DNA of 63,153 bases, the filler included, from Halocafeteria seosinensis (taxonomy: Eukaryota): NCBI GenBank assembly GCA_001687465.1. It is 5 parts of 5 records of this genome, joined end to end, with 100 filler letters (N's around TTAATTAATTAA, not from the genome) between each part and the next. Parts side by side here need not be neighbours in the genome. Positions count along the whole stretch, not along the records: positions 33,765 to 60,566 come from LVLI01000028.1; 4 more parts are not named here. One strand, written 5' to 3'. The translations under genes were made by a program, and so were the position numbers. The notes under the pieces are model-generated. The model did no database searches. It was given only the letters and a program-made list of their open reading frames with translations, and was not told the origin of the DNA. Each line of letters begins with the position of its first letter. Positions within the stretch are counted from its first letter, which is position 1. This document shows positions 1 through 63,153 of the stretch, piece by piece.

Positions 1-818
1 CAAGGAAAGGGCCTGCTGGACTGCTTCCTGGCATACGGATGAAGCAGCAGAGCAACCTTCCTTCCTTCCTTCCTTCCTGGCTATGGGGTCGGGGGGACCG
101 ACCTTCACATCACCTGTTTTGTTTGGTGATTGGTTGGTTGGTTGATGATGCTCGAAAACGAATGCACAAGCATACTGTTGTTGTACAACGGTAGACGGAG
201 TGGGGTGGAGTGGTTGAACCGACCCAATCCATGCATGTACATGCATACAAAACGTGTACAGGGCATTGGCTTGCTAGACAAGTACAGTACAATACAGCCT
301 GAGAAGTCAGTCCTGGATTCTCCCACGAAAGAAAGGAGTTGAAATATGTATTCAACTCGTTTGGATGTATTGTGACGAAGGGATTCAATAAAGAAGAAAG
401 GAACCCACGGAAGACAGCCCCCGAAGTGTAGATTGTCTTGATGGCAACCACTGAGCCGGACCCAGGAAGCGATCCTGGAAAGCACCAAAATCAAGACAAT
501 TCCGTATTCAACTTGCCAAGTGACCACATTACAGAACATGCTCTTCGATGGCATCCCAACGAATATGCTTCTCTAATGGTTCGAGAAGGCAATTTCTTTA
601 GAAGAGTTCTCCCGTTGCTACCGGCTGGACACTTGGAGTTCTCAGTGAAGGCCTCAAACGGAAGAGATGAAGTCTCAATCCGTAACCTAGCTCCTCATGA
701 TGGAGCTAATGTCTGAATATGGGAAGAAGCCGGTGAAACGAACCAGACAACAGTCGACAACGAGGAACCTTACTGCATCTCAGCAGAACCATGCAGGCAC
801 TGGAGAGGAATGTCGCGG

Positions 819-930
819 AACTATCGGCACGTGAGGAATGCGCTGGCCGGGAAACCATGTTCATGGGTGCTACTTGGTATTGTTCTGGCAAAGAACCCGC
901 CAATGAGTAACGCGAGAGTACTTCGACTTG
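819..930. repeat. Dispersed ~110-bp repeat, with further copies at ~1340-1452 and, more diverged, ~4582-4670
   Basis: AACTATCGGCACGTGAGGAATGCGCTGG...CATGGGTGCTACTTGGTA...GAGTAACGCGAGAGTACTTCGACT recurs in direct orientation. Confidence 0.8.
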
Positions 931-2334
931 AGGGTAAGGCAAGCAGATGAAATCACGCTCGGAGAACAGAATCTGTATTACGCCATGTTTGCGCAACGAT
1001 GAATTTGTGCCTTCCAATAATTCTGCAGTGTGGTTCGATCCCTCCGAAATTCCTTGCCAGGGCAGTACAGTAGCTCGACATTCGAATATGCTTAATTTGG
1101 AGGAGATGTACTCCAAGCTACGCATAAGCAATTAAATTGGTATGGTACCGCCATCAGCCATCACTACAGTCGCACAATAAGAGTCTTGTCTAACACGAGA
1201 AAGTGGTGATATGGCTTACAGGTGACACATTAATCTTTATTACTAGAATAAACATGTGGTTTGCCCAAAGCACATCAAGACGAAGTGTACAAGTAGGGCT
1301 ACGAAATAGATGGTCGGAAACGATGAATCTCGACAGTTGAACTATCGGCACGTGAGGAATGCGCTGGGCGGGAAACCATGCTCATGGGTGCTACTTGGTA
1401 ATGTTGTGGCAAAACCCCGCCAATGAATGAGTAACGCGAGAGTACTTCGACTTTTTACAATAACGAGTGGAGAGCACTTACTGATGATTTGCCGATCATT
1501 TTGATACTAGCAAACGGAAACTTAAAAGCGGATAATCATCGCCCCTGGCCAAACTGTTCGAGTTATCTCAATCTCGGGAGCGGTAGTGCTAGGTTAGCAA
1601 AAACGCTCTCACTGTCGTTGTACGCAATAACTCCGGAGGAGGTCAGAAGTTGAATCGCGAAATGTTACGCACGAGGACAAAGCTATTGGTGTCGTTTGGA
1701 ATGGTAATAACCGATCTCGTGTGGGTCCAATGAGGTTAAATGGCAGCTGCCAACTTCCTGTTTGGGGTACCAGTTTAGACCTCCCAAGTACTATAGTGTG
1801 GCAACAGTGAATGGTCTTTTCTGACAATGACGGTCCAAAGAGAGTTACGTTCTCGAGAATCTGTGCTGTAACACTGCTACATGAAGTTTCCGCAACCCGT
1901 CATCGTGCGTTCTTCTTGGGAAGTGATAATCGACCTAGACCTACTGGTAGTGTTCCCCAAGGATGACGTTGCTAGAACAGTGGGCACCTACCTACCAAGT
2001 TGCTATAATTTTGAAGTCCTTCCGTTGATAACTTGCCACAGTGTCATGGGAGTACTGCCTTTCATATGAATCACTTGGGGTTCTTTGTCTGCGAGGAAGG
2101 TAGCAGCTGGCAGGAGATCTAATCTGTGGGAGTGAACGTGTGCACTGACTGCCGGACATGCTCTTGTAAGCAATGAACACTTATTTCATCTGAGGCAACG
2201 CACAGCGAATACGAACAACCGTAGACAAGTAGAGTTACACAGTCGTTTTTTATCCACGGCATTGAAGCATAACAGCATTGACAACGGATCGCGAAAGAAC
2301 GTGAAAAGTGGACGAAGTTCGAGTGCCTGAATCT

Positions 2335-4400
2335 GAGGTAAGTTTATGCTCCACACGGTGAAGTCACTTTTAATTCCATGACCATCACGATGACATACAC
2401 ACTACTTGAGGAAACTCCGGGAGAATCGAAGGGACACAGAAACAAAGAGGGCATTCGTCGAGAATGTACGGACGTGTATATGAAGCAATTGCCGGGGAGG
2501 AGTGTGGTTCGTTTACGTTAACATGAGAAGATGAATCGAATCGCAATAGAGTCGATACCTTCTCGCATCAGTTGCTGGGGTTTGCCACTGATCCAAGTGA
2601 TCCCTCTGGCCCAGTTATGGAAGTTAGTTCTGGCATCCACGGGGCTTCCCTCACAGGGCAAGGGATCAAACGGAAGTTTAGGATCTCAACCCTTGTTCTA
2701 CTTCCTAGTTCCTCACGGTGTTAGTGTACGCAAGGAACAAAAGTTGGAAAAGAGACAGGCGACTATCACGCGATAGATGATATTCCACAGTGTAGTTCTT
2801 CATTGCTTAAAGAGAGGATACGCCTGTTGCCTGTCAATAGAGGGAACGTTGAACAACGGTGACGAGAGAGGTGTGTCAGTCTTTTGAGCGAGCCAGTTGA
2901 GGCTTCAAGATATTTATTTACTGTGTCAGATGAGTAAGGCAGTGCACTTTTCTTCTTTTTCGAGACGTGAAAGAGGCAGACGGCAGCGGTTCCTTGATAG
3001 AGCATGGGAAGAGCCCCAACGTTGTCAACTCGAGACGACGTTACGGAAGCGAAACTAGGCAGAGGCATGCTTGTATACGCACTTGAGCGTTTTGAAACCG
3101 ACGTTGCCGCCAGTCGGCTGTGTGTCTCGTATTATAACAGGCCGATAGATGTACAGCTGCACAATTAAGGCCTTACTGGTTCGGCAGTACTACTTTGGTT
3201 TCCGTCAATGATGCCAAGGCTCCACTAATCCTCCGGAAGCTAGCTTGCCGGTTGAGTACGGAGTGATAGGGGTCTATGACAACCTGATAGACTCTGTGTT
3301 TCCTATAAAATCCAAGCATTAAAGCGCGTTTCAGGAGCATGAAGAACCGTCAGCCGAAGGAAGAGACGAGGGTCACTGCGCCGTCTGAGAAGAATAACGT
3401 GGTGTGTATGGGAGGATAATAAGTGTCAAGGAAATTCATAAGTAGCAGAAACAGCACCAAGGAGCGAGAGCGGCTCAAAAACAAGCCGAAAGAGACATGC
3501 CCGAGAGAAGAACACCTTCACTAGCCGAAAGTATTGTTCGATTGCTTAGCTAGGCTGTATGATTTGGCTGGCCGCGCCGTACAGGCTGGATCCGCGATGG
3601 GTAACGCTATGATTCGTAAAGATGAAGCGAAACTTGGAGTCCTCTATGTTCAGTAAATTACTACGAGACGAAATTCACACTGCGACGTTTGCCAACAAGG
3701 AGCCACTCGCATCGCTGTCGTCAAAGCTCTAAACAATATTTGAGACGAAAGATATTGTTTCCCCGTGAGCGATATACTTATCCGAAGGCTTCCCACTATT
3801 GCGATACTGCCGAACGGAAGTTGTATGGCAAAGGCTAGACGAGCAGTTAGAATCACGTTCGGAGATCAGAAGTAGTATTGGAAATTGTTGCACAACGACG
3901 GAATTGTGCCTGCCACGTTACAGACCCTCGCTATACAGGGCCTTTAGGAGTCTTACCTTCCGGAAAAAGAGATAGAGTGGGAGCTGACAAACTCGGATGA
4001 GGAAGGGCCAAGTAATCCCGGGGACAAGCCAGAGCATTAATCCGCAACCTGATGTTTCGAAAATGCATCAAAAGCATTTGTACTAGCTGCGAAAGGGTAA
4101 CGTCTACCACTATAAACCTAGGAAGTAGTCCAACGCATGGAGTGATGCTACATGATTGGCAGGTACTGGTTCTTAAGAAAGTGTCTACTAAAGACGAAAA
4201 GAAGATACGCAAGAATAAAGACCAGTCGCATGAAGGAGTTCTCTGATGATTCGGTAGATCAGCTATTGCAAAGATGATAACATAAAGCGAATTCACCCTC
4301 TGACATCAGTTGCATACCATGCTTATTTGGACTGAAGTATTTGAGTCCATGGAGAGCTGAAACAATCCTCCACCGTAATAAGATGCTAAAGAGAAGAACC
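2335..4400 (+). pseudogene. Degenerate repeat, possibly a Ty3/Gypsy-like pol remnant; inverted diverged copies of its parts lie at ~11610-13420
   Basis: Clear reverse-complement similarity (e.g. ORFs 3931..4296- and 12211..12555+ are near-identical). Broken frames give RNase H/integrase-like fragments (KEPLA..AVVKAL, VSDILIRR, CTSCER). The retroelement call is weak. Confidence 0.35.
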
Positions 4401-5373
4401 ACGCCTGAAAGCAGTATGGGCCGTACTTGTGAGCGAAGAATATTTCTCCCCAGCAAACGCCTTATTATGCGTATTCACTGGAGCTATTCCTCCTGACGAT
4501 CTGCTTGTCCCCTCTTCAAAGGCAAAAGCTCGAATTCACAAGCGAGCTATCCGTTATGGCCGGAAACGAGTTTAGAGCGTAGAACTATTGGCACGTGAAG
4601 AATTACGCTGGACGGGAAATGATGAAATGATGCCCATGGGTGGTACTTGATAAGTATCGTGGGCAAAGAAACCACTTTAATTGCATCACCCAACTATGCT
4701 GTTTCTCAGGAGCAATGAATGTGTACTGCGGGAGGACGTCGATTTTTCCGATGATGGCTTGTGAACAGTTGCTGACGGCGTGCCCACCATTTCCATGCTA
4801 GCAACTACAGATGTAAGCAGCGCCCCTTGGCGAACCGTCAGGAGTCATAGTCCTTTCGGGAAGTGCTAGGCTAGCAGGAAGAAAACCTTTCATCATTGCT
4901 TCTACAGGTGCGTCGCCATTGTTACTGCTACTAAGTCGCCGACGCCGCATCATAGTCCACCCATTCCGGGAAAGTTATAAGCGAGCTAGACCTACTGGTG
5001 GTGTTAGTTGAGGACGAGGCTACACTTGTACAATTGACGTTTCTCCGGGGGTTTTTAATCCACAGAATTATTTATTTCATTCCGAAAATAAGCCGTGGAT
5101 AAAGGTAGGGCTGAACGCTATAGTATGCAACTACTGAGTCCAACGAAGCCGAGCTTCATGTGCTTCCCAGATAAGTTGAAAGGCTCAGTGCAGATGAGCT
5201 TGTATCATATTGCATTAAATAAGAGTCAGAACTGCTGTCGGGTACATACTCAATTTAGGTAAGATTGTTAAGCTTTGAGTCCCGCTACTGCAAAAATATC
5301 ACTCCTTAACTATATTGGGCTACACCTCCACATTTCTCTGGATTCATTCCTTGAAATGCTTTGCCAAACATCT

Positions 5374-7222
5374 TCAGCCTTTAACCGTGCGCTTGGGTCT
5401 TTGGGCAGGCAGTACAATGACCTTGTCAGGCTGATTGTTTGGTTTACCCGTAACCGAAGCACTATTTGTTTCAGAAGGTGTCGGTATAGAGCTTCGTGTT
5501 GGAGTTGAGCTCGACGATGACGTTCCTATCATAGTCGGAGAACTAGTGGTAGAAGATGAAGCCGAGCTAGTGGATGTCCAAGTTGGACTGGCACTTGCGG
5601 TTCTTGACGGACTCTCCGATCTCGTGACCGTCGACGTGAGAGTGGACCTATGGGTTGGTGTCAAAGTTGGGGTGGAGCTTACCGTTCCAGTTGGAGTCCT
5701 CATTTGGCTGTGCGAGGACGATGACGATGACGATGGAGTGGCAGTCGCAGAGAGAGTAAAGCTGCTTGAAGGAGTCTCCGACCTTGTTGTTGTCGCTGGT
5801 GGCGTTGACATCGGTGAAGGAGTAGGACTCGCTGGTACTTGAAAGCGTAGAATTGGCAGCAGATCCTCTTCGTCGTCGTCACTTTTCCCTCTATTTAACG
5901 CCCATACGTCCTCAGACCACCCTCCCAGTTGATACAGTTGCCCCTGTATATCGTTCAAATCATCTGAATTGGCTGTCTCGACGAGATTAGTTCCATCATC
6001 CACTCCCACGATCGCCGCTGCTCCTTCACTGCTATTGTATACTGAGTATTTTACGTGAATAGTACCACTTGCACCATTCTCTATTTGTCCTATAATCCCA
6101 CCAGCATTCGTACCCGTGACTGTACCTGATGCATATGTATTGGTGATGTAGACATCCCCTGTAGCCCATGAGCAACACCCTCCTGTCTGGTATCCTGTAA
6201 TACAGTGTACCTCCTGCTCGGGTGCCACTAATATCTCCTCGTGTATAACAATCTACAATATGTACTTCACCCCCATCCTCTGCTGTATCCCTTCCACTCA
6301 TCCCTCCACTATAATCTGCAGATATTTGTCCCATACTATAACATTCCTTGATATACACGAATCCATTGGTAAGACCAGCATCACCACCCACAATACCACC
6401 ACTGTATTGACCACTAGGAATGATATCTCCTGTGGAATAGGAACGAGTTATATACACTGGACCATTCGAACGACCAGCAGCATTTCCACAAATACCGCCT
6501 GCATATTGTCCTTCAATAGTCCCAGTGGAATAACAATCCGTGATATACACTTGACCATTCGTACGCCCAGCACCATCCCCACAAATACCACCTGCCCATG
6601 ATCCTGCAATAGTTCCAGTGGAATAACAATCCGTGATATTGACAATTCCATGATTGTATCCTACTTGACGTCCTGCAATACCACCTGCACTATTACCCAG
6701 TATTCTCCCTGTCGAATACGAATTCGATATCTTGATTTGACCATGATTATGACCACTTCGCCAACCACATACACCACCACCTGAACCACCAGCAATATCT
6801 CCTGATGAACGACATGAATCTACGATAAAGAATTTCTGCTCTTGTTGGACAATAAATCCACCCTTAAATGCAGTTTTCCCATTCCTAACCTCAAGATTCC
6901 GAATCAAGGGAGCTTGATCAAATGATGCAACACTACCCAGTATAGTAAACAATCCTTCAAAGTCTGTTATTCCGTTCAGATCTATAAAGTTCCCATTTTG
7001 CCGACCACCATCAAATATCTCATTCGCATCCAACGAGATGTAGTCTTGGTTCGTATAGCCATGATCACCCCAAGCCAACACAATACAGTTCATTTCAAAC
7101 TGGTTTTCACTCGCACTATAATGAAAGCAGGATTCGTCACCGTTTAGAATCGCAGGTCGTAAATCTGCTGCTGCTACTACTTCGTTCAAAAGAATGCAAC
7201 CGAAAAACAATGTCACCAACAT
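5374..7222 (-). pseudogene. Secreted GLUG-motif repeat protein with Ser/Thr-rich stalk, frameshifted at ~6205
   Basis: Signal-peptide-like MLVTLFFGCILLNEVVAA; repeated I.DCYSTG.I.G..AGGICG (GLUG-type) units in ORF 6032..8248; continues in ORF 5374..6228 with an S/T/P tail; 7-bp insertion relative to the paralog at 10122-11440. Confidence 0.75.
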
Positions 7223-10121
7223 AACCGTCGTGAGTGACGAAATATGACTACTCGTACTTTGCAGTCCGTAAGCCAGAGACCCCTTTCCATGTGCTAGGAG
7301 TTTCATTCTCCTATTAGGGGATGGCCACGTTAGTGTCTCGATTGGAACTTTACATCGCAAGCGAGAAGCCTTTACCAAAGTGTTGCTGGAGACTGCCGAA
7401 AATTCTTCATCTCCCGGAGCTGTAAACTTCCAACTCAATGCTTGCAAAACCTGGACGGATGCGATCAGCAGGCCCAATACAACGAGCAGTGATGTCTCCT
7501 TTGGGACAGTCAAGGCGTGGAATCCAAGGTGTGTCATGTGACCACAAAAGCGAACTATCTCTCGGACTCTACGGGGTAAATTCATATCCCTCCTCGCTAT
7601 AGAGCTGGCAATCGTAAAAGCAGCACTTTCTCGTCCGCTGTTAACTAGCTTGTTCCACGGATGAACATAGTCGGTCGTTGGGTAATGAACTCTTGGATAC
7701 AAGTCATTTCTGACTTGGAGATGTACGTACGTCTCAGATGTTAGCAACCCATCGGAATGACCCACGAACTTGATCTCACTAGTACTCTTCCGCACCACGT
7801 TAATCGCTGCAACAAGATGCTTCATTGCAACTGAATCTTCCGGGAGAGTTATACTTAGACACTGCAACCTTCTTCCCGTATTTCCAAGTATGTAGTAGTC
7901 ACAAGATAACATCTTGCGGGTTCTTCCTCCTCGTGACCCCGCGCCAAACTGAACCAGCATCGGACGACAAGGGACATGGGTGCTACGAACCGAATAAGAT
8001 AAAGGCACGATACGAGCAGAGGAGGCAAAGCGACGCAACCTCTGACGAGCTCCATACACCAGGAAAGTATCACAATGAGAAGAGAATCCTACCGACACGC
8101 ATGGCTCACTGGGATTGGGACCGTCCGCTTGCTTTCGCTCCTTGTCGGATATCAAGCGAGGATGGACAGCAACGAAAGCAACCCCAATCAACGTCAGTGT
8201 CCATTGCAAGGTGAGCAAAGATGATATACGCTGTGTGGGTCGTGTCATGGTTACAGTATTAGCCTGAGAAAAAGGCGATGAATCACGCGCTACTTTTCCT
8301 TGCCCTTGTTCTTTCTGCCTCTAGTAGTAGACTAGAGTAGTAGCTGTCCGACAGCTTGGTATGGCTTCGGGAGAAAATCTCAGTTTAATTGACGAGCATC
8401 TGTTCCGGTCTTTGGTTTGTTCGTCAATACGGTACTCTACACAACTTTATAGTACAATGTAGAAAGCGCTGTAGCGCACGAGCGGAAAACATCCGCAGCG
8501 GCTCGGGTCACCGGAAGCCCGACTTGTTCAGCAGAGTTCCGACTGCGTTTTCTAAGAAACTTTTCTTAGGCCTTTGCGGTAAAAAAAGCCGTTTCTATGC
8601 AAATCTAACTGGTGAACGCCACTACGCTTGAGGGCCTTCACTCAAAGGTTGGAGGTAGATTCTGTACACACATTGGAATGATGAACTTGTACATCCACCA
8701 TCTTGAGGGCGGAAGTGTGGAATCCTTGGATTCTCGATGAAGAATTGAACAAAATCTTAGGGCTCATATTCGTAGCCCATTCAAGGTTATGGATACACTA
8801 CTGTGTGTTCGTGGTATGCTGTTGTATAGCAGTACCTGCCAAACTCATACGTATACTCTACCGGTATGCGACGGGATAATAATTTAAGACGACTACACTG
8901 TACGGTAGATGCAGCCAAAGCACTTGACTTTTAAGACACACCACAGACTGTTGACAATTGCAGGGCACAATTAAGACACTGCTTCTGCTCCTAATAACTC
9001 AAATAACCAAACTATAGATACGCAGGGCTAGCATTCCAGGAGGGTCGCCGCCGACACCCAGGAACAGCGTCTGCGAGAGCTGAACCTTTACGTCTCGCTG
9101 CGGAATTCCTTTCCAGCCGTTCCTAGCTTCAGTACCTCTAGCGCTGCTATATAGTGTATCAGAATCCTAATGTTCCAAATTCAGCATTCTGTCCCTACCC
9201 TCCCTGACAAGACCCAACTTCCCTTGAAGTCTCCTATGACTTCCGCTCTCTTCAAGAAAGGATCCATCCATCGTGAGTTCGAAAGCGGAATGCCTTCATC
9301 ATACTCTTATATGGCGTTCAAAACTTTGTGTTGTTACCGCTTGATGGCCCCTTACCAGTAGCAACAACTACGGCTTCGCTTCTGCAAGAGCTCCCGAGCA
9401 CGAGTAAAGTGCTGTTTCAGCTGGGGATACCTCAGGTAGCACTGATGCAGCCTCATTGCGGTTTACGAGTTCCTCAACTTGATCCAGTTTGCCCATACTC
9501 CGATGATACCTTGACCTCGCCGTACACTATGCTCTGCAATTTCACTTTGCACATTTTGCTGCTCAGATTGCTGGTATCAGTGGTAGGGGTTGCTCGATAC
9601 ATCGCTTGGAGCAAGCGTCGGGGTAGCCGTCGTCGTTGATACCTCGCGAAAGGCGCTCTGGTCAGCGCCAGTCCTGGTTGTCGTGCCTTTCTCAGAGCCT
9701 GGACTTTCGCTACCTCCTCGTCCTCACGCACTCTAAATGGAACATTCTACAGGGTATAATTACCCCGTACTTCCAGTTTAACAAACAGCGAAATATTTGC
9801 TCCTTGGGATCCAAGCCGATTCCCCATGCCGCTCAATCCCTGCTCACAGGGTATTAACTTTGAACAATCGGCAGAAAAGCATATCCACAAGTCCTCTACA
9901 ACGGTGACGGAAGGCCGAAGATCTAGATGATCTTATTCCGAGCTTCCAAGGTCTCTTTTGTTGTTTCCCATGCCACTTCGGGACAATCCGAGTCCGAGGA
10001 CGACCTTTTCCCATCGCGTTCCCACCTCCAGTTCGCAGTCGCAGCCATCTTGTCACCCTTCTTATGATATGGAGCTCTAAGTCCTCTCTTTCCTCATGAT
10101 ACTGGAGGCAGCTCAACCTAT

Positions 10122-11440
10122 ACATTGTTGGTAGCCAAGATGGCGGTATATGTGGTTATAAAAGTGGTCATAATCATGGTCAAATCAAGATATCGAATTC
10201 GTATTCGACAGGGAGGATACTGAGTCAGACTGCAGGAGGTATTGCAGGGGAACAAGTAGGATACAATCATGGGATTGTCAATATCACGGATTGTTATTCC
10301 ACTGGGACTATTGAAGGACAAGTTGCAGGTGGTATTTGTGGAAATGCTGCTGGGCGTAAGAATGGTCAAGTGTATATAACTCGTTCCTATTCCACAGGAG
10401 ATATCATTTCTAGTGGTCAACACAGTGGTGGTATAGTGGGTAGTAATGCTGGTGTTACCAATGGATTCGTGTATATCAAGGAATGTTATAGTATGGGACA
10501 AATATCTGCAGAATATAGTGGAGGGATTAGTGGGCCTGATACAGCAGACGATGGGGGTGAAGTACATGTCATAGACTGTTATACACAAGGAGATATTGGT
10601 GGCACCCAAGCAGGAGGTATTACAGGAGCAAACACAGGATGGCAATTTGGCCAAACCACAGGAGATGTATACATCACCAATACATATGCATCAGGTGCAG
10701 TGATTGGTAGGGGTATTGTAGGATCTATATTAAGTGGAGCGAGTGGTACTATTCACGTGAAGTATTCGGTATACAATGGAAATGGAGGAGCACCGATCGT
10801 AGGAGTGGATGATGGAACTAATCTCTTTGATACAAACAATTCAGATGAGTTGACGGACATACGGGGACAACTGTATCAACTGGGAGGGTGGTCGGACGAC
10901 GTATGGGCTTTAGATAGAGGAGCAAGTGACGACGACGAGGGGAATCTGCTGCCGATTCTCCGCTTTCAAGTGCCACCACCGTCATCTCCTACTCCCTCAT
11001 CCACGTCGACGCCATCAACGACAGCGACAAGGTCGGAGACTCCTTCAAGCAGCTTTACACGCTCTGCGAGGGTCACTCCATCGTCATCGTCATCGTCCTC
11101 GCACAGCCAAACAAGGACTCAAACTGGAACGGCAAGCCCCACGCCAACTTTGACACCAACCCAAAGTTCCACTTTCACGCTGACGGCCACGAGATCGGAG
11201 AGTCCGTCAAGTACTGCAAGTGCCAGCCCAACTTGGACATCTACTAGCTCGGCTTCATTTTTCACCACTAGTCCTCCGACTATGACAGGGACGTCATCTT
11301 CGACTTCAACTCCAACACGAAGCTCTATGCCGACAACTTCTGAAACAAAGAGCGCTTCGGTTGCGAGTAAATTAAACGAACATACTGACAGGGTCATTGT
11401 ACTGCCTGCTCAAAGATCCAAGCGCACAGTTAAAGGCTGA
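10122..11440 (+). CDS. Second, inverted, 5'-truncated copy of the GLUG-repeat/Ser-Thr-rich protein
   Basis: Frame is open from IVGSQDGGICGYKSGHNHGQIKISNSYSTG to ...VIVLPAQRSKRTVKG*; collinear with the 5374-6800 minus-strand copy; lacks the N-terminal signal region. Confidence 0.75.
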
Positions 11441-13636
11441 CGACGTTTGGCAAGACGTTCCAAGGAATGAATCAAGAGAAATGTTGAGGCATAGCCCAAT
11501 ATAGAAACTGAGTGGATATTGTTTACAGTAGCGGGACTCTATCGCGTGGTAGTCGCCTGTCACTTTTCCAACTCTGTCCCATTCATGCACCAACACCGTC
11601 ACGAACTAGAACACGGCTTAAGATCCTAAACTTCGTTTAATTCCTTGCCCTGTGAGGGAAGCCCCATGGATGTCAGAACAAACTACCATAGCAGGACCAG
11701 AGGGAGCATCTGGATCAGTGACAACCCCAAGCAACTGATGCGAGCGGGTCAACTCTGTTACGATTCCATTTATCTTCGCATGTTCACGTAAGCAAACCAC
11801 ACTCCTTCCCGGCGATTTCTTCACATACGTCCGAACATTTTCGACGAGTAACCTCTTTCTTTCTGTGTCCCTTCGATTCTCTCGTCGTTTCCTCAAGTAG
11901 TGTGCATGTCATCGTGACTGTCATGGAATTGAAACTGGCTTCATTGTGTGGAACATAAATTTAGCCGCATACTGCTTTCAGGCGGGCTTCTTCTCTTTAA
12001 CATCTTATTACAGCTCTTTGTTGCCTCCGATGCTCTTGCATAAGGGAGTCTCACATCCCTGTCTCTCGTTGTCCTGTTTGGCTAACGCTCTCTTCCGGTT
12101 CTTGGCATGCGCGTACACTGTTCGATGAGCATGTCGGAGGATTGTTTCAGTTCTCCATGGACTCAACTACTTCAGTCCAAATAAGCATGGTATGCAACTG
12201 ATGCAAGAGGGTGAATTTGCTTTATGTTATCATCTTTGCAATAGCTGATCTGGCGAATCATCAGAGAACTCCTTCATGCGACTGGTCTTTATTCTTGCGT
12301 ATCTTCTTTTCGTCTTCAGTAGACTCTTTCTTAAGTACCAGTACCTGCAAATCATGTAGCATCACTCCATGCGTTGGACTACTTCCTAGGTTTATAGTGG
12401 TAGACGTTGCCCTTTTGCAGCTAGGGCGATTGCTTCTGATGCATTTGCGAAACATCAGGTTGAGGATCAATGCTCTGGCTTGTCCCAGGGAATTGTTTGC
12501 CCTTCCTCATCCGAGGTTTGTCAGCTCCCACTCTATCTCTTTTTCCGGAAGATAACACTCCTAAAGTCCCTATGTAGGGAGGATCTGTAACGTGGCAGGC
12601 ACAATTCCGTTGCTGTGCAACAATTCTCAATACTTCCTCTGATCTCCGACCGTGATTCTAACTGCTCTCTAGCCTTTGCAATAATAACGATGGTTGGAAG
12701 GCTTTGCCTTAGCGGTGTCGTTCTTGGACATAGCACTTCCGTTCGGCAGTATCGCAATAGTGGGAACCCTTCGGATAAGTACATCGGTCACGGGGAAAGA
12801 ATGTCGTTCGTCCCAAACCATTGTTTAGAGCTTTGACGACAGCGATGCGAGTGGCTCTTTCTCGTAGTAGTTTACTGAGCGTAGAGGAACAACACCAAAT
12901 AATGCCATTAGATGTTTAGACCAATCTTCAAGAGCATACCGATCCCTGACATTCCTCCAATGTCCATTTCACCGTTATGAGTCATAGCATTTCCCATTGC
13001 GGAACCCACAATAGCTCAGAGTCCCAAAGACGGGCAAAAGCAAATCATCAAACCTAACAAAGCGATCGAATAATGCTCTCTCGGCTAGTGAAGACATTCT
13101 TTTCTCCGGCCATGTCTCTCTCGGTTTCGTTTCGAGCCGCTCTCGCTCGTTGGTGCAGTTTCTGCTACCTTTGAAGTTCATCGACATTTCTTATCTTACC
13201 ATACGCACCACGGTGTTATTTTCAAACGGCACATTCTCTTTCTCGGATGACGATTCTCAATACTCTCGAAGCGCACGTGAACGTTTGGATAAAATACAGT
13301 AGGGAACCCAGGGTGTATCAGGCTTTCGTAGACCCTTATCACTGCGTCCTCAACCGGCAGTCACGCTTCTAGAGCACTAATGGAGTCCTGGAATGATTGA
13401 CGGAAACGTAAGTAGCAATGACTTGATTGTGCGGCAATAAGCGTACCCTCTCTTCAAGTAATGAAGAACTACACTGTTCAATTGCCCGCTCCTTGGTCTC
13501 CACTCGAAGGCATGCTACGGTATGCTCATCAGGTATCAAAGTATGTACGTAGCGCTGTTCGATTTTGCACTTGTTGGGCTTCGTGCTACGTGTACGATAC
13601 AATTGGAGAATGTAACACCCCGACGATACGGCTGTA

Positions 13637-15459
13637 CTGTCGATACCAGAAATAAGGGCGAAAACTTTTTCGCCCTTATTTTTATTTGCAGACAAAACTT
13701 CAATTGATCATCCCAGTCGAATAAAACAAATTGCTGTGAACCAGCTCGACATTGGCGAGGAACTTCGCCAGCAGGCAGCAAGCATGAGTCTGAGCACCTA
13801 TCGGCGACGTATGATTGACACTCTGAACTTAAAACGGGCCAAAGCTGGTAAAGGAAAGTCACTCCCAGAAAACTGGAGAAAGATTGCTGCAGCTTGGGGA
13901 GCAACAGTCCTTCGAAAAATAGAGGAGAATAACACTCCTCCAGCGCTGCTATTCAATTTGGACGAGAGCGGGTGCAACTATCTGCTTCCGGCGAAGTCGA
14001 CCTATTATACGGGAGACGACCCACCCGCAGTTGAAGGATCATCGGAGAAGCGCTCTATAACAATTACCCCTGTAGTCAGTGGCTGCGGGGAGCTCATCGT
14101 CACTCATGTAATCATAGCAGGTGCGGAACGGTTTGACATCAAGCCAGAATTAAAGGACTCTCGAATCGGCAGCACTTCCCATAAATTCATGGTTAGAGGC
14201 AATAAGAACCACTGGATGAGCTCTGAGCTTCTATTGGAGTTATTCCAAGCGATCAGCGAGTATGCGAAGCGCATACTTGTTTTGTTTCCCGAATGCAGGA
14301 AAGCTATTGTCCTCATGGATTGTGCTCCGGTGCACACAAAGGAGTCTTTCAGGGAGTCCCTAAAGGAGCAGTTCCCCTTCATTGAAGTCGTCTATGTACC
14401 ACCTCGTTGCACATCGAAGCTACAGCCGGAGGATTTGACGTTATTTGCACCGCTCAAAGGCATTATGCGCCGGGTCTGTACAGAATTCCTTCTTGCAATC
14501 AGCCTCAAAGCGGATGAAGAGGGCTTCACTGGTGCCGCGCGTACGTTGTTCGTTCGTGAACAGAAAGAGACAAAGCCTCTCTTAGAGAATCTGATCAACG
14601 TTGCTTTGGTAACTGCGCTGAGTGAAATAAGCAAGGGCGCAATCGTGAATGGTTTCCATAAATCTGCGAAAAATTGTTTTGACGAACTATCCCATGGATT
14701 TTACAGGAGCAATGGCGACATCATTCGCTTGAGCCAGGGGGAGTTCCCAGAAGCAACGCGAGCTTTAAGATACTCCCAGAATTGGCCTGAAATCTATGAA
14801 ACTCGAAAATTCAATGCATATGTAAGCGGGGACCCTCTGGTTTCGATGACAATCTCTGAACTGAAGGGAATGTGCCGTGTTCGTCGCATCCCGTGTGAGG
14901 GTTTGAGAAAGTCGTATCTCGTGAAACTGCTTACAGAAGCCACCCAGGAAGAAGAAAGCGAAATATCCCACTCCAACGAAGAGTTATTCGAGCCATATGC
15001 TGACGTGTTCTCCGTTATGGAACCGGGCATGTGCCAGGTGGAGGGCTTTCTGGAGGAAGACGTAAAACGGAAGAAAATTTTAGTCAAATGGTTGGGATAT
15101 GAGCCTTCAGCAAGCACATGGGAACCAATGAGACACTTCAAACAAGACTTACGTGGTGAATATAACGCGTTCTATACCATGATGTTGGAGAAACAGCGGT
15201 CGGGATCCCTAACCGGCGCTTGAGATCCCAGACGAGGCTTTTCTCATCGGTACATAGTTGAAATGATCCGAAAATTGGAAAATATCTCAAATTAACTGTG
15301 TATAATACACTTATGTTACTCATACATCCTACTAAATAGCATATGGAGGATTAAATAGGGAAAAGAAGGCAATCCCACAGTTTTCGCCCTTATTTGTGAC
15401 TTTGAACTTGCCGCAACTTCAACTTGGGCAGTTTTCGCCCTTATTTCTGGTATCGACAG
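13637..15459 (+). mobile_element. pogo-like (Tc1/mariner superfamily) DNA transposon, 1823 bp, with perfect 30-bp TIRs and TA target-site duplication
   Basis: CTGTCGATACCAGAAATAAGGGCGAAAACT at 13637-13666 and its exact reverse complement at 15430-15459; TA at 13635-36 and 15460-61; subterminal copies of TTTTCGCCCTTATTT. Confidence 0.95.
13736..15223 (+). CDS. DDE_1 (pogo-type) transposase with C-terminal SAP-like motif and chromodomain
   Basis: FNLDESG / VLMDCAPVH / PPRCTSKLQPEDL catalytic motifs (DD37D by hand count); MTISELKGMCRVRRIPCEGLRKSYLVKLL (SAP-like); QVEGFLE..ILVKWLGYEPSASTWEP (chromodomain). The start is uncertain (GTG; first ATG at ~13784). Confidence 0.9.
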   Translation: MNQLDIGEELRQQAASMSLSTYRRRMIDTLNLKRAKAGKGKSLPENWRKIAAAWGATVLRKIEENNTPPALLFNLDESGCNYLLPAKSTYYTGDDPPAVEGSSEKRSITITPVVSGCGELIVTHVIIAGAERFDIKPELKDSRIGSTSHKFMVRGNKNHWMSSELLLELFQAISEYAKRILVLFPECRKAIVLMDCAPVHTKESFRESLKEQFPFIEVVYVPPRCTSKLQPEDLTLFAPLKGIMRRVCTEFLLAISLKADEEGFTGAARTLFVREQKETKPLLENLINVALVTALSEISKGAIVNGFHKSAKNCFDELSHGFYRSNGDIIRLSQGEFPEATRALRYSQNWPEIYETRKFNAYVSGDPLVSMTISELKGMCRVRRIPCEGLRKSYLVKLLTEATQEEESEISHSNEELFEPYADVFSVMEPGMCQVEGFLEEDVKRKKILVKWLGYEPSASTWEPMRHFKQDLRGEYNAFYTMMLEKQRSGSLTGA

Positions 15460-15667
15460 TATGCCGACGCGAGAACGCAGTTCTCGAAGCACCGAATGGA
15501 CTTTAACGAACGCAGTATGACAAACCACCCACCGGGAGTCTCGTTCGACTTCCGCAAGTCAATTGAGCTGTAACGAAGATTGGATGATGGAGCAAAATGG
15601 TAATATCAGCTGCAGCCTGCATCAGCATCTCGGCGACTGTTTGGATTCCTTTGGAACCATAAGCATC

Positions 15668-15895
15668 CGGGCTCCAAGCCCGGAGATCTTTGCGCCCGGA
15701 TGGGAGTGGAGGTGGGACAGTGCCCCAGTGTATTTCTGACAGGACCGTCTTAAAGCTATAACAAAGATCGGATGATAGAGAGAAATGTTATCGGGTGCAT
15801 CAGCGTCTAGACGGTTGTTTGTTGACCGGGCTCCAAGCCCGGAGATCCGGGCGCTAAGCCCGTGGGATGGGAGTGGGAGGTGGGACAGTGCCCCC
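15668..15895. repeat. Duplicated GC-rich ~60-bp motif
   Basis: CCGGGCTCCAAGCCCGGAGATC...GGATGGGAGTGG(G)AGGTGGGACAGTGCCCC at ~15668-15726 and ~15826-15895. Confidence 0.75.
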
Positions 15896-16852
15896 CAGAC
15901 TGACAGGGGCCCCAGTGTGTTTCTGAGAGGACCGTCTGGACTAAAGTCCATCCGGAATAAAGAGGTCCATACACAGGTATACCGGTAGTTGTATAGTTGA
16001 TAGGACTAACCTGATGAAACAGGCACTACACATCAATAATTGCAACTTTACAATGAGTACCATTAGCGCCTCGGTGAACAGCGGCTCTTAGCACTTTGCT
16101 GGTACCGATCCGTCAGATCTGTGTCTGTGCAGCAAGATATGCTCATTCTGCACACTCAAATCGACGCGCAGCAGAGTAAAGTCGACCATCTCTTCAAGTG
16201 GCGGAGCGATTCGGTGCAAATTATGAAAATCATGGTACATGTAACTTGATGTAAGGCTGTTTCCGATGCTGAACAATCGCTGGATCAGCTTCGTCAGGGT
16301 TTAACGAAGCTGGACCGCAATCCGTGGACGCCAAAAGGGGAGTCAGGATACTGCGACTGTTTCCCAGTTTCTTGGACCATTTCGCTCATCAGGCTATCTA
16401 GAGATTTCTGAATCGAAAGTTACTGTATATATTACTATAGGAAAAATGGTGAATTTTTGATGTAATGACTTTTCGCTACGCTCAAAGCCAAACATCAAAA
16501 ACGCTGACGCTATTCACCATTTTTCCTTTCTCCATATAAAGTGTAATTTTCAAAAGTGTAATTTTTAAAAGTGTAATTTTAAAATTATAAAGTTAAATTT
16601 TAAGATTTTGATTTNTATAAATTTTGAAGTGTAAAAAAATTCACCATTTTTCAAAAGTGGACAAAATCTTATATAAAATCTTATGTTGAAACTTTTATAA
16701 TTTAATTCTATATATTTTATTAAAATCTCTTTAAGTAGAAATTTTAATGATTTTGTGAAATCGTTTTGATTGTAAGTATTGTTTTACCATAAGCGGTAAC
16801 CAGAAGCTGTATATCATTTTGGATAATGTATATGTATGATTTAACGTTTATT

Positions 16853-17609
16853 TGTTGTGAATTGACGATTTCCCACCACACCAACCAAACAGAGCAAGAT
16901 TGAATTGATTGAATAGGCAATCTTTTGATTGTTCGGTATTTGTAGGTCATATACAAGGTGAAATAGGCAATGAACAACTACTTTGTACATTGAGTACTCT
17001 TCTCAACTCTCTAAAGAACCTATTAAAAGTATTACATTTTGATTACATCTTATATTTATTTAGCAGGGTCAATTAGAAATTCAATCTTTGGATTGAACAG
17101 GCAATCTTTTGATTGTTTGGTTGGGAAAAAATGGTATTGACTCTATACAGCATATAGAAAATGTAATCAAGCCCTCTCCGTTGTTGATAAGGTAGTTTAT
17201 TGTTTGATTTATCTGTGTGTCAAGTATTGGACTTATCTGTTGTGAATTGACGATTTCCCACCACACCAACCAAACAGAGCAAGATTGAATTGATTGAATA
17301 GGCAATCTTTTGATTGTTCGGTATTTGTAGCTCGTATAAAAGGTGATATAGGCAATGAACAACTACTTTATACATCGCTTAATCTTGTCAATTCTCTAAA
17401 GAACCTATTAAAAGTATTACATTTCAATTACATCATCCATATTTGGAGTACAGTCAATCAGAAATTCAATCTTTAGATTGAGCAGGCAATCTTTTGATTG
17501 TTTGGTTATGAAAAATTCTATTAACTCTATACAGCATATACAAAATGTAATCAAGCCCTCTCTGTTATTGATGAGGTAGTTTATTGTTTGATTTATCTAT
17601 GTGTTAAAT
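16853..17609. repeat. AT-rich tandem repeat with a ~385-bp unit built from ~190-bp subunits
   Basis: TGTTGTGAATTGACGATTTCCCACCACACC at ~16853 and ~17238; AGGCAATCTTTTGATTGTT at ~16915, 17099, 17300 and 17484. Confidence 0.85.
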
Positions 17610-17709
17610 NNNNNNNNNNNNNNNNNNNNNNNNNNNNNNNNNNNNNNNNNNNNTTAATTAATTAANNNNNNNNNNNNNNNNNNNNNNNNNNNNNNNNNNN
17701 NNNNNNNNN
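17610..17709. other. Artificial contig-joining spacer
   Basis: 100 bp of N around TTAATTAATTAA, which gives stops in all six frames; same spacer at 33665, 60567 and 62012. Confidence 0.97.
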
Positions 17710-17850
<141 letters not shown>

Positions 17851-17913
17851 ATGGATGTATGGATGGATGTCCCCCGACATTTAATAGGATAGGATAGAAT
17901 AGAATAGGATACG

Positions 17914-19191
17914 ATGAGCCTACACAGCAGCAGCCACAGCAGCAGGAGATCAGTGACTGCTTCGTCGCGGATAGCCGATAACGACACCTTCGCCACTCCT
18001 GCATCGTCATCATCATCTTCAGCGCAATTGACTGGAGAGGGAGCTGGTGCTTTGTGGAGGATCCCTCCTCGTTCAGGGACTGCGTGGCAGGAAGCAGAAG
18101 AGTCCTTGGGAGACGGAAACAGGATTCGGATACTCGTATTGGGAGATCCTACGTCGGGCAAGTCTGCCTTCGTCAAGAGAGTGTGTCTGGAGCATCACTA
18201 CTTCACGCACGTGTACCCGAACTATGCACGGTTCCTTCGAGAGTATCGAGACAGACAGCTCCGAAGGAAGCAACGAGACGACCAGACGACGACGACGACG
18301 ACCGCCAGTGGTACGAGTAGTGGCGGTCGAAAACGTGCGCGAGAAGATCAGGGCTATCCTCTGTCAGTGGAGGACGAACTGCAGCAAATCAAGCAGTCCA
18401 CTCGACAACATATCGATCGAGTTGTCGGGCAGCATTCACCCTATACGCCATCATCATCAAGTACAACGAGTAACTTTTACAGCTGGGAGAGAGGCTTCGC
18501 TGCCTACGGAGGGAGTACCCGCTTTGAATTGCTTTGGATGCCTCAGGATTCGCAAGTAAAGGCACCATACGTTAGGGAAACAAACGGCTCCTCTCCCTCG
18601 CATCAAAGGGAACCTTCTGTTACAGACGGATTGTGGGTGGAATTCGTCGATGTCGGAAGCGAATCGTCCAAGGAGGCAAGAAGGGTGTTCTATCGCGATA
18701 TTCACGGTAGGCCACATAAATATGCAGTGCAGATGTAGTGAAGTACCGGTATTTTTTCCCGTGTCTATCCTATCGCAGGTATTATTATTGTGTTTGACGC
18801 TACTAAAGGAAGCGTTCATCGACAAGAAACTGCTAAAAAGTGGATGCACGAGCTTATGGAATGCGATACGAGCACAGAGGGGGGCATCACCGCTTCCGAG
18901 AGTCTTGATCAGGTTCGTGTTATACTGGTGGGAAACCAAACAAAGAAAGATGAGCAGCAACACTCAAGTGCAAGTCGCACTGATAGAGGACACACTTCCG
19001 TATCACTTTTAGATGGCGGCTCGCCATCAGCATCTCACCGTAGTCACGTTATTTTTACGTGTGCTTTGGAGGGTGACGCACCAATTACAAACAACCATGG
19101 AACTTCCAGCGCTGCCATGTCTAGCGAAATGGGCAGTGGCACATGCGCTGTGATCGAATTCCTCGAAGATATTTTAGGGACAGTAGTTTGA
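17914..19191 (+). CDS. RABL3-like small GTPase with one intron (18707-18778)
   Basis: RILVLGDPTSGKS (G1), WVEFVDVGS (G3) and RRVFYRDIH-G-IIIVFD joined across a 72-bp GT..AG intron in frame; VILVGNQ (G4-like). Confidence 0.75.
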
Positions 19192-19376
19192 CAGCGTGCT
19201 TACAGGAAGCAGATTTGCTATGGTAAGCCACCAACCCCGACACGCGCAACTGTGGTGAACGGTTCCACTTAAGAAAAGAAAAAGAAAAAAGACGGCGCTA
19301 CAAGCAAGGAAACACACCTCCAACCATGATGGCTTGTGATGCTTGAGCCATTTCTGAGATCGGGTAGCATATCACA

Positions 19377-22300
19377 TCATCTGGACGGTGCACTGAATTT
19401 GGCTCTTGCCTTCGCAAACGCTGTAAGAAGTATAATACATATCCGAAAGATCTCTGCATCCTCAGTAGAGGGAAGCTCGGTATGCAAGCACGTCCCCTCG
19501 ACTGTGTCTAGACATACACTACGAGTCCGGTCAGGAGTCTTCCGAAAGAGTCGCTTTCGCATTTTGTGTAGGGGCAATCCAACCCGAACATTCACGACCT
19601 CACTCAAAAAGACTTTCCACTGTAGGTCGCGTTTCAGTTTGTTTGAGTGATAGTAGAATGTAAGCACGTCATAATGTTCTGACAACGCTAGCATCATGGT
19701 TCTACGCTTTAACTTCCCCTTCTTATGCATATACGGTAAGAACCAAATAGGAACGTTTACGCCTTTCAGAAGCAGTTGTAAAACTTTCAAAGGAAAGCGT
19801 TCTAGCGGCAAAATCCCAGGACGTGGGCGGTCTTGCGACAGATATTGATCATTCGATATCGCTTGCGTTGCTGCATTGTTGGTAACTTCGAATGATTCCT
19901 CGTCAGAAGAGGTCTCGGAATCAGAGTCCGCCTCTAAGCTTGCCTGCGCCGCAGCGGCGGCCTTAGCAGCTGCAGTAGCTTGGTTCAGTTTCATTTCTTC
20001 TTCCTCTGCCTCAACCGCAGACTGGCAACGCGCCTTCAGCCCCAACAACTTCAAGTATGCCTTTCCCACAGAGTTGTACGTTACCGTGTCATTCCGGACT
20101 GCCGAAATAAGACTCAATGTATCGCACAAGGCTTCAGCGCCCTTTCTCAGTGCAGATGCTGCAGTATCTGCTTTTCCTTGGGTCAACCGCTGAACAATTT
20201 GGGATAATACTTCAATAACTTCACCTGGGACCTCGAAAATGTTGCAAACCGCAAACTTTGATACACTTTCGATGATTCCGATGTGAACTGATACATCCAC
20301 GATCTTCCGAAATTGCAACAAGGATTCTATCAAGAACAGAGTTTGCACTTGTAATTCAGTACCTTCGGAAAAAATAAGGTCCTTGCATGCTCTCAGGGTA
20401 TCTAAAGCCATTCGTTTCACCACAGAACGGTCTTCGGACCATTTGCTTAGCAACACTATGGCATGTAGCTTGAGATCCTCATCATCAGTATTCTGCAGGA
20501 TCCTCAAAACAGCTTTGTGTGAATTCATCTCTTTGGCGGCCATTATTGTCTGCTTTGAATTTTCGTCGATGGTGGCCATGGCCACTACTCGTAGGGTTAT
20601 ATCCGAGACAGAAGCATCGTCTTGGTGCGTCTCTAATATGGACAACAGGATGTAATGGGCATTGGCTTCAAACGCTTTTTCCCGTATTTCATCCTCCAAA
20701 CGCAAATGCTGAGCCCATGCGTAGACTCCCCGCTCACACACCGTGCTATCGAAATCACAGGAACGTAGAACCAACGCCAGAGTAGATGGATAGTTTAGCT
20801 CCATAGTCACCGTCCGCAGAATTTCATCGACCTCTCCAAAGTATTGCAATGCTCGCAACGCGGACCCAACAACTTCAGGGTTTGTATAGTGCTGTTTCAG
20901 TACACGAATGCATGTTTCCGCCGCCCCATCCACCAATAGCCACTCAGCTACGACGGCCTGAAAATCAAAGTCCTTGGGATCGTGCGAAGGAGCAATGGTT
21001 GCGTCGAGGACGGGGGTAGGTAGAATTCGTAACCCCAACTTATGGAGGGATGCTTCTTGTTTCGCCGGGTCCTTCTTAATGCTCTTGATGCCATTCCGCA
21101 GAGTTTCAATCGCGTCATCCCTATCTAATCCTTCTTCTTCGACGCTCACGAGGTTTCCAAGTACATCACAGGCAATCTGCAGAACGTCAGGGTTGTTTAT
21201 ATTCGCCATCATACCTGCACATATAGGTTTTCCAATGCTATGTTGCATTATAGAAATTATATTTGTATCGATTCGTGTAAGATTTCCAATAGCCCGGAGC
21301 GCCATAGAAAACAAGAAGGGGTCCTCGTGAAATACCTGCAAAGATTGGACGATGACATTGCCGCATTCTCGACCAATGAGAAGACGAGCTTCGTCCGTCG
21401 TATAAGCCATGTTGCTTAAGGCGCATAGTGAATCCTCCAAAATCCGAGGTTGGTTAATCTGAGCTTCCATGATTTTCCGAATAGCACTCACACCTTCGAG
21501 TTCCAGGATGATTTCTACGCCGCTTTGTTCTGAACCTTCCACTGCGTTCCCATTCTCATCTAGCTCAGGAGTATCGCAAGCAATGTTGGCAAAAAGCTGA
21601 ACACAGTGATGAGCTATTCGGGGATAATATGGCGCACTTGTCTCTGGGAGACCATCGTCGTCGTCCTTATCGTCTTTATCTTGCACCATCCACGCTACCC
21701 GTGTTTCAACGTTGTAGTACTTGTCTGCCAGCTCAGTAAGGCACGTCACATGCTCCCTGGCCTTAAGTAGAGCAACATGCTCCTGCTTCAGGCTAAAAGG
21801 ACGTAGAAAGGTAATTATATAGTCACTTATCTGCACAGAGTCGCGATGCTTGTATACAACCCTGAACGCTGTCTTCACTGCCCCAACATCGACGAGGTAC
21901 CCTACATTGCGCGCATTATCTACAAGCCTGGCCGCTGTAATCGCCGTTGCTGTTGCTACATTGATGTTTTCCTGGAGTAGTTCATTTGCGAACACATCGT
22001 GATATCGACGGAGTACATCTTCAGGTACCGACGGAATTACATCAGCATCCACTCGTTCGCACATGGTTGTAAGTATGTCCGCTTTTTCCCTGAGAATTGC
22101 TTCACTTGTATCATTGCACGAGGCACGATTCTCCTCTGCAGCTGCGAGAAAGGCTTTCAAGGCTTTCAAGAAACCCCAAGCTGAGTACTCTTCAAATATT
22201 TCCTCCATGGAAGCCAGCAGCGGTGCCGCATATTGAGTTAGTTTCAAATCGTCGTCCTCCTCCGTGTGGTGGTTAAGCGCCGCCTGAAGCATAGCGTATG

Positions 22301-25300
22301 ATCGATGGTCTAGCTTGAGCAAGTTGATCCCGTCGGTAAGCGAGTCTTTATCACCACCTAATACCAGCGCACTTGTCTTTGCCACATCATAAAGAAGCCG
22401 AAAGACTTCGCAAGTATACTCATGATTTTCAGCTTTTGTGTGCAAAGACATACTCAGCGCTTGGAAAACCCCGAAAGACGCCAACAACTCACTCTTTTGC
22501 TTGGACTGCGGGTTACTTGTAGCACCAGAAACTGATTCGCCCAATAGACACTCCCTGCGGAGCAGCTCTACCAGCCAGACGCATGTATCTGCGTTCGCAA
22601 ATTCCACACTGCTTTTTTGGGAGGAAAAGAGGTCCTTGGATTCCTTATTCAAACATTTCTTCAGGATGTTTGCTGTCTCTTGGCAGTCTATTACTCCTTT
22701 TACTGGTTTGAAACTCCCATGGGACGCAATGTATGCCAGCAGATGAAGTCGGCAGTCTGGCGACTCTTTGATTGAGTAGTTGGACCTTTGATCGCCCGCG
22801 TAAGCGACCATTGATGTACGCAGCTCCGACTCGAGTTCCGGAAGTAGATCAAACATAACCAAATCATATTTTAACTCTGGTCCGCCGGAGATCTTACAGC
22901 TGTGGAAAAACAGCAATGCCAGCTTTATCATTTCAGATAACGTATGGAAGGGAGTAACAGATTGTTCGTACACAGTATTCAAAAGCGCAGTCAGTTCCAG
23001 CATACATGAGATCATATCCTGGTTCATTACCAAAGTATAGTATGCGGAGATTTTGGACTCTTCCGACACGTTCATGTTGTAAACTGAGGCGAGAGTCCGG
23101 TGCAAAGTGGACGACGGATCCATTAAGGCGTCCCACAAGAATGCAAGTAAATCAACATCCGTCCTATCCACTGAACACAGTCGCGAAAACCCACAACATG
23201 CAAATAGCGCCCCTGGCAACAAGAAGCGCGGGTCGACAACGGAAGGACTGCCAGTCTCCCGACAAGCTTTATCTACAATGGCTGAAACCACGTTGAAGCA
23301 AGATTCCGTTCCCCGTGCAGATGTTTCCTGTGATGCCCCAGAGGAGAACCGTATTCCCAGGGCCATAAAATTCGATAGAATACCTCCTTTGACAATGCTC
23401 TCAAGCCTTGTAGGAATATCGAGCTTAAATTGTACCGACGTACGAGACAAGGAGGCCTGAATGCTCTTGTAGGAGCTTTCCAGCAGCATTTCACAGTGTG
23501 TTGTATCTGTCTCAGTATGCGACCCAGCCAATGCCATACATAACTTGCAACATCCGTTGACTGTATCCATCAAGGGATCAAACTCAAGTTCTACACTTGT
23601 TGGCTCAGCCTCGAAGTCGGGATCAGGAACGAAGTGCGAATATGAGCAATCATTAAAGGGGGCGTTCGAAAATGCCTGCTTCCCCTTGGAAGCCAGTTCC
23701 GTCACAACGGAGGTGTCAGTCCCTATAAATGAGTTGAACTGGGTGCTGGTGCTCACCTCATCTTTTGAACCCATTACAACCTGTGTACTGAGAAGCTTCC
23801 CAACACTCTGCAACGAAATTCCTAGGATTTCATACAGGTCACTCCTTTGTACCAAGCTCTTATTACCAGACAACAGTTGATGCAATACGGCACCAGTGAC
23901 ATCAACTACAGCGTTCATACTGAACATCCAAATCGTCGTGTACATGGTTTTCACGGAGACAACAGCCGCCGATAGCCGCTTCGCAGCGTCTTTCACTTTG
24001 TCTACCTTGCTGCTCGGTTTCCTGTCGCCAGTTGGGGGGCCGTTAACTTGCGGCTCTTCGTTATGCCAACCAAGAGCCAATTCGTACAGCTGCTCACGCA
24101 AGAGGGCAGCAAACCCATATTGTCCCTGAACATCCCCTTCGAGGGTCGTCAATGCCTTGGAGCCAGCCGAAACAACGGCATTAGTTGCATTCCGATGAGA
24201 TATAGTGCTAACTATAAGCTCCTTTGTTCCCATACGTCGAAGGGCTTGTCGGTTTTCTTTGGAAGCCGTAATTTGCGCAGTACCACCTTTCCTAGCACAC
24301 AAAGTATTGACAAGGTCAAAAACAGCAACTGCCGTCTTTTCACAGCCCATTATGTCTTCAGCGTCATACATATGGCCAGAAGAAAGAGCGTCTAGAAGTT
24401 TTTCGCCGATTTTACTATTACCGCGAGGATCGTTCATATGACATAGCGTGCACACCTCAGTCAAGGAGGCAAATAGAGAAGGGACAAGCTCACCACTATC
24501 TAGTTCAGTGAAAAGCCCGATGTTGTTCGTTGCTTCTTTTAATGTGGTTTGAATCTGCTCTTCGCAACGTTCACCACTCAGTATTGCAATTGTTTCTAAG
24601 GCATATGCCAAGGACTCTCCAATTCTCCCTCGTATTTGCATGTTGGCCGTGGACTCCAAGTACTCCAAACAGGTTCGACTGATTTCCTCAGACAAAGATA
24701 GCCAGCCTCGTTCAACGAGATTCGCAGCAATAGAAGAGTCCTGGAGGTTTTGGGCCAGCGATGCGAAATTCCTCAAGCATAGGGAAGCATAATAGGTTGA
24801 TATACTATCCCAAACTTCCACTTGGCTCTTGGCTTCTTGAGTAATACAGTCGAGATAGGTTTTGTCCCGGAGAACACGTTCACCGATCCCTTGTTCGCAA
24901 GGAATTACACACAGACAATGCATTGCCTCAAGCCGCGCTTCGCTCGTAACGTACATCAGCTTGCTCGGAGATTGAAGCATCTTTGTTACCTTCGACAACA
25001 AATCATGCACAACGGTGGAACGCCGCTGTTTCTCCACAAGCAGGCTGGGTACGTTGGGGTTCTTACGGCACGAGTAGGGATGTTCTGTTATCCAGTCGGT
25101 AACATCGGCAGAAACAGAAAGACCCGAATCCTGAAATCCGGAAACGAGCATATAGTGTTTGTTTGATTTCCCTATCTTCGCAGCGGAAACCGAGAGTTGC
25201 GAACACGCATCCACAACTTCACACCATACATCGCTTCCAGCGGATTTTCCCTTCTCCGTGCCACACATGGCCGAAAGCGTTGTCAAAGCAAGATGACACA

Positions 25301-28300
25301 TTTGCGACTGTGCAGCAGAACAGCCCTTCATCCTTATAGCTTTTTCCGTTTTCTGGATAATCTTAAGGGATTCGTGTACGGACGAAGAATCCATTAGTTT
25401 TGTCAAAACACTTATAATCTCTGACCTAACCCTATTTCGAAGTACGCTGAGCTCTTTAGTATCCCCCTGATCATCATTAGAGAATTCTTCAGTCTCTGTA
25501 CCCGCAGCTCCCCCAAGTAGGTTTCGGGAGCTCTCCATGTCATTTAGTGCCGGCTTCCCCATGACGGAACTGACGTCCGCCGTTTCTGATTCCTTCCCTA
25601 ACGAGTCGGACACAGCATCTAACGTCATTATCAATGCGTCAACTGCCCCTTGTTTTTTAAGGATATCGGCGCTTTTCTGGACGTCCGCCACCGCGTCAAA
25701 CACGGACAGTATGTCAGATAAACCGCACAGCTCCTCAATACTGTCCCAACTTCGGGAGAATTCATCCCTCTTTGATCCTTGCTTGTCGTCACCCTTTTCT
25801 TGCCTCAACTCTCGGATTAGCTGTCTTGTCGCGCCCCGCGTGACGACAGCTTCCGCCCCAGTATCACCACAAGAGCCAATTTTCCTCAAACCCTTTGCGA
25901 CGAGACCTACGGCCCAAAAATATTTACTCGATGCCCTACGTATGACTGCTGTACAAGCCTCCACGGAGCCACACTCTATGGTCACTCCGATCATCCTACG
26001 CGGGTGAGACAAGCAGGAAAACGTCCCAAGGAAGGAGCAGCCAGCAACAGCAGACGATATTAAATGGACTAGAGAAGACGTACCCTTCGATACCATCTTC
26101 GGTAACGTCGAGTAGCAAATGCTGCGGGCTATCATTTCCAAAAGCTGCGGCAGCTCCTCCAGTTCCCCCAAATTCTTCCTTACGGAAGACGGGACACTGG
26201 AAGATTCGAGATGACTTCCGTACTTCATAATATCAGCAACAATACCACTCTCTAGCCGCGACACTAACGCCATTTTGGACTGTTTCGTTTTCTCATCTGC
26301 CAAGGACACAGTGCGGTGGAGAGAGCCATCCAACGAGCCTCCATCGTTGTGAGTAGACTGTGCCAGGTGTGCCAGTTTTTCTAATGTCTTGCAGCATCGT
26401 TGTAACAGATCTTCTTGAAGAGTTTCGGGCAATTTCTTTGAGTCCGCTGCACTCTTATTGGCTAGCGGATTCCATGCTAACTTACCCTTCTGCTGCTTTT
26501 GATTGTTTTCCGCAACGCCTTTGATGTTAGAGAGCATTGCGACAAATCGTATCAAAACGCCAATTCCAGAGTAGTGGGATAGTAGATATGCATGAGGGGG
26601 TGATGCGGCGATTACTTCAAGTAGACACGCGTATTCCGTCGCTAACTTGGCCACTTCGCTGGCGTCGTCAGCAGACACATCTTCCGGCAGCTTTGCATCC
26701 GAGACGTCTGTATTTATCGTCAACCCGTCATTGATAATTTCTTTCACCGACATGTCAAACAAATCAGCGCGGCCAGCGAGTTCCTGAAGAGCAGTGCACG
26801 TAGAGTACATTCCTCGCACAGCCCCGGAAATATCATTTTTCCTCACCAAAGCATTTACGGCCGTCAAAAACGCCCCAAACACAATTTCCGATTCGCCAGT
26901 ATTGGTCGCGGACTCTACGAAACTTGTGTAAGCATTAACAATTCCGTGTATACAACCATGTGATTTTGCCTCCTGTTGAGCCGACTCATTGTCATCGCAA
27001 AGGATCGAAATGGCATACATGGGCGACGCAGCCAAAGAAGCGCAGTCGACATCTTCTAGAAGATCGATTGATAGCTCTAGTATTTCCTCTCTTACATCTT
27101 CTACAATATCATCCTCAACTCTCTGCGAGTTTCGCGAAAAGGTAGGTCGATGGGCACCATCCATGACGTCATGAAAAGATTGCCCAAAAGACCTGCTACT
27201 GAGGGCTACTGATCGTCGATTGTCCGCCGTATCCTGCTTCGTATCAGCTGTGTACTTTAGTAGATTCACCAGGCAATAAATCGAGCCAGTATCCCGGAAG
27301 GCTGCGCATGCATCGCCTACATCTTTTTTCCGCTCCGAATGTTGAAGACGATAAATATATTCTACAATAAGTTCAGATGCATAATAAATAACAGTGTTGT
27401 ACTGTTCGTGAATATTTGCTGTATTCAACAAGGAGGAGATCACGTGCACATCCGGTAGCTGCTCGGAAGCTACTCGCATGGTAAATGTCCTCGCAAATTC
27501 CACTGTTGCGGCGACAACTGACGCGTGGGACTTGAACACTGACGGTAGCTCCGTTAGGATTATATGATCAATCCAGTCCTCGGTGCCGGATACCTTTAAC
27601 GAGCCCACGGTATCCAAAGGGACCCGTTGTAAAATATCGGCAATGCATCCAATGCTCTCTGCCACAATCAGGGGACTATTGGAATCAGAACGATGGATGT
27701 ATAGCAACGAAATTACCCTAGCTGTCAATCCACCTTTCGCGAGTACACTTGCACCTATTCGACTGTTTCGTAATATCCTCCGGATCATCTGCATGACCGA
27801 AACTGCAGCTTTAGCATTCGCTGCCTCGCTCGGTAAACTCACAATTTTATCTCTCAGGTCAGCTTCTTCAGTAAACCGACTACACACTGACTCTTCTAAT
27901 GCAAGAGAAGACCCAAGCGATGCAGCAAACTCTGCTTCCCTCTCAGTGATCGAGCTACCATCCAAGTTGATCCCACATATGTTCACTAATAACGACAGCA
28001 AATTTTCACCTAGCACTCGGGCCAAAATTTTAACACCATAAGATCCTACGCTCTTCCATCTTTGGGCAAATTCGACGGCTGGGGCCATAGCCGCTACAGC
28101 GCGGATGTCGCGCAGTCGTTGAAGTCCTTGCTCGTCCCTGGACAGTCGGTCCATGACACGAAAAGCATATCTGATATGAAAATTATCCCTAGTGCTCCCA
28201 TCGGTGTATAACTGGCAGGCGTGGACGAGACCCATGACTGCGCGCGCAAAGGTGCACTGCTGCAGTCCGGCTTTAGTCCTTGTCACAACTTCCATTCCTT

Positions 28301-28874
28301 GAAACAAGAGTCGAACAACAAGGGGACTGTGGAACGTAGCTGTAGAGAGTCCTTCAAAATGCGTTGCATCCGCAGCGTCCTGAGGCTTTACTTCCGGAAG
28401 GAGTTTTCGTGTCACCTCTGCCAATTTATAGCAATCCGGGTGTGCTGCATGGGTGGTTGCGCATTGCGTCACCATACTCGCCAGTTGCTCCAATATATCT
28501 CTCCGTGTTTGCCACTCCTCCTGAGGGATGCTTCCCGGGGATTGCCTATGTATGTATTCTTTAAAGAAAGCGTCTGTTGCTTTGGTTATTTTGGAATGAT
28601 CGTTGCTGAGTTCCTCAAAGACTTCCTGGGTCTTGCCCGCCAGTACGATGGCGTTTATTTGTCGAATAGCCCCGTGAAACAAGTCCACGTCGTCCGGATA
28701 GCGTTCTAGGACATCTTCTAGGGCGGGCAGAACCCCTAATGAATGCGCTGTACGTGCATTTTCCAGCCATCCGGAGGCAGGGGGAGCCGCTGTCTTCACC
28801 AACGCCTCAATGCTGTAGACAGCCAGGCGCTTGAAGTCCTTCCTTTTCTTAATGGAAGCCACAAGAGCCTCCAT
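19377..28874 (-). CDS. Giant (3165 aa) armadillo/HEAT-repeat protein with a possible C-terminal PH-like domain
   Basis: Uninterrupted 9.5-kb ORF with ARM-like units (LCALSNMA, ALRAIGNLT, ACDVLGNL); C-terminal beta-rich region plus helix resembles a PH fold. Confidence 0.8.
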   Translation of the reverse strand: MEALVASIKKRKDFKRLAVYSIEALVKTAAPPASGWLENARTAHSLGVLPALEDVLERYPDDVDLFHGAIRQINAIVLAGKTQEVFEELSNDHSKITKATDAFFKEYIHRQSPGSIPQEEWQTRRDILEQLASMVTQCATTHAAHPDCYKLAEVTRKLLPEVKPQDAADATHFEGLSTATFHSPLVVRLLFQGMEVVTRTKAGLQQCTFARAVMGLVHACQLYTDGSTRDNFHIRYAFRVMDRLSRDEQGLQRLRDIRAVAAMAPAVEFAQRWKSVGSYGVKILARVLGENLLSLLVNICGINLDGSSITEREAEFAASLGSSLALEESVCSRFTEEADLRDKIVSLPSEAANAKAAVSVMQMIRRILRNSRIGASVLAKGGLTARVISLLYIHRSDSNSPLIVAESIGCIADILQRVPLDTVGSLKVSGTEDWIDHIILTELPSVFKSHASVVAATVEFARTFTMRVASEQLPDVHVISSLLNTANIHEQYNTVIYYASELIVEYIYRLQHSERKKDVGDACAAFRDTGSIYCLVNLLKYTADTKQDTADNRRSVALSSRSFGQSFHDVMDGAHRPTFSRNSQRVEDDIVEDVREEILELSIDLLEDVDCASLAASPMYAISILCDDNESAQQEAKSHGCIHGIVNAYTSFVESATNTGESEIVFGAFLTAVNALVRKNDISGAVRGMYSTCTALQELAGRADLFDMSVKEIINDGLTINTDVSDAKLPEDVSADDASEVAKLATEYACLLEVIAASPPHAYLLSHYSGIGVLIRFVAMLSNIKGVAENNQKQQKGKLAWNPLANKSAADSKKLPETLQEDLLQRCCKTLEKLAHLAQSTHNDGGSLDGSLHRTVSLADEKTKQSKMALVSRLESGIVADIMKYGSHLESSSVPSSVRKNLGELEELPQLLEMIARSICYSTLPKMVSKGTSSLVHLISSAVAGCSFLGTFSCLSHPRRMIGVTIECGSVEACTAVIRRASSKYFWAVGLVAKGLRKIGSCGDTGAEAVVTRGATRQLIRELRQEKGDDKQGSKRDEFSRSWDSIEELCGLSDILSVFDAVADVQKSADILKKQGAVDALIMTLDAVSDSLGKESETADVSSVMGKPALNDMESSRNLLGGAAGTETEEFSNDDQGDTKELSVLRNRVRSEIISVLTKLMDSSSVHESLKIIQKTEKAIRMKGCSAAQSQMCHLALTTLSAMCGTEKGKSAGSDVWCEVVDACSQLSVSAAKIGKSNKHYMLVSGFQDSGLSVSADVTDWITEHPYSCRKNPNVPSLLVEKQRRSTVVHDLLSKVTKMLQSPSKLMYVTSEARLEAMHCLCVIPCEQGIGERVLRDKTYLDCITQEAKSQVEVWDSISTYYASLCLRNFASLAQNLQDSSIAANLVERGWLSLSEEISRTCLEYLESTANMQIRGRIGESLAYALETIAILSGERCEEQIQTTLKEATNNIGLFTELDSGELVPSLFASLTEVCTLCHMNDPRGNSKIGEKLLDALSSGHMYDAEDIMGCEKTAVAVFDLVNTLCARKGGTAQITASKENRQALRRMGTKELIVSTISHRNATNAVVSAGSKALTTLEGDVQGQYGFAALLREQLYELALGWHNEEPQVNGPPTGDRKPSSKVDKVKDAAKRLSAAVVSVKTMYTTIWMFSMNAVVDVTGAVLHQLLSGNKSLVQRSDLYEILGISLQSVGKLLSTQVVMGSKDEVSTSTQFNSFIGTDTSVVTELASKGKQAFSNAPFNDCSYSHFVPDPDFEAEPTSVELEFDPLMDTVNGCCKLCMALAGSHTETDTTHCEMLLESSYKSIQASLSRTSVQFKLDIPTRLESIVKGGILSNFMALGIRFSSGASQETSARGTESCFNVVSAIVDKACRETGSPSVVDPRFLLPGALFACCGFSRLCSVDRTDVDLLAFLWDALMDPSSTLHRTLASVYNMNVSEESKISAYYTLVMNQDMISCMLELTALLNTVYEQSVTPFHTLSEMIKLALLFFHSCKISGGPELKYDLVMFDLLPELESELRTSMVAYAGDQRSNYSIKESPDCRLHLLAYIASHGSFKPVKGVIDCQETANILKKCLNKESKDLFSSQKSSVEFANADTCVWLVELLRRECLLGESVSGATSNPQSKQKSELLASFGVFQALSMSLHTKAENHEYTCEVFRLLYDVAKTSALVLGGDKDSLTDGINLLKLDHRSYAMLQAALNHHTEEDDDLKLTQYAAPLLASMEEIFEEYSAWGFLKALKAFLAAAEENRASCNDTSEAILREKADILTTMCERVDADVIPSVPEDVLRRYHDVFANELLQENINVATATAITAARLVDNARNVGYLVDVGAVKTAFRVVYKHRDSVQISDYIITFLRPFSLKQEHVALLKAREHVTCLTELADKYYNVETRVAWMVQDKDDKDDDDGLPETSAPYYPRIAHHCVQLFANIACDTPELDENGNAVEGSEQSGVEIILELEGVSAIRKIMEAQINQPRILEDSLCALSNMAYTTDEARLLIGRECGNVIVQSLQVFHEDPFLFSMALRAIGNLTRIDTNIISIMQHSIGKPICAGMMANINNPDVLQIACDVLGNLVSVEEEGLDRDDAIETLRNGIKSIKKDPAKQEASLHKLGLRILPTPVLDATIAPSHDPKDFDFQAVVAEWLLVDGAAETCIRVLKQHYTNPEVVGSALRALQYFGEVDEILRTVTMELNYPSTLALVLRSCDFDSTVCERGVYAWAQHLRLEDEIREKAFEANAHYILLSILETHQDDASVSDITLRVVAMATIDENSKQTIMAAKEMNSHKAVLRILQNTDDEDLKLHAIVLLSKWSEDRSVVKRMALDTLRACKDLIFSEGTELQVQTLFLIESLLQFRKIVDVSVHIGIIESVSKFAVCNIFEVPGEVIEVLSQIVQRLTQGKADTAASALRKGAEALCDTLSLISAVRNDTVTYNSVGKAYLKLLGLKARCQSAVEAEEEEMKLNQATAAAKAAAAAQASLEADSDSETSSDEESFEVTNNAATQAISNDQYLSQDRPRPGILPLERFPLKVLQLLLKGVNVPIWFLPYMHKKGKLKRRTMMLALSEHYDVLTFYYHSNKLKRDLQWKVFLSEVVNVRVGLPLHKMRKRLFRKTPDRTRSVCLDTVEGTCLHTELPSTEDAEIFRICIILLTAFAKARAKFSAPSR

Positions 28875-29246
28875 TGCCTACTGTCAAACCCACCTGAAAC
28901 TGAGCCGTAATCTAATCTACCCTAGCAGACGCACGATCATTTCCTCCGCGTGCTGCTTTGCTTTTCTTGTTCCCGGGAGGGGAAAACAGACAACATTAGA
29001 GATGATGCGCCCATAAAGCGACAAAACTAAAACACCCCGTTCTACTGTAGTGGTGTGCGCGGTACACACAACTGAAAACAACAATGCGTATGATATGATA
29101 TGATATGATATGCTACCAGTAGTATATTATGGTTACAAACTGATGGAGCGCATCTTTTTTTTGCTTGCTCCATAGCGTGCAAACAATTGTTTCACTCAGC
29201 TGTTCAGAATCTCGCGGGTGGGACGCCGTGGGACGGACAGCCGAGA

Positions 29247-29249
<3 letters not shown>

Positions 29250-29292
<43 letters not shown>
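29250..29292. repeat. (GT)n microsatellite
   Basis: Visible run. Confidence 0.95.
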
Positions 29293-29293
<1 letters not shown>

Positions 29294-30459
29294 CGAGCAA
29301 GCAACAAGTTGCTTTGAGCCTAGGGATGGCCGTGGTGATCAACCCATCTGGAAGTAGTGCGCGCACAGCGTGACGGTTTCACCAATCCTCGAAAAAGAAA
29401 TAAGGACAGTGAAGTGGGCAGTGGAATGAAGGTCGGTCAATCCGTGTAATATTGCTTTACGGTACAGCCAATTAGGAGTGCTGATTGTCTAACCTTGAAT
29501 GCAGGGTAGTGAACCCGTCATCTTCTAACAGCCCCACGAGAACTCGAACGTCCCGATACTGAGACGGCCAGTTTGAGACGACTCCTTACATTTCTCACAA
29601 GACTAGTGTCCAACTTTCTTATTGAGAACATTTACAAGGAAGAGTCTTGGTAGGGCAATAGCAGATGGACCAGTGTCTCCGGTTCCAGGGGAATAAAATT
29701 TTGACACCAAGGGCGGTCTGAGAGGGAAGTCGGTTGCGGTCATCTTTACCCTATCCTCAAATACCGTGAAGCTGTGGTCATTGACAATATCCAACAGTAC
29801 TGCTAAACGATAGCAGGGTCCACAAATCCCTGCAATATGTATCCATAGATATGGTATATGTGACTCGAGATGGATAGTGCGCGCTCCCGACTTACAGGAG
29901 GATCCCAGCCACTCCCTTCTGGGGTGACTCTTCGCAATTGCATCCAGAATGGTGACCATTATCCTTTGACGAAGCAACATCACCCTGTTTCGCTTGTTTC
30001 GCATGCTGCTTTTCTTTAGAAGGCGCTAGCGTGCATACCGACACGTACATGTTAGTTGTCATTCAGCCATTCGATGCCAAAGTGTTGTGGCGCTTACTTG
30101 TTTTTCAATCTTTATCAACCCGAGCATTTCAGCGTCACCTAACGCGTCAGTTGAGGTAGTATGGATCAGCTCCGCAGTTTCAGGTACAACTGTTTTGACT
30201 TCATTCGATACATCCTCCAGAGTCAGGAGGACGGTTTAGATATTGGTCGGCGGCAAGACATACTACAGTGCGCTGCGGTTCCGTCCTGGATTGGTGTTTG
30301 ATACCATAGAACGCCCAAGTGGCGGCGCACCCTCACCTCTGTGCATGCTTGAGATGTCAATGCTTGGTTATAATTCTTTGAAACGTATCGATCGGTTCCT
30401 GAAAATCAAGCCACGGTACCCGTGCGAGGATCTGCACTGCAGTCGAGCAAACTTCCCCA

Positions 30460-30725
30460 TATGAGTGGATAGTCACAGGCAAAACCGAGAGTACCTCGGT
30501 GGCTCGCGATAAGGCACGATGCATTGCGGCGCGCACCACAACCGGAGACAACATGGACTCAAACAATCAGGGCTGAAAAGTGAGCACGCTCCAAAGTACG
30601 TGTTATTGAAACTAATAGGAGAGGCAGCGCGTCGGGCAAGAGAGCGTACATTGGTATTCCTGGACTTCCAAGTGGCGTATCCTTTGGAAATGTCCACAGT
30701 TGAGGTTACCGTACGTGGAAGATAG
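30460..30725 (+). pseudogene. Possible degenerate non-LTR (LINE) reverse transcriptase remnant
   Basis: QSGLKSEHAPKYVLLKLIGEAARRARERTLVFLDFQVAY resembles the Q.GFR...VFLDF.KAYD RT motif; no long ORF. Confidence 0.35.
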
Positions 30726-31217
30726 TCGAGCTTTATGAGCCAAGATAACACATGTTCCGTTAGTATCGCTTCCGGAGTCTAGATGGCTTATTCCTTCTGA
30801 ATCCATTGGATGAACGCGAAGCACTTCGATGGAGGATGAGTGCTGCGGCTATGGCGAAGTACAAGAGTCTTGAAAAGTAAACGTTGTATGCTAGCGTACC
30901 CAGTCACTTCTGGAGTTTGGCATTTCCTAGGTGGAAGAGCCCATACAACGCGTGTATCTTGTTCGGGTTCTACTTGTATTTCTGATGTAATTGGGGCATA
31001 CATGGCCATGTGGCTGCTGTATCACTGTTTAATATTCTTGGCCCGTCGCTGAGACTGGCCTCGAGGGCAAGCAGATAGGAGGCAAAACTCCATCAAGATG
31101 CGCATGAAGCACGAGAAAGGGGATAGAAAGAGGCATCATGGCGTGCATACACAGTGTATGAGAGAAAAGGTAGCAGTACGCGTATTTATGTAGTTCACAC
31201 ATCCACCTACCGCAGAG

Positions 31218-31470
31218 CGGTACGTAGTGAGTACGCATATTTATGCGTATACTGCCACAATCCTCCTCGTGGAAGAACTTCGGCCCGGACGTACAGTGTG
31301 TATTCGCTACACAGTGTATGAGAGAAAAAGTAGGAAGGAGAGAGTGGGAAAGAGGAGGAGGAGGGAACCAGTGTCGAACGGTACGTAGTGAGTACGCATA
31401 TTTATGCGTATACTGCCACAATCCTCCTCGTGGAAGAACTTCGGCCCGGACGTACAGTGTGTATTCGCTA
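31218..31470. repeat. Direct duplication of ~92 bp
   Basis: CGGTACGTAGTGAGTACGCATATTTATGCG...GTGTGTATTCGCTA at ~31218-31309 and ~31379-31470. Confidence 0.9.
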
Positions 31471-32023
31471 TGCAGGCACTGGGATGTAGACTACATACAC
31501 TTAGGGAGGTACCGAGGGAGCAGCCGTGTGTAGACATTGTAGGTCCTGCTTGAAGGAACCCAGTGAATACTCGCTACGGAGGTACTGTAGTACGGATAGA
31601 GGGAATACGGGGTTCGTGGTTTATGCCATGGAATATTTTATTCACTTTTTGAGAACGAAGTACGTTGTTGCAGATAGACTTGTTTGGGATGCTGCCCTCA
31701 TGCTGGTGATGATGCTGGCGCTATGGCAGGCATTGCGGTAGTAGCCGTCATGGATGCCAGGTGCTGGTTTGGTTGCTCGAGACACTTACCAAGTTGGGCC
31801 GTAGTTTCCTCAACGTTGATGTTCATTTCTTTCATCTCTTTCAACACCGTGATCCTTTCTCTCAACAAGGTGAGTTTGTCTGAACTTAGCTGTTTTTCTT
31901 CAATGACTCGGACAGGCTTCGAAGGGGTTGATCCGTTCACAGCATCATCGTGCTCGCGTTTTTCAGCAATCCTGCGCGCCTGCTTAGTGCGCATATGAAC
32001 ACCCACCTCCTTTATGTCATTGG

Positions 32024-32695
32024 GTGATAGGCCATGTTTCTTGGATGCGTTGGGACTTGGTGAACCGGTACCACTGGCAAATGCCGCCAGCTTGTCGTCT
32101 CCAGCGGGATTTCCAAATAGGACCCCTAACCGGTGGATACCTCATTGTTGACGGAGGGTACCAGAACTTACCTTGTTTTGTCGACCCACTGCATTGTGCT
32201 AATGGCCATAAGGAAGTTCACTGGTCCGAGTTTTTGAAATCTGTCCGGAAAGACGTAGAATGCGCCTTCGGCATCCTTAAGTCGCGATTTCGCATTCTAA
32301 GAAATAGCAACGCAATAATCAAGACTTGTGCGATTTTGCACAATATGTTACTCGCTTACGATGGTCTTGACGAATTTACCTGGGATGATGGCGATATCGG
32401 GGGAAGTGACCCTGACATGAGTGATGCCGACATTTATTTCCATGAGCCCAACCGTGTGAGTGATCATCAGGACAATGTGCTCGCAGGAGATGGTACACCA
32501 TTGCCCGAAGGTTCCCAACGAGTAAGGCTCCAGTTCCAATTCACTAACAGAAACCATTACGACATGATTCATAAATGGTTAGTCAACCACTTTTATCATC
32601 AGTGGAGATACGGACAGTTACAGTGGCCCCGTCGTTTCTCTGCTGTAAGCAAAGCAGCACATCCGGCAGGCACTAGAAGAACATACGGACAATAG
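32024..32695 (+). pseudogene. PIF/Harbinger transposase, C-terminal fragment
   Basis: YLIVDGGY, SVRKDVECAFGILKSRFRIL and CAILHNMLL motifs; the N-terminal half with the first Asp is missing. Confidence 0.85.
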
Positions 32696-33664
32696 TCTAT
32701 ATATAGATGAGGACAAGCGGTTACTCTGCGGTGTATTACTCCATAGCACAGCAAGAGGAATCAAATTGACGGAGTTCACGCGTGAAGCGAGTTGCAAGGC
32801 AAACTATGCCCGCAACTGCTATCATGGTAGGGAAGACTCCGCTGAGGCCGTGGCGATCGAAAACTGTAAACGTATCGGCGATTTCTTGTGGACACTACCG
32901 AACATTGAGATACCTGCCAACCGAGAATTAGTCTATAGCGATCCGAATACCCCTTGAGCCTGTCTTCCTCCCTCTCTGTGGGCGTGGGTGTTAGACGCCA
33001 CCAGCGCAGAGTGAAATGCTCCTTTTCTCTCTCTCTCTCTCTCTCTCTACCCCTCTCCGGGGAACTCTACACCAGCATTGGTGTCGCATAGCAATAAGAG
33101 ATGCCAGGCAGATCCGCAAGCTTATCCCCAGCGTGGAAGCTTCCTCGTTCAGTCATCAGCGACACGAACGACGTGATTCTCCGGCTTGGAGTAGCATATA
33201 CCTGCCTCTATCACACCAGATGAATATCACTTCTTCCCTCGTCTGCATCTCTCTTTCTCTCGCGATTAAACCGAATGATCCAAAGTCACCGAATTTACCC
33301 AGTCAACGACACTATTAAGCCACCCCTAAGCCACCCCGTTCTGGTTGACTTTCGGGTGAAAGAACTTTCAAAGAAGTCAACCTAACTTGAAGTAGTTGAT
33401 TTTTCACTTTTTCAACTTCAACTTTTTCAACTTCCGTTAATAAGACACACCCTAATACAGTTTTGTGTGTAATAGGTTGTGTGTATTCAACTTCAACTAT
33501 AGTAAGTACCCGTTAGTCGAGGCTACGCCTCCCATCATACGCCGTATTGGGCATTACTAAATGCAACCACTTGCGCAGCATTCTGCAGTTGCTCCGCTGC
33601 ACCGAACAGCTTAGGCGCAATCGAAGATCCCTGACAAACAAGACCGGATCCGTTACCCTTAGAT

Positions 33665-33764
33665 NNNNNNNNNNNNNNNNNNNNNNNNNNNNNNNNNNNN
33701 NNNNNNNNTTAATTAATTAANNNNNNNNNNNNNNNNNNNNNNNNNNNNNNNNNNNNNNNNNNNN
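33665..33764. other. Artificial contig-joining spacer
   Basis: N-TTAATTAATTAA-N. Confidence 0.97.
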
Positions 33765-34677
33765 CTAAATATCNTTTCTTGATCTTGGAATGTCCCCATT
33801 TGCCTCCGTAGAAGCCTACTTTCAACCGCTGGAACACGTCGTTTGCTGACTCTCCGACCAGGAAGAGTGACGCCGCAAATTGTTTCACGTAGCACCAGAA
33901 AAGCTCACTCGCATTGCAAACAGCGCTTTGAGGTGGTTGCCACAATACAAGGAGCCAGTCATATGGCTCATGCCACTGGCCACTGTCCCTCAGCTGCTGG
34001 TTAAAATGTTTCAGGAAGTTGTCTAGCCTCCCTGGGACCATTGCGCGGACGTATGTTTTCCTGACTGCATTCGACCATGCTTTAGCCTCGTCGACAGAAG
34101 GTCTAACACGGCTATCCGTTGGAGAATCATAAAACTCCCCTAAGGTGCAAGATATTACTCCTTCTTCGTAGTTCCCTTTGAAGCTCCGCTTACTGCTCAC
34201 AATTTTGAAGTGTTTGTCGCACTCGATTTCGTAGCCGATGATAGGCGCTACACCGTTGTCGTACGTGGAGTCAGCATGAATTATTCGGCAGGGAAATACC
34301 TTTCGTGCTCCGCCACGATTGCATACAGTCTGTTTTCTGTTAATGCGTATAATTATGTGCCTCCAGTTGTCTCCAAAGCCTAATTGCCACAATGTCGGTA
34401 AGTCTTTCTTCTTGGCCTGCGCAGGATAAACAACACCCTCGGGGAGGGGGTTGTGGAAGGATGCGTTATCGAGAACCAATATGCACTGCTTTTGTGGAAA
34501 CCTTCTTCTAAGAACTTTTACTATTCGGTTTTGGAAGTAGCTCATAAAGAGGTCGCCGGTGACGTTTCGCTTGTAGTCCTGCCCTGGTGAATCGGACCGA
34601 AATATGAACTCACAGGTTTCCGGACCTCCCTCCTCGAGACTGTCATCTAGACTTGTTTCAGGAGGAGTGTGGTTATA
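33765..34677 (-). pseudogene. IS630/Tc1-like (Sailor/DD82E-like) transposase fragment with a long insertion between D and E
   Basis: DYKRNVTGDLFMSYF, ILVLDNASFH and LWQPPQSAVCNASELFW motifs; frame open from 34677 to the contig edge. Confidence 0.75.
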
Positions 34678-36713
34678 CTATCTATAGGGGCTGATAAACC
34701 GGGGAAAACCTCATGGATGCGCATAAAAGGACTTCGGGGAACCGTAGGAAGAATGTCAATTTGGACCACGGGCCTACCAACCGCTTCCCTTCCTTCCCAG
34801 TTTATGACGTCCGTAGGCATTGCTGTTCAGCAGTTCGATCGTGGTGTGTAAAACCAAAACAGTGTGTTATTTTGTTCTTTCTGCTGTTGCCTAACCTTAT
34901 TATATTATTTATACCTTGTAAGCAGCATAAAAGCAAATTGTCCCTTTCTTTTTTTCGTGTTTCTTTTTTCCTTTTTCGCCTATTCCCTTTTTGTTTGAGC
35001 TTTCTACACAAGAGAGTGGCGGATAATCAAGCATCCGCTAGCCAGGGAAACACTGGGCCTGCTGATGAAACTGCTCCTGGCGGGCCCATGGATGATCCTG
35101 GGAAAAAAAGGCCCGCTTCTCCTATTTCTGCCAATGAGTCTGATACCAAACGCGGCAAGACACAAGGCGACCGCAAGCAACAGCAAGGGGAAGAGCAAAG
35201 TGAACGCCAAGGCTCCTCCGACAAGGACAAGAATTGGAACAAGGAGATCCAGTTGTGTCTCTGGCATCTGTTGAAGGTGTGACACGAGCGCTGCTACAGT
35301 AAGATCAAGACGTCAATTGTGAATCGTCGCGAGAAAACCGCAGATAAACAACCTTACAACTTCCAAAATTACAAGGATGTTAGGACATGAAGTCTTTCAA
35401 CGAGCCTAGTGTGCAAGGAATCGAGGAGCGATGAGAAACCCTCCAGAGGCACCTCATGGAGGGCCATATCAACGATGAAGTGATCACTTATTTTCGTGAT
35501 AACTACTTCACTCCACAAAAGATCCTTCTTTGGGCTTCATGTACTACGCTATCCGAAGAGATGCACCTTCGCACGGCCAACCACCTACAAAGGTAATGTC
35601 TTGATATAACAGCCGGGTAAGGGGTCCGTGCAGCTACAATAGATGTCTTAAGCTCTCACAGCTGTATTGAAAGCGCAACAGATACCTCGGAGACATAGTG
35701 TTTGCATTGAACGGGCACCCACTTGTGCAAGTATCCCCGTGGCTGACGCCAGCCGCAGCCTCTATCGACCGTATCCTCCAAGGTATGCGATCTTTTAATG
35801 TTGATCCTTCCGTATCACTTCCGTGAAGGAGGGTCTTGCGCACGCTCTTTCCTTGCGCCTTCAGGAGGCCGGAGGCCTCTAACTGCAGAGGCAGTTACAT
35901 GAGTTGACAACGCGCGCTTAATGTACGACTTGCTTCAAGAGCGTCGTCCAATGACCATAACTTGGGACAAGGGCGTCTGCAAATGTTACTGCTGGATTCG
36001 CTTTGATTCGCGCACAAGTACCATGAAGGTCCGAACCGTTTGCAACGCGTACCGCTCCTCGTTAAGAGGATGCGGTCAACTCCCCGGCCGGTGGGATCTG
36101 TCACATACATGTGTGAGTGAGTGCACGCTGTTCAGAAAGAACGTGAAGGCGAAGAAGACGTCCCTCATTTATACTGCCTCTCTCCTAGTGGAACAGCGGG
36201 CCCGTAGCTGCCAGACACGGGCGTCAGCTGCTACCTAGGTGTAGTGGCTAACATCCAGCTGCCGGTGGGCCATCAGTCACACCTTTTTCGTTTAGACGAA
36301 GACGAATTCGTCCCTGAGTTGAGTTTTTTTGCTGCAGAACGCCTGAGTCAACCATCTCGGCGGTCGGGACGTATGAAGGTACCCTATCCCACTTTCCAGA
36401 AGCACCGAGTACTTGTACCTCCGTTTTTGTCATCGTTGTCTGTTGCAGGTCCGTTGGGGCTGCAGTCTGCACTGCTCTGCAGATCCTTCTGACGAAAGGG
36501 GAATTTCACAGGGGGAGATGAAAAATGTGCACATTTTCCTATTTTGTTAGGGGACTACGTCAGGCGGAATAGATGTCAATCTGCCACTCGCGTTTGGTCA
36601 GTAACCTAGGTCTTTCATCCCTAGGCAATAGTTCGGCACCGGTACCGACCATGCATACCTTTTTTGCCCCCTGGAGTTTACGGTAACTGTTTACCGCGGC
36701 TTGAGAGTGTCCG

Positions 36714-36921
36714 GACCCCGACTCGGAAAGTTGCGAAAGCAATGTGCTTTTTTATTTCCCTGTTTGAACTGCAATACATCTAAGATAGACACACTACTGT
36801 ATTTCATCTCAAACGATTTGCCTTTCCTGGACACGGAGATAGGTGTGCATCACATCCCTCTGTTATTTATTTATTTCTACAGTACAGTTTGTAGTTTTTC
36901 TTTCTTTCCCCGTTTACTACT

Positions 36922-36965
<44 letters not shown>
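36714..36965. repeat. ~250-bp inverted repeat, left arm (partner at ~40383-40632), ending in (CA)n
   Basis: GACCCCGACTCGGAAAGTTGCGAAA...GTGCATCACATCCCTCTGTTATTTATTT is found as its reverse complement at 40383-40632. Confidence 0.9.
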
Positions 36966-36973
<8 letters not shown>

Positions 36974-37023
36974 ACTCAGAGAGAAAGAGAGAGAGAGAGA
37001 AAGAGAAAGAGAGAAAGAAAGAA

Positions 37024-39704
37024 ATGTCGTCGATATCATCGTCAACGTCTACTACTGATTCTCTTGCTACTGTGACGACTACAACTGTCACTGTCACTGT
37101 TACTGCTGCTACTACATCTTCGCTTTCGTTGACAGCATCGTCATCGTCCGCTACTACACCTACTTCCCCTGCTACTGCTACTACACCTTCGCTTTCGTCG
37201 GCAGTATCGTCGACGACTAGGACGCCAGCCGTAAAAAGGAAAGCGGATGCAACGGAAGCTGCGCCTCCGGGTCAAAAAACGTCAAAAACTGAAGTTCAAT
37301 CATCTGCATCTACTGTCCCAGTGACGAAATGGGACCTGTCATTGTACCCTTCTCTGCTAACTCAAGAAAAAGATATACTGTCACGGCAGGCACATTCTTG
37401 CACGCAGAGAGCTGCCCAGAATCAAGACGAGAAAAGCGAACTCGAAAACAGTGCTAGGTTCTGCAAAGATGCAGAAGGGGATTTCGATCACTTCATTCCT
37501 CCCAAAAGGGGGGACAATACTTCTTCTAGAGAATACAAGGGTGTTACCGAAGAGTGTGTGGACGACTTTCTGAATGGACTTCCCGGATCGTGTCAGAGTT
37601 GGGTGCGAACAGCCATAGTTGACGATATATCAACATTGATAGTGAACGAGAGTGAGGACACTTCAGATGGTAAGTACCATAGTGGTGCAGACACAAGAGC
37701 CTCTTCTTTTTGTTTCGGTTATATCGGTGTGTCGTCAGCGTTCACTACCATGTGGCAATAAAGCAGTAATAAGCATGAGAAAGGGGGTTCTGATGTGGGT
37801 AAATTACGTGACAAGATGATACAACGATGCACGAAGGGCAAGGTGTACCATGAGAAGTCTTTCCGTCGGCTTCACAGTGAATCCTTGTTGCTCTGTTGTT
37901 CCTTCCTTCGGATTGCTCCAATTGTCAGCTGTGTACTGTATTACTTTGTTGCTTGTCTGCAGGAGGCGGCGGTGGAAGCTCAAGTTCTGCTGCTGTAGGT
38001 AAGTGTTCTCTTGTCTTGTATTACTTTGTATGCTTCGTCTTAGTCCCTTTGCTTGCAGCTGCCGGAGTGAGTAAGAATCTACGGGAAACAGATACAGACT
38101 CTGCACTGCAAGCATTTATAGAAAGCTTTCCTGCGGTGCGACTGACGACCGCAGCGGCCAACGAACAATTATCCGCTGGTTGTGTGTTAACATTTCCAAC
38201 AGAGTTATTTAACTCGAAAAATTTTACCGATAAACTGTATATTCGGCACACGTATATCGACGTAGCTCAATTGATCTTCTCGAATTACTATGCCAACGGA
38301 GACACGGCAATGCAGGTAAAGGCCCAAAATGCTCTGCAACACATTGGATGCGACTTAGACGCGGAAGAAAAGGATCTTCCGAAGACTTGCTTGATATTTA
38401 TTGGAAGTCCTGGAATCGGAAAATCGGCCTGTATTGCTTTTATAGCGTTCGTCTGCCACAAAGCGAACATTCCATTTGCTTTGGTGGGCCACTCCACAGG
38501 ATCTTTCGAAGGTCGGGCCGATTATGGAAACGAAGGTGGTGATACGATTTTTCTTTTAGACCATGATAATAACAGGTATTTCGGGCCTAACACTGTCATT
38601 TTTACATCTCCGAATACAAAAAGACTAATACGTTGGAGAAGCATTGGTCCAACACCATCCGCGAACCAAATGATGTTCATGAACGTTTGGAGCCGTGATG
38701 AATTGGAGGATTTTGCAAAAAAGTGTTATACAGAAGACCGCGTGGCTATGCTGGATGTGCTGTACATGCATTTGGGAGGAATCCCTCGGCACGTGATACC
38801 GCCACCGTGGGGGAAGAAGGAAAACAAAATGCGTGATTACTTAGAGGAAATTATTGGCCTTAGACTGAACACGATTAAGGACGAGGATAGCTTAAATGAG
38901 GCGCTTACTGGTGAACTTGAAGAGAGTGAAGGGAAGATGTCTCATGTTTTGACTCACTATGTAACTCCCTTAGGGAAGAACGTTTGCAGCTACAAGGATC
39001 TAACTTACATGCCTGCCTCGTCGCACATAGCCAAGAAACTCGCTGACAAAGCACAAAGGATGTTAGGTATGCAACGGATGTATCGATTTCTACTTCTTCA
39101 ACACAATCCAAAGGCGGCTGTTCTCCTTGGACGCCTATACGAACCTATTGCTGTTGAGCAACTGTGTTCTAAGTGGCTTGCAATCGTCAAAAACAGGAGA
39201 GGCAGGTACCTCGGCAAACGCAAGCCCGCTCCTCCAGGTACGTTGAAACCAGGTGGGGTACCCAATAATGGATTTGTCCCTGTCGACTTTTTTGGCATTT
39301 CTGACTGGGGGAAAGAATCCTTAGTGAATGCCGGTGATGACGACTTGCTAATTCCTGGAGATAGTACTATCCCAGTGGGTGACGTAGCTCGCCGAGGGAT
39401 GCATGATAGTTTTCTCGTGGATCTCTACCAAGCCACTGTGGCCCATGAGCATCCAATTTCGTATCTCGGTCTACAGCAAATAGCTGAAGCCGTCCGCAGT
39501 GCTATGGACCTTTATGAAAATGAGCGAGTGGGCATTCGTTTATTCTTCTGCGTGCCTCCTCAACGCTACAAGCAATTCAAAAAACAAGAAGTAAAGAAAG
39601 GAGCGACGGTTGTTGAATGTCCCCCCAACGTTGTTTTGGAGCAGTTTTGTCTAGAAGTACCATTACCCAATAGTCCGATTCTTGACAAGACAAATCTTTG
39701 GTAA
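37024..39704 (+). CDS. Crinkler/RHS-type P-loop NTPase plus restriction-endonuclease-fold protein; proposed exons 37024-37669, 37963-37998, 38059-39704
   Basis: IGSPGIGKS (Walker A), IFLLD, IFTSPN, MNVWSRDEL, GGIPRHV, GRLYE, IPVGD, LYQATVAHEHPI and LFFCVP motifs; phase-1 GTAAGT..CAG introns keep the frame. Confidence 0.8.
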
Positions 39705-39984
39705 TAGAAAAACCTTCAATATTTGTCTAACACACACATGGGGCAAATCGCCCGTATCGGCAAAAGTACATATTTTACAAAACTGTATGTATGACGACGA
39801 AGGCGTGACTGAGGCCCACCGGCAGCTGGATGTTAGCCGCTACACTTCGGTAGCTGCTGACACCCATGTCTGGTAGCTACAGGCCCGCTGTTCCACTAGG
39901 AGAGCGGCAGCATAAACGAGTGACTTCAAAGCATTGACGCAGACCCGAACTTCAGTATCCGTTTCCGTCACATCCCATGGGACC

Positions 39985-40380
39985 TCCGCATGGCTAGCTA
40001 GCAGTTCATTGCTTAACAGGATTGGGAGGATATTGTTGTTAGTTTCCTCTTGCACGTATGAGTCAATTCGTGTAGCTTGCTCTTTGGCTGTTCTCGAATT
40101 CGGATTCCACCTGAGACGTGCTATCCGTCGCAGTTCTTCGTCCCTCTTCTCTCCTGGCTCTCCTGGCCCTCCCCCATGCGCGTCTTTAGAACGTTCCATT
40201 CCGTCTCGTCCATACTCCCCCCTCTCGACACAGCCGCTTGACTCGCTAGCAGTTCATTGAGTAATAGGATTGGGGGGATATTGTTGTTAGTTTCCTCTTG
40301 CCACCTCATGTAACATACGATATTGTGTTTCACCAAGGATTCCAAAACTACAGTAGAGTCTTGGAATCGCGATACCTTCG

Positions 40381-40442
<62 letters not shown>

Positions 40443-41900
40443 AGTACACGGGGAAAAAAACGAGAAAAAAATAAATAACAGAGGGATGTGATGCACACCT
40501 ACCTCCGTGTCCAGGAAAGGCAAATAAATCGTTTGAGATGAAATACAATAGTGTGTCTATCTTAGCTGTATTGCAGTTCAAACAAGGGAAATAAAGAAGC
40601 GCATTGTTTTCGCAACTTTCCGAGTCGGGGTCGAGTAGACCGTAAAATATGCCGAATTCGGACCGTGTGTCCCTTCGTTTCGGACCGTCAGGTCCGAACG
40701 AAGTGTGACCGAGTTCGACGTCAAAGAGAGCTCAAGGCTCGGGGATATGATAGTATGCAACCATCGCATGCCATCAATTTCGTGTCGACCGTGTTTGACA
40801 CACAGGATAAGGAGCAGAAGGGAGTTGGAGCGGGTCCGAAACAGTCCGAATTTTTAGGTGGGGGAGCAACCCGCTCCACAAGGCGGACCACACCCGGCCA
40901 CTGGCGGCCAGTGACCGAGGGTCGTTCGAAGTTCCCATGTATTACCATTTACAGCACTATTTTGCCAATCATTGACGAGGGATACGCATTACATGTGTAT
41001 GCTCTTTCTTTATTATGCTTGCTTAGGGTCAAAGCGTGTCTTATACGCAGTCAATAGTGCCCTGACTGAGGTCTGACGACGAATCCTACGGGGTTCGGAT
41101 CGATTCATGATTTGTGTACATGTGATGGGTGTCAATGCGTACAGATTGGGACTATATGTGGACAGGATTATGATATGGCTCTGCTTCCTGGACTATAACG
41201 CCTGGAGGAATGGTTCTGGTTGAATAAGTGTGAGGCAAACTCTGCGCTGGAGGCTCCTGTAGGCTATAGCCCTCTGGAGTTGTAAACTTGCAACTCAATG
41301 ATGATGCGGTCAACAGGCTGAATAAAACGAACAGTGATTTATCGTTTGGAACAGTCAAGGGGTGGAATCCAAGCGCACCGGTAGCAAGTGGTGTAGAAAT
41401 GAAGGTACACCGCCACTGGCAGCCCGTTAACTTGCCTGCCAGGAACCCATAAAGCGCGCGCTAGAGTACACTGTAAATACCAGCGCAGACAAGGAACGAC
41501 CTACGAGAACAAATTCCATTACTTCTCGACCACAGGCAGCGATGAAGAGAGAACATCTCTGGTGGAGACCAGACAAGAGAACAGCCGACGAGCAAGCTAC
41601 ACCTTCAAGAGGACGCAAACAGCAATAGCCTACCAACCCTATTAAGCACTAAACTGCTAGCGAGCCAAGTGGGTGCGCGGAGACTGGGGCGTAAGGACGA
41701 GACGGAATCGAACATTTGGAAGAAGGGCATTGTGGAGAGTGAACGAGAGCCGGAGGGACTTCATACGCTGGGACGGATAGAGCATCTCCGGTGGAAACCA
41801 GATATGAGAACAGCCGAAGAGCAAGCTACACGAACTGAATTATGCGTGCAAAAGAACGCTAACAACAATGATCTGCCAATCCTGTTAAGCACTAAACTGT
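39985..41900. repeat. Dispersed degenerate repeat family, minus-strand copies at ~39985-40300 and plus-strand copies at ~41540-41900
   Basis: Translates as LRW.P..RTA.EQATR....VQ...NNN.LPILLS..L in both orientations. Confidence 0.7.
40383..40632. repeat. ~250-bp inverted repeat, right arm, including (GT)n
   Basis: Reverse complement of 36714-36965. Confidence 0.9.
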
Positions 41901-42692
41901 GACCGAAATGATTGCTGAAGTTCGGGTTGAGTCAATGAGTGTATCAACTGGCAAGTCGTTGTAGCCAGCAACCTTTCTATGGATTCTGTCAATTGAGGCT
42001 CTTCCGGTACCTTAACAAGGAGGATAAGGGAGCAAACTAAGGAGCGCTTATGCTTCCTCCATGGTGAAGTTTCTGGTTGCCTGCGATTTGGACCTTCAGC
42101 GTGAAGGCTTCAAGAGTCCGGACTTCCCCAACTGCCATACATCAGAACATACAGCACACAGTGCTGCTCTTCCTGGAATTGCATACGGAACTAAAACAAA
42201 GGAGGCATGAACGTTGGCAGTCTTGGGAATGGAAATGTCCAATCGGCGACGATGTGTAAATCATACCGCAACAGAGTTCATTGTTGCACAGTCGGAAGAT
42301 GGAAACCAGGGAATGAACGCCCTCTTTCAGTCTTGAAATTCATTGTAATCCGTCTGGGGACCTTGAGGTTCGCAGCTTCGGGAGTTGTGGGATGAGACTT
42401 TTGCACCGGTGAAGTTATAGACTCGGGAAGTAATGTGCTTCGGTGCCCTGCCCTAGTTGACGGGATGAAAGGTCGGCATATTGAATTTGTTGCCTATTTC
42501 CGTAGCTTTCCAAAAGGTCAGCAGCAAACACCGCAGAGTAACTGATTTGGTGGTCCAGGAGAGGAGATGACTACGTACGTTAGCGACTTTGGTTGAGTCG
42601 AGAAGTGGAATTGCGACTTAACGAAAGTATTGAGAACAGTTATGAATGCACGGGTTTTGGAAGCTTTTCTTCATTAAAGCGAATGGAGATTT

Positions 42693-44861
42693 CTATGGTT
42701 GGCTAGTGGACTTTGCTGGAGCAACAGCATCAAACAAAGTTGCTGTCTTAGGACCGACCACACGGGACGCACGATGTAATATCTCTATTCTTTTAGCGAG
42801 ACCGGACATAAGGGGTTTTTTTACCGGATTGCGTTGCTTGGTATTTCCCGTGAGGTCCTGTTTTTGTTCCTGTTCCAGCGCTGACAGTTTGGAAATAACC
42901 TGTTTCTCGATATCTGAAGCAATCTTATCAATCTTTGTCAATACTCGAGTATCTGACAAGTTGAGGTGTCTTGATTCAAGCAGTTCCGTCAAATCGACGT
43001 TTTCCTTGACGAACTTCATCACTACCAAAATGCTGGATTTCAACTGCTTCTTTGTGCACACTTGTTGCAACGTGCCTTCATTGAACAACCCTTGCTTGAT
43101 ATAGTCTGCTAGGAATTGGGACAGGTAATAATTAGATAAGCCATGGATTTCGAATTCCTTCTGCACTGAGGGCTTGATTAGAGCGTCATTCAACGACTTA
43201 ACGGGGACGCGTTTTGCCGTTTCTCCCAGCTCGTCTGCAGCAGCATCGCCTTCTACAGTATCCACGTCGATAGAGCGGCATCGTTTTCTTCTAGGAGAAA
43301 CCCTCTGGCCCTGAAGGACTTCTAGGCACTTGGTCTATTTCTTGTTTTCTAAGAAGATCTCGGACCTCGGTCAATGCTATGGCCATCTGGCTGACATTAT
43401 CGCGGAGCTCCACGTTCTCCTTTCGAAGTTGTTGAACTTGATCAAGCATCTCAGTGCTCTCAACGTTGTCAATATTTCGACTCTTGAAGTCCTTCTTGAC
43501 AGCTCGTCCCCATTCGAGCAGACGTTTGTAATCAATGTTGGCATCCGTTGCAGCAGTAGCAATTTGTTGAATGATGAAGGAATCTTTGCCCCAGTCTGCA
43601 TAAACATCTTCGTAGTACATCAGAAGACTTGCTAACATTGCATGCAAAAGTCCTGTGATTTTGGGATTTTCTTGGAAGATCACGAGATATGCGCCGAAGA
43701 GGAAGTAGAGCAACCTGTCAACAGTGGCAGCGTTCTCTGTATTCATGAAAACGAGACGTGGCAAATAAGCACCGCTTTTGCAATCACTCCAACCTGACAA
43801 AGCTCTCCCTCCAACGTTCACGTTCTGAAGAATTTGCAGCAAATAGTGGAAAACGTTGTTAACGCCTTCGAAGTCCCAGCCGCCTCGGGCTATAATATGG
43901 TGCAGTTCTACCCCGCGAGTGTTAGCCAGTTGGTTGGTTGCTCCAATACGGAGAGAAGTTCCGCGGTAGTCAACTTGTTGAACATCCTTTTCTTTCAGCC
44001 AAGCTGTTAATTTCGTGGCCGGTGCCTTTACTGCCTGCAACTCGGGGAAAATGAATGATCTTTCCCCGTTCCTTGACCGAGTCGCAAGAAGATAACTAGC
44101 CAGACTGTGCAAGTAATCGATTTCATAATGAGTTCTGTCGGGGAAAAAGCTCATCATCTGGAATGATGAAGTTTTCTGTTGTGCCCAATCTGCAATAAGA
44201 TAGTCTGCATCTGTCGGCAGAAGCAAGCAATTCCAAGACATAAGTGCCACTTCTCCAGCTCTACCCACTGCAAGCCAATTGATTACAAGTGCCGCCCTCT
44301 TCATAAGCGATTCCGGTCGGTTTTCGTCTAGGAAACGGCGACAGAAGGTGATTAGGTCGTTACGAAGCAATGCAGGAGCCTTCTCTGAAAAGGGTATTCC
44401 TTCACGAATGCACCTTCGGAGTACCTTTTTCTTTATCTCACCGCCGACTTTGGTGTACCATTCTGATTCGTTGAGATGTTTAAGCAGACTATTGTCAGGA
44501 TATTTACGTTCCAGGAAGGTTTTCGTGTACATGAAGTACTGATAGGCAGTGTTCCCTTTTAGCAAGTCTCCGTTGGCCTTCCGTCCATGGTCGGCTACTA
44601 GACGGCTAGGTACGTCCCATACTCGCCTAGGAGTGTCTGTGAGCAGACCACAGTCTGGTCCACAGACTCTTCCACAAGGTCTACAGATGGGAGTTGTTTA
44701 CTGGCCAAGAAGCTTTCGAGTTGATTTCGTGCCGATTGATAGTTGTCTCTGTTTTTATCAGAGTTGCCAGCTACAGCCAGTTGTGCGTAGACGACTGGCA
44801 TGGGAGCATCCCCCTCGTCGAGCTCGTCTGTTTCCATTCTATGCAAGAGTGCCAATAACAC
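42693..44861 (-). pseudogene. Crypton-like tyrosine recombinase gene with two frameshifts (~44600 and ~43300)
   Basis: WLAVGRAGEV (catalytic R), GTSLRIGA (HxxR position), ARGGW, VFHYL (Tyr) and GRALSGW as in stramenopile CryptonS-type proteins; three consecutive ORFs join by small indels. Confidence 0.75.
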
Positions 44862-45023
44862 AAGTACTTGTTTTTTAAGTGTGCGTGTGTATTACAGTAT
44901 GGATTAGATCCGTGGGTAATTCATTGTTTGACCTACGAACAACTGGCTACCCTTTCTCTGCCGAATTCCTAACACGTCCATACATGTTGAAGTTGTGCAG
45001 TGTGATCCGGGCGGAGAGCCCGG

Positions 45024-45079
45024 TCCGAAAATGGTCCGACGCGAAGCCGATCCGAAAATGGTCCGACGCGAAGCCGATA
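45024..45079. repeat. Tandem 27-bp duplication upstream of the recombinase gene
   Basis: TCCGAAAATGGTCCGACGCGAAGCCGA x2. Confidence 0.9.
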
Positions 45080-45117
45080 TACCGTAAAAGATGTTGAATT
45101 TGAGGCGCTATTTTTTT

Positions 45118-48100
45118 GACTAGACATGAAAATTAAGATGTGTCCTTGCGAAAAGCCCGGATTTTGCACAGCCCGGATTTTCATCCACAGTCCGGGCGGA
45201 GGGTGTGGCTGAGTAGAGCCTCTAAGAGGCGCTGTACAATCACGCTATCATGAGCCGTATTTTTAGTTAGTAAGTTATGGTATTACCCTAAATGGTGCAT
45301 TATTGAACGTATGGTGTTGTGTTTGTGGCTCTAGTGGCATGGCAGATAGCTCTGATCGCGTGAGCTTCGAAGATGACGGTTATGGCTTAGACTGATGGGA
45401 GCAACATATACAGCAGCAGCAAGTTAAGAAAGACGCCAGAGCTCCAGATGCAGGTATTTTGCCCATTACGAGCGAGGAATCTGGGTCCAAGGAGAACAGT
45501 ATGGATGGAGCTGGCGCAGTATTAGCGCATCCTGAGGCAGGAACCTCATCGAGAGAATAAGGAGCACTATCCATACACGGAATCGCGGGAGTTGACTGTC
45601 ATTCATTATCCATATGCTGGGAAAATCTGTGGCTGGAGTGCAATCATGGAGAGAAGCGCCTTCAGTGCACGGCTGGAACTGTCTTCCAATCCAGAGAAGG
45701 CGGTATGTAGGCAAGGGATGGATTCTAACAGACACGAGCGAAGGCCTTGAGTTCAAATTAGAGCAACACGACGGGCGCTGTCGGTATCTATTTGGCATTG
45801 GAACACTCTTGGATGCGTGCACTCATTCGCATCCGTAGTTGCTGCCGTTGACTCCATTGACACCTTTAGTTTCAACTTCCCCTGGACGTCGGGACTGGGA
45901 CAACGTACCTGGTTCCAGGTTCCAGGTTCCACATGGGCATTGCACAATACGCAACGCTTAAGTACATCGTAAACTCTCTTTACAGCACACAGTCATGTGG
46001 GAAGTCCGCTGGGGGTAGTAGCAGGGCGTCTACTCGCCGCTTCGCGAAGCCCGAACGTACAAGGATCCCTTCATTTGGAGATTTCTGATACTCATGGAGT
46101 GCTGCTGAGGCCCATCAAACTCTGTGGTATCACCCCATATTGCCAGCGTCTTATCTGATGGAACTCAAAACCCTGAATCTTCGCCCAAAGTTAGGACCAA
46201 ACCAACCGGGCAGCGGACTGCGAGAACACTTTCCCGGCCGAAGGCCAACGCTGCTCGACGTATCCATGATTACATTTGGTTCACTACAACAGATGCGGGT
46301 GGGATAGTCTCCAGACACTCTTTTGATGACAATAGGTCCAATTGCAACGACTATATTATTGGTGGTGCGACAGACAGTTGAAGGCCAGGGTGTTGTCGGT
46401 ATTTCGTGAATAGAATCGAGTTCTTATTTCATATACGATGATTTGTGATCGATCCTCTGCGATGTAGGTGGTATCTACGACGTCATTCAACGGCACAGTG
46501 AACAACAGGATGAACCTTTGGCGAACCGCTTACAACCACCTTAGCGCACAAGTATTCTACTGGAAGCACATACTTTTGTCGGACGTGATTAGTAACTATA
46601 CAGATGGTGTGTCTCGGCGGCATTCCTAAGCGTCGCTCTGTCGCCTGCACACTACTCTACAGTCGCCGGGGAGAAGAGAGCTTGCCGACTACCGCACAAC
46701 ATGGTAGATCCTAGTAACCACTTTTACCTTGGGAACCGACCTTTTAAATTCTAAAGCTTCGATGTCGATGAAGTGTACTGGATGGTTGTTAGTTACGTTC
46801 AGGTCTGGTAAAGGAACACTCTTGCCGGAACGTTTCCGTGTCTCGATCAGACTTTGGCCTCGTAAGGCATGATTCAACAACTCGAGGATACACCAAAACC
46901 AGTATGGAGCAACAGAAGTCTAACATTATCAGAGTGGGTGCAAGTTTGAAACACCGCCGCGAAAAGAGCACGCGTTCAAGGGATACAGCAGGTCCATGAA
47001 CCCGGCAGGTTGTCCGGAGGTCGCTAGACATCCACCCATGCCTCGGAATTTTCAACAAGCAAGATCTAACTCGATTTGAAGAGACTCTGAGATAAGGGGA
47101 AATCCGCGCAACAAAGTTCCACGATCCAGACGAAGCATGCAGTGTCAAAGCAGGACCATTGCAAGCAGACAATACTGAACTGTTAAGTGGTAAGAACAAA
47201 AGCCAGCACGCCTGAAAGATAAGCAAGCGATGCGACTTGAACTAGCGCAGCAAGTACCTGGGCACTGAGGGCGCTAAGAGGCAAAGGGAAAGCACCAGCA
47301 GCACCTCATGGTACCGCAGGATACCTGGATCCTGGATATGCTTTCTACTGTCAAAGCTCTGGAAAGTTCTGCTTGGAACCACATCCAGCTTAGTAGCTGA
47401 AGCCGATAAACGGGTAATGTTATACTAGATTATCATACGACCTGGATACCGAGTCTTAACTTCCTTCAAATGCAGAGTGCATGCTCGTTCGAGGAGGGAG
47501 AAGCGGATGAGCAGGAACAACGCAAGGTTGTACTAACGACACGAATATCATCAATGTATCTTGTTATCGTGTTTACTGGGTACACTATGTGTGCAGTCGA
47601 ATGGTGGTTTCAGTGCCGCGATGAGGAACTACGAGTGGCCACGAGTCGGCGGCAAAATCATCCCAGCCACCTAGTACCGGCACATCGCTCGAAGCATGCC
47701 ATACCCTCTTGTGTATTTAATGCATTCACGTTGTCGTTGTTTACGTCCTATGGGGCTCATAAGTCACTGTAACTCGGTAAATCGAGGGACACCGTGACCC
47801 GTTGTTGGTCCTTGGAAAGCTGACAAGTATTAGTTCTACTGAGTGGAATGGATCAATTGCAGAGGTGTCAATTAAATACTTGAATGCAGAATTTATCTCT
47901 CGGAGTTTTAGTGACGAAAGTGATAGAAAACCTCAAGCGACAGTCCTCTCGTAGCAGGGTCAGTAGTTGCTGTGGTGCTTTATCTGTGGTACTCATACTC
48001 GGAGGGCTACTCCAAAACACCGAGCAGCAATACTACCGCACACACACAGACGGGTCAGGGGTGAAACTTCGGGGGTTTAGGGAGATCTTCCACGGTGTGA

Positions 48101-48444
48101 GGATCTCCTAACTGGTTCCATTTAGCCGGTAGGCCATACTATTAGTACAACATTACTACAATACCACAGTACTTCACACCTCAACCAACCTATCGCACAT
48201 GGTATTTGAATACTGTCCATTTTCTTCAACAACAACAACACAGACACATACATAGAAGTACGACATTAATGGGTCTTTTCCACAATGCACCATTTAGAGT
48301 AACACCGTTAGTGAGTTACTAATACGGCTAGGGATAGAGTAGCCTACTCGGCCACACCCTTCCGCCCGGACCAGTGGATGAAAATCCGGGCTGTGCAAAA
48401 TCCGGGCTTTTCGCAAGGACACATCTTAATTTTAATGTCTACTC
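45118..48444. mobile_element. Non-autonomous DNA transposon (~3.3 kb) with long imperfect TIRs; superfamily uncertain, possibly MULE-like
   Basis: GA(C/G)TAGACAT.AAAATTAAGATGTGTCCTTGCGAAAAGCCCGGATTTTGCACAGCCCGG... at 45118-~45300 and as reverse complement at ~48285-48444; no intact internal ORF; no clear TSD. Confidence 0.8.
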
Positions 48445-48586
48445 CTGAGTAGACCGTAAAATTAATAAGTGTCCTAGGCAAACCGGGCTGGTCGCCCGGG
48501 GGAGTGAGCCGGGCCGAGGGACCGGCGTGAATGCCAGTCGGTCGAATCTGCCGGTTGTATAAGAAAGAGTTAAAGAACGATTTCAA

Positions 48587-49996
48587 GTGGATACTTTCAA
48601 AATGAAGGTTAAAACAATGGAAAGACCTCAATGGGTTACCGACCTTCTTAAAACTCATGGTTTTCTTGATAAACGCTTTATTCAACAAAGAGCAAAAGAA
48701 GAGCTCGTCAAGTTTAATACAAATGACAAGAATGAAGTGGAATTTGATCCAATTACGCATGAGTATAGAAAAGCTTACTTGGAACAATTTTACTTCAAAA
48801 TTCGTTGCCCTCCTTGTTTTGGTTATAAATCTTCAGACAATTTCCAACGATTTAAAAACTCTGATCTAGAAAATCAACTTGAGCCAATTAAGAACAGTAT
48901 GTATAAATGGATTCAAGGAAATCCCCGAACTTATGAAAAAATAGACTTTCTACCACCTCCAAACAAAAAAAGTTTAGATAAAGACATTTACAACCTCTAC
49001 AACGGTATGAGAGCCGAAAGACTACCAGTTTGCGAAGATGCTGATATCTCCATTTTTAAAGAACATTTGAATATATTAGCCGGAAACAACAAAGAGTGTT
49101 ACAACTACTTGGTTGGTTATTTGGGTCATTTATTAAAGAATCCTGGAGAATTAGTTGGGGTGGCTCTTGTGTTTATTTCAGCTCAAGGTACAGGAAAAAA
49201 TATATTTTTTGAACAGTTTGGAAAATACATATTAGGAGGATATTATAGAACTGATTCTAATCTTGATAATTTGGTGGGTTCTTATCCCGACCCAGCTGGG
49301 CTTTTACTCTGCTTGCTTACCGAAGTAAACGGACAAGAGAGCTATAAAAAGTCAGATCCATTGAAAAGCTTAATTACTGATGAAACTTTGAGACAAGAAC
49401 CCAAACACGTTCAAGCTTCATACGTATCTAACTATGGACGCTATATATTTCTGAGTAACCATAATAATTCGGTAAAAGTAGAACCTTCAGACCGTAGATA
49501 TGCGGTATTTAATCCTTCTACTGAAAGAAAGAATGATCATGATTATTTCAGGCGTTTAAACGAAGCTTTCGAAGACTCAAGTAAAGCCAGAGCACTCTAT
49601 GACTTCCTAATATATAACGCTTGGAATGTTTCCGACCTACGAGCAAAAAGACCAATAACCGAAGCTTATGAAAATATGAAAAGTATTAACCGCCCAATTG
49701 TCTTTGATTTCGCTAGATGGTTGACCCAAGAGTATAAAAATCCAAATAATCTTGACGAAGATGAGGATGATGAAGATCGAACCCGACAAAATTGTTTTGG
49801 TTCTCGTGAATTATTTAGTGAATTCAAAAAGTTCTTAAAAGACGATGGACGCAGTAAATGGGAATTCACACAAACTAAATTTTCTATTGAGTTGAGAAAA
49901 CTGGAAGATTATTTTAGAAAATACCGAAGCAACGGAACTAAGTATTTCATAGATTTGGATTCTCTCGAAGAAGCAATTGAAAACGGAGATATATAA
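48587..49996 (+). CDS. D5-like superfamily 3 helicase, probably 5'-truncated
   Basis: ISAQGTGKN (Walker A), LCLLTE (Walker B region), YIFLSNH (motif C), DRRY (arginine finger) and a C-terminal wHTH-like region; the frame starts at the host/virus junction. Confidence 0.9.
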   Translation: MDTFKMKVKTMERPQWVTDLLKTHGFLDKRFIQQRAKEELVKFNTNDKNEVEFDPITHEYRKAYLEQFYFKIRCPPCFGYKSSDNFQRFKNSDLENQLEPIKNSMYKWIQGNPRTYEKIDFLPPPNKKSLDKDIYNLYNGMRAERLPVCEDADISIFKEHLNILAGNNKECYNYLVGYLGHLLKNPGELVGVALVFISAQGTGKNIFFEQFGKYILGGYYRTDSNLDNLVGSYPDPAGLLLCLLTEVNGQESYKKSDPLKSLITDETLRQEPKHVQASYVSNYGRYIFLSNHNNSVKVEPSDRRYAVFNPSTERKNDHDYFRRLNEAFEDSSKARALYDFLIYNAWNVSDLRAKRPITEAYENMKSINRPIVFDFARWLTQEYKNPNNLDEDEDDEDRTRQNCFGSRELFSEFKKFLKDDGRSKWEFTQTKFSIELRKLEDYFRKYRSNGTKYFIDLDSLEEAIENGDI

Positions 49997-50024
49997 AACA
50001 GTCAAATAAGGTCATTTGACTGTT
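49997..50024 (+). terminator. Hairpin immediately after the helicase stop; candidate viral transcript 3'-end signal
   Basis: AACAGTCAAAT-aaggtc-ATTTGACTGTT, a perfect 11-bp stem. Confidence 0.55.
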
Positions 50025-50399
50025 CTTTTACTTTGTAATTACTAACAAACCTTAGTGGACAAGTTTATATAACCTGTCCAACCGTAGCCTCCAATAGTTA
50101 AAGCCTGTTTCAACGCTATTTGGACAGGTGGACAAGATGGAATAGAATTTTTGATTAGTTATAAATGAAGATCTTCTAGTATTCTGAAACTCTTGAAAAA
50201 ACTTGTCCATATGGTCCAATATTACAATTATGCAATTAAAACAGCTTAATCTATGTTTATTTCGCGGACTAGGTTAGAATCTGCCTCGTCCAAGTGTTCC
50301 AAATAGGATATAGTTAGATAGATAAACTAAAAAAATCAAGATCCAAAAAGGTCAAAAAGGATAAATCAATTTTTTTTTTTAATAAAAGAATATAAGTAA

Positions 50400-50522
50400 A
50401 TGTATTTTTATGGTGAAACAGTTGACAAATTCTTTGACTTTGGTTATAGATTGGGTGAATCCATATATATGACGTTAAGAGATAAAATTAAAGAAATCAA
50501 AACTTGTATTGAAGAATTTTGA
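50400..50522 (+). CDS. Small hypothetical viral protein (40 aa)
   Basis: ATG..TGA ORF MYFYGETVDKFFDFGYRLGESIYMTLRDKIKEIKTCIEEF after an AT-rich leader. Confidence 0.4.
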   Translation: MYFYGETVDKFFDFGYRLGESIYMTLRDKIKEIKTCIEEF

Positions 50523-50740
50523 TTAGTTTGTTTGATAGGACTAATCAAGAGAGACGTAGGAGGGAGAAAAGCCTTTTAGTCGGCGTGTCGCAAATTTTTT
50601 TGCCTGTTCAGGAGAACGGGCGTGTGTAATGATTTTTTTTCGGATAGTTCCAAAACGTGGATCATTGCGAGTCATATAAACTAAATATCTTCGTTTTGGA
50701 TTACTTGGCATTATATTATTTGAAGTGAAAATAATATAAA

Positions 50741-51100
50741 TTATTTGACTATTCTTACGTTAGCTATCAATTTAGGATTTCTTCCATTATCTGCCGGTGG
50801 ATATCCATAGGGGTATCTGCTCAATACTGTCCCAAGTTTATATCCAAACTCCCCTTCAGATAGTGGTCTCCAATAACCCATAATATCCGCAACAACATCT
50901 AAAAAATCTTTACAATCACTTAACATTCTACTATCTCCCCACCATTTTTTGAAACGTTCATATAAAGTACGTGGTTTTACGTAATTTCCTGAATCAACTG
51001 CTGGAACATTAAAAGCATATTGATCTTCTCTTACAGTTGTGTCTTTTTTTTCATAATTAGTACATTCTTTTAAGAATTGTAAGACAATTTTCTTATTCAT
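50741..51100 (-). CDS. Hypothetical viral protein, possibly a winged-helix domain of the primase/helicase C-terminal type
   Basis: 119-aa ORF; YVKPRTLYERFKKWW resembles D5/P4-alpha C-terminal wHTH; TATATA before the ATG. Confidence 0.6.
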   Translation of the reverse strand: MNKKIVLQFLKECTNYEKKDTTVREDQYAFNVPAVDSGNYVKPRTLYERFKKWWGDSRMLSDCKDFLDVVADIMGYWRPLSEGEFGYKLGTVLSRYPYGYPPADNGRNPKLIANVRIVK

Positions 51101-51114
51101 TATATAATATAAAT

Positions 51115-51720
51115 TTAAATTTTGTGGTTATCAAGTGGACATTTATCGATAAAACTCAGACACTCGAGACAAACAACATGAGAGTGATGGCATTTGAGTT
51201 TTTTAACAGTGTTAATATTTTCATAGCAAATGATACAAGGATCATTAGAATTTTCAAGCTGATGCGATTTAGGTCTTAGAAAATAAAAGTAATCTGAGCA
51301 ATGATTACCATTTTGGATATAAGCACCATTATAAACATTATAACCCATATTTCTAAGTTGTTTTTCAATGTTCTTTGGTTGAACGTTTTTTAAAAATTTA
51401 GTGTTGATAAGAACGTCTAAGAATTCTCTACTTTTTTTTTTATATTTACAATTTCCGTGTGTGAAACGTGAGAGAGGATAACCATTATTGATCAAACTGA
51501 CCAGAGTATCTTTGTCTTTCATTGCTTTAAAATGAAGGTTAAAAGTTTTGTTAAGTCGATATTTTAAGGCTAGATCTTCAATAGTTTTTTTACTCAATTT
51601 ATGAATAGGTGCATTACATTTTTGAACTAAGAAGTAACCGGCACAGGTTTTACGCTCACGAATTTCTTTATTTAACTCTTTTAATAAATCTTTTTCTTCA
51701 AGTTCTACTTGAATAACCAT
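51115..51720 (-). CDS. RING-finger protein (putative E3 ligase)
   Basis: C-terminal CIIC..C.HSH..CLEC....KCP. Confidence 0.8.
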   Translation of the reverse strand: MVIQVELEEKDLLKELNKEIRERKTCAGYFLVQKCNAPIHKLSKKTIEDLALKYRLNKTFNLHFKAMKDKDTLVSLINNGYPLSRFTHGNCKYKKKSREFLDVLINTKFLKNVQPKNIEKQLRNMGYNVYNGAYIQNGNHCSDYFYFLRPKSHQLENSNDPCIICYENINTVKKLKCHHSHVVCLECLSFIDKCPLDNHKI

Positions 51721-51773
51721 TCTATATATTATGTATTGATTTTTTTTTTAAATCAATACACAAAAAAAAATTC

Positions 51774-53543
51774 TTACTTAAGGAATCTATCTAAGGCTTT
51801 ATCAGTAGCTTTTTCGACACCTTTATTTAGGACTTTATTACCCACTTTAGAGACTGTATTGCCCAATTTTCCAAGTAATTTTTTGCTTTTACCAGCTCCA
51901 CCAATTTTTTGGTCAAGGTTTCTTTGTTCGGGCCATGATTCGGCTTTAAGGGCATCATCTTCGGTAAGGAATCCCCAAAAGAGTTGACTAACACCTTGAT
52001 AATTATATAAAAACTCGGAGTCGACCAGAACAATACTTAATTCGAGGGTGTTGTAGGTGGTACTAGATGTTTGGTTTTCAACTGTAAGTTCAACTCTTAA
52101 GTTTGTATGTGTATTTACGCCGGGGGCTAAACCGGCTTGTAGTTCAATATCTTCACCGAAATCGAAAACCAGGGGGGCAGAAGTGAGAGGGATACGAGAA
52201 CCGTCAGAATTAAGCCCGCGTCCTATAAAGGTTTCCCAGGGAATAGGGATATATTTACGGGTCATTGTGTAGAGGTCAGCTTGTGTGAATGTTCGCAAGA
52301 TATTAGCGTCATTACCCAATCGAATAGAACATGAATGAGGTACAAAATGAAAATCAGCATCTTGAGCTTCAAGATTTTCCCTGGGGATTCTAGCCATTGC
52401 AATCATTTTTTCGGATATGTTACTTAGTTGAATTTCATGAGATTGGATTTCTTTCTTTGCTCCTGGAACAAAATTAACAGGATCTCTTTTAGTTGTAACA
52501 TCAAACCGGTACATTGGCAAGGTGTTAATAATAGACATTGGTGAATCTCTAGACAAAGGGGCTTGCATTGCCAAATAATGTAATTTTGGGTTTAGAAAAG
52601 GATTATTATTTCCGAAGTCTTCACCGGTAACTTCAAAGCGTGGATTCGTGGCAGTCGAATCGTTACGGGCTAGTTTTGGAGAGTTTACAGTATCAAGATT
52701 TAATCTTAACTGTTTTACTCCCCATAATCCTTGATTATCCATTCCGTTTTCTCCATTAAAAATTAGAGGCGGAATCCAAGGAGTTGCTTCAAGGTGATAC
52801 TTAACATAGATATCTATAGAATCACCATTTGAAAAAGCTTCTGAAGTTGACACATTAAGAGCTTTTGAATTATTTCCAGTGATTCCGTTAATACCAATTA
52901 CAGTATTATTATTCGATGTGTAACCAGCACCGCCCGCTTGTAATTCATTTCCTTGAGGATCACAAAAAGCAATCGGAGCAAAAGCACCGTCGGGGACGTG
53001 TTGAGACTGTAAAGTCATATTTTGGTAGCTTGCTAGGGGGGTACTATTACTATTGGTTGCATCATTGTAGCTTTGGAATCCAATATCAATATTTGAAGGA
53101 GTATGATATGAATTGGCTCTATTTTCGTTGTACATGACAAGATTTAATCCTTGAAAACATTCGGAAAGATCAACAGAAATTTGTTGGTTATTAATGGTCA
53201 TTCTAGGGCTTTCAAACAGTCTATTAAGAGGATGATCCCTAAGGGCAATACTTTGGGGTACGTACAAAGTAGTATTCGCATTTATATCTGCCCGAGCAGT
53301 AAGGGTAAATTTATGAATATAATCGGTATTCACTCTTAAATCACGTCTAATAACGGTATCATAAGAAGGAGGATCAAGTTGAAATTGAAGCCCTCTTTTG
53401 CTGTTTGAACTAGCATCATCATCTTGGGCGTTATAATTTCGACCACTGATGAGAGTTTTCATTTGGGGTTCAAGTGGTTTAACAAGATCAGGGTAGTCCT
53501 TGTAAATTTTGGGTTGAAATTTTGGATCTGAAATTAAACTCAT
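51774..53543 (-). CDS. Virophage major capsid protein (double jelly-roll)
   Basis: 589 aa; motifs matching virophage MCPs (ALRDHPLNRLF..TINNQQISV, TPLASY, QGLWGV, IQLSNI, SIRLGNDANIL..TQADLY); C-terminal IGG-A diglycine site. Confidence 0.9.
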   Translation of the reverse strand: MSLISDPKFQPKIYKDYPDLVKPLEPQMKTLISGRNYNAQDDDASSNSKRGLQFQLDPPSYDTVIRRDLRVNTDYIHKFTLTARADINANTTLYVPQSIALRDHPLNRLFESPRMTINNQQISVDLSECFQGLNLVMYNENRANSYHTPSNIDIGFQSYNDATNSNSTPLASYQNMTLQSQHVPDGAFAPIAFCDPQGNELQAGGAGYTSNNNTVIGINGITGNNSKALNVSTSEAFSNGDSIDIYVKYHLEATPWIPPLIFNGENGMDNQGLWGVKQLRLNLDTVNSPKLARNDSTATNPRFEVTGEDFGNNNPFLNPKLHYLAMQAPLSRDSPMSIINTLPMYRFDVTTKRDPVNFVPGAKKEIQSHEIQLSNISEKMIAMARIPRENLEAQDADFHFVPHSCSIRLGNDANILRTFTQADLYTMTRKYIPIPWETFIGRGLNSDGSRIPLTSAPLVFDFGEDIELQAGLAPGVNTHTNLRVELTVENQTSSTTYNTLELSIVLVDSEFLYNYQGVSQLFWGFLTEDDALKAESWPEQRNLDQKIGGAGKSKKLLGKLGNTVSKVGNKVLNKGVEKATDKALDRFLK

Positions 53544-53553
53544 TTCTATATAC
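53544..53553 (-). promoter_or_regulatory. Candidate viral promoter motif TATATAGA directly upstream of the ATG (this copy precedes the MCP; the motif is shared by most viral genes)
   Basis: TATATAG(A) lies 0-4 nt before the ATG of ORFs starting at 51720, 53543, 54875, 56333, 57210, 57880 and 58891; variants before 51100, 54976 and 57936. Confidence 0.7.
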
Positions 53554-53624
53554 TGAGTAATAGAAAAAAGTATTTAAAAAGTAAGATCAAAAAAGGGTTT
53601 TGGTTGAATAAATTCTATAGTTGA

Positions 53625-54875
53625 TTATCTTTCTTCAACATCTCGTTTTTGAAAAATCAAGGATAAGTGAGCGGTACTTTGATTTGGCAATGTTAACGGT
53701 ATTAATTTAGATGAGAATCGATCTCTATAGTAAAATTGGATTTTGATTTCTCGCATCGGTCTGGAATCAACTGAAGAAATAGTTAAAAAGGTGTATTCAT
53801 TAGCGACGAATAATAAATTTTGTTGCCACGCGGTAGGGTTTTGTTTATCTATGGAGAATTCTGTAATAATATCTTGCATGTGGTCTTTTGTGATATCGTT
53901 AACTTTTCCGTATCTATTAGTTCCGTAATCTATAGGCTCGGTTTGAATAGCTGGAACAATATTCATATTTTGAGCCACTACAACAATAGATTCAACTGGA
54001 GACCAATAGTGACCGAGTGCTTGAAATTCTTGAGTCATTTTGTAATAAGGTTCTTCAGTACCTTCACCAGAACCATTTAAAGGATTTAAAGAAACGATAT
54101 TTCTTCCCAGATTACTCTGAAAATCAATTTCGAAATTTCTACCCAGGTCATCCGAATCAGAACCGTGAGAAAGAAAAGGTAAGTTACTAAAAACATTATA
54201 TGAATTTTGATTAAAAAACAATTGCCAATGTTCGTTATTGAGGGTGTTTATATTTCCAAATCCTTCAGTAGGTGCGTAACAAGATACTCGGTTGGTTTCC
54301 GGGTCATAGTACAAAAAAGGATATGAATTTTCACCAATAGTAGGATCGAAACCATTTAAACCAAGTATATTTGAGAATGCTGTTTGAATAGCGTTGTTGA
54401 ACATTGTTACAACGTGTTGGACCGAAAAACATTGATAGAATCCGTTTTCTATATCTTCAGGGGGAGGGGCTGACATATTTAACCGTTGAGAGTGATATTG
54501 AACAAATTGTTGATTATAGTGAGTTGTTCCACCTTGAACGACTTTTAAAGTGACGGAATATATTCCGTTTGTAGATGAATCTGTTTGTGTGAAAAAATGA
54601 AAAATAGGCAAATTTTGAGAAACTCCATCCAAATTAAATTTTCGGACAGCTGTTTTATATTTACTTGGATTTTCAACAATGGGATTTTTTGAAGTTTCAA
54701 TGAATTGACAATAAGGATTATTTGAGTCCCACATGGTTCTATCGGTTGCGTGGTTAATAATAGCTAAATCAACATATATATAATCGGGATCAGTTTCTTC
54801 TTCATCTGATTTTTGCACACTTAATTGATGGGTGAAAGGTGTACCGTCAGAAGTATAAAATTTCTGTTTTGACAT
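53625..54875 (-). CDS. Virophage minor capsid (penton) protein
   Basis: 416 aa directly upstream of the MCP; PDYIYVDLAIIN, NPIVENPSKY..VRKF..LPIF, WSPVESIV and YYRDRF..LIPL..L.LIFQK motifs. Confidence 0.85.
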   Translation of the reverse strand: MSKQKFYTSDGTPFTHQLSVQKSDEEETDPDYIYVDLAIINHATDRTMWDSNNPYCQFIETSKNPIVENPSKYKTAVRKFNLDGVSQNLPIFHFFTQTDSSTNGIYSVTLKVVQGGTTHYNQQFVQYHSQRLNMSAPPPEDIENGFYQCFSVQHVVTMFNNAIQTAFSNILGLNGFDPTIGENSYPFLYYDPETNRVSCYAPTEGFGNINTLNNEHWQLFFNQNSYNVFSNLPFLSHGSDSDDLGRNFEIDFQSNLGRNIVSLNPLNGSGEGTEEPYYKMTQEFQALGHYWSPVESIVVVAQNMNIVPAIQTEPIDYGTNRYGKVNDITKDHMQDIITEFSIDKQNPTAWQQNLLFVANEYTFLTISSVDSRPMREIKIQFYYRDRFSSKLIPLTLPNQSTAHLSLIFQKRDVEER

Positions 54876-54975
54876 CTATATATAAAGATCATATTTTTTG
54901 AAAAGTGAAAAAACTCTTTAGTTTGGGCTTTTATTTTAGAGTTTTGACATTTAATAAAAAAACTCTATAGAATAT

Positions 54976-55791
54976 ATGCCAAAACTTTATTTAGGAAATG
55001 AATATAATCCGGATGAAACAATTGGATTTGTCAAAAAACTTGATGGAACGGTAGAAGATCAAGTTGTCAATTTACATGAAGAACAATTAGGACAACCACC
55101 AGCAACAAAAGAGGAGGCTCAAATTGATTTGAATGGGGATTATTTTTTTTCTCCATTACCAAGAAAAGTCAAAAACAGATTTCCTTTTTGTACGTATTGT
55201 GCAGGCTGTAAAGGAAGTGGAAAGACCACATTGTTGTGCAATTGGGCAAACAATTATAAGGTATTAACACAAAATCCAGTGTATTTAATAAGCTCGAAAG
55301 ACTTTGATCCAACTATTGAAAAAGAACTAGGAGAAGATAACATAAAGAGAGTTGACACAAATGCATTTGCACCAGATGAAGAGGGTAATAAGGAACATAT
55401 ACCTGACATTGACGATTTTGAAGATTCTTTGGTTTGTTTTGATGATTTTATGAACGATAGAGATGCCGGTGAGATCTTGCATTTATTGAATGTTTTAGCT
55501 GAACGGGGGAGGGATAGAAGCATTTCTATTTTCTGTATTTTCCACAATGTTACCAATAGTCACAAAACAAAACTGATTTTGAACGAAAGCGACTATTTTA
55601 TTATTTTTCCGAAACTTTTAAGTAATCATAATTTTAGGTATTTTTCGCAACAATACGGTAACATAGATGATAAAAGACTGCTTAAGAAGCTCAAGAGAGA
55701 CGCGGGAAACTATATAGTAATCTCGAACGGTCCAAAGTACATTGTTTCAGCTCAGTCGACTTATTTACCTGATCATATATTTGATGATTAG
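54976..55791 (+). CDS. FtsK/HerA-family (A32-like) genome-packaging ATPase
   Basis: AGCKGSGKT (Walker A), LVCFDD (Walker B), ERGRDRSIS and ILNESDYFIIFP. Confidence 0.9.
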   Translation: MPKLYLGNEYNPDETIGFVKKLDGTVEDQVVNLHEEQLGQPPATKEEAQIDLNGDYFFSPLPRKVKNRFPFCTYCAGCKGSGKTTLLCNWANNYKVLTQNPVYLISSKDFDPTIEKELGEDNIKRVDTNAFAPDEEGNKEHIPDIDDFEDSLVCFDDFMNDRDAGEILHLLNVLAERGRDRSISIFCIFHNVTNSHKTKLILNESDYFIIFPKLLSNHNFRYFSQQYGNIDDKRLLKKLKRDAGNYIVISNGPKYIVSAQSTYLPDHIFDD

Positions 55792-55796
55792 TTTTA

Positions 55797-55822
55797 TATA
55801 ATTCAATTCAATTTGAATTATA
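55797..55822. terminator. Hairpin between convergent viral genes
   Basis: TATAATTCAA-ttcaat-TTGAATTATA, a 10-bp stem between stops at 55791 and 55842. Confidence 0.55.
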
Positions 55823-55841
55823 CTTTATTTCAATGGTTTTT

Positions 55842-56333
55842 TCAGCCTCTTATTAAAACACCACCTTTGGGTTGATAAAGATTTTCTTGTTTCACTATAT
55901 GACTGGCTTTCGGTAAGGAAACCCCTCGTTCTTTCATTACGTGTTTAACGAGCTCCCCACGGGATTGAATTCCGTCAGAACCTCCACCTTTTCCCAAACC
56001 GAGAACATTATTAGCAGATTTATCAAAAGCTTTTCCGATATCTGTCAACAGTGCACCGCCTTTTTGTCCGCCTTGAGACCCCCCGGCAGCGTCAACAATT
56101 GCGTCGGTAATGGTTTTAAAGATACCGCCTTTCTTCTGAGCTCCACCTTTACCAAGTCCAAATGGGTTTGCAAAGGTATCACCAATGCTACCAACAGTTT
56201 CAAATAGACCTCCACCGACCTGGCCCACTTGATCCAAAAAATCAAGTTCAAGTCCTTGTTTTTCCATTTCATCATAGAGTTTATTCAAAAGCTGTTTAGC
56301 TTTCTTTTTATTTATCTTTTTCCCTTTCGCCAT
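55842..56333 (-). CDS. Gly-rich putative virion core protein
   Basis: Several xGG sites; C-terminal RGELVKHVMKERGVSLPKASHIVKQENLY resembles a motif I recall from virophage proteins. Confidence 0.6.
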   Translation of the reverse strand: MAKGKKINKKKAKQLLNKLYDEMEKQGLELDFLDQVGQVGGGLFETVGSIGDTFANPFGLGKGGAQKKGGIFKTITDAIVDAAGGSQGGQKGGALLTDIGKAFDKSANNVLGLGKGGGSDGIQSRGELVKHVMKERGVSLPKASHIVKQENLYQPKGGVLIRG

Positions 56334-56361
56334 ATTCTATATATTCTATATGTAAAAAAAT

Positions 56362-57210
56362 TTATTTCATATGTTTCCTTGTTTTGTTATTGAGTACATC
56401 AGAAATAGAATCACGAATATTAATCAAATTGTTTAAAGTTGGTTTATCCAAAGCTTCCAATATATCTTTAACTTTGTTGGTTTTCATTGCAGTGGATAAA
56501 TTCCAAAGAGTTTGTTTATAACCTTCCAAATCTGTTTGAAATTTTTGGTTACTCTTTTTAATTTTATGATTCTCTAATAGAAAAATAAGAGAGTCAACAC
56601 CCTCACGCATTTGATGGAAAAAACCTAGCAAAGGATTATTCAAAATCTCTAAAATTTCATTATACTTTTTTGGTTTATTTTGGAGCTTATAGAAAGAATA
56701 CATTCTTTTTAATGATTTGTACAAATTTCCCTCATTTGCTTTTTCTTCTGCTTCTTTCTTGATATTGTTTATCATATCTTTCTTTGGGGTTAATTCCTTA
56801 TAAAATAAACTATTTGTAAACTCATGAAAAGAACCAGTAGAAGGCAAAAACGCTAAGACATCAATTTTGAAAAATACTTTCTTGTTTTGTAGTTGACTTT
56901 TTAAACTCACTTCACCTTGGTAACCTTTTTTGATTTGGTCTTTTGACCACCTAATTTTATGGTTATCGATTTCAGTTTTGACATCTCCCAAGTAAATATT
57001 CTTATTTGAGGAGAGTTTTTTTACTTTTTGTGAAAACTCTTTAACAACTTTATCAATATTGAGATCATCTAAAAATTGATTTATATCATAATCCATTGTA
57101 AAATATACATTTGGATCTTGTTGAGATCCGGCTAAGTTCCATTTTTTTCCGAACGTAATCAGCTTAATAACTTCTTTTTCATCATTTGTCAAAAAACTCT
57201 TTCTTTCCAT
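56362..57210 (-). CDS. Nucleotidyltransferase-like (pol-beta superfamily) protein
   Basis: LAGS.........DYD signature and a third acidic position in KIDV. Confidence 0.6.
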   Translation of the reverse strand: MERKSFLTNDEKEVIKLITFGKKWNLAGSQQDPNVYFTMDYDINQFLDDLNIDKVVKEFSQKVKKLSSNKNIYLGDVKTEIDNHKIRWSKDQIKKGYQGEVSLKSQLQNKKVFFKIDVLAFLPSTGSFHEFTNSLFYKELTPKKDMINNIKKEAEEKANEGNLYKSLKRMYSFYKLQNKPKKYNEILEILNNPLLGFFHQMREGVDSLIFLLENHKIKKSNQKFQTDLEGYKQTLWNLSTAMKTNKVKDILEALDKPTLNNLINIRDSISDVLNNKTRKHMK

Positions 57211-57217
57211 CTATATA

Positions 57218-57880
57218 TTATCGGACAATTTTTAAGGATTCTCTTTCCTCTCTTGGGTAGAGTGTCATATATTCGTTAATAGTTGGTATTTCTTTCACTT
57301 TGTTCCAATCCTCGGAGTTTGGAATATTTTCCACTTGATAATAGTATTTTTTCAAGTATTGAGCCTTTCTATAGACAATAAATGGGATTGGCTTTCGATA
57401 TCTTCGCTTTTGTTTTCTGCATGGAATCAAACAAGACTTTTCTGTTTCTTCTTTACCCATCCAATTCCCGAAAATTGGTCTGGTAGTTTTATAACTTATT
57501 TCATTTACATTATTCCCTAATTTTGGAAGAACGCAATAATCTAATGTTTGGTAAATTTTTATGGTATCTTCATAAGACAAACAAATATTTGGAAACATAA
57601 GCCAAATTTCATTATCTTTTCCAGCTAAATAAAAGAATTGGGTAGTTTCGCATAAATCAAAACGAACTTCAAGATGATGATATATTTTTATCATATAATT
57701 ATTTAATTCTTCAATACTCGGTAATTTTTTGCATTTAACTACCACCCATAAGGGCAACTGATCAGTGTTTTCTTCATTAAATTGCTCAATAATGGAGTGG
57801 TGTTCCCCGTTCCAGCTTTGAATACATGCTTCTTGAGAAAGATTTATTGGAAGTTCATCAGGATAAAGTAGGTGCGACAT
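57218..57880 (-). CDS. Hypothetical viral protein, possibly a degenerate AEP-primase-like fold
   Basis: 220-aa ORF with the upstream TATATAGA motif; IWLMFPNI resembles the AEP 'IH..FP' motif. Confidence 0.55.
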   Translation of the reverse strand: MSHLLYPDELPINLSQEACIQSWNGEHHSIIEQFNEENTDQLPLWVVVKCKKLPSIEELNNYMIKIYHHLEVRFDLCETTQFFYLAGKDNEIWLMFPNICLSYEDTIKIYQTLDYCVLPKLGNNVNEISYKTTRPIFGNWMGKEETEKSCLIPCRKQKRRYRKPIPFIVYRKAQYLKKYYYQVENIPNSEDWNKVKEIPTINEYMTLYPREERESLKIVR

Positions 57881-57935
57881 CTTCTATATATATAAATTTC
57901 TTATTTTTTTTACGACTTTCCAATATAGGAAGAAT

Positions 57936-58859
57936 ATGGAAGATACTCTATTAGATATATTAATGCAACTTAGAAAACCAAAGAAGTCCAATAAATCTAA
58001 AAAAAAAGATACTGGAAAAACAAAAGGCAAAAAAAGAGCTTTTTTTAAAGATGATGAAGAAAACCACACTTTTGATGAGAGTGGTAACCAAATACAAGAA
58101 GATTATGACCCAGTAACGTGCAAACATCCCAGTAATAAAACCTATTTTGAGGTTTGTAAAGCTTCTTACATGCCTCCCAAATCCAGACCACAAACAATTA
58201 ACCAATGGTGGATTAGAATGCGAAAATTTTCGAGTAAAACTGTGGCTTGTTACCAAGATCGTGAAGCCAAAGTTATTTTGGTCGCCTACCGTGGTACAGA
58301 AAAAACAAGTGTCAGTGATTTATCTGCTGATAAAGATATTATGTTTAATAAACTTAATAGAACCGGACGTTTTCAGAAAGATTTGGAAACAACTCAAAAA
58401 TTACTTGAAAATTTTCAAAGCTCTCATTGTATTTTTACCGTTGGACACTCTCTTGGTAATGCTATTCAATTACAAATGAATAGAGATTTGGACAATTTTG
58501 CAAGGGCTGGAAGATCTTATAATGGAGCTCTCCAACCTAGGGATTTAATTCAAGTGTTTAAAAATTATGATTATTGGTATATCAAAGGAGATCCATTATA
58601 TAGTTTAAGTGGCAGATTTTTAAAAAAGAATTTGTATGTTTTCCCAGAAGTTAGCAAAAAAAGCCTGCAAAATCATGATTTAGATAACTTCAAAGGTTTG
58701 TCAGAAAAAGACGCAATTAAAAAACCAAAAGGAGGAAGAAAGAGACCAACTAAAAAAGATTTGGTAGGTTTAGGAATGGTTAGACACAAAGACAAAGTGC
58801 AACCGAGTGGAATGCCTTACCCACTGGAAGTATATTATAGAGAATCGGGAATTATGTAA
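57936..58859 (+). CDS. Class 3 lipase / alpha-beta hydrolase
   Basis: VAYRGT..DL.AD, GHSLG nucleophile elbow, GDP and a C-terminal His (NHDL). Confidence 0.88.
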   Translation: MEDTLLDILMQLRKPKKSNKSKKKDTGKTKGKKRAFFKDDEENHTFDESGNQIQEDYDPVTCKHPSNKTYFEVCKASYMPPKSRPQTINQWWIRMRKFSSKTVACYQDREAKVILVAYRGTEKTSVSDLSADKDIMFNKLNRTGRFQKDLETTQKLLENFQSSHCIFTVGHSLGNAIQLQMNRDLDNFARAGRSYNGALQPRDLIQVFKNYDYWYIKGDPLYSLSGRFLKKNLYVFPEVSKKSLQNHDLDNFKGLSEKDAIKKPKGGRKRPTKKDLVGLGMVRHKDKVQPSGMPYPLEVYYRESGIM

Positions 58860-58890
58860 ATACAAAAATAAATATTATATATATAGAAAA

Positions 58891-60498
58891 ATGGCTGTAG
58901 CTCAGATTATAAATGATCAAACTAGCCAAATCTACAAACATCTAATACCTACAAAACATTCCTCACATATTTCTAATATTACGGTGGCTTCAAATGATGC
59001 TCCACAAGCTATAAAAGACAGTTCTGATTATGTCTGTGATGGAGCTTCTGACCAAGTACAAATTAATCAAGCTATTCAAAACTCTAGTGATGGTGATAGA
59101 ATTTTATTGTCTCAAGGTGAGTTTATAATTGATGACCAAATTCAAATAAATAGCTCTGTTAGTTTTCTGGGTATTAATCGAGAGGATACTACAATTAAAG
59201 TAGATGATAACGCAACCAGTGCAAATCAATGGATAGATGTAACTGCAAGTGGTCTACTAATTCAAGATATGAAACTAGATGGCAATAATTCAAACCGTGG
59301 AGTTGATAATATTGACGATATTCTGATCCGGTTTAATGGTGTTAATTATTCCGTGGTTCATAGATTGCAACTTTTTTCAACTTCTTCTTATGAAATTTAT
59401 GTCGATAACTGTAGTCATTTAATGCTGACCGAATTATATGTTGACAATACTGATTCTCAAAAAGGTTCAGCGGTTTATTTTACAAATTTAAATGATACCG
59501 CTGATGTCTCTTTAACTCACAGCTTTTTTGAAATGCTAAATCACACCTGTATTGAGACCAATACGGTTAACTCCCTGACCATAGATAATTGTAAGGTCCA
59601 CAATGGGAATCGTGGTGTTTCGGCTGGTATTGCTGACTCTAATATTATCGTTAGTAACTGTGTTTTCGATGGATGTACCAACATTCATTACCCAGCTAAT
59701 AGAGGAGTGTTTACGAATAATAAATTTTCAAACACTGATGGAGGAATCACGATTCTTAACAATTCTGGAAACGGAAACAATAACTATATTGATGGTTTAT
59801 ATTCTGAAAATGATAGCAGTGTGACAGGAGTTGTTCATATTGACGGAGGCTCTGATAATTCGGTATACGATGTTGAGATCATTTCTCCAAATTGTCCGGC
59901 TATTGTGGTTGACCACAATAATGGTGATGGCGACCCTACTAATTTTAATTGTAACAATATTAAGGTTGGAAATACTAGTAATCCAGCATTAAACCTTCAA
60001 AACTTGACTACGGGTAATTTATCAGGACTTTTATACCTTCAGGCTAGTGATAGCACGGCTGTTTCCATTCAAAACAGTTCAGGACTAAATTTTGATAACT
60101 TCGTTTTTGAAGAAATTAAAAAGGGTTTTAATGTGGATAGCATAACTAACAGTTCTTTTTCTGGTATTGACATTGTTGATTGTACTCAAGGGGGTTTTGA
60201 CATTCAAAATAACTCATCCGGCAATCAATTTAGTGAGGTCAAAATTCGGGAAGCTCAAAGAGGCTTTTTCTTGACTGGTACAGCAAATGAGAACACTTTT
60301 AGCCAAATTACTATGACAGGTTGTACAGATAATTGTATTAAAAATAACGGAAATAATAATAGCTTTTCAGGTATATATTGTTACGATACTGGCAGTGGTA
60401 CACCAGACAATAATGTAGCTATATTAAGTGACGGAGCTAATGGAGCGAATATTTGGCGTGATATTACTATTCAACAAATTAATTCTTCTTATGATTAG
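58891..60498 (+). CDS. Pectin-lyase-like right-handed beta-helix protein (fibre/spike-like), ending in the telomere tract
   Basis: VASNDA..DYVCDG.SDQVQINQAI..G.RILLSQGEF start followed by Asn-rich beta-helix repeats; stop TAG at 60496-98 lies within the first TTAGGG. Confidence 0.8.
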   Translation: MAVAQIINDQTSQIYKHLIPTKHSSHISNITVASNDAPQAIKDSSDYVCDGASDQVQINQAIQNSSDGDRILLSQGEFIIDDQIQINSSVSFLGINREDTTIKVDDNATSANQWIDVTASGLLIQDMKLDGNNSNRGVDNIDDILIRFNGVNYSVVHRLQLFSTSSYEIYVDNCSHLMLTELYVDNTDSQKGSAVYFTNLNDTADVSLTHSFFEMLNHTCIETNTVNSLTIDNCKVHNGNRGVSAGIADSNIIVSNCVFDGCTNIHYPANRGVFTNNKFSNTDGGITILNNSGNGNNNYIDGLYSENDSSVTGVVHIDGGSDNSVYDVEIISPNCPAIVVDHNNGDGDPTNFNCNNIKVGNTSNPALNLQNLTTGNLSGLLYLQASDSTAVSIQNSSGLNFDNFVFEEIKKGFNVDSITNSSFSGIDIVDCTQGGFDIQNNSSGNQFSEVKIREAQRGFFLTGTANENTFSQITMTGCTDNCIKNNGNNNSFSGIYCYDTGSGTPDNNVAILSDGANGANIWRDITIQQINSSYD

Positions 60499-60566
60499 GG
60501 TTAGGGTTAGGGTTAGGGTTAGGGTTAGGGTTAGGGTTAGGGTTAGGGTTAGGGTTAGGGTTAGGG
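60495..60566 (+). repeat. Telomeric repeat (TTAGGG)12 at the contig end
   Basis: 12 perfect units with the G-rich strand running 5'->3' toward the end. Confidence 0.95.
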
Positions 60567-60666
60567 NNNNNNNNNNNNNNNNNNNNNNNNNNNNNNNNNN
60601 NNNNNNNNNNTTAATTAATTAANNNNNNNNNNNNNNNNNNNNNNNNNNNNNNNNNNNNNNNNNNNN
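60567..60666. other. Artificial contig-joining spacer
   Basis: N-TTAATTAATTAA-N. Confidence 0.97.
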
Positions 60667-62011
60667 CAAGTAGTAATACTGCGAGTCAGACAGGCACTCG
60701 AACGCCATCGAATACGGCGAGTCAGACTATGACGGGAACGGCGTCCAATACTGAAACTCCGACGAGCTCTGTGACAGCGAGTGAGACTGCAACAAATACA
60801 GTTACCAAGACTCCGTCGAATACAGGCACCCCGTCCAACACTGAAACTCCAACAAGTAGTAATACTGCGAGTCAGACAATCACTCGTACGCCTTCAAACA
60901 CTGCGTCTGAAACGGCAACTGGCACGTCTTCAAAAACTGGCACATCGACAGCCTCATCATCGTTAACGCCGACGCCGACGTCCAGTCATACGGCTCGAGT
61001 TACTGTCACTGTAACGTCTACGGTAACCTCGACTGTAACGATGACAGGGACGGCTACAAGCTCGGTGTCTGGATCGTCCACCTCGACCGGAACGGTAACC
61101 GTCACACCAACGTCATCCCAAACTGCATCTGCAACAGCTACAAGGAGTGGGACGGCTTCCCAAACGAGCACGCCGACAAGCACAATATCTCCGGCTGAGA
61201 CAGTCACGTCTACTGTCACTTCCACTGTAACAGTCACGATGACTCCAACATCGTCGAGAAGTCCATCCAGCAGCAATTCTGCCAGTGCAAGTGTAACGAT
61301 GACACCTTCCAACACGGCCACTCAGACAATAACTGGTACTGCCTCGCTTACAAAAACTCCGACGAGCTCTGTGACAGCGAGTGGTACTGCAACAAATACA
61401 GTTACCAAGACTCCGTCGAACACAGGCACCCCGTCCAACACTGAAACTCCAACAAGTAGTAATACTGCCAGTCAGACAGGCACTCGAACGCCATCGAATA
61501 CGGCGAGTCATACTATGACGGGAACGGCGTCCAATACTGAAACTCCTACTAGCTCTGTCACCGCTGCGGAGACAGCGACAAACACAGTTACCAGGACTCC
61601 GTCGAATACAGGCACGCCGTCCAACACTGAAACTCCAACCAGTAGCAATACTGCGAGTCAGACAGGCACTCGAACGCCTTCGAATACGGCGAGTCAGACT
61701 ATGACGGGAACGGCGTCCAATACTGAAACTCCGACGAGCTCTGTGACAGCGAGTGAGACTGCAACAAATACAGTTACCCGGACTCCGTCGAATACAGGCA
61801 CACCGTCCAACACTGGAACTCCAACAAGTAGTAATACTGCGAGTCAGACAGGCACTCAGACGCCTTCAAATACGGCGAGTCAGACTATGACGGGAACGGC
61901 GTCCAATACTGAAACTCCGACGAGCTCTGTGACAGCGAGTGAGACTGCAACAAATACAGTTACCAAGACTCCGTCGAGCACAGGCACACCGTCCAACACT
62001 GAAACTCCAAC
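60667..62011 (+). CDS. Fragment of a Thr/Ser-rich mucin-like protein with 186-bp (62-aa) tandem repeats
   Basis: Frame open across the contig; AATACGGCGAGTCA recurs at 61497, 61683 and 61869. Confidence 0.75.
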
Positions 62012-62111
62012 NNNNNNNNNNNNNNNNNNNNNNNNNNNNNNNNNNNNNNNNNNNNTTAATTAATTAANNNNNNNNNNNNNNNNNNNNNNNNNNNNNNNNN
62101 NNNNNNNNNNN
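62012..62111. other. Artificial contig-joining spacer
   Basis: N-TTAATTAATTAA-N. Confidence 0.97.
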
Positions 62112-62184
62112 CACTCTCTCAAATAAATCATCGATCGAGTGTAGGGGGACACTACTATTTGCGACATCGTTTTCTAACATACAG

Positions 62185-63153
62185 AAACCTACGTAGTTGT
62201 GAGTTTGAGGAGTTTCCACTAGCGCTAACATCCCAACTTCCGAATTTGACCGACCTGTAAGTGAGACGGTGCGAGGAGAAGAGACACAATGAAAAGGACG
62301 AATAAAAAAAAAGCACGTCATCTTCCGGTACTAACAGGGATCTCGGATACAACTCTCTGCGGTACATACCCGAAGAAGCTCAGCTTGGTACACCAAAATT
62401 GCAGTCGTTGTATGTTGTGTTTGACTATCCATGGGAATGCGGGTTACCAAGTACCTCCCTTTCTTTGTACTGCGCAATCTGCTGAATCTCAGAGATTTGG
62501 AAGAAAATAAGCTCGAAGGGATACCCTCGACGTTTCTGAGGGGACTGACTGAACTAACCCAATTGTTTGTTAAACATCAGGTTTACAGAGCACCTTGTAA
62601 CGTCATTACATTGACGAAGTATTGCTTTTTACAGATACGCGCAAGACAACGAGTTGCGGGAATTGCCTCTGGGACTTTTTGCGGACACAACAAATTTGCA
62701 GTACATGTATGTTAAAGCGACACTTTCAAGTTTGAGATTCGGCCCGGATTTAACAAACGCAATATGATGTGATTGGGCGTCTGTGTTTCTTCCTTCAGCA
62801 ACCTATATTACAATCGGATTGAGAATGTTCCCAACTCTACATTCAGCAACCTGACGCAATTGAAAGAGCTGTACGGAGACGTACTCCATATTGCAGTTGC
62901 AGAATGGCTCTATTTGTCAATTGACTGATTTGGCTTTCATTTGGAGATGCAGAGAACTACGCTCAAACCAGCTTAGCAAAGTGTATGCCAGCATGTTTGA
63001 GGGATGTAAAAACCTTAAGTTATTGTATGGGATCAAGTATTCTGATAGGTCATCCTAGTCGTCGAACCGATCACATGATAATTACATTCATTTGGTGCAG
63101 GGACCTTGGGGGTAACAACATTGGATACGTATCTTCGTCTAGCTTCTCTGACC
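62185..63153 (+). CDS. Leucine-rich-repeat protein fragment with one 24-aa LRR per 72-nt exon
   Basis: Exons 62185-62256, 62338-62409, 62493-62564, 62635-62706, 62799-62870, 62953-63024 and 63101->; all bounded by AG/GT in phase 2; e.g. DLEENKLEGIPSTFLRGLTELTQL, NLYYNRIENVPNSTFSNLTQLKEL. Confidence 0.9.

What the first reader, a model, noticed from the sequence alone, without database searches (positions are those of the whole stretch)
60400..60566. Virophage DNA is capped directly by a (TTAGGG)n telomere
Seen: the viral beta-helix ORF runs without any spacer into 12 perfect TTAGGG units (...TCT TAT GAT TAG GG). The telomere itself provides the stop codon and is oriented as a true chromosome end. 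No viral TIR or subtelomeric buffer is present. Inference: the virophage forms the terminal ~12 kb of a host chromosome. This could result from telomerase healing of a break inside a provirophage, or from end-capture or telomere-targeted integration of linear viral DNA. Known endogenous virophages (Mavirus/EMALE type) are typically integrase-inserted and TIR-bounded, so this would be an unusual route to endogenisation.
Basis: partly seen in the sequence, partly recalled or inferred. Interest (0 to 1): 0.92.

Follow-up and report, generated by a model that had tools for sequence, protein, structure and literature searches.

The report
Telomere-healed break inside an integrated virophage
A small virus apparently integrated in a microbial eukaryote's genome stops in mid-gene and runs straight into chromosome-end repeats; other copies of that gene carry on past this point, so this is likely a broken virus copy that the host capped with a new telomere, not a new way for such viruses to integrate.

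Summary
Twelve perfect TTAGGG units (60495-60566) end a 26.8-kb contig, G-strand outwards, fused to a beta-helix gene of an 11.9-kb low-GC virophage segment (Sputnik-type capsid, penton, helicase). In the one sequencing run that holds this DNA, both contigs reaching the join continue with non-telomeric sequence, open in the gene's frame. The join is therefore a truncation, not the virus's natural end; no protease, integrase or right-hand inverted repeat was found in the piece. Best reading (0.62): a provirophage near a chromosome end broke, and telomerase healed the break on a 2-base overlap. The telomere-made stop codon (1 frame in 3) and the overlap (37% of sites) are at chance level. No laid contig shows the telomere join itself, but the tool drops human-like records, so artefact, interstitial insert and end capture stay open. 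Virophages at chromosome ends are already reported: 13 ends in Halocafeteria seosinensis (bioRxiv 2026), a host with the same GC contrast. Telomeres fused into coding genes are known from Plasmodium. New here is a base-level before/after view inside a virophage. A new route to endogenisation is not supported.

The parts
60495..60566 (+). 12 perfect TTAGGG units ending the contig; likely a new telomere
60495..60496 (+). 2-nt overlap shared by the viral gene and the first repeat unit; uncapped copies diverge after 60496
   Evidence: tables 7 and 8; overlaps of 2 or more occur at 37% of positions
58891..60498 (+). Beta-helix (tailspike/fibre-like) gene, 535 aa, cut short at its 3' end; stop codon made by the repeat
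   Evidence: Pfam Beta_helix E 4e-4, below cut-off; PHROG minor tail protein E 3e-7; continuation in other copies
57936..58859 (+). Lipase/esterase-like ORF, 307 aa
   Evidence: PHROG esterase/lipase E 0.007; GHSLG motif in the translation
57218..57880 (-). ORF of unknown function, 220 aa; not shown to be the maturation protease
   Evidence: no significant family hit; model pLDDT 43 with alpha/beta core, no fold match at E<=0.001
56362..57210 (-). ORF of unknown function, 282 aa
55842..56333 (-). Gly-rich ORF, 163 aa, unknown function
54976..55791 (+). P-loop ATPase, 271 aa; likely the packaging ATPase
   Evidence: Walker A motif in translation; AAA_22 E 0.01; PHROG terminase E 4e-5
53625..54875 (-). 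Minor capsid protein (penton), 416 aa
   Evidence: PF21507 E 8e-10
51774..53543 (-). Virophage major capsid protein, 589 aa
   Evidence: PF21915 E 1e-24, PF22031 E 1e-17; profile hits Sputnik V20, 3j26; nearest relative 53-54% identical
51115..51720 (-). RING-finger ORF, 201 aa
   Evidence: zf-C3HC4_3 E 1e-4
50741..51100 (-). ORF of unknown function, 119 aa; skipped in a variant copy
   Evidence: joint 50742-51136
48602..49996 (+). SF3 (D5-like) helicase, 464 aa, without the primase part found in most relatives
   Evidence: DUF5906 E 8e-16; 43 of 64 relatives are 700 aa or longer and align from residue ~310 on, but the best hit is also short
48555..60496 (.). Low-GC virophage segment (33% against 48% in the flank), about 90% coding, with a TATATAG motif before most ORFs
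48447..48554 (+). GC-rich (62%) terminus-like sequence whose first 29 nt match the ends of the neighbouring element; either a host transposon end or the virus's own short left end
   Evidence: summed depth 1568 at 48497 against about 100 in the virus
45118..48444 (.). 3.3-kb host-GC element with ~100-nt terminal inverted repeats, no recognisable gene
   Evidence: 94% inverted match; no significant Pfam hit in 23 ORFs scanned or 2 more
60567..60666 (.). Assembly linker, not biological sequence
   Evidence: same 100-nt pattern four times

Best explanation
The tract is likely a new telomere that the host's telomerase added to a chromosome broken inside an integrated virophage, deleting the rest of the virus. 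Shown: virophage genes, a host-like flank on the same contig, a clean join to perfect outward-facing repeats, and other copies of the gene that continue past the join. Inferred steps: (1) a longer virophage integrated in a transposon-rich subtelomeric region by its own integrase, as relatives do; (2) a double-strand break fell in the beta-helix gene; (3) telomerase primed on the terminal TT and added repeats; (4) the distal piece, presumably with protease, integrase, right TIR and the old chromosome end, was lost at little cost because it held no essential host gene. The copy left would be unable to excise as a full virus. The stop codon is incidental.
For:: of 4 contigs laid, 2 reach 60496 and both go on (median 244 nt) in non-telomeric sequence with 0.92 agreement; the 30 letters shown hold no stop in the gene's frame (read by eye). 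One of the two is identical to the window over 60341-60496; the other is a diverged paralogue. Perfect repeats, outward orientation and no subtelomeric buffer are the hallmarks listed for healing in Plasmodium, where 4 of 5 healed reference ends lie inside coding genes (PMC5550746). The segment is 11.9 kb against a 24.6-kb mean for complete virophages of the likely related group, with no protease or integrase recognised. The flank is transposon-rich. Weak hint: contigs of depth 139 and 43 feed a continuing contig of mean depth 66, so part of the flow ends or branches within it. Complete or partial viral genomes stand at 13 chromosome ends in H. seosinensis.
Against: 0 of 4 contigs show the telomere join (depth 0 at 60501-60512); the tool drops human-like records and serves contigs, not reads, so this is not decisive. 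The one run may be the source of the assembly and is not independent. The continuing copies are other loci or alleles, so the 'before' state at this locus is not seen. The 2-nt overlap is at chance level (37%). The contig ends in the repeat, so what lies beyond is unknown. The host's own repeat was not determined; the genome preprint on H. seosinensis prints its telomere as TAACCCT, which read literally is a 7-nt unit and not TTAGGG. With several near-identical copies, the left flank may not belong to the capped copy.
Confidence: 0.62

Rival explanations
1. End capture: a piece of free linear virophage DNA was joined to an already broken chromosome end (or copied there from another locus by break-induced replication) and then capped. 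The telomere step is the same; the integration step needs no integrase.
For: No clear viral TIR or target-site duplication on the left; the helicase frame opens only 9 nt from the GC step and lacks the primase part of 43 of 64 relatives, so both ends may be ragged. TIR-less partial viral copies in subtelomeres are reported in Acanthamoeba (PMC12210455).
Against: The best helicase relative is also short (486 aa), so left truncation is not proven. The left boundary is a repeated terminus motif, not random host DNA, as expected for nested insertion or transposon damage. Relatives encode integrases and most have TIRs.
Confidence: 0.13
2. Assembly artefact: the join comes from chimeric reads or wrong path resolution in a short-read assembly of a multi-copy virus.
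For: No contig of run X1 shows the join. Contigs are short, end in microsatellites and repeats, and the virus has several variants. EMALE fragments at contig ends were judged assembly effects (PMC8547959).
Against: A k-mer or overlap assembler cannot join two sequences on 2 shared bases without reads that hold the join (general knowledge). The orientation is the correct one of two, and the tract is perfect from the first unit. Depth drops across the region (weak).
Confidence: 0.12
3. Interstitial insert: telomeric repeats were put into a break in the gene during repair and the virus resumes beyond them; the assembler stopped in the repeat.
For: The contig ends inside the tract at only 72 nt, so nothing shows it is terminal.
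Against: Viral genomes at true chromosome ends are reported for the likely related group. Perfect tracts of 72 nt or more inside a gene are rare (general knowledge).
Confidence: 0.07
4. Telomere capture or telomere-directed recombination: the broken end, or the virus itself, recombined with an existing telomere through a telomere-like motif, as telomere-integrating herpesviruses do through their own repeat arrays (recalled).
For: The first 16 letters beyond the join in uncapped copies are moderately telomere-like: 2.8% of plus-strand 16-nt windows in the segment score as high. Only virophages, with one exception, lie in subtelomeres of H. seosinensis.
Against: The motif lies beyond the join and is absent from the capped copy, so it was not the primer. 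39 other sites score as well, and the test was chosen after seeing the motif. The segment has no plus-strand TTAGGG. The join destroys a gene.
Confidence: 0.06

Closest known systems
Endogenous virophages of Halocafeteria seosinensis (bioRxiv 10.64898/2026.07.28.741278; main text read, parts 1-4 of 5; supplements closed)
   Same: Host GC 47% and virophage GC about 35% (here 48% and 33%); D5-type helicases, RING proteins, nesting in transposons, terminal palindromes; complete or partial viral genomes at 13 chromosome ends, nearly only virophages in subtelomeres. The nearest capsid relative here carries the label GECG, recalled (not shown by a call) as a transcriptome of this species.
   Different: The main text explains the location as a 'safe harbour' and describes no telomere added inside a viral gene. 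The host of this window was not established; the capsid is only 53-54% identical to that record.
Telomere healing (de novo telomere addition) in Plasmodium falciparum (PMC5550746; section 6 and passages read) and human neotelomeres (bioRxiv 10.1101/2022.10.31.514589; passages read)
   Same: Telomeric repeats fused directly into a coding region, loss of the subtelomere, short or no microhomology at the join.
   Different: The DNA healed here is viral; telomerase action and terminal position were not tested here.
EMALEs / mavirus in Cafeteria burkhardae (PMC8547959; passages read)
   Same: Low-GC virophage DNA in a protist genome, several related copies, often near host repeats.
   Different: Complete EMALEs have TIRs of 0.2-2.3 kb and target-site duplications; partial ones were put down to incomplete assembly; 'telomer' does not occur in that text.
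Subtelomeric giant-virus fragments in Acanthamoeba (PMC12210455; passages read)
   Same: TIR-less viral pieces near TTAGGG tracts, colonised by mobile elements, allele-specific ends.
   Different: Giant-virus DNA, not virophage; no join inside a viral gene in the passages seen.
Telomere-integrating herpesviruses, HHV-6 and Marek's disease virus (recalled; only a review title was seen)
   Same: Viral DNA next to host telomeric repeats at a chromosome end.
   Different: Those viruses carry their own TTAGGG arrays and integrate whole; this one has none and is cut mid-gene.

Membership tests
Virophages (Maveriviricetes) | Virophage-type double jelly-roll major capsid protein | tested here: met
   PF21915 and PF22031 above cut-off; Sputnik V20 hit E 1e-19
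Virophages (Maveriviricetes) | Minor capsid protein (penton) | tested here: met
   PF21507, 38.5 bits against cut-off 27
Virophages (Maveriviricetes) | FtsK-HerA packaging ATPase | tested here: inconclusive
   P-loop ORF beside the penton; only weak generic hits
Virophages (Maveriviricetes) | Maturation cysteine protease | tested here: inconclusive
   Not recognised among the 11 ORFs; libraries are weak for this family; may lie in the lost part
Virophages (Maveriviricetes) | Replication depends on a giant virus | not testable with these tools
   needs infection experiments
Complete provirophage (EMALE-type) | Terminal inverted repeats at both ends | tested here: not met
   no inverted match between the first and last 1.5 kb; a terminus-like sequence on the left only
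Complete provirophage (EMALE-type) | rve integrase or tyrosine recombinase gene inside the element | tested here: not met
   none recognised in 48555-60496
Complete provirophage (EMALE-type) | Target-site duplication | not testable with these tools
   the right end is missing
Healed chromosome end (neotelomere) | Perfect repeats, G-strand outward, joined directly to non-telomeric DNA | tested here: met
Healed chromosome end (neotelomere) | An unbroken version continues past the join | tested here: met
   2 of 2 contigs reaching 60496 continue; these are other copies, not shown to be this locus
Healed chromosome end (neotelomere) | Short overlap with the repeat at the join | tested here: inconclusive
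   2 nt, at chance level
Healed chromosome end (neotelomere) | Join is present in reads and the repeats are terminal | tested here: inconclusive
   only filtered contigs were served; none shows the join
Healed chromosome end (neotelomere) | Repeat equals the host's telomere repeat | tested here: inconclusive
   no genome held; TTAGGG is the commonest type and inferred ancestral in stramenopiles (PMC3622300); one preprint prints TAACCCT for H. seosinensis
Telomere-integrating viruses (HHV-6/MDV type) | Virus carries its own telomeric arrays at its genome ends | tested here: not met
   0 plus-strand TTAGGG in the segment; uncapped copies continue without repeats

The most novel reading that the evidence does not exclude
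Provirophages of this group are recurrent breakage sites: chromosomes break inside them (for instance through abortive excision or cutting by their own enzymes) and telomerase caps the stump. Virophage DNA would then form many chromosome ends because it creates them, not merely because subtelomeres tolerate it, and telomere healing would be a route by which the host disarms provirophages. This would explain why virophages, and almost no Polinton-like viruses, stand at the 13 reported chromosome ends.
Probability: 0.15. Interest if true: 0.72.

Novelty: new member of a known kind. Interest (0 to 1): 0.36.

Why it matters
As a single event it shows how a provirophage can die: some virophage fragments at contig ends are likely real truncations capped by telomeres, whereas such fragments have been put down to incomplete assembly. 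It also gives a cheap test of why virophages crowd chromosome ends in some protists: count virus-to-telomere joins in a long-read assembly and see whether they fall inside genes at scattered or at shared positions. It does not show a new integration route.

Tried and rejected
No whole genome is held, so chromosome ends could not be counted. Searches for complete relatives failed: viral contigs with the capsid, its alignment and the helicase gave no locus; metagenome contigs gave one 2.2-kb contig; the terminus motif had 0 matches in viral contigs; the ATPase had none in phage records. Beta-helix relatives are too distant (best E 2e-15, mostly over the N-terminal part) to give the full length. 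None of the 9 window proteins looked up is in the protein collection. A homologue search with a host protein timed out, so the host lineage stays open. The protein atlas did not answer. The 220-aa ORF was folded as a protease candidate: low confidence, no significant match. No hairpin lies before the join (z 0.73). Rejected: the stop codon as a sign of design (1 frame in 3) and the 2-nt overlap as evidence (37%). Sequence after 60666 is another contig and says nothing about an interstitial tract. Ectocarpus viral 'telomeres' are protelomerase hairpins, unrelated (PMC13236599, passages). Earlier-findings look-ups by place and sequence were blank.

Full report
Observation. The window is five contigs joined by a 100-nt linker of 44 N, TTAATTAATTAA and 44 N. 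The third contig (33765-60566) ends in 12 perfect TTAGGG units at 60495-60566, the only run of two or more units in 63 kb, with the G-rich strand towards the end. The ORF 58891-60498 runs into them with no spacer. DNA after 60666 belongs to other contigs, so it neither shows nor excludes an interstitial tract.

What the DNA is. GC drops from 48% to 33% at about 48554. The 11.9 kb from there to the repeats is about 90% coding and holds a virophage major capsid gene (PF21915, PF22031), a penton (PF21507), an SF3 helicase (DUF5906), a RING protein, a P-loop ATPase, a lipase-like gene and the beta-helix gene. A profile of the capsid and nine relatives finds Sputnik V20 in the PDB. Seven of the 11 ORFs have TATATAG just upstream, a motif absent from 14.8 kb of flank. 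No protease or integrase was recognised, and the two ends share no inverted repeat. The nearest capsid is 53-54% identical and comes from a protist transcriptome labelled GECG; I recall this label as Halocafeteria seosinensis, which no call confirmed. The host of the window was not established.

The join is a truncation. One public run, X1, holds 83% of the sampled words of 52000-60494; it is served as contigs only and may be the source of the assembly. On 60150-60512, 4 contigs were laid. Two reach 60496, at depth 66.3 and 66.5, and both go on for a median of 244 nt in non-telomeric sequence with 0.92 agreement. One is identical to the window over 60341-60496; the other is a diverged paralogue. 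The 30 letters printed hold no stop in the gene's frame (10 codons, read by eye; weak alone). So the gene is longer in other copies and the telomere is not the virus's natural end. The last two shared letters are also the first two of the repeat, but an overlap of 2 or more occurs at 37% of positions, and one frame in three gives an immediate stop. Neither is informative.

Is the join real? None of the 4 contigs shows it, and depth is 0 over 60501-60512. The tool drops human-like records, and a short link into a very deep repeat is the kind of branch that contig simplification removes (recalled), so this is not a refutation. Contigs of depth 139 and 43 feed the continuing contig, whose mean is 66; if the shared part carried 139 to 182, the part beyond the join would carry only 27 to 4. 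That fits a capped copy leaving the path, but collapsed variants could do the same. An assembler needs reads that hold the join in order to build it (general knowledge), so I give artefact 0.12.

Left side. Over 41000-60494, 346 contigs were laid and only the best rows were shown (6 of 62 loose ends, 8 of 361 pieces). The virus has several variants, including one that skips the 119-aa ORF. Summed depth is about 70-170 in the virus and 220-1200 in the flank, so the flank is repeated DNA. Next to the virus lies a 3.3-kb element with ~100-nt inverted repeats (45118-48444), head to head with a related terminus at 48447-48554; the 29-nt end motif occurs exactly three times in the window, none expected by chance, and the pair forms a 60-nt imperfect palindrome. 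This may be a host transposon end into which the virus is nested, or a short viral left end. The helicase begins 48 nt after it and lacks the ~300-aa primase part present in 43 of 64 relatives, although the best relative is also short. The left end may thus be damaged too, and its phasing with the capped end is not secure.

Mechanism. Most likely (0.62) a longer virophage integrated in a repeat-rich subtelomeric region, a break fell in the beta-helix gene, telomerase added repeats on the terminal TT, and the distal part was lost. Only the anatomy and the existence of longer copies are shown; integration route, break and telomerase action are inferred. Rivals: end capture without integrase (0.13), artefact (0.12), interstitial insert (0.07), recombination with a telomere (0.06). 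One oddity remains: the first 16 letters beyond the join in uncapped copies are moderately telomere-like (2.8% of windows score as high; test chosen after the fact), yet they are absent from the capped copy.

What is known. A 2026 preprint (10.64898/2026.07.28.741278; parts 1-4 of 5 read; supplements closed) reports 36 complete and 18 fragmentary virophages in H. seosinensis, host GC 47%, virophage GC 35%, mean length 24.6 kb, with complete or partial viral genomes at 13 chromosome ends and, with one exception, only virophages in subtelomeres; it invokes a safe harbour and its main text describes no join inside a gene. The companion genome preprint (10.64898/2026.06.25.734631; parts 1-2 of 3 read) prints the telomere as TAACCCT, which taken literally is not TTAGGG; this counts against my reading if the host is that species and the notation is exact. 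TTAGGG is the commonest eukaryotic repeat (PMC3622300, passages). Repeats fused into coding regions are the hallmark of healing in Plasmodium (PMC5550746) and of human neotelomeres. Subtelomeric viral fragments occur in Acanthamoeba. In Cafeteria, partial EMALEs at contig ends were put down to assembly. Bellas et al. list 74 virophage capsid genes in H. seosinensis (PMC10120064, passages). Searches showed no report of a telomere inside a virophage gene.

Verdict. A real-looking, probably healed break in a provirophage: two known things meeting, seen at base level. It is a virophage by capsid and penton, not a complete provirophage, and not a telomere-integrating virus. Interest 0.36. The bolder reading, that provirophages are breakage sites which create chromosome ends, rests on one join and has probability about 0.15.

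Noticed in passing
window 16439-16528 and on to 17609: A strong fold-back (z -7.4) opens a second low-GC stretch (33.5% over 16000-17609) with a 376-nt direct repeat, running to the end of contig 1. It looks like the hairpin end of another virophage or Polinton-like virus, and is unlike the GC-rich terminus at 48447.
   Followed up: partly
window 45118-48444 and 48447-48554: A 3.3-kb non-coding element with ~100-nt inverted repeats sits head to head with a related terminus, forming a 60-nt palindrome; its two flanks share no obvious target-site duplication. Some palindromes reported beside virophage ends could be such abutting transposon termini.
   Followed up: partly
window 43291-44697 (-): A 468-aa frame with tyrosine-recombinase-like motifs by eye (Crypton-like); no supporting Pfam, NCBIfam or PHROG hit; repeated in run X1.
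   Followed up: partly
window 57218-57880 (-): The low-confidence model of this viral ORF has an alpha/beta core whose weak fold hits include several circular ssDNA virus Rep proteins (E 0.002 or worse); possibly an HUH-like domain.
   Followed up: partly
window 37881-39704 (+): A 600-aa P-loop ORF with a weak trypanosome RHS-family hit (E 0.06), inside nested inverted repeats (36157-41899).
   Followed up: no
window 19377-28874 (-): An intron-free 3165-aa host ORF, likely ARM-repeat; not in the protein collection; homologue search timed out.
   Followed up: partly
window 13736-15223 (+), 32024-32695 (+), 33709-34677 (-): DDE transposase genes or fragments; the first also has SAP and chromo domains and lies between 32-nt inverted repeats.
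   Followed up: no
window 60667-62011: A separate contig of a Thr/Ser-rich mucin-like ORF built of 186-nt repeats.
   Followed up: no
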